From IMG/VR virus record IMGVR_UViG_3300020413_000061, positions 1 to 27,264 of that record: a stretch of DNA of 27,264 nucleotides; one strand, given 5' to 3'. The DNA is from a virus. Its lineage: Duplodnaviria > Caudoviricetes. The notes beneath the pieces are model-generated. The model searched no databases and was not told where the DNA came from. It saw only the letters and a program-made list of their open reading frames with translations. The translations under genes were made by a program, and so were the position numbers. Shown here in pieces: positions 1 through 27,264 of the stretch; the stretch's first letter is position 1, and every line of letters begins with the position of its first letter.

Positions 1-212
1 GACCCGATAGCCTCGCACAACGCAGGGCTTCGATAGCCCGAGGATATAGCGACCGGTTTACCAAAATGCTCACGCACAGGTTGCAGGACAGTCTCCGCTA
101 GGTGAATAAGATTTTCTACATGCTCGGTTGAAGGTTCATTCTTAATACCTTTACGAGTTGCAGTTTGAGATTTAGTCATCTCTGCTAGTGAAAAGTTTGC
201 TGATAGTTTCAT
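1..212 (-). CDS. Peptidase M15 family endolysin (Zn D-Ala-D-Ala peptidase-like), 5' part only, runs off the left edge
   Basis: Not in ORF track. Manual translation from ATG 212: MKLSANFSLAEMTKSQTATRKGIKNEPSTEHVENLIHLAETVLQPVREHFGKPVAISSGYRSPALCEAIG. The NFSLxE start and LQPVREHFGKPVxISSGYRS motif are typical of Peptidase_M15_3. TAATG overlap with the upstream stop. Confidence 0.9.
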   Translation of the reverse strand, partial: MKLSANFSLAEMTKSQTATRKGIKNEPSTEHVENLIHLAETVLQPVREHFGKPVAISSGYRSPALCEAIG

Positions 213-472
213 TACATTATACCCATTACCATTTCTAAAAATATTAAAGCTACAGCCCCCACTGTAGATAGAACTACCCAATAGATCTTATCTATCTTAC
301 CACCCAAAGCTTCTACATCCTGATGTACATGCGTAATTTTATCGTCCAGGTGTTTTAGGTGATTAGTTTTTATTAACTCTATTTCACGTTCAACGCCTTT
401 TACATGACCATACAAAGATATAATATGTTCTCTATCGTCTTCTGGGGTTATGCCTTTAACTGTATCGTTCAT
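212..472 (-). CDS. Small coiled-coil protein with C-terminal transmembrane helix (possible holin or lysis accessory)
   Basis: Heptad-like region followed by hydrophobic IYWVVLSTVGAVALIFL. Coupled by TAATG overlaps on both sides and directly precedes the endolysin. Confidence 0.65.
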   Translation of the reverse strand: MNDTVKGITPEDDREHIISLYGHVKGVEREIELIKTNHLKHLDDKITHVHQDVEALGGKIDKIYWVVLSTVGAVALIFLEMVMGIM

Positions 473-3400
473 TAACCTACTCCAAATATTGTGTCGTTTG
501 TACCAAAAACTTGTTGACCTTTCAACGCTGTTTGTTGACCAGTAGCCGGTGTAGTTGTAGGCAACGCAGCTGCAGACGTTGGTATATTGCTTAAACCCTG
601 TAAGGCTTGAGATTGTAGTATAGGAAGTTGAGAAATACTAGATGTTCTAAAAGGATTAGGTGTTTCAGGTAGTTTAGCTCCAAGAGGAATACCGTCATAT
701 AATCTAATTAATCTTTTAATTAAACTTCTAGCTCTCATGTATGGATTAGGATCTCCTATTGCCCTGGCGTTATCAGCAAAAGCTTTTTCTATGTTCTCTG
801 ATGGAACAAAAGGTTTAAACTCACCTCTTTTTATAGCATCTAACTGTGTCTTAGATACCCTGTCTGCAAACTCAGAGTCTAAATTGCTTATAGGTGTCCC
901 TAAAGTTCTAGCCGCATAGTAATCATTAAACATTTTTTCTTGTACTTTATATAACGCATCACTTGCTACTCTATATCTATCTACAATTTCTTCTGGAGAT
1001 ACAGGACCACCTCTTAACAACGGTGATGTAAATTCACGTCTAGCATTGTTAATACCTGTTCTAAAGTCTGCAATTTTAAATTTCATTGCTCTTACAGGAT
1101 CTATTTCAACGGCTCTAAAACCTAAGAAACCCTGTAACTCATTTCCTATTTCAAAATCTTGTCCGTATTTATCAAACTTTCCTTTTGTAATAACATCTAT
1201 AGGTTCAAAAGCACGGTCTAGTCTTTTAAATTGTTCTATAGATCCAGGCATTTGTGTTTTAATAACATGAGCTAGGGCTCTACTAAATTTTTCTCCTATA
1301 GGAGTTTGGTCTGTATATAGTCTATTACCTTCACGAGTACGACCACCTCTCATAACAATATCAGAAATACCTGTTGTCCAAATTGATTCACTAACAAACG
1401 GAGATAAAGCTTCCTTAGTACCTTCTATCATTGATTTTAATACTTCTTGACCCATGTCTCCTTCATTGGCTCCTCTCTGTATACCTGTATACAAAGCAGT
1501 AAGAGGTCTAATCATAGTGTCGTATGCATTAGCGTGAGAAAAATCTATATATTTTAATCCACCATCGTCATCTCTCATTGGAATTAAAGTAGAATTTTTT
1601 GACCAGTCAGGAACAAACCTTCTCATTGCTGCCATCTCATCTTCTGTTACATCGTGTAACGCTTTGAAAGCTTCTACAGTTCCATATGGTATAGCTAAAG
1701 TAGTTGTACCCATACCAAAAGCTCTTTTTAAACCTATAGCTCTAAGAGGATAAACAATACGACCGTCATCTAAAGTGTGTTTATAATTTATTTCTTTCAT
1801 CGCTCTAGAAATAATATTTCCCGAAGTTCTATATATTTCTGCAGGGAAAGATACAAAGTTACCAAGAGGCAATCTTCTTGTAGCTTTAATAAAATCGTTA
1901 ACCATATCGTAGTTAGGTATATTGTTTCTAATTATATCAGCAGCTTCTTCATCTAGTTCATCAGCTGTTCTTGTTATTTTATATTTCTCATACGCCTTGC
2001 CTAGTCTTTGTCTTTCTAGTGCAAACGAAGTTATCTTCCAAAAGTCATCTTCTGCTGTATAAAAATCTTCTGTAGTCTTTTTTAATTTTGATAAAGGTCT
2101 AAACATTTCTCGTAAAGCTTTTCTAGAATTTACAGACTCACCAAAGTTTGTATCTTTTAACAATCTTTGTAAGTCTCCTAGTCTTACGTTACTGTTAACA
2201 ACACCAAGTCTTAATAAATCCCTATACCTATCGTTAGCCATACGAGCCCCTGGAACCTGTAGTGCTTGAAATGCTTCTTTGAATGCAGCGGCACTATCAC
2301 CAACACTAACAGTTAAACCTGGTATCAAACCATTTGCTGAAGCAAAAGCACCTGCAGATATAAAGTTACGGGCATGTGTGACAGGACTTAAAACTGTTTT
2401 TGCAAGTTGTGAGGTTGCTTTTGGATACAATAAAAAACTTTCGTACAGTTGTGTAAGAGTTGATTTATCTCTAGCTACCATAGCTGATTCTTCAATTGCT
2501 TCTGCAACACCTTTCTCTGCATACTTACCATGTAAAGGGTTTGTACTTCCTGCTTCTATCGTCTTACTAGGGTCAATCTCAATCTGTTTAATATTTCTAC
2601 CAAAGTCAGACACAGCTTCCTTTTCTGTTTCTCTAAACAAACCTTTCATTGTAGCTGGCGTAAGACTGCCTGGATTGTCTTTTATAAAATCAGCTCTTTC
2701 TAAAGCTAGTTCTTTATCTTTAGTCAATAGTGTATTGTAAAACTGATTACGTCTTCCAACTAAAGACAATCTATTTGTTCCAGTAAGCATAGTTTGCATA
2801 GGGTCTTCAACTTTACCAAACAACTCTTCAATAATTTTTCTTTGATCACCTACAACATCTTCTAATGCTAACGTGCCTCTAGCTGATTCTATTTCACTAA
2901 GAGTAGTTCTGTTTACAAAGAAGTCAGGAACATCAAAATATATACCAGATGTTTTCTCTCTTGTTGTTGCTAAATCTCTAGGTGGTCTAGCTGTTTCCAA
3001 TAACCTATCAACAAAAACTTCTGCTTCTCCTCTTGTTATAGGCTTACCTGCATCCTCAGCAGAATCCATAAACATTTTAATTGTTTTTTCTACAGTTTCT
3101 TCCGTAGGCTTGTAATTAAACAAAGGTATAACGCTTTTGTTTTGGAACATCTCATAAGTTGAACCAAGATAACTTCTAAACTTTTCTCCAAATATAGGAG
3201 AGAAAGCACTTCTAACTTCATCGTCCATAGAATAACCAAGACGACTAAATATATGACCCCAACCTAAACGCATTTTTCCAAAAGAATCAAAAACACCTGC
3301 GATATCTTCTTCTTTGGCACCACGATCTCTCATGGTTTTTGTAACTTTAGATATTAAACCTTTGTCCATATCACCAAAAGTTACTTTACCTATAGAATCC

Positions 3401-5925
3401 ATAGACACGTCACCGGATAAAAGAGTGTCATTTAATTCTCTCATGAAACTTTGTCTTCCTTTGTTATCCATTTTTTTAAAAGGGTTTAAAACAAAAGGAA
3501 AGATAGCATCAATGTGCTTATCTAGTTTACGTGCTTGTTCACCGGCATAGTTAACATCCCCGGCCCGCGCTCCTATATTTCTTCGTTCGATATCAAAGTA
3601 TAGTTGAGACTTCTGTCCTCTAGGTCTAAAGGCTCCAAAGAACTTATCTAATTTATCGTTGTTTGCTGATAGATCGTTTCTTCTTTTTACCAATGATTTT
3701 ATAGCTGACCCTGCACCACCGACTAAACCAACCATTAATGATCCATCTAAACCAAACTTCATTCTATTTACAATTTCTTTAGATGCTTGGTTCTCATCGT
3801 TTGGATCGAGCTCCGTTGGTCCCATGCCTATCATATCTCCAAACGTACCAACACCTTCTGGATCACCTACAAAAATAGCATCACTTACTCCAGCACCGCC
3901 TGCAGCACCTAGCGTAGCTAGCAACCTACCTTTTGCATTTAGTGCTTCTTGAAACTTACCAGGTAGTTCAGGATCACTTAATTTAAAATAGTTACCATTT
4001 CTTTTATTTAATAAAGCACGTCTTGCTAATTTTTCTCCTGCTCTCCAACCATATGCACCAGGCACACCTAAATTTACAGCTATTCTAGAGAACGTTCCAA
4101 GCCAATGTTGTTCTGCTTTGTCGTCCCAATCATTTAAATTATCAAACCAGTCTTCTACTTTAGCTGCATTGTTTGTACCAACACCTAAATCCATAAGAGA
4201 CGCGCCAAGTGTAAAAGCACCTTTTGGTATATCTAATAAACCAGCACCTATACCTGCTAGTAAACTTTCCATGCCACCTATTTTATTTGTAGCATCTAAC
4301 ATACTAGCTGTGCCAGGAGCATCTCTAGGATCTCCAACAATACCACCTATTTTATAATTCTCTCTTGTACCACCAGCTGCATTGTCTTTCATAACTTCTA
4401 GTACAGAATCACCTAGGTCTAATCCTGTTGCATTCATCATGTTTTTAACTTGTGTATCAAAATCTGTTGTAGGGTTTTGTACTGGAGGTAAACTACCATC
4501 AGCTAGTTTAACTCGACCACCATCTTTTAAACCAAAACCTGGCCTAGTTATTCCAGGGGCATCATCTGATATCAAAGAGTCCATAAACCTGTTTGTAACT
4601 TTTTGTTTTATGTCCTGTCTAACAGCTTCCCAATTGTTAGTTGTATTATAAAGAAGCTCTGCTGGATCTAACTCACCTAATCTGTCTTGTTGAGCTTTAA
4701 AATAATAATTTCTTCCTGTCTTTGGACTATTAACAAACTTATTCATAGATTGTTCTATATAATCATCAAGTAAGTTAGGTGTTACCATGTCTGCTGTTAA
4801 AGGGGCATCTATATCTCTTTTTGCTTTGTACAAAATTTCACCATCAGGTCCAAATTTTCTCATGTTTCTTGATACATCTAATAAAACAGTGTCTTCTAAA
4901 GTAAAATCTTGAAGAAACTTGTCTCCAAATAAAGTTCCTCCTGGATCAAGACTCCCTTTAGGCTCACCTAAAAAATCAATTTTATTTTTGTTAACATCAA
5001 ATTTTTTAACAACAAGAACATCACCAAACTCAGAATAAATTTTATCTTGTAGTTTGTTTATTTCTTCCATTTCGTTCATTAAACGATTTTGGTCAACGGG
5101 GTCTGTTGTTTTTTTGTATTTTGCAAAAAGTTTTTCTAACAATATATTATTAGCGTCTCTTTGTTGTTCAACAGCATCATCTATTCTAGAAGCACCGCCT
5201 GTTAAAGCCTTATCTACATTTAGGTCTGCGTCTAAGTACGCAAGATCTTTTGCTCTGTATTTTGTTTTTAACCCCGCTGCATGGTGCAAATGTTTTGCTG
5301 TATCGCCTGACAACGCCGCAAGAATAGAAGTGCTACCTGCTGCTTTTTCTCTTAATGTTCTTTGTTGTTTTTTTGTACCAACAACTACATTGGCTGTTTG
5401 TGGATAACCATTGTAATGGTTTCTACCAAGCATGTTTAACATACCAGCAGACACATCTTTTCTAGCTTTTTGCATTTCATCTAAAGTTTTAAAACCAAAG
5501 TAAGGACTCATAAATAGATCATCCATGGCTTTTACTTTTTCTCTGTCAGGAAAATTTTGATAAGGAACGTTTTCTTGAAACTGTTTTACTAGTTTTTTAA
5601 AGTCATCTTCTATTTGAGCACTTTTAAAAACAACACGTGCTCCTTCCTCACCTCTATTAAAACTATAAGAAACAGGTTTGTTTGAAGAAAAAGGATTAGT
5701 CTTTCCATATTTTTTTAGTTTACTTTCTTTTATTTTTTCGCCTCTTTTTTTAAAGGCATCTTCTTTTGCTTTTGCAAATTTTGGTTCTATTTCAGTTTTA
5801 AATTTTTTTGCTTCTTCTAAAGTGTCAAAAACTTTATCAACATTTAAGGATGCTGACTCACGTTTATATCTAAATTTATCACCGCGGCTTTTAAATATAA
5901 ATCTAGCTATTTTAGTTGCTGGCAT
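472..5925 (-). CDS. Very large internal virion/ejection protein (1817 aa) with N-terminal AP2-like/HNH-like module
   Basis: Long ORF with GGAGG RBS. Last and largest gene of the post-nozzle cluster, the position T7 gp16 occupies. Helical, with Gly-rich hydrophobic segments. Function inferred from synteny. Confidence 0.7.
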   Translation of the reverse strand: MPATKIARFIFKSRGDKFRYKRESASLNVDKVFDTLEEAKKFKTEIEPKFAKAKEDAFKKRGEKIKESKLKKYGKTNPFSSNKPVSYSFNRGEEGARVVFKSAQIEDDFKKLVKQFQENVPYQNFPDREKVKAMDDLFMSPYFGFKTLDEMQKARKDVSAGMLNMLGRNHYNGYPQTANVVVGTKKQQRTLREKAAGSTSILAALSGDTAKHLHHAAGLKTKYRAKDLAYLDADLNVDKALTGGASRIDDAVEQQRDANNILLEKLFAKYKKTTDPVDQNRLMNEMEEINKLQDKIYSEFGDVLVVKKFDVNKNKIDFLGEPKGSLDPGGTLFGDKFLQDFTLEDTVLLDVSRNMRKFGPDGEILYKAKRDIDAPLTADMVTPNLLDDYIEQSMNKFVNSPKTGRNYYFKAQQDRLGELDPAELLYNTTNNWEAVRQDIKQKVTNRFMDSLISDDAPGITRPGFGLKDGGRVKLADGSLPPVQNPTTDFDTQVKNMMNATGLDLGDSVLEVMKDNAAGGTRENYKIGGIVGDPRDAPGTASMLDATNKIGGMESLLAGIGAGLLDIPKGAFTLGASLMDLGVGTNNAAKVEDWFDNLNDWDDKAEQHWLGTFSRIAVNLGVPGAYGWRAGEKLARRALLNKRNGNYFKLSDPELPGKFQEALNAKGRLLATLGAAGGAGVSDAIFVGDPEGVGTFGDMIGMGPTELDPNDENQASKEIVNRMKFGLDGSLMVGLVGGAGSAIKSLVKRRNDLSANNDKLDKFFGAFRPRGQKSQLYFDIERRNIGARAGDVNYAGEQARKLDKHIDAIFPFVLNPFKKMDNKGRQSFMRELNDTLLSGDVSMDSIGKVTFGDMDKGLISKVTKTMRDRGAKEEDIAGVFDSFGKMRLGWGHIFSRLGYSMDDEVRSAFSPIFGEKFRSYLGSTYEMFQNKSVIPLFNYKPTEETVEKTIKMFMDSAEDAGKPITRGEAEVFVDRLLETARPPRDLATTREKTSGIYFDVPDFFVNRTTLSEIESARGTLALEDVVGDQRKIIEELFGKVEDPMQTMLTGTNRLSLVGRRNQFYNTLLTKDKELALERADFIKDNPGSLTPATMKGLFRETEKEAVSDFGRNIKQIEIDPSKTIEAGSTNPLHGKYAEKGVAEAIEESAMVARDKSTLTQLYESFLLYPKATSQLAKTVLSPVTHARNFISAGAFASANGLIPGLTVSVGDSAAAFKEAFQALQVPGARMANDRYRDLLRLGVVNSNVRLGDLQRLLKDTNFGESVNSRKALREMFRPLSKLKKTTEDFYTAEDDFWKITSFALERQRLGKAYEKYKITRTADELDEEAADIIRNNIPNYDMVNDFIKATRRLPLGNFVSFPAEIYRTSGNIISRAMKEINYKHTLDDGRIVYPLRAIGLKRAFGMGTTTLAIPYGTVEAFKALHDVTEDEMAAMRRFVPDWSKNSTLIPMRDDDGGLKYIDFSHANAYDTMIRPLTALYTGIQRGANEGDMGQEVLKSMIEGTKEALSPFVSESIWTTGISDIVMRGGRTREGNRLYTDQTPIGEKFSRALAHVIKTQMPGSIEQFKRLDRAFEPIDVITKGKFDKYGQDFEIGNELQGFLGFRAVEIDPVRAMKFKIADFRTGINNARREFTSPLLRGGPVSPEEIVDRYRVASDALYKVQEKMFNDYYAARTLGTPISNLDSEFADRVSKTQLDAIKRGEFKPFVPSENIEKAFADNARAIGDPNPYMRARSLIKRLIRLYDGIPLGAKLPETPNPFRTSSISQLPILQSQALQGLSNIPTSAAALPTTTPATGQQTALKGQQVFGTNDTIFGVG

Positions 5926-5933
5926 ACTACCTC

Positions 5934-7124
5934 CTAACTAGAGGCCCATTCCTGTGCCTCTGCTAAGTCGTCAGTAAATTTCAAACCGCCTTCACTGTTA
6001 ACCGCACAGTAAAAACCTTGTCTACCAGAAGTTCCAGGATCAGGATTTAAGAATACAGAGTTTGTAGATGCTCGTGCTGTGTCTTCGTTAAACTCGCCTT
6101 TTCTATCTACAGGCAGTGTAGAAGTAATTCCTGCGTCAATTGCTTCTTGCATTTTTCTAATTTGACCAGGAGCTGTATAGTTACCAGCTGTTATGTTTTC
6201 TATATCTGCTGCTTGCATAAGTTGATCGTTACTAAACATTTCTGTCATAGCTTGTGTAGCAGCTGCTGTATTTATATCAGATGTTCTTTGTCTTCTTGTT
6301 GCCATTTCTGCTGATAAAGGAGCGTTGAATGCAGTTAATGCACCTCCAACGCCTTCTCCAGAACTTAATGCGCTACCACCAGCGACTAGTGCGTCACCAA
6401 TAGTTGTTAAATTATTGTTCTGTTCTCCTTCTCCTAACAGTTCTTTATATAAATTTAATTTTTCAAAATACTCTTCTCTAATTCTATCCTCTTGTGTCAT
6501 TTCTTCTACTTGATCCATAACGTCGCCTTGAGTTTCGTTGTCAGTTTCTTCTACAATATCAGAACCTGTTTTACCCATAGCGCTTCTAATTGCTCCAGCA
6601 GGAGTATATGAGAAGTCACCTTCTCCATAAGGTTTGCTAGCTTCGTATATATTTTTTGCTATGTTACCTGTTTGTAATAAAGGATTAATGGCTGTAGCTA
6701 GTTCTAATCCTTGTCTTCCCATTTGAAAAGCTGATCCCAATGGAGTGTCAGATGCACTTGGGTCTGGTGCGTCAAACATAGAAGATACAACACCAGCACC
6801 ACCTCCAACAGAACTTAAAGCTCTAAGGGCCATCATTTTTTTAGTAGGGTCTTTTATTTCTGATATAGTTTTCATAATATCATCACCACTACCACCGGCT
6901 AGTTTTCTCATATCCATAGCGTCTTCGTCTAAAACTTGTTTTGTTACTTTTGATCCTTTAGTTATATTCATAGGATTTATAAAATTCATAATACCTTCTA
7001 TAATTTTACCTCCTTTGGAATAACCTGCTCTGCCTCCAGATAGTCCAGACGTAATACCAACACCGTGTGATTTATCTACATCACCACCCATACTAAACAT
7101 TTTTCTTCTAAGAGTGTGTACCAA
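5934..7124 (-). CDS. Putative internal virion/ejection protein (396 aa), TTG start
   Basis: GGAGG-ATAAC-TTG start context. N-terminal LRRKMFSMGG. Gly/Ala-rich hydrophobic segments and an acidic helical part. Lies in the ejection cluster. Confidence 0.65.
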   Translation of the reverse strand: MVHTLRRKMFSMGGDVDKSHGVGITSGLSGGRAGYSKGGKIIEGIMNFINPMNITKGSKVTKQVLDEDAMDMRKLAGGSGDDIMKTISEIKDPTKKMMALRALSSVGGGAGVVSSMFDAPDPSASDTPLGSAFQMGRQGLELATAINPLLQTGNIAKNIYEASKPYGEGDFSYTPAGAIRSAMGKTGSDIVEETDNETQGDVMDQVEEMTQEDRIREEYFEKLNLYKELLGEGEQNNNLTTIGDALVAGGSALSSGEGVGGALTAFNAPLSAEMATRRQRTSDINTAAATQAMTEMFSNDQLMQAADIENITAGNYTAPGQIRKMQEAIDAGITSTLPVDRKGEFNEDTARASTNSVFLNPDPGTSGRQGFYCAVNSEGGLKFTDDLAEAQEWASS

Positions 7125-7125
7125 G

Positions 7126-8331
7126 TTATCCTCCTAATCCAAACATACCACCAAGGTTAGATAAGATACCTGCACCTTGCATAAAGTTACCAAAAGCACT
7201 TTCACCAGGACTTGCTTGAGGTCCTGCTGTTGTACCAATACTAGTTCCTGTTCCATAACCACCCATCAATCCTGAAATTTGTTGACCAACAAAACCAAGT
7301 TGTTCGTAAGGAGCGTACTGCTGTAGTTTATTAGTTTGTGCAAGAGCGTCTAATCCTGCTTGTGCATATTTCTGGTTTTGATCACCAAACGCTTGAAGCA
7401 CACCAAACTGTTGAGCACCTAACTGAGGCACTAATTGTGCCATTTGTGTTTGTGCTGCTAATGCTTGTGTAAATGGTGACGTCTGTGACTGTGCTAGTTG
7501 ACCTTGTGTTTGACCAACTTGTCCTAATGCTGAAATATCTTGACCAGCTAAACCTGCTGCACTTTCACCAAGAGCTGCTGTCTGTGAACTAATACCCATT
7601 CTGTTTGCAACGTCTTGTTGTCTAGCGCCTTGTGCTTGTTGGAATCCTTGGTTTAACATATTAGCTTGCAACATTGCTCTATCCATACCTCTACTAGAAC
7701 CAAGTTCTTGAGCCGCTGCTGCAGATCTACTACCTGTCATAGTTCCGCTCATAGCTTGTTGCATACCTAATTGTTGTTGTTGTCTTGATGTATCTAAATC
7801 AAAGTCAGCCATTGCAGCATCAATAACTTGTTGTTGATAAGGAGACATGTAAGAAGCAATTGAACCAGCCCCGGTTCCCGCTCCAGGACCCTGTAGTCCT
7901 CTTGCGCCTGCAAGGTCAGTAGCAGCTTGTTGCTGGAACGGGGTTGCAGCCCCCGAGATAGCTCTTCCTGCTGCTAATCCTTGCATTTGATTTGTTGCTC
8001 CTGCTGCATTTTGTAACGCAGCGGTTCCGGCACCTTGAATTTGATTTGCGGCTGTTGTAGCCTGATCTATAAATGGTTGAAAAGCCCCGATCCCCGATCC
8101 ACCGACCGCGCCTGATGCTGGGTCATATGTAAATCCTTGTTGACCAAGTGCTGTTTGCATTGCTTGTTGTTGCGCTTGGTTTTGCGCTGCAATAGCTGGA
8201 GCAAAAGCAGCTGTATTTATACTACCGCCTAATATACCAGCAAGCTTGGGACCAAAAGTACCTAGTAATGTTTCAACTGCCGGTGATGATAATTCTGTTT
8301 GTGTATGTCTAGTATCGTATTGTGACGCCAT
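7126..8331 (-). CDS. Putative DNA transfer/ejection protein, Gln/Ala/Gly-rich (401 aa)
   Basis: Q/A/G-rich helical composition, YMSPYQQQVID motif and a Gly-rich hydrophobic C-terminus, as typical of podovirus pilot/ejection proteins. TAATG coupling. Confidence 0.7.
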   Translation of the reverse strand: MASQYDTRHTQTELSSPAVETLLGTFGPKLAGILGGSINTAAFAPAIAAQNQAQQQAMQTALGQQGFTYDPASGAVGGSGIGAFQPFIDQATTAANQIQGAGTAALQNAAGATNQMQGLAAGRAISGAATPFQQQAATDLAGARGLQGPGAGTGAGSIASYMSPYQQQVIDAAMADFDLDTSRQQQQLGMQQAMSGTMTGSRSAAAAQELGSSRGMDRAMLQANMLNQGFQQAQGARQQDVANRMGISSQTAALGESAAGLAGQDISALGQVGQTQGQLAQSQTSPFTQALAAQTQMAQLVPQLGAQQFGVLQAFGDQNQKYAQAGLDALAQTNKLQQYAPYEQLGFVGQQISGLMGGYGTGTSIGTTAGPQASPGESAFGNFMQGAGILSNLGGMFGLGG

Positions 8332-9629
8332 TATACTTTTGCCTCCATATTATTCATTAGGTCATACATTCTTTGTGCGCCTACATTAACATCTCCACCA
8401 CCCATACCACGTACAGCATCAGCAGTCATTACAAATTCATTTTTAGAAAGCATCGCTGGCACATCGTCAGCCCTTTCTGGTCCACCCATAGGTATAAAAC
8501 CTCCTGAGTTTCTATAATCTAGTTCCATGCCGCCTGGTACACCAGGAGCTTGCATGATACCACCGCCAGCTCTAGGAGCTCTTGGGTTCATCATTTTTTG
8601 CATTTGAATATTGTACATTTGGTTTGCTATTGAATCTTCATTCATGCCTGGTGTTGTGGCTCCAAACAATGCTTCTTTTATTATCTCGGCCTGTTCTTCT
8701 AATTCTCTTTGACGTTTCTTACCTTCGCTTCTTTTCATAGGCATAACAGTTTCACCGTCTTTGTATCCTGTTCTGCCACCATCAGCAAAAGTGGTAAAGA
8801 TAGGATAGTTTGTTCCTGCAAATTGTCTTTTAGTAAATTGCATTGGGTTTACAGTCTCGTTATAGTTTCCGCCATACATAGCTCCATAAGGACCATAGAT
8901 TGTATTTATTTCATCTTGTGTATATCCAGCGTTTTGACCATATAGATTCATTAGATCATAATTTTTTTGAGCTAACGCATCTTGACTAAGTGCTCCATCT
9001 GTTCCTGCTCCACCAGCTGCTCTTTGTTGTTCAAAATCATCCATAGCATTCATTCCAGCCATGATACCCATAGGTGCTGATAGTTTCATCGCTTGACTAA
9101 ATCTTCCTTTATTTAAAAGTTGTGGTGCAATGTCTTCACTAAAGTCAATTGGGTTGTACATTGATCTACCTGTACTTGTAATAGCATCAGAGAAACGTTG
9201 TCCTATACCCGCGATCCCCGGTTCGTATTTAAAACCTTCAGCAAAAGTTTTAAAAGCATCTGGGTTATCGGCTGCGAATTGCATTGCATTACCGGCTGTT
9301 CCTCCTGCTCCTGGTAAAAGATTAGGGTTAGCAGCATTCGCTACAGAGTCACTCATAAACGCTTTTTCAGCAGCTGTACCTTTACCTGCTTGAGCTCCCT
9401 TTGCCATACCTGTCATAGCAGCTTGTAATGCTAATTTTTTATAATTTAATTTTCCGTAGTTTTTTGCATCGGCTAATGCTTGTGCTGGTAAAGTTGCTAA
9501 CATTCCAACAGGTCCCAAGAAAGGAGCAGCCATAGCTATATAAGGCATGACTTTCGCTAATTCTTTTGGCATGATCTTGTCAGCCACTTTATTCATGACC
9601 TTATCGACTTTTTTCTTGACCGATCCCAT
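8331..9629 (-). CDS. Putative ejection protein (432 aa) with basic amphipathic N-terminus and tape-measure-like C-terminal domain
   Basis: Lys-rich N-terminal helix followed by a hydrophobic stretch. C-terminal ADDVPAMLSKNEFVMTADAV resembles the SDxIPAxLSxGEFV motif of phage tape measure C-termini. Confidence 0.7.
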   Translation of the reverse strand: MGSVKKKVDKVMNKVADKIMPKELAKVMPYIAMAAPFLGPVGMLATLPAQALADAKNYGKLNYKKLALQAAMTGMAKGAQAGKGTAAEKAFMSDSVANAANPNLLPGAGGTAGNAMQFAADNPDAFKTFAEGFKYEPGIAGIGQRFSDAITSTGRSMYNPIDFSEDIAPQLLNKGRFSQAMKLSAPMGIMAGMNAMDDFEQQRAAGGAGTDGALSQDALAQKNYDLMNLYGQNAGYTQDEINTIYGPYGAMYGGNYNETVNPMQFTKRQFAGTNYPIFTTFADGGRTGYKDGETVMPMKRSEGKKRQRELEEQAEIIKEALFGATTPGMNEDSIANQMYNIQMQKMMNPRAPRAGGGIMQAPGVPGGMELDYRNSGGFIPMGGPERADDVPAMLSKNEFVMTADAVRGMGGGDVNVGAQRMYDLMNNMEAKV

Positions 9630-10045
9630 TACAGCATATGCTCCTTAGTTGTTATAGACATACGACTTCTTATCAAACCATTTGGTGCAAGCCTCAACCA
9701 TTGTACAGGTTTCCCCGGTCCCAATAAGTGTGTGAAAAAAGTTTTATAAAAAATCATAGCGTCGTTATGTTTTCTTTTAAAGATTGTATCAATGACCCAA
9801 GTTCTATCTCCACTATTCCAATCCTCAAAATTTAGCTCCCTAGTTTCTAAATATTTTGTTTCAGCTTCTTTACTTAAAAAAGCCCAGTTTCGAAACCCAT
9901 AAAGCCCATTATCGTCTGCGTGTACTTTATATTGTCCCAAAGTTAGTGATGGATAAATGTGATAGAAAATTTCTTTTAGACTGTTTTCAAACCATAAAGG
10001 GTAATGAAACTTATATAATTCAAGGGTGTCTAAAAGCTCATCCAT
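9629..10045 (-). CDS. HlyC/RtxC-family toxin-activating acyltransferase homologue
   Basis: IYPSLTLGQY...GFRNWAFLSKEAETKYL...EDWNSGDRTWVID...WLRLAP matches the HlyC pattern as I recall it (VLPAIQANQY...AYCSWANLSLENEIKYL...EDWTSGDRKWFID...AIRVDP). Confidence 0.88.
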   Translation of the reverse strand: MDELLDTLELYKFHYPLWFENSLKEIFYHIYPSLTLGQYKVHADDNGLYGFRNWAFLSKEAETKYLETRELNFEDWNSGDRTWVIDTIFKRKHNDAMIFYKTFFTHLLGPGKPVQWLRLAPNGLIRSRMSITTKEHML

Positions 10046-10071
10046 AATTTACCGCAAGATGGTTAGTCTTG

Positions 10072-10314
10072 TTATTCGCCTGATCCAGCGCCCATTGGCA
10101 ACTGAACTACTTTAACCTGTATATCTTTAGCCTTGTGTACTGCCCAAGGCTGACCGCAGTTGCTACAAACACCTGTGGCTTGTTCATCAGAATCTACCTC
10201 ATTATCGCAATTTTTACAATATATTCTCTCATAAACTTCAGGCTGTACAACTGGAACCTCTACCCCTTCTACCCATGTTGTGCCAATCACCTTAGAATCT
10301 TGAACTTTTTTCAT
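10072..10314 (-). CDS. Small zinc-ribbon protein (80 aa)
   Basis: CKNC...CSNC pair. TAATG overlap with the upstream gene. Confidence 0.7.
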   Translation of the reverse strand: MKKVQDSKVIGTTWVEGVEVPVVQPEVYERIYCKNCDNEVDSDEQATGVCSNCGQPWAVHKAKDIQVKVVQLPMGAGSGE

Positions 10315-10670
10315 TAAGTTATCTGCAATATTGATAAAACTACGTGTAAGGCATTGCCTGAAGATGCTTGTACTTTTAATTGATCTCCATCTTCTAAAAC
10401 TAAAGGTTGGGTAATTAACTCTGTGGTTGTGTTCGCAGCTATAGACTTTGCCTCAAATAATTTAATGGTTGCTGGTCCTAAGCTTTTATCTAATATTGAT
10501 ATTGTAATTGTTACAGCACCACCAGAATCATTACAAACTAAAATATTTTTTATAAGAGAGGTTACAGGGTCTTGAGCAGGTTGAGTAATCTGTGCCGTAG
10601 GCACAGTGTAAATTGTCTGTTCATTTGTATTCGTTAAATCTAAACTTTTATTTATATATTGGTCAGCCAT
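10314..10670 (-). CDS. Small beta-rich virion-associated protein (118 aa; start revised to ATG 10670)
   Basis: ATG 10670 overlaps the stop of the 55-aa upstream ORF (TAATG). The TIYTVP...ILVCN...LVLEDGDQLKV pattern is typical of small phage tail-associated proteins. Confidence 0.75.
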   Translation of the reverse strand: MADQYINKSLDLTNTNEQTIYTVPTAQITQPAQDPVTSLIKNILVCNDSGGAVTITISILDKSLGPATIKLFEAKSIAANTTTELITQPLVLEDGDQLKVQASSGNALHVVLSILQIT

Positions 10671-10837
10671 TATAATCCAAACCATGTTCTTGCTAAAACT
10701 GAATCTTTTAAATCTGTTTGATAACTAAAATTTAATTGATTAATCACAGCTTCTAGTTCTCTAATTAAAAGGTCTTGTTGTTCTCTTGTAAACTCATCTT
10801 TAGGTAAAGGAAACCTAGTTACTTTTATTCTTGCCAT
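10670..10837 (-). CDS. Hypothetical 55-aa protein
   Basis: Not in ORF track: MARIKVTRFPLPKDEFTREQQDLLIRELEAVINQLNFSYQTDLKDSVLARTWFGL. Fills the gap exactly, with TAATG overlaps at both ends. Confidence 0.8.
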   Translation of the reverse strand: MARIKVTRFPLPKDEFTREQQDLLIRELEAVINQLNFSYQTDLKDSVLARTWFGL

Positions 10838-12660
10838 TATCTTGCTCCATCCGGAGTTATATCATATCTAAAAGTACCAAAACGCCAGTTAGAATCTGTA
10901 GCACTACTACTTAATACAATATTAGATTGTCTCCCACGACCTCTAACAGAAAAATGTTTAGTGGTAGGAGTTATGTTAGAATTAAAATTACGTGGTGTAG
11001 TCGATGTAGGGTAGTTTAAAAAATTTAAACCTACATTAACAGTGCCAGCTAAATTTTTAAAATCAGGTATAACTCTACTAATGTGATAAACTTGATCTCC
11101 ATCTTCAATATCAATATCACCAGAAGTTAAAGAACACGTCATAGCCCCGCCATCATCATTTAATCCGTCTTCGTGTCTGTAAATTTGTGATGACCCAGCT
11201 GTCACACCTCTTATTGTTTCATTTGTAGGTAAATCGTTTGGATAATACCTAGAAGCAAACGGGTTAGAATAAACACCTCTATCAGACCATGCAGTTCTTG
11301 CAAAACCTGTGTTAGTATACCAAACATCTTCTAAGTAATTATAAGTTACACTTCTATTAATAGCACTAGAACCTTTTGAAGGATAAAACCAAGTTACTTC
11401 GTTAAAGTCTACGTTAATACCTGCGTATACTTGAACTTGTGCTGTCGTATCAAGATCATCAAAAACATAACTTTGAACAGTACAATCTAATTTTTTAACA
11501 GAACCATCAAAAATGTAAAAAGCTGTTTGTGACATCCAATAACTTACACCGTTAACTTCTGCCCAACAAAAAGGAGAGATAGCCCCACAACTTGATCCAA
11601 CTTGTTGTAAACTAAAAACAGCATCCCCACCAATAAGTGTAAGAATGTTTAAAGAAGAATCTGTCCATACTAAAACACTACCACGAGATCTAGTAGCAGC
11701 CATTATTTTAGAACCTTCTTGAACCTGATCAGAACCTGATGCGTTTTCTCTTAAACTAGTAAATGTCCAAGATGTGTAGTCTCGTTGTGCTGACCAACGA
11801 ATCAACATGTTGTTCTGTGTTCCTGGGGTTCCTATTGTTTCTTCTGTTCCTAAACATAAAACAAACTGACCATTTGTAACTAATAAAAACCTACTCGTAC
11901 TTGGAGCTTGTGTTATTACTTGTGCTGGAGTTGCAACACCACCTGATAAATCCCATCTGTATAAAGCGCCGTTGTTCCTTATTGCAAATAAATCTTCTCC
12001 TAAAATATCAAAAGACCAAGACGTAGCTTCTACAAAAATAGCAGAAGAAGTTCTAGGCGTGTTCCACGATCCGGCGTTCCATGTAGCAGTACCCCAACCA
12101 AAACCAAAACTACTAGTAGCTGATCCTACGTTTATTTGATACTTAGCTGTTACTGTACCTCCACCTGTACCTGCACTTACGTTTCCTGTATGTGTAATAG
12201 TGTAAGAGTTAGCATCTACAATACTTGTAATTTCATACTCTGCGTTAAAGTCAGCTCCGTTTAAAGTAGAAGCTCCACTGTAGGTTACAAAACTTCCTTC
12301 TGTTGCTCCGTGGTTTGTATGCGCTACTGTTATCGTAGCTGTACCGTTTGCAGTAAAAGGACCAGATAAAGTTGCGCTTAATCTTTCAGGTGTAATATTA
12401 CTTACAACACCTTCTGAATACACATACAGTTTTCTATCTGTACCAATTGCCATGAATCTAACACCGGCCGTTGAGTACCAAGTTTTTTGTGCACGAACCA
12501 CACCACATATTTTAGGAGCAACTAGTTTAGTCCACCCTCCAATTTTTTCAGGTAGTTTTGCTCTAAACCTAACATTGACACAATCTATCCATCTACCTTC
12601 TGCTCCGTAGTTTGTAGTTTCTTTATCAATACCTGGTGCTATATTAACTTTACTCAGCAT
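10837..12660 (-). CDS. Tail nozzle/hub protein (P22 gp10 / T7 gp12-like) with inserted FCCH-like beta domain
   Basis: 607 aa, Trp-rich beta-propeller-like repeats (IRWS, VSYWMS, EVTWFYP). HTNHGATEGSFVTYSG insert. Position before the ejection genes. Confidence 0.75.
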   Translation of the reverse strand: MLSKVNIAPGIDKETTNYGAEGRWIDCVNVRFRAKLPEKIGGWTKLVAPKICGVVRAQKTWYSTAGVRFMAIGTDRKLYVYSEGVVSNITPERLSATLSGPFTANGTATITVAHTNHGATEGSFVTYSGASTLNGADFNAEYEITSIVDANSYTITHTGNVSAGTGGGTVTAKYQINVGSATSSFGFGWGTATWNAGSWNTPRTSSAIFVEATSWSFDILGEDLFAIRNNGALYRWDLSGGVATPAQVITQAPSTSRFLLVTNGQFVLCLGTEETIGTPGTQNNMLIRWSAQRDYTSWTFTSLRENASGSDQVQEGSKIMAATRSRGSVLVWTDSSLNILTLIGGDAVFSLQQVGSSCGAISPFCWAEVNGVSYWMSQTAFYIFDGSVKKLDCTVQSYVFDDLDTTAQVQVYAGINVDFNEVTWFYPSKGSSAINRSVTYNYLEDVWYTNTGFARTAWSDRGVYSNPFASRYYPNDLPTNETIRGVTAGSSQIYRHEDGLNDDGGAMTCSLTSGDIDIEDGDQVYHISRVIPDFKNLAGTVNVGLNFLNYPTSTTPRNFNSNITPTTKHFSVRGRGRQSNIVLSSSATDSNWRFGTFRYDITPDGAR

Positions 12661-12790
12661 CTACTATCTCCTGAAATTTTTTATGTTCTTCTATACATTC
12701 AGCTGTTGTTTCGTCTTTTGATAAAAGAAAAGCTAATTTTGCTTTTTCAACAAGTTCTTCTGCTGTACTTTCATTTGTAATATCTGCCAT
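12650..12790 (-). CDS. Hypothetical 46-aa protein
   Basis: Not in ORF track: MADITNESTAEELVEKAKLAFLLSKDETTAECIEEHKKFQEIVDAE. GGAGG-ATAAC RBS before the ATG. Overlaps the nozzle start. Confidence 0.7.
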   Translation of the reverse strand: MADITNESTAEELVEKAKLAFLLSKDETTAECIEEHKKFQEIVDAE

Positions 12791-12791
12791 G

Positions 12792-14519
12792 TTATCCTCC
12801 GTCTGTACCTAAATTCTTTGTACCATAATAATGAGATAATTTCATGTTTTGTTTATTAATTTTAACAAAGGCGTTATCTTCTAAATTCGATGTTCCTGTA
12901 CTATATGAAGCAGTAGCCGTTTCATTTGAACCGCCTAAAGCAGAATCCCAACCAGGTGTAATATTACTAACACTAAAAACCCCTGAAGCATTACTTGTTG
13001 CTTTGTAGGTGCCTCCTATAGAAGCTCTAGATCTAAACCTCATGGTCCCTGTACTTGGATAATTATTATATATATAAGGAAAGACTGGATTGGATGCATA
13101 TAAAGATCCTGTGCCACTTCCTGCACTGCCTCCTGGTGGGCTTTGAGAACTAAAACCAGGATTTCCAGCAGTATTAATTAGATTAGAATAAGTTGACGTA
13201 ACTGTAGATCTATTCGCACTAGCAGGCATGTAAACTGTAAAACTATAATCACTAGTAGCTGATCCGGAAGTAAGGTCTCTTGCAAACCTAATACTTGGTC
13301 TTGTATTTTGTCCAAATCTTTGAGTTGACGCTGTACCTCCCCAGTTAGTCTGGAGAGTAAATTGATTATTACTACCCGAGTCAAAATAATTTGTATAAAA
13401 AGTTTGGTATCTAGCTCCACCATTTGCTTGATAAAAAGGAGTAAAAAAATACCAATCAGAAGAGTTATTAGTCACTGTACAACTTACAGTAGATCCACTA
13501 CCTCCCCAACTAACACTAAAAGTACCAGTAGAAGGGATACCGTTATAGACATTAGCTATTGTTCCGCTATTACCGCTACGTAAATACTGGCCAACTCCAG
13601 ACGCAGTATTAGGTATATTACCTCCACTAGTAGGACCACCGTTTATGTATCCATTACCTGAACCTGTGTATGGATACACTCTAAAATAACCTGCTGAACC
13701 AGTAGTATTCCAACCTCCGCCTAATTGACCTACAGGGCCACTCCAATTTATTGCGTAAAAATAACCAACATATACACTAGGTGCCATTCCTCCTGCGGTT
13801 ACACTAGGGTAAGCAGAAACAGTCATTTGACTTGTTATGCTTTGTCCCGGAGGAATCATACCAGGTACACGTTGTGGACTTACACTTGTTGTAAATAAAG
13901 ATCCACCTGATACTTTACCTGATTCAGAACCACCTGAATAACTAGAATTTAAAGTAACATCACAATAAGGTCTGTTCATTGTAACTAATCTATTAGTATC
14001 AGGAAAAGAACTTATTACAGGAGTATAATTAGTTCCACTCACTGTTTGTTGTGTATTGGTATTTAGATAAACTATGTTTGTACCTATGCTTTCACTTGTG
14101 CCTCCAGCTGCAGTGGATAAATCACATACAACATGAGTATAGCCACCTCCATGGTAAGAGCTGCTAGCATCGTAAACAGCTCCATTATTAGAAACCCCTG
14201 AAGCTAAATTACTTCCTGATGTATTGTCTGTAGTAGACACATAAAAAGGAACGTTAACAGTTGATTGCAATAAAAATCTTATTCTTAATTTCCCTGGAAA
14301 AGAAAAATAAGTATATGGAAAAAAACCTCCACTAACTCCTTGAATTGTAAAATGTTGGCCTGTCCAAGCTACATAAATAATGTCTTCTTGTATACCACCA
14401 AAATTATCTGGATATCTTGCTATGTAGTCGCCAAGTTTAATATTAGACTGACCCCCGCTAGAATTAAACTCATTCATAAGATTAGAAAAAGTTATTGCGC
14501 CGGATGCTGTAACTGTCAT
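12792..14519 (-). CDS. Putative tail fibre tip adhesin/receptor-binding protein (575 aa)
   Basis: S/G/T/N/Y-rich beta composition. N-terminal ASGAITFSNLxxEF...IKLGDY motif. ATGA overlap with the upstream S74-type fibre. Confidence 0.65.
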   Translation of the reverse strand: MTVTASGAITFSNLMNEFNSSGGQSNIKLGDYIARYPDNFGGIQEDIIYVAWTGQHFTIQGVSGGFFPYTYFSFPGKLRIRFLLQSTVNVPFYVSTTDNTSGSNLASGVSNNGAVYDASSSYHGGGYTHVVCDLSTAAGGTSESIGTNIVYLNTNTQQTVSGTNYTPVISSFPDTNRLVTMNRPYCDVTLNSSYSGGSESGKVSGGSLFTTSVSPQRVPGMIPPGQSITSQMTVSAYPSVTAGGMAPSVYVGYFYAINWSGPVGQLGGGWNTTGSAGYFRVYPYTGSGNGYINGGPTSGGNIPNTASGVGQYLRSGNSGTIANVYNGIPSTGTFSVSWGGSGSTVSCTVTNNSSDWYFFTPFYQANGGARYQTFYTNYFDSGSNNQFTLQTNWGGTASTQRFGQNTRPSIRFARDLTSGSATSDYSFTVYMPASANRSTVTSTYSNLINTAGNPGFSSQSPPGGSAGSGTGSLYASNPVFPYIYNNYPSTGTMRFRSRASIGGTYKATSNASGVFSVSNITPGWDSALGGSNETATASYSTGTSNLEDNAFVKINKQNMKLSHYYGTKNLGTDGG

Positions 14520-15316
14520 TTTTTTACCTTGGCGGACAACTCATTAATTGCTTGCACGAGCAGTCCAATTAATTTTTCATACTTTACACCAAGAGTACCA
14601 TCTTCTCTTTTAGCTACAACTTCTGGCAAAACTTTTTCTACGTCTTGTGCTACAATTCCTACATCATGCTTTCTAACAAAATACCCATCTTCACCACCAC
14701 GATTTTTTATGTGGTCGTCTTTCCAATCAAATTTAACACCACGGATAGCGTTAACTTTATCTAATGCATTTTCTATTGTTGTTATGTTTTCTTTTAATCT
14801 TTCATCAGAAGAATAATAAGCTGTAATTTCATTTATTGCTCGTATCTCGCCGGTAGTTGAACCAACACTAGTTGTACCTACAGATAAACCTCCATCTACT
14901 CGACAACCCCCTGCTTCTGTCATAAGACGACCAACATTATTGTGATACAATTGAACACTACCATCTGGAACTGCATAAATCATAGTTTCTGATGCATCAT
15001 TGTTTGTAACATAAAAACCATTTAAAACTGTAATTACACCATTCGTGCCATTTGAATATAATTTCATGTCTGTTCCAGCGCCCATTTGTATTCTAGCTGG
15101 AGCTGGGCCAGTACTATCAGGGAACACAACACTACCTGTCATTGTACCACCTGCTGTTTGTAATCTGCCTGTAATTTGTGTTTGTGCGTTAGAAGATAAA
15201 CTGTTTATAAATTGATACTCTGTATTATCAACAGATCCATCTGCAATATTGGTAGCACCAATACCTGATAAATTTGCTCCACTAAATGCATATTTTTTTG
15301 ATTCGTATGTTGCCAT
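14516..15316 (-). CDS. Tail fibre protein with C-terminal Peptidase_S74 intramolecular chaperone
   Basis: SSDERLKENI...ALDKVNAIRGVKFDW...VGIVAQDVEKVLPEVV...VKYEKLIGLLVQAINEL. Confidence 0.9.
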   Translation of the reverse strand: MATYESKKYAFSGANLSGIGATNIADGSVDNTEYQFINSLSSNAQTQITGRLQTAGGTMTGSVVFPDSTGPAPARIQMGAGTDMKLYSNGTNGVITVLNGFYVTNNDASETMIYAVPDGSVQLYHNNVGRLMTEAGGCRVDGGLSVGTTSVGSTTGEIRAINEITAYYSSDERLKENITTIENALDKVNAIRGVKFDWKDDHIKNRGGEDGYFVRKHDVGIVAQDVEKVLPEVVAKREDGTLGVKYEKLIGLLVQAINELSAKVKK

Positions 15317-16260
15317 TATGATATCCTCTGAAATAATCCGCTGCCAGAAATAGTATAAGTTCCACCGCTGTTTCCTGAAGTGGTAAACTTATTATAAATA
15401 GCGGATGAAATACATCTCCAGGTTCCAGCTTCAGTTGCTCTAGTTTTACCTTGTATACCGCTACTGGTTCCAGCAAACCCTGGAACTAGATAACCAAGAC
15501 TACTTGTGTCTTGTGGTCCAGAAGAACTAGCGCTGTTGTTATATTCTACAGAACTGGATAAATATTTATTACTAGAATTATATGTGGATGGAACAACTTC
15601 AGTCCCGACACCTATACTAGTATTACTATCAGTACCAGAACCATCATAATAAAGAGCAAAATACTTTAAAGCGCCTACAGCAGTTGAATTAACTGGTATT
15701 CCAGATGTTCCTGCCGGTCCCGTAGGTCCAGTCGGCCCTGAAGGTCCAGTCGGTCCGGTGCCACCTGGTGGCCCAGTCGGTCCCGTAGGTAAATTTGACA
15801 TTCCAGAAGCATCACCAGTAACAGCAGTTGCCGCTAACGTTCCCGAGACGGTCACCCCCGACGCACTGGTAACGAGCTTCTCCACGTTATTATGCCGTAG
15901 TCCTACAGCGCCATCTGCAGCGGCGGTTAAGTGTGTTTCGTTTTCTGCTTGGTTCATTAATTTAATACTGTCACCAGCAATGCGAAGTTCACCAGTTGTA
16001 TTATTAATTTTAGAATTATTAGTATCGTGTGAAATAACTAAATCAGTTCCGCTACCGATATTTAAATTTTGTGAATCATTTACTCTTACACCGCCTGTAA
16101 ATGTAGCACCAGCTAGAGGCGCTCTAGCGGTTATTTGTGTTTGTGCGTTGGAAGCTAAAGTATTTATAAACTGATACTCAGCGTTTGTTACAGAGCCGTC
16201 AGCAACTTGAGTAGCTGCTATTGGAATGGTAGCATATTTCTTTGACTCATATGTCGCCAT
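15316..16260 (-). CDS. Tail fibre protein with collagen-like repeat
   Basis: G-P-X run (GPTGPPGGTGPTGPSGPTGPTGPAG). N-terminus paralogous to the 266-aa fibre. Confidence 0.85.
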   Translation of the reverse strand: MATYESKKYATIPIAATQVADGSVTNAEYQFINTLASNAQTQITARAPLAGATFTGGVRVNDSQNLNIGSGTDLVISHDTNNSKINNTTGELRIAGDSIKLMNQAENETHLTAAADGAVGLRHNNVEKLVTSASGVTVSGTLAATAVTGDASGMSNLPTGPTGPPGGTGPTGPSGPTGPTGPAGTSGIPVNSTAVGALKYFALYYDGSGTDSNTSIGVGTEVVPSTYNSSNKYLSSSVEYNNSASSSGPQDTSSLGYLVPGFAGTSSGIQGKTRATEAGTWRCISSAIYNKFTTSGNSGGTYTISGSGLFQRIS

Positions 16261-16261
16261 T

Positions 16262-16993
16262 TTACTTCTCCGTTATTTTCCAGCCGTAAGTCGCTCCTGT
16301 GTAGACCAATGAAAATGCTGCACCCTCTGTAGAAACAGTTCCTGCTGAAGCAGCACCAAAAACTTTATCAGAACCGCCTGGTGTAATTGTCAATGCATTA
16401 CTATCAAAGTTGTCTGCTAAATCCATAAAACGAACCTCAGAACCGACAGGTGGAGTTGTAGGTAAAGTTAAATTTACAGTATTAGATGATGTGTTTACAA
16501 AAATATTTTCCCCAGCAAAAACATTATCTGTTGCTGCGGTAACTGTTCTCCATGTAGAAGATGATGTTTCTAATGGATACCAAGTTGTACCATCTGTTGC
16601 TGCATATAATTTTTGTCCGGGTGATAAGATTTGTTGATTAGATGCACTACCTGTTCCTCCAACATCAAGAGTCATAGTAGCATTGCCAGTACCATCATTT
16701 ATAATGTAATAAATTTTTTCTACCGCTGGAAAGTTAACTGTAAAAGCAGTTGTAAAACTATGAAACCTAATCGCAGCTGATCTAGCTTGGTTAGAAGCCG
16801 CGACCACCGGTCCATTGCCACTTGATAATGTTAAGGGAGAAGATACACCATTTAAGCTTATAGCTAAAACACCTGCTATAGCTTCTTCTAATGATCTAGA
16901 TAATGTGTTGTTTGTGGTATTACCCCACGAGTTAGATTGTTCTCCAGAACCGATTAGCTCTAGTTTTAATCTTGATGAATAAGTTGATGCCAT
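16262..16993 (-). CDS. Tail fibre proximal/attachment protein
   Basis: MASTYSSRLKLEL...WGNTTN N-terminus and a C-terminal FVNTSS...LTLP...FMD...NALTI repeat of the type seen in phage proximal fibres. Confidence 0.7.
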   Translation of the reverse strand: MASTYSSRLKLELIGSGEQSNSWGNTTNNTLSRSLEEAIAGVLAISLNGVSSPLTLSSGNGPVVAASNQARSAAIRFHSFTTAFTVNFPAVEKIYYIINDGTGNATMTLDVGGTGSASNQQILSPGQKLYAATDGTTWYPLETSSSTWRTVTAATDNVFAGENIFVNTSSNTVNLTLPTTPPVGSEVRFMDLADNFDSNALTITPGGSDKVFGAASAGTVSTEGAAFSLVYTGATYGWKITEK

Positions 16994-18091
16994 TTATTGC
17001 TCCGTCCAATTACTTCCGTCTGTTGGTACTGTAACCTCGGTCCACGTCCCGCTTGCAGGTGTACTGACCTCAGTCCACGTTCCGCTAGTTGTAGCATTTA
17101 TATTGGTCCATGTCGAGCCGAAACCTGGATCGGTATTCGTCCAGTTACCTACGTCAGGCACTGTAATATCGTTCCAACCACTAAACACAGATACATCGCC
17201 TACACTACCATTTAATAAAAATCCGTCAACAGGCCTTAATTGGTTAATTGTTATAGAAACGGATCCTAAAGAAAGAGCTACCTGATTACCAGTTACTGTA
17301 AATATTTTTGCAATTACAGGTTCTATGGAAGGACTAGTTAAAGTCAGCTGTTGGCCTGTAGTATTCGCTATGGCTACACCAGATATAGTGATGTAGTTGT
17401 TAACGGTTATTGTATTACCCATCGCATTGCCGTGGACCGAGCAATAGTATCTTAAACTATCTGGTGCACCGGCGGGTACAGTGAATTCAACTTTAGCACC
17501 TGCTTGACCAGGTGTGCCAGTTACAACAACCCCGTCTGTATATGAAGCTCCAGAAGCATTTTTAAATCTAAGAGGGTGATTACTGTTTGTACCTGCACTT
17601 TGGTCAAAGACATATTTAGTTGCTCTAAACATACTGATAGCAGGATTAGCAGATCCATTTAATACAAATACATTTCCTGAACCATAGTTGACAACAGTAA
17701 CTGTATAATTAACAACGTCAGGTTGCGAAGACAAAGTGTTTTCAAAACCTGATACTTGTTGCACTTGTTGTGCATCAATAGTTACACTTCCTACACCTGC
17801 TGTTAATTGTTGCCCTGTTACATCAATGTGTGAATTACAAACTAACTGTGATTGTCCATTCCAATTAACAGATAAATTTAATTGTTGTCCTAAATTACCT
17901 GGTGCTATACGACCAGTCTCTTGACCAAGTGTAAGCGTCATTGCTTGACCAAAAACTTGATGACCACTATCTCCTGTTACTTCTTGTGTAAAACCTTCTT
18001 GAACTGTTAGTTGATTACCAGTTAACGCTACTAAAGTAATATCTAGCGTCGAGAAAGGTGCAGTTGCAAATGGAGCGTCTGATATAGGCAT
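16994..18091 (-). CDS. Tail-associated structural protein with cupredoxin-like insert and C-terminal Trp repeats
   Basis: Repeated xTGQQLTL strands, NHPLRF...YYCSVHGNAM, and periodic Trp at the C-terminus. Confidence 0.7.
   Translation of the reverse strand: MPISDAPFATAPFSTLDITLVALTGNQLTVQEGFTQEVTGDSGHQVFGQAMTLTLGQETGRIAPGNLGQQLNLSVNWNGQSQLVCNSHIDVTGQQLTAGVGSVTIDAQQVQQVSGFENTLSSQPDVVNYTVTVVNYGSGNVFVLNGSANPAISMFRATKYVFDQSAGTNSNHPLRFKNASGASYTDGVVVTGTPGQAGAKVEFTVPAGAPDSLRYYCSVHGNAMGNTITVNNYITISGVAIANTTGQQLTLTSPSIEPVIAKIFTVTGNQVALSLGSVSITINQLRPVDGFLLNGSVGDVSVFSGWNDITVPDVGNWTNTDPGFGSTWTNINATTSGTWTEVSTPASGTWTEVTVPTDGSNWTEQ
16997..17180 (-). repeat. Degenerate ~11-aa Trp repeat (six Trp) in the coding sequence
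   Basis: WNDITVPDVGN WTNTDPGFGST WTNINATTSGT WTEVSTPASGT WTEVTVPTDGSN WTEQ. Confidence 0.85.
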
Positions 18092-19542
18092 TATTTACCT
18101 TTCTTGCATTTACACTTACAAACTTCTTGTTCTAGTTCTTTTATTGCTTCTATGATTAATGGGATAAGCTTATCATAATAAACAGATTTATAATCTTCTG
18201 TTAAACTATGTGCTTTAACTATTGGAGCTTCTGTAACTACTTCTGGTAAAACCTTTTCTACTTCTTGTGCACTGACTCCAACTTCTTTGTTATCTTTAAA
18301 TGCAACAGGGTCTATTTCTTTTGCCTTGTCGTTCCATGTGTAATAATAACCAGACAGCTTTTTTAATTTATCTAATGCGTTTTCTATTTTACCATCAAAG
18401 TCTTTAAGACGAGAGTCACTCGAATATGCAGTGATGTTACCCGTCGCTGTAAGCGAAGAGCACGAAATAGAGCCACCTGAGTTAAAAGTTCCTGTTGGTC
18501 CTGGAGGTCCATTAGGTCCTGGAGGTCCATTAGGTCCTGGCCCACCTGACCCACCTGGAGGTCCTGTTGGTCCTGTTAATACTGCGTTTGCAATAGTTGC
18601 TTTTCTAATGGCACTTGCAGACGTGTCATAAACTGCAATAAGGTCATCACTTGCAATACTTGTTTCTGCTGTATGTGCTGATACTACGTCACCTGCTATG
18701 GTTCCTGTTACCACTACCCCACCTGAACTAGTAGCAAGTTTAGTATTGTCTTGAAACTTTAAATCAAGGCTTCCGTTATTATCCGCGGCTAAAAAAGATT
18801 GACTACCGTTAGCACTTGCAATTCTTAGTGTATCCGTTTGTATTTTTAATTGGTCTGCTGTACTAACAATTTTATCTAATTGATCAGAACCAGAAGCATC
18901 GTGAAATATTTCTAAATCATTACCAGTCCCAAAACGTGCTTTTACACCGTCATTAAAATCTACTCCGTTAGAGCCTCCTACTGCTGTAGCACTTGTAGCA
19001 ATAGTATCAAGTTTAGTTCCATCAACACTTAGGTCACGACCATCTACAGTTTCCGTGCCAGCCATTGTAATGTTGCCTGACATCTGTCCACCAGCTTTAG
19101 GTAAAGCAGCGTTTGCTGTGGTTGTAGTAGAAGTTAATACGCCATCTCTTGTTGCAATATCAATACCATCAACCGTACCACCAAGAGTTATATTATTGCC
19201 AATTGCTACGTTGTTAGAGCCATCTTCTACAACAGCTTTTGCTGCAGGTAGCGTACAAAATACATCTTTTGTACCTGCTCCAAAGTTAACTAAACTGTCT
19301 GAATTAGAACTTGATAATACTGTAGATCTAGAAAGTGTGTCAGGCGTAGCATCAGTTACTGTACCTATACCAACTTCAAAATTACCTGTACCGGCGGCTG
19401 TAATACAATAAAAGGTTTCGTTACCATTACCTATGCCGGTTACAAATGTTTCAAAGCCAGATCCTGCACCACCTAAATTAATAGTGCCAGTACCAGTGCT
19501 AGTAGTCGTTTCCTTGACTCTATCGTTTAGGACAAAAGCCAT
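18091..19542 (-). CDS. Tail fibre protein with collagen-like repeat and Peptidase_S74 chaperone
   Basis: N-terminal LNDRVKETTTSTGTGT, DGxD repeats, G-P-X run, and SSDSRLKD...VGVSAQEVEKVLPEVV...YDKLIPLIIEAIKEL. Confidence 0.9.
   Translation of the reverse strand: MAFVLNDRVKETTTSTGTGTINLGGAGSGFETFVTGIGNGNETFYCITAAGTGNFEVGIGTVTDATPDTLSRSTVLSSSNSDSLVNFGAGTKDVFCTLPAAKAVVEDGSNNVAIGNNITLGGTVDGIDIATRDGVLTSTTTTANAALPKAGGQMSGNITMAGTETVDGRDLSVDGTKLDTIATSATAVGGSNGVDFNDGVKARFGTGNDLEIFHDASGSDQLDKIVSTADQLKIQTDTLRIASANGSQSFLAADNNGSLDLKFQDNTKLATSSGGVVVTGTIAGDVVSAHTAETSIASDDLIAVYDTSASAIRKATIANAVLTGPTGPPGGSGGPGPNGPPGPNGPPGPTGTFNSGGSISCSSLTATGNITAYSSDSRLKDFDGKIENALDKLKKLSGYYYTWNDKAKEIDPVAFKDNKEVGVSAQEVEKVLPEVVTEAPIVKAHSLTEDYKSVYYDKLIPLIIEAIKELEQEVCKCKCKKGK
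18497..18540. repeat. Perfect 18-bp tandem repeat (about 2.4 copies) in the collagen segment
   Basis: GGTCCTGGAGGTCCATTA x2 plus GGTCCTGG, encoding GPNGPP units on the minus strand. Confidence 0.9.
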
Positions 19543-19551
19543 TTACACCTC

Positions 19552-19998
19552 CTATGCTAGCCTAATAATCTCTGATCCACCACCCGCTGTTGGGAATTGA
19601 ACTGTAAATGTTCCGTTACTTGCTGTGAAATCACCACCAAACGCTAAAACAACAACTGCATCTGTATTAGATAAATTGTTATCTGAACGATAGATTAATG
19701 CACCATTAGCTGTAAAAGATGCGTTAGTCCAAGATGTATCATCAAAGTCAACGTAAGCTGGCGAAACCCCTGAGCCACCAACAACAGTTGGGTTAGCTAG
19801 TGTGTTTCCTGCAGCAGTATAAGCTGATCCTGATGTATTAGAAATTTCATTTGTAGTAACGTAATGTGTTGTCGTTGCACCCATGGTAGCGGAAGAAGTA
19901 TAAAGAGCTATCTTATAGGTTGCTCCTCCATCAAAGTCATGATTACCTTTTAACAAGTTCATTTTAAAAACATTACAAACTGCTTGTGATATTGCCAT
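19552..19998 (-). CDS. Virion structural protein (tail/fibre attachment)
   Basis: 148 aa, YKIALY...GALIY...VVVLAFGGDFTASNGTFTVQFP. RBS present. Lies between the neck and fibre genes. Confidence 0.7.
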   Translation of the reverse strand: MAISQAVCNVFKMNLLKGNHDFDGGATYKIALYTSSATMGATTTHYVTTNEISNTSGSAYTAAGNTLANPTVVGGSGVSPAYVDFDDTSWTNASFTANGALIYRSDNNLSNTDAVVVLAFGGDFTASNGTFTVQFPTAGGGSEIIRLA

Positions 19999-20011
19999 AT
20001 TATTCTCCTAA

Positions 20012-20710
20012 TTATGGATTAGCACTAGGTATTGGAATTCTAATAACTCCATCCCTGTACTCATCCCTTCTTTTTTTACCCATTTGTTCTTGTGCAAGTG
20101 CTGTTACAGATTCTCTATATGATTGCTCATACACTTGTTGGTTTTGTGGAGCCTTCAAGAACTTAAACGCTTCACATAAACAGGAATACAATAAGGTTCT
20201 AGGAGCATTCACACTAACCCAGTTTTCTGCGTTAGAAGAGGATAGCCCCGTAGGTAATTTTGTAAACCCTACCTCAAATTTATATATTGCATTAGGTGTA
20301 GGCGCAAGGACTAATGTACCTTGATCCCACATAGCATAGTATTTTGGTACTGAAGTAGAGCCTGTTTCTGGGGTGTCATAGTACTCGTTCATAAAGTCAG
20401 CTTCTACTTGTACTAAGGGATATCTTTTTTTAGTTCCAGAATCTAAATATAAAGTAACATATCTAACAGTAGTAAAATCTCCTAATCCAGGAGTTTCTTC
20501 AGCAGAAGTTTGACCTGGTAAAGGAACCCAACGATTGTTAGCCGCTGTTGCTCCATTTTGAACATCTTTATAACAATCTAAATCAACATCTTTAAAAATT
20601 CTTAATTCTGCATGTTCAATAAAATCATTGCAAATAACATCTGTTAAAACAGCAGAATCTGTTTCTGTGTAATCTCTAATTTGTTGTACTAATTCTGTGT
20701 ATGTCGTCAT
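20012..20710 (-). CDS. Head-tail adaptor/tail tubular protein A-like
   Basis: TYTELVQQIRDY...FIEHAELRI...PKYYA...LAPTP...LLYSCLCEA pattern of podovirus adaptors. Confidence 0.7.
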   Translation of the reverse strand: MTTYTELVQQIRDYTETDSAVLTDVICNDFIEHAELRIFKDVDLDCYKDVQNGATAANNRWVPLPGQTSAEETPGLGDFTTVRYVTLYLDSGTKKRYPLVQVEADFMNEYYDTPETGSTSVPKYYAMWDQGTLVLAPTPNAIYKFEVGFTKLPTGLSSSNAENWVSVNAPRTLLYSCLCEAFKFLKAPQNQQVYEQSYRESVTALAQEQMGKKRRDEYRDGVIRIPIPSANP

Positions 20711-21717
20711 GCTAATACTGTAACGGGTCCTACTGACGCGTTCTCTCCTCCAAAACTTCTTATACCACCACTTTCATAATATTTAAAGCCTAGTCCTCCG
20801 GCAGCTTCAAATTGATTAATGTACGTAGTTCTATCATCAATTAATAGTTTGTTTGGCCCACCATAAGGACCTTTATTAAAATTAGTTGCAAAATCTATAC
20901 CTGCTGCAGCTCTTGCTCCTGTAAAGTTTGCGGCCATCCAGTTTGTTTTTATAGTATTAGCTTGCGTACCGGCATCTGTTGTAAGAGCTCGATAAGATCC
21001 ATTCTTAGATATTACTAAATCTATTAAAGCATTTGCTTCCGCTCTTACTGCTAAGTTAGCAAAGAACCCAGAGTTAGGAACAGCAGCTATGGCCTGTAGT
21101 TCTATTGCTGGTGACATATCATACCAATCACCACCAGAGTCTAACAAACCTTGTGCTGTAGCAAAAGTTGCTATTGCTTGATAGTATTCTGTCAACACTC
21201 CGTCCATATCAACATAAACTGTAGTTGTTCCAATGTTGCAATTTGCAGTTAACCAAGCATCTAAAATATCGTTAGGACTAAAAGAAAAATTATCATTATC
21301 TATTTTTGTAACTATGTGACCTTGAGCATAATTGACATCATGATCTTGCACATGTGATACTTCTGGGTACTGAGGAAAATGAGAAGTACATCCTGTAAAT
21401 TTTACTACCTGACCATTAGAAAAACCGTGACCAGGATCTCTAACATTTATTAAAATAGAATCTCTAGGACCCGCATCAAATGCATTAGCTGTTAATAAAT
21501 GTGCAACTGCTGGCTCTGTTCTTGCAGGTCTTGCGTTTTGTAAACCTTGAGCATCACCATTAAATTTTCTTGGTACCAACTGTGGGTGTTTTTGTTCAAA
21601 TTCACTTTTATGTACAAATGCACCATTCCACTCTTTTACCATTTGTCTATAAGGAAACTCTTGACCGCTTCTATCGGATATTGCTTTTGCGTATTTACCT
21701 GTAGAAAAATTAGACAT
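20707..21717 (-). CDS. Neck-region protein with FCCH-like domain and inserted HAD-superfamily (5'(3')-deoxyribonucleotidase-like) domain
   Basis: N-terminal AISDRSG...EWNG...KHPQL, then HGFSNGQVVKF, then HAD motifs VYVDMDGVL, ALTT, Lys and LLIDD...FEAAGG. Confidence 0.8.
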   Translation of the reverse strand: MSNFSTGKYAKAISDRSGQEFPYRQMVKEWNGAFVHKSEFEQKHPQLVPRKFNGDAQGLQNARPARTEPAVAHLLTANAFDAGPRDSILINVRDPGHGFSNGQVVKFTGCTSHFPQYPEVSHVQDHDVNYAQGHIVTKIDNDNFSFSPNDILDAWLTANCNIGTTTVYVDMDGVLTEYYQAIATFATAQGLLDSGGDWYDMSPAIELQAIAAVPNSGFFANLAVRAEANALIDLVISKNGSYRALTTDAGTQANTIKTNWMAANFTGARAAAGIDFATNFNKGPYGGPNKLLIDDRTTYINQFEAAGGLGFKYYESGGIRSFGGENASVGPVTVLA

Positions 21718-22453
21718 TTGGATAATAAGCCTGTGGTGTTAAATATGTGCTGCTTGAAGAACCATCCTCCGTTAAAGCTCTTTGGAATTCATCTTCATAG
21801 TACAGCTTCATGTTTGCACAAAGCTCTGGTTTTTCTTTTTGACAAAGATAAAAAGCTAGACCAGAAACCATGCAAGGAATAAACCTATAAGGTATATCAG
21901 GATCGTTTTGATATGCTCCTGCGTCTTGTATTCTTTTTAAATAATAAATAGAAACATTTTGCGCTGCAGCTGTTGCATCTGGTGTTGGATATAAAGTTAC
22001 AACCGTTTTATCAATAAATCTTTGTACATAGTATTGTGTAGGTTGAGATTTATTTAGTTTATTAGATAAACCAGAATAGGTAGATCTATTTATTTTAGTA
22101 AGAGCAGAATCAATCTGTGAGGTAGTTGTTCTACCTGTTCTATAAGTAGCTTCTAAAATATCGTGAACACCGTAGATACCGTTAGGTATAGAGGTAGCAC
22201 TTGTACCATCCGTAGCACTTCTGTAAAAAATATATTCAGCCTGGCCTTCTACTAGATCGATATCAGTATTGGATACTTGCCAATAATGTAATCCTCTATT
22301 AGCCCACTCTTGAAATAAAATATTAAGAGATCTTCTTGCAGATTTTAATTGATAACCACTAACCGAATGTATACCTATTCTATCATAGGCTTCTTGAATA
22401 ATGTCATCAATGTCAAAGCTACTTTCAAATGTAGCTGTTCCTGATGTCGCCAT
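21710..22453 (-). CDS. Head-tail adaptor/neck protein
   Basis: IIQEAYDRIG...SARRSLNILFQEWANRG...PTQYY...LYPTPD...PYRFIPCMVSGLAF. Located after the capsid accessory genes. Confidence 0.7.
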   Translation of the reverse strand: MATSGTATFESSFDIDDIIQEAYDRIGIHSVSGYQLKSARRSLNILFQEWANRGLHYWQVSNTDIDLVEGQAEYIFYRSATDGTSATSIPNGIYGVHDILEATYRTGRTTTSQIDSALTKINRSTYSGLSNKLNKSQPTQYYVQRFIDKTVVTLYPTPDATAAAQNVSIYYLKRIQDAGAYQNDPDIPYRFIPCMVSGLAFYLCQKEKPELCANMKLYYEDEFQRALTEDGSSSSTYLTPQAYYPNV

Positions 22454-22461
22454 TTAGCCCC

Positions 22462-22743
22462 CTAATTGAACGTTACTGTAACACCTGGAGTAGCTGTTAA
22501 ATCTAAATACACACCTGTTTTAAATTTGATTCCGCTTCCAGGAATAAAAACTTCTAGTCCTTCTGTTCCAAACTTAAAGGTATGTGACGTGCCTGCTGCA
22601 GAAGTATTATCATACAAAACAACAACCGAGCTTGCTGCTCCTGCTGCTTGTATAGAAGTTACTCTACAAGTTCCTGTCACTAGCTGTCCGTCGGCTGCTA
22701 GATGTGCGGTCTTTTGATCTGATGTAAATGATCCACCACCCAT
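22462..22743 (-). CDS. Small beta-rich structural protein (93 aa)
   Basis: Strong AGGAGG RBS. IPGSGIKFKTGVY motif. Confidence 0.75.
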   Translation of the reverse strand: MGGGSFTSDQKTAHLAADGQLVTGTCRVTSIQAAGAASSVVVLYDNTSAAGTSHTFKFGTEGLEVFIPGSGIKFKTGVYLDLTATPGVTVTFN

Positions 22744-22762
22744 AATATTATCCTCCTAAATA

Positions 22763-22780
22763 GCGGGGCCGAAGCCCCGC
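22763..22780 (-). terminator. GC-rich hairpin with C(UUCG)G tetraloop; weak terminator or mRNA stabiliser
   Basis: Minus strand GCGGGGC-TTCG-GCCCCGC followed by only TATTT. Confidence 0.7.
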
Positions 22781-22792
22781 ATTAATTATTTA

Positions 22793-23224
22793 TTAGCTTA
22801 AGTTGTTATTCTGTATGTACAGAACAGTAACTGTAGCAGCACCTGTTGTACCATCACCGTTTGCTGCTGTGAAAACAGCATTAACAGTCTGATCAGATGA
22901 TCCAATATCTGTGCCATCAGCACCAATAGTGCCTCTAGTTGTAGCTGCTGCTTTTGCGTTAGTAGCTGCAAGATATTCGTCATCGTCACCAGAGTGTCCG
23001 ATTTTTACAGTAGCTGTACCACCATCGTTAGAAACAGTTGTAACATTTAAAATTACATCAACGATTTGTGAGTTCGCAGGAATGATTCCTACAGCTGTAG
23101 TATTGGTAGCACCAATGATATCAATAACTTTTGATTGTGCCATTAAGACGGAACCAGTATTTTTCGTAGCTCCATCTCTTTTGTCTCCGGCTTTAATAGG
23201 ACCGGAAAAAGTAGTTGTACCCAT
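22793..23224 (-). CDS. Capsid-associated structural protein (143 aa; start revised to ATG 23224)
   Basis: TAAGGAGG RBS precedes MGTTTFSGPIK. Beta-sandwich-like sequence immediately after the major capsid gene. Confidence 0.75.
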   Translation of the reverse strand: MGTTTFSGPIKAGDKRDGATKNTGSVLMAQSKVIDIIGATNTTAVGIIPANSQIVDVILNVTTVSNDGGTATVKIGHSGDDDEYLAATNAKAAATTRGTIGADGTDIGSSDQTVNAVFTAANGDGTTGAATVTVLYIQNNNLS

Positions 23225-23288
23225 ATTTGTATCCTCCTTATTTTCTAACACAGTCGTGAGGTCGTCTGGTCAAGTCTGTGTTTCTTTG

Positions 23289-23317
23289 AATATACGCTTT
23301 TAATATAGTGATTGCAA
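23289..23317 (-). promoter_or_regulatory. Sigma70-like promoter
   Basis: TTGCAA-17 nt-TATATT on the minus strand, directly after the terminator. Confidence 0.6.
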
Positions 23318-23344
23318 ATAAAAAGGGGCGCCGAAGCGCCCCTT
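23316..23344 (-). terminator. Rho-independent terminator after the major capsid gene
   Basis: AAGGGGCGC-TTCG-GCGCCCCTT followed by TTTATTT. Confidence 0.9.
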
Positions 23345-23374
23345 AATTTAGGTATGACCTAACAGTGCTACTTA

Positions 23375-24286
23375 TTAAGCAGAACCGTCAGAACCGTAGA
23401 TACCTCTCCAGTCAGACCAACCGAAGCTGTATCTTTCCCTAGCTTTGTATCTCATATTACCAGTCTCGAAGTCACCTTCCATAGCCGTTTTAATCGGCGC
23501 ACGGACCATGTGCTTCAATCCGTTAGGCACATCAGTTTTCAAGAAGAATGCGTCATCGTCAGTTAGGAAGTTATTTACTACATAACCTTGAGGAACCATT
23601 CCCATTGATTTTAGTGCGTTAACGTCGTTATCAGCTGTGCCGACACGATTAGCAGACTTCATAAGTCTTTCCGCAGTGAACTGGTTAGCTGAAGGTATGA
23701 TCATTTTGACCGCCTTCGCAGCAATTTTAAGACCTCTCTCGTCCTTGAAATTAGCAATGTCAATCATTGCTTGTTCAAGAGAAGTTTCAGACAAGTCAGC
23801 TAATGTGACAGGTCTGTTGCTGATGTTACCAGCGATAGTTGGGTGAGCGTTTCCAATTAGGGACTCACCGTCACCGCCGTTGTAACCAGAAGCTTTAAAT
23901 GCATTGTTTAATACATTCGCAGCTTTAGTCTGCTTCGTTTGAGCCATAGAACGTGCTAGTGCTTTTGTGTAACGAGTAGAAATCTTGTCATACAAGTTAT
24001 CTTCCACCGCCTCTTCCGTTAAGCTAAATGCTAACGCAATAGTCTCGTGTTGATATCTTGCAGTGAAAGTTTCCTGCGCGTTATCGTAAGCAACAGCAGC
24101 GCCTTCTGACTTAACGCCTGCTTTGTCGAAACCAGATAACATTACTTCTTCTTCAAAAGCTCTGTCACTGTTTTCAGTGTCGAAAATTTCAGCATGCTGA
24201 TTTTCGTAGTTTTTGTACTCAAGTCCAAATAATGCATTCAGACCTGGCTCTAGCTCTTTAGCTAGTTGTTGTCTTGATATAGCCAT
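23375..24286 (-). CDS. Major capsid protein (HK97 fold)
   Basis: MAISRQQLAKELEPGLNALFGLEY...KARERYSFGWSDWRGIYGS, a capsid type I recognise from aquatic phages. GGAGG RBS, biased codon use and a downstream terminator. Confidence 0.92.
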   Translation of the reverse strand: MAISRQQLAKELEPGLNALFGLEYKNYENQHAEIFDTENSDRAFEEEVMLSGFDKAGVKSEGAAVAYDNAQETFTARYQHETIALAFSLTEEAVEDNLYDKISTRYTKALARSMAQTKQTKAANVLNNAFKASGYNGGDGESLIGNAHPTIAGNISNRPVTLADLSETSLEQAMIDIANFKDERGLKIAAKAVKMIIPSANQFTAERLMKSANRVGTADNDVNALKSMGMVPQGYVVNNFLTDDDAFFLKTDVPNGLKHMVRAPIKTAMEGDFETGNMRYKARERYSFGWSDWRGIYGSDGSA

Positions 24287-24305
24287 TTTTTATGTCCTCC
24301 TGCTA

Positions 24306-24866
24306 TTAATTATTGGCGTAAGTATGCATGTTGATCACGACTTTATAGACAGCACAACCAGCAGAATCGATTTGGTTTCTTTCTTCATTTCCACCAAAGC
24401 CGATTACGTTTAGTTGTTCTGCACCAGCAGCTGCTAGTGTTCCCATGTCGAGAGTCATTCCACTTACTCCGTCTGTTGTTGAACCATCAGTAGCATCAAT
24501 ATCAGCTGATTTCTGAATATCTGATCTTTGTGACTGAGTTCCAGTTAAACCTTGTATTTCGAATACTTGGTATGGATCGTCATAAACAAAAGCTTCAGCT
24601 TCAGCTGCTACTTGTGCGTACTGATTCTTAAAAGTTGGTTTATTAGTTGTAGGATCGTCGTATTTACATCCCCAAAAAACACCAGTTAGATCGTTAGCAC
24701 CGGCAGCGCCTTGCTGCACGTTACCTGCATCGTTCATTACAGCATCGCCTTGAAATATTGAGTTAGCCTCATTATTAGCAATGGTGTAACTAGCTAGTTT
24801 TCCTGGAGCGCCTCCGCCGATCTTTTCAACTGGATTAAAACCAAAAGGGGCATTTATATTTGCCAT
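24306..24866 (-). CDS. Capsid decoration/cement protein (putative)
   Basis: MANINAPFGFNPV...IFQGDAV...GVFWGC...VYDDP. Strong RBS. Directly upstream of the major capsid gene. Confidence 0.7.
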   Translation of the reverse strand: MANINAPFGFNPVEKIGGGAPGKLASYTIANNEANSIFQGDAVMNDAGNVQQGAAGANDLTGVFWGCKYDDPTTNKPTFKNQYAQVAAEAEAFVYDDPYQVFEIQGLTGTQSQRSDIQKSADIDATDGSTTDGVSGMTLDMGTLAAAGAEQLNVIGFGGNEERNQIDSAGCAVYKVVINMHTYANN

Positions 24867-24909
24867 AGTCTTATCCTCCTTAAAGGGTTAGTTGATTAAA
24901 TCGATGGTT

Positions 24910-24931
24910 AAATAAAGACTAGTCTTTATTT
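24910..24931. repeat. Perfect 22-bp palindrome
   Basis: AAATAAAGACTAGTCTTTATTT, centred on the TAG stop of the 158-aa gene. Confidence 0.9.
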
Positions 24932-25395
24932 GAGCCACCAAAAGTTACACGAGTCTGCCTCTCTTGATTGATTGGCATACTTGGGTGCTGTTCCTTTAAG
25001 ACATCGTTTTCTATAGCCTCATTACGTTCAGCAGTCTTTTTGCTAAAGTATTCTTCGCGAGACTTTGCGAGCTCTTCGGATATCCTTGCCAGCACAAGGC
25101 CACCAACTCCGATCACTCCTGCGTATTTACCTGAATTTATGACTGGATAGTCTTCGTTCGGATATTCGTCGGATCTAACTAACTCCCATCCAGACCTAAT
25201 TTTGCCTGTAATGTTTTTAGTGTCGTCATAACCCATACTTTCCGCACGTAACCATCTATGTCTAAAACCATCTGGCGCAGGTGGTGCATCTAGTGATGAT
25301 GGAGGAGTCCATACTTTAGGCTTTTCTTCTTTAGCCCTAGTCTGGCTCACGCGGGAAGTTTTAACAGTTTTCTTATCTGTATCTTTTTTTGTCAT
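24919..25395 (-). CDS. Head-module protein of unknown function (158 aa)
   Basis: WTPPSSLDAP...HRWLR...GWELV...GVGGLVLARI. RBS present. Lies between the scaffold and capsid genes. Confidence 0.8.
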   Translation of the reverse strand: MTKKDTDKKTVKTSRVSQTRAKEEKPKVWTPPSSLDAPPAPDGFRHRWLRAESMGYDDTKNITGKIRSGWELVRSDEYPNEDYPVINSGKYAGVIGVGGLVLARISEELAKSREEYFSKKTAERNEAIENDVLKEQHPSMPINQERQTRVTFGGSNKD

Positions 25396-25399
25396 ATGC

Positions 25400-26377
25400 T
25401 TATACCTCCTTCGCGGCTAATTGTTTCGCATACTCTTCGAGTGGCACACCTAGTCTTTTAGAAATTGCTACCTGTGAAGGTGTGAGTTTCACAGTTTTTC
25501 TGCGTCCTTTTGCGGCTGGACGTTTAGCACTTGCAACAGTCTGGACCGGAGTCTCAGCTGTAGATTCACTATTATTAGCAAATTTGTGTGGGAATTCAAG
25601 TCTTATTCTCTTATCAACCTCAGAATAATATTCTGTGCTAGATGGATCAAAACCTTCTTCTTCAACAAGTTTTCTATGTATATCAAATGCTGTGTATGTC
25701 ATTGCATTATCTGTACCAAACCAAGTGTTTTTAGCCGACCATTCAGTAGCTTTTGGATCAATTTGTTGCGCTGCCTGGTAGATATCATTTTGAGTTGGCA
25801 TATCTTTAGCAACTTGTGCTAAGTTTTGCGGCGCCATATTTTGCCTGTTAGCTACTTGTTCGTTCTGAGTTTTTAATTGATGCAATCTACCTTCTTCCAT
25901 AGCTAGTCTTGCTATAGCTTCTTGAGCGGCAACTTGTTTATCAACGTCACCTGCTTCCATTGCATTTCTTAATTCAGACTTAGCTGCAATTTTACCTGTA
26001 GCTATTTTGTCTTCTAACTCTTTTGCATAATCGACACCCATTTGATTAACTTGTGTCTCAGCTCTTTGAGATTGTTCCTGTAAAGTTTTAGCATAAGCAA
26101 TGGCTTCTTCTTTTTGTCTTTCAGCCTCACGCATTTTGCGTGTTAGTTTAGCTATTCTTTTTTGGACACCGTCGCTGTAATCGTCAAGTTCGTTTTTCTG
26201 AACAGCAGGCTGCTCATCAGATTCCGCAGATGTGTCAGCGGACTGATTATCGTTTTCAACTTTTTCAACTTTAATCTCCTCTTCTAAAGATTGTTCCGGT
26301 GCTGGTGCATCCAGATCAATTTCGGTTTCTTGTTCGTCAGAATCTCCGACGTCAATTTTGTAGTCATCTTCTAGCAT
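25400..26377 (-). CDS. Capsid scaffolding protein (putative)
   Basis: Acidic N-terminus, long coiled coil, and C-terminal VKLTPSQVAISKRLGVPLEEYAK helix-turn-helix. Confidence 0.75.
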   Translation of the reverse strand: MLEDDYKIDVGDSDEQETEIDLDAPAPEQSLEEEIKVEKVENDNQSADTSAESDEQPAVQKNELDDYSDGVQKRIAKLTRKMREAERQKEEAIAYAKTLQEQSQRAETQVNQMGVDYAKELEDKIATGKIAAKSELRNAMEAGDVDKQVAAQEAIARLAMEEGRLHQLKTQNEQVANRQNMAPQNLAQVAKDMPTQNDIYQAAQQIDPKATEWSAKNTWFGTDNAMTYTAFDIHRKLVEEEGFDPSSTEYYSEVDKRIRLEFPHKFANNSESTAETPVQTVASAKRPAAKGRRKTVKLTPSQVAISKRLGVPLEEYAKQLAAKEV

Positions 26378-26396
26378 AGTTAATTCCTCCTATGAA

Positions 26397-26837
26397 TTAC
26401 ATTGCGTGAATAAGGTCTTTCGGATCATCAATTGTTCCTAAAACCTCATCATCGTTTAACATTCTTATTTCTCCACCTTCTATCTCCATGCGTGATCCTG
26501 CGTATCTTGCAAAGATCACCCAATCTTTTGGTTTGCACCATGGACCTGTTGGATACCTGTCTTCGTCTTTATAACAAAGTGGTCCCATTTTTAATACATA
26601 TCCAACTTGAACAGCAGCACGTGCTCTATCCAAAGTTTCTTGTGCTATAATAATTCCTCCCTCGCTTTTTTCTTTTACACGAAAAGGCATAACGAGTAAT
26701 CTCCAGCCCGTTGGGTCTGGTAGTTTATTTAAATTTGTTTTTGTGGGTTCTTTTTCCGCCTCGTGTTGTGCTATCTTTTTTGCATCTTCTTCAGCGTTAT
26801 ATTTATCTTCTAATGCGTGTGACGTTGTTTGGGTCAT
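26397..26837 (-). CDS. groES: Phage co-chaperonin GroES (Cpn10)
   Basis: PTGWRLLV...KSEGGIII...GYVLKMGP...DWVIFARYAGS...RMLNDDEVLG. Confidence 0.92.
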   Translation of the reverse strand: MTQTTSHALEDKYNAEEDAKKIAQHEAEKEPTKTNLNKLPDPTGWRLLVMPFRVKEKSEGGIIIAQETLDRARAAVQVGYVLKMGPLCYKDEDRYPTGPWCKPKDWVIFARYAGSRMEIEGGEIRMLNDDEVLGTIDDPKDLIHAM

Positions 26838-27042
26838 CTGGTTTTGGCTCCTTTGGTTCTAGCAGGTTAGAGAGTTCCTGATTTGTTGCGTCCACTGCGT
26901 GGATCTTACCTAATATATACTTATATTCTTCCATACTGTCAACTCCGCCGTTTGCGAGTGTTTGTACTAGGGCGTCCATCTGTGACTGCATGCTCTTTTT
27001 TAGTTTGTATATTACGTTTATCGGATCTGTAGCTTCTGACAT
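26803..27042 (-). CDS. Small helical protein upstream of groES
   Basis: LANGGVDSMEEYKYILGKI helix-hairpin. GGAG RBS. Confidence 0.8.
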   Translation of the reverse strand: MSEATDPINVIYKLKKSMQSQMDALVQTLANGGVDSMEEYKYILGKIHAVDATNQELSNLLEPKEPKPDDPNNVTRIRR

Positions 27043-27115
27043 ATTTTTTCTTTTTATCTCCTAATTGTTCCCAGAACACATCAAGTGGGTTCTGAGGTTT
27101 ATCTTCACCCCCCAT
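26939..27115 (-). CDS. Possible small basic protein (58 aa) overlapping the next gene
   Basis: ATG 27115 preceded by GGGGGA. Fills the gap after the holin-like gene but overlaps the downstream gene by 104 nt. Confidence 0.4.
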   Translation of the reverse strand: MGGEDKPQNPLDVFWEQLGDKKKKYVRSYRSDKRNIQTKKEHAVTDGRPSTNTRKRRS

Positions 27116-27144
27116 AATTTCCCCCAATGTAAATTTAAGTCAAA

Positions 27145-27264
27145 CTATTTTTTCTTGAAAATATCTGCGCCCTTAAGTCCGTATATTGATGCGACCACGC
27201 CGACAAACAGCGTCTGGTACCAGAAAGGGAGATTATTAAACTGTTCAAAGAACATGTGCAATTT
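27145..27264 (-). CDS. C-terminus of a holin-like membrane protein (3TM holin type), truncated at the right edge
   Basis: Manual translation KLHMFFEQFNNLPFWYQTLFVGVVASIYGLKGADIFKKK*: LPxWY, a TM helix and a basic tail. Confidence 0.7.
   Translation of the reverse strand, partial: KLHMFFEQFNNLPFWYQTLFVGVVASIYGLKGADIFKKK

What the first reader, a model, noticed from the sequence alone, without database searches (positions are those of the whole stretch)
9629..10045. Phage-encoded RTX-toxin-type acyltransferase (HlyC/TAAT family) coupled to the ejection proteins: candidate virion-protein fatty-acylation system
Seen: the 138-aa ORF follows the HlyC pattern along almost its whole length, and its stop overlaps the start of the first ejection gene (TAATG). 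The window contains no RTX toxin (no GGxGxD nonapeptide array) and no type I secretion genes. Known: TAATs transfer acyl chains from acyl-ACP to lysines of pore-forming RTX toxins, which the toxins need for membrane activity, and they have a GNAT-related fold. T7 gp13 and P22 gp14 sit at the equivalent genomic position and are predicted to be GNAT-like. Inference: the phage uses a toxin-activating enzyme to lipidate proteins that form the DNA-delivery channel in the host envelope.
Basis: partly seen in the sequence, partly recalled or inferred. Interest (0 to 1): 0.92.

Follow-up and report, generated by a model that had tools for sequence, protein, structure and literature searches.

The report
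Phage lipid-capping enzyme for entry proteins
A marine phage carries a protein with the fold of bacterial toxin-activating enzymes directly in front of a likely DNA-entry protein; in related phages that entry protein nearly always begins with a bare glycine when this gene is present and with greasy amino acids or a leader when it is absent, so the protein likely attaches a fatty acid to the entry protein's tip, which my searches did not find shown for any phage.

Summary
Real gene (9629-10045, minus strand) in an HTVC023P-type pelagiphage fragment. It passes Pfam HlyC (52 bits, cut-off 25) and its model matches ApxC best (Z 14.1). It is not a canonical TAAT: the catalytic His column holds Tyr/Trp/Phe in 47 of 47 viral representatives, while the Asp column stays acidic in 45 of 47. 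The label is already in GenBank for six pelagiphages.

New here: the gene overlaps the start of unrelated virion proteins (podovirus ejection cluster, siphovirus-like J tip). With the gene, partners begin Met-Gly-small residue (101 of 105; 37 of 38). Without it, none do (0 of 124; 0 of 37); they carry Phe/Trp/Leu/Ile or a leader there instead. Each family gives 9 independent tree pairs, none opposite.

Best reading (0.55, inferred): fatty acylation of the partner's N-terminal glycine, a myristoylation-like membrane cap that sister phages replace with aromatic residues. Against: His lost, gene absent from four complete relatives, cassette hitchhiking not excluded, no biochemistry. The scan noted similar GNAT/ACP ideas on other DNA, but none for this family.

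The parts
9629..10045 (-). 138-aa HlyC/TAAT-fold protein of a virus clade; Trp18 in the catalytic-His column, His29, Asp86 and Arg118 conserved
   Evidence: Pfam PF02794 52.4 bits; model pLDDT 93.6; Foldseek 4whn E 5e-9 to 1e-8, TM 0.72-0.74; VIA Z 14.1, rmsd 2.9, 131 aligned; dN/dS 0.08-0.21 against 9 relatives
9627..9646 (-). Translational coupling: AAGGAG inside the last codons of the enzyme gene (9641-9646) and TAATG stop/start overlap (9627-9631)
   Evidence: sequence; overlap of -1 in 150 of 281 related loci, -4 to -22 in 126 more
9480..9629 (-). Predicted acceptor segment of the partner: Met-Gly-Ser start, Lys-rich amphipathic stretch (residues 2-19), weakly hydrophobic stretch (27-49)
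   Evidence: hydrophobic moment 0.55, hydropathy peak 1.55; start class co-varies with the gene
8331..9629 (-). 432-aa coupled partner, likely first ejection-cluster protein and inferred substrate
   Evidence: next gene in all 40 of 42 close syntenic loci that extend past the stop; C-terminal motif hits tape-measure PHROGs weakly, E 2e-4; Atlas gives only unnamed clusters
7126..8331 (-). 401-aa Gln/Ala/Gly-rich protein, likely DNA ejection protein
   Evidence: own sequence has no hit; 4 of 8 homologues hit phrog_4287 'DNA ejection protein', best E 5e-8; HTVC023P gp81 E 2e-10, linked to this protein at E 1e-5
5934..7124 (-). About 396-aa protein of the same cluster (start uncertain)
   Evidence: ORF and conserved order; no family hit
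472..5925 (-). 1817-aa large virion protein, likely last ejection protein
   Evidence: phrog_22602 virion structural protein, E 2e-21; gene at this position labelled 'DNA transfer protein' in DSL-LC04
10072..10685 (-). Two small conserved upstream genes (80 aa with two CxxC pairs; 123 aa)
   Evidence: conserved order; weak zinc-ribbon hits below cut-off
10837..12660 (-). 607-aa virion structural protein, likely tail nozzle; used as tree marker
   Evidence: phrog_3287 E 3e-79; homologue labelled 'stabilization protein' in DSL-LC04
23375..24286 (-). Major capsid protein placing the record among HTVC023P-type phages
   Evidence: 72% identical to HTVC023P capsid

Best explanation
The gene encodes a TAAT-fold protein whose stop overlaps the start of the next virion gene, and it likely works as an N-acyltransferase that would move a fatty acyl chain, probably from host acyl-ACP, onto the free N-terminal glycine of that partner, giving a likely membrane-inserting helix a lipid cap. 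Shown: fold, coupling, purifying selection, altered active-site columns, and co-variation of the partner's start with the gene. Inferred: Met removal exposes Gly2 (general knowledge of methionine aminopeptidase); the kept Asp serves as base and the lost His matters less for an alpha-amine than for a lysine; the donor is host acyl-ACP; the capped helix enters the host outer membrane at DNA ejection. Sister phages without the gene reach a similar end with encoded Phe/Trp/Leu/Ile before the same helix.
For: Fold. Kept residues: acidic residue in the Asp column in 45 of 47 and Arg118 in 47 of 47 viral representatives; dN/dS 0.08-0.21. His-less TAATs keep residual activity (PMC8510554, passages). 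Partners start Met-Gly in 143 of 151 distinct N-termini, against 26 of 625 other ORFs in the same loci and 5 of 56 genes downstream of bacterial homologues. Podovirus orthologues: Met-Gly-small in 101 of 105 with the gene, 0 of 124 without; 9 independent pairs, mean 8.4 same way, 0 opposite, p about 0.008. J-like tip proteins, sampled by an internal motif with the class fixed beforehand: 37 of 38 versus 0 of 37; 9 pairs, 8.5 same way, 0 opposite, p about 0.004. Residue 3 in gene-less J proteins that start Met-Gly: Phe 20, Leu 4, Trp 3, Ile 1 of 28. Two apparent exceptions proved to hide a TTG-start copy of the gene (E 2e-36). Leader-type gene-less orthologues carry [YF][FG][LI] right before the same Gly-Ser/Lys helix in 41 of 55 (shuffled 2.3%). 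HTVC103P holds the gene in the early region, and its non-adjacent partner orthologue still starts Met-Gly-Ser; HTVC104P has the gene and the same start. 22 of 151 partners have no Lys in the first 25 residues. No phage ACP in 0 of 5 gene-bearing contigs.
Against: The catalytic His column holds no His in any of 47 viral representatives and the Ser column is Phe/Tyr in 45; in CdiC the His mutant behaves like a null in competition (PMC8510554). The Asp column is Asn in 2 of 47, and other residues occur in library hits. The gene is dispensable: absent from 4 of 4 complete HTVC023P-type genomes and from HTVC202P. Met-Gly alone is not specific: 54 of 55 and 13 of 65 gene-less podovirus partners in two samples were scored, 53 and 13 of them starting Met-Gly. 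13 of 151 partners break the rule: 5 Met-Gly-Phe, 8 not Met-Gly. The partner's start overlaps the gene, so both can travel as one cassette and inflate the co-variation. One subclade sits beside the portal before hydrophilic, non-amphipathic N-termini, some starting Met-Ala. No acylation, donor or virion location was measured.
Confidence: 0.55

Rival explanations
1. Canonical-type lysine fatty acylation: the enzyme acylates a Lys in the N-terminal amphipathic helix, and the Met-Gly-small start is only a recognition or spacing element.
For: All characterised TAATs act on Lys, and CdiC shows a non-RTX substrate (PMC8510554; PMC8339906). Most partners are Lys-rich near the start: Lys at position 6 in 69, 14 in 64 and 10 in 60 of 151.
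Against: No Lys position is shared by even half of the partners; 22 of 151 lack Lys in the first 25 residues, whereas Gly2 is in 143 of 151. Gene-less orthologues keep their lysines and change the residues next to Gly2 instead.
Confidence: 0.15
2. Non-catalytic assembly chaperone: a dead TAAT fold binds the partner's N-terminal helix and shields or delivers it during virion assembly, as the non-virion morphogenesis role of T7 gp13 might suggest.
For: His and Ser columns are replaced by aromatics in nearly all viral copies. T7 IVP-A is needed for morphogenesis, is not kept in the virion, and a non-acetyltransferase family takes its slot in phiRIO-1 (PMC4819975, passages). A binder would also co-vary with the partner's start.
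Against: The Asp and Arg118 columns are kept across very divergent viral copies. Gene-less phages have the more hydrophobic starts, the opposite of what loss of a shielding chaperone predicts.
Confidence: 0.15
3. Short-chain N-terminal acylation (acetyl or similar) that blocks or stabilises the partner's N-terminus, interchangeable with a GNAT acetyltransferase.
For: A PF00583 GNAT fills the same slot in DSL-LC06, whose J protein starts Met-Ser. After ApxC the closest folds are GNAT-like proteins, including N-terminal acetyltransferases.
Against: TAATs lack the CoA-binding elements and use acyl-ACP (PMC8339906). An acetyl group would hardly be replaced by Phe/Trp/Leu residues.
Confidence: 0.1
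4. No functional link to the neighbour: the enzyme acts on a host or other phage target, and the partner's first codons merely travel with the gene as one cassette.
For: Overlapping start; early-region position in HTVC103P; hydrophilic partners in the portal-adjacent subclade.
Against: The start class holds across at least seven overlap offsets, unrelated partner families and enzymes only about 30-40% identical. No gene-less locus of 161 has the gene-type start after correction. HTVC103P/104P partners keep it without adjacency.
Confidence: 0.05

Closest known systems
Toxin-activating acyltransferases (TAAT; HlyC, CyaC, ApxC; Pfam PF02794; PDB 4WHN)
   Same: Profile above cut-off, same fold (Z 14.1, 131 residues), catalytic Asp column kept, gene directly before its likely substrate.
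   Different: Catalytic His and Ser columns are aromatic; no RTX toxin; viral copies form one side of a branch against 32 bacterial homologues; likely acceptor is an N-terminal Gly of a virion protein, not an internal Lys.
CdiC of class IV contact-dependent inhibition (PMC8510554, abstract and passages)
   Same: TAAT co-opted to lipidate a non-RTX protein that meets the outer membrane of a target bacterium.
   Different: CdiC keeps the His/Asp dyad and acylates an internal Lys; it is bacterial.
IVP-A slot: T7 gp13, P22 gp14 homologues (PMC4819975, passages)
   Same: Small acyltransferase-fold gene between the tail nozzle and the first ejection gene; different families alternate in the slot.
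   Different: IVP-A matches acetyltransferases, not TAATs, and no substrate is given in the passages read. The gene here is optional and also serves J-like tail tips.
GenBank 'toxin-activating lysine-acyltransferase' of pelagiphages HTVC111P, 026P, 112P, 103P, 104P, 115P (bioRxiv 10.1101/2019.12.14.876532)
   Same: Homologues at 24-34% identity, same virus clade.
   Different: In the paper's main text the term occurs once, in a figure legend, with no function, active-site or partner analysis.
N-terminal glycine acylation: AatD/CexE (PMC7943197, abstract only) and eukaryotic N-myristoylation of virus entry proteins (recalled)
   Same: Acyl cap on an N-terminal Gly that targets a protein to membranes.
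   Different: Different enzymes (AatD; NMT, recalled as a GNAT-related fold). Neither is phage-encoded.

Membership tests
TAAT / HlyC (PF02794) | Profile match above the curated cut-off | tested here: met
   52.4 bits against 25
TAAT / HlyC (PF02794) | ApxC fold | tested here: met
   Foldseek E 5e-9; VIA Z 14.1, rmsd 2.9, 131 aligned, next hit Z 10.2
TAAT / HlyC (PF02794) | Catalytic His (HlyC H23, ApxC H24) | tested here: not met
   Trp18, invariant in 37 close homologues. Column: Tyr 38, Trp 7, Phe 2 of 47 viral; His in 19 of 32 bacterial. Mapped by sequence alignment, not by residue-level superposition.
TAAT / HlyC (PF02794) | Active-site Ser three residues before the His (HlyC S20) | tested here: not met
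   Tyr15; Phe 36, Tyr 9 of 47 viral; Ser in 21 of 32 bacterial
TAAT / HlyC (PF02794) | Catalytic Asp | tested here: met
   Asp86 aligns with the Asp of the ApxC WFID motif; Asp 41, Glu 4, Asn 2 of 47 viral
TAAT / HlyC (PF02794) | Cognate RTX protoxin and type I secretion genes | tested here: not met
   No RTX repeats in the window or in 5 gene-bearing relatives; the window's own genome is incomplete
TAAT / HlyC (PF02794) | Acyl-ACP-dependent acylation of lysine | not testable with these tools
   Needs biochemistry
IVP-A (T7 gp13 / P22 gp14) slot proteins | Position between nozzle gene and first ejection gene | tested here: met
   Directly before the partner, downstream of the nozzle-like gene, in 105 loci; nozzle and ejection labels are inferred
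IVP-A (T7 gp13 / P22 gp14) slot proteins | Sequence match to the T7 gp13 / P22 gp14 or GNAT Pfam families | tested here: not met
   HlyC is the only Pfam hit at E 0.01; GNAT-like folds follow only as weaker structural matches
IVP-A (T7 gp13 / P22 gp14) slot proteins | Non-virion protein required for morphogenesis | not testable with these tools
   Needs virion proteomics and genetics; absent altogether from 4 complete relatives
N-terminal glycine acyltransferase (works-like claim) | Substrates share Gly2 and a constrained next residue | tested here: met
   138 of 151 distinct partners; co-variation in two families
N-terminal glycine acyltransferase (works-like claim) | Acyl chain on the alpha-amine | not testable with these tools
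   Needs mass spectrometry

The most novel reading that the evidence does not exclude
Abundant aquatic phages carry their own myristoylation-like system: a rewired toxin-activator fold that fatty-acylates the N-terminal glycine of the proteins that breach the host membrane, in both short-tailed ejection clusters and long-tail tips. Enzyme and acceptor tag move between unrelated virion genes as a unit, and phages that lack the enzyme spell the cap in aromatic amino acids. This would be a lipid-modified tailed-phage virion protein and a model for what the T7 gp13 slot does.
Probability: 0.5. Interest if true: 0.9.

Novelty: new variant of a known kind. Interest (0 to 1): 0.78.

Why it matters
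How ejection and tail-tip proteins enter the host membrane, and what the acyltransferase-fold gene in front of them (T7 gp13 slot) does, are open questions. This family names a residue (Gly2), a likely donor, and a natural cultured pair (HTVC111P with the gene, HTVC202P without; tip proteins 78% identical over the region tested), so one mass-spectrometry run can decide it. If true, it extends protein fatty acylation to tailed-phage virions, shows a TAAT fold working without its catalytic His on a new acceptor, and corrects a 'toxin-activating' label that is misleading on these phages.

Tried and rejected
1. RTX toxin activation: no toxin repeats in the window or five relatives.
2. Met-Gly alone as proof: rejected, because gene-less orthologues often start Met-Gly too; only the following residue class discriminates.
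3. GNAT and TAAT swapping in this podovirus slot: not seen in 73 gene-less loci (upstream genes were compared only with the window's proteins, HTVC023P gp80 and my HlyC profile). PF00583 finds nothing in 5 genomes. HTVC023P gp80 looks GNAT-like by eye but has no significant Pfam hit and only weak unnamed PHROG hits and no profile match to this family, so it stays untested. The swap is seen only in the tail-tip operon.
4. The first podovirus tree mislabelled loci whose gene lay more than 2.6 kb from the marker; checked and redone. The all-rows tree did not finish.
5. Phage-encoded ACP: none in 5 contigs.
6. NCBIfam: no hit. Atlas for the partner's N-terminus: unnamed clusters only.
7. Complex prediction of enzyme with partner peptide was not available, so binding is untested.
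8. The ApxC structure paper was not held and a search for its residue roles found nothing relevant; the ACP-binding role of the Arg column and the N35/D93/R121 numbering are recalled.
9. RNA-library contigs from three studies cover parts of the ORF and one bridges the junction; contigs do not show transcription, so this is not used as support.
10. Close cellular homologues: none in the genome collection scan (low-identity partial matches only).

Full report
Observation. The ORF is on the minus strand, 9629-10045, 138 aa. Its stop overlaps the start of a 432-aa gene as TAATG, with AAGGAG 11 nt upstream. Pfam HlyC scores 52.4 bits (cut-off 25) over residues 22-98; ApxC matches at E 1.2e-7. A model from 37 homologues (pLDDT 93.6) matches 4WHN first by Foldseek (E 5e-9) and by VIA (Z 14.1, rmsd 2.9, 131 residues; next Z 10.2, GNAT-like). 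dN/dS against nine relatives is 0.08-0.21. The window is a 44% complete virus record with a capsid 72% identical to pelagiphage HTVC023P; a SAR11 host is inferred. No RTX repeats occur here or in 0 of 5 gene-bearing relatives, with controls ringing.

Active site. Asp86 aligns with the Asp of ApxC's WFID motif and His29 with an Asn. Trp18 falls in the column that holds His in 58 of 130 library representatives and 19 of 32 bacterial homologues. Among 47 viral representatives (70% identity cut) that column is Tyr 38, Trp 7, Phe 2; the Ser column is Phe 36, Tyr 9; the Asp column is Asp 41, Glu 4, Asn 2; Arg118 is in all 47. The 47 viral and 32 bacterial rows fall on two sides of one branch (SH-aLRT 99, with a long-branch warning). 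TAAT catalysis rests on a His/Asp dyad; His mutants keep residual activity, though the CdiC His mutant acts like a null in competition (PMC8510554, passages). So this fails the membership test for a canonical TAAT but may still be an enzyme.

Neighbourhoods. Four viral scans plus GenBank loci gave 289 loci with the gene, 281 with a readable next gene, 151 distinct by the first 12 residues (some contigs were fetched twice, and scans keep the best 80 hits). The next gene overlaps the stop in 276 of 281. Partners fall into unrelated groups: the 432-aa family in HTVC023P-type podoviruses; J-like tail-tip proteins after a gpL-like gene in HTVC111P-type phages (PF13550, phrog_31); the HTVC115P type; and proteins beside the portal. 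In HTVC103P the gene lies in the early region before a non-Gly gene. Residue 2 is Gly in 143 of 151, against 26 of 625 other ORFs in the loci and 5 of 56 genes after bacterial homologues (17 of 73 had no scorable gene). 138 of 151 are Met-Gly plus Ser/Gly/Lys/Ala/Arg/Cys; 5 are Met-Gly-Phe and 8 do not start Met-Gly. The ejection label is inferred: homologues of the next gene hit 'DNA ejection protein' in 4 of 8 tested and in HTVC023P gp81, but the window's own copy and the 432-aa protein do not.

Controls without the gene. Four complete HTVC023P-type genomes and 20 fragments lack PF02794, with three positive records ringing. A sample taken by a C-terminal motif of the partner (120 loci fetched of about 2600, 76 scorable) has the gene in 3; all 3 start Met-Gly-Lys/Ser and none of the 73 others does. 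Those 73 start with Met-Gly plus Phe/Leu/Ile, with Met-Pro or Met-Phe, or with a leader; 41 of 55 leaders carry [YF][FG][LI] directly before the same Gly-Ser/Lys helix (shuffled 2.3%, one short ORF dropped). Pooling 229 loci that hold the nozzle-like marker: 101 of 105 with the gene are Met-Gly-small, 0 of 124 without. On a tree of 105 rows (left out: 55 loci recruited partly by an N-terminal pattern, one short ORF, short markers and near-duplicates) gene presence changes 12 times; 9 independent pairs go the same way 8.4 times on average and never the opposite way, p about 0.008. The residue class was chosen after seeing these data.

Out-of-sample test. J-like proteins were sampled by an internal motif (120 loci of about 1200, 76 scorable). 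Raw: 35 of 36 with the gene and 3 of 39 without were Met-Gly-small. I inspected those three and three other odd loci only: two hid a TTG-start copy of the gene (E 2e-36), and one had its coupled start five codons on, reading Met-Gly-Phe-Phe. Corrected: 37 of 38 versus 0 of 37; residue 3 in the 28 gene-less Met-Gly starts is Phe 20, Leu 4, Trp 3, Ile 1. On 64 rows, 9 independent pairs, 8.5 same way, 0 opposite, p about 0.004. Cultured HTVC202P lacks the gene and its J starts Met-Gly-Ile; HTVC111P has it and starts Met-Gly-Gly. DSL-LC06 has a GNAT in the slot and a Met-Ser start; one locus has a GNAT-like gene by eye and a Met-Cys start; three Roseobacter phages have a DUF6950 or similar gene there. 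HTVC103P and 104P partner orthologues start Met-Gly-Ser with no adjacent copy but a copy elsewhere in the genome.

Mechanism. Shown: fold, coupling, selection, changed active site, co-variation. Inferred: Met is removed; the enzyme puts an acyl chain on the Gly2 alpha-amine; the chain comes from host acyl-ACP (no phage ACP in 0 of 5 contigs; TAATs use acyl-ACP, PMC8339906 passages); the capped amphipathic helix (moment 0.55) enters the outer membrane at infection. Gly is preferred over Lys because no Lys position reaches half of the partners and 22 of 151 have none in the first 25 residues. A lipid is preferred over acetyl because gene-less phages put bulky hydrophobic residues at that spot. 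Caveats: the partner's start overlaps the gene, so cassette transfer can inflate the pair counts, although the rule holds across many overlap offsets and divergent enzymes; the portal-adjacent partners are hydrophilic and some start Met-Ala; nothing biochemical is shown.

Known and new. Six pelagiphage records already carry the HlyC label; the describing preprint names it once, in a figure legend (10.1101/2019.12.14.876532, passages; supplements closed). The acetyltransferase-like IVP-A slot and its alternating occupants are described in PMC4819975 (passages). CdiC is a TAAT on a non-RTX substrate; AatD acylates an N-terminal Gly (PMC7943197, abstract). Searches for phage HlyC function or lipidated phage virion proteins (listings only, plus passages of PMC3765740, PMC8953716 and PMC11288001, which gave nothing relevant) found no such report; the library lacks most subscription papers. 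The scan holds related notes on GNAT or ACP genes before Met-Gly or Met-Cys ejection proteins in other genomes (unchecked); none on this family. My Met-Gly idea was noted before that look-up.

Verdict. A real, virus-clade TAAT-fold gene with a rewired active site and strong comparative evidence that it acts on the first residues of virion entry proteins. New variant of a known kind; interest 0.78; best mechanism 0.55.

Noticed in passing
window 472-9629 (minus strand): The 432-, 396- and 1817-aa proteins carry repeated short motifs of the form R-x-x-[YF]-x-x-G-G or A/K-x-G-G; similar motifs end the portal-adjacent partners and resemble the leader junction of gene-less orthologues. Possibly protease sites.
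   Followed up: partly
L102, L110, L119, L132, L149-L155, L261; HTVC023P gp77-78 (L056), HTVC027P gp80-81 (L053): A pair of glycosyltransferase-like genes (about 310 and 250-300 aa) often sits in the same slot before the partner, with or without the HlyC-like gene, so the slot may collect virion-modifying enzymes.
   Followed up: partly
L056:28727-29185: HTVC023P gp80 (152 aa) lies between the partner orthologue and the ejection-like gp81 and looks GNAT-like by eye; no significant family hit.
   Followed up: partly
L047-L052, L619-L635: A subclade about 50% identical to the window's protein has moved next to the portal gene, before hydrophilic low-complexity proteins that mostly start Met-Gly.
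   Followed up: partly
window 10072-10314: The 80-aa upstream protein has two CxxC pairs in this clade; the 81-83-aa protein at the same place in the psg01-like, gene-less clade lacks them.
   Followed up: no
window 20707-21717: A head-module protein (phrog_28581) is fused to a C-terminal domain like 5'-3' deoxyribonucleotidase (phrog_2643, E 7e-10); a relative (L630) has a much shorter gene there.
   Followed up: no
window 26397-26837, 14516-15316, 18091-19542, 3-281: GroES co-chaperonin, two fibre proteins with Peptidase_S74 domains, and a Peptidase M15 endolysin fragment: ordinary for this phage group.
   Followed up: no
P0126, P0197, P0244, P0170: Longer library proteins (315-633 aa), three with two to four matching stretches, suggest tandem or fused HlyC-like domains.
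   Followed up: no
L510, L493 (DSL-LC06), L494-L496: The gpL-J slot also holds a GNAT (J starting Met-Ser or Met-Cys) or a DUF6950 gene, so at least three families alternate there.
   Followed up: partly
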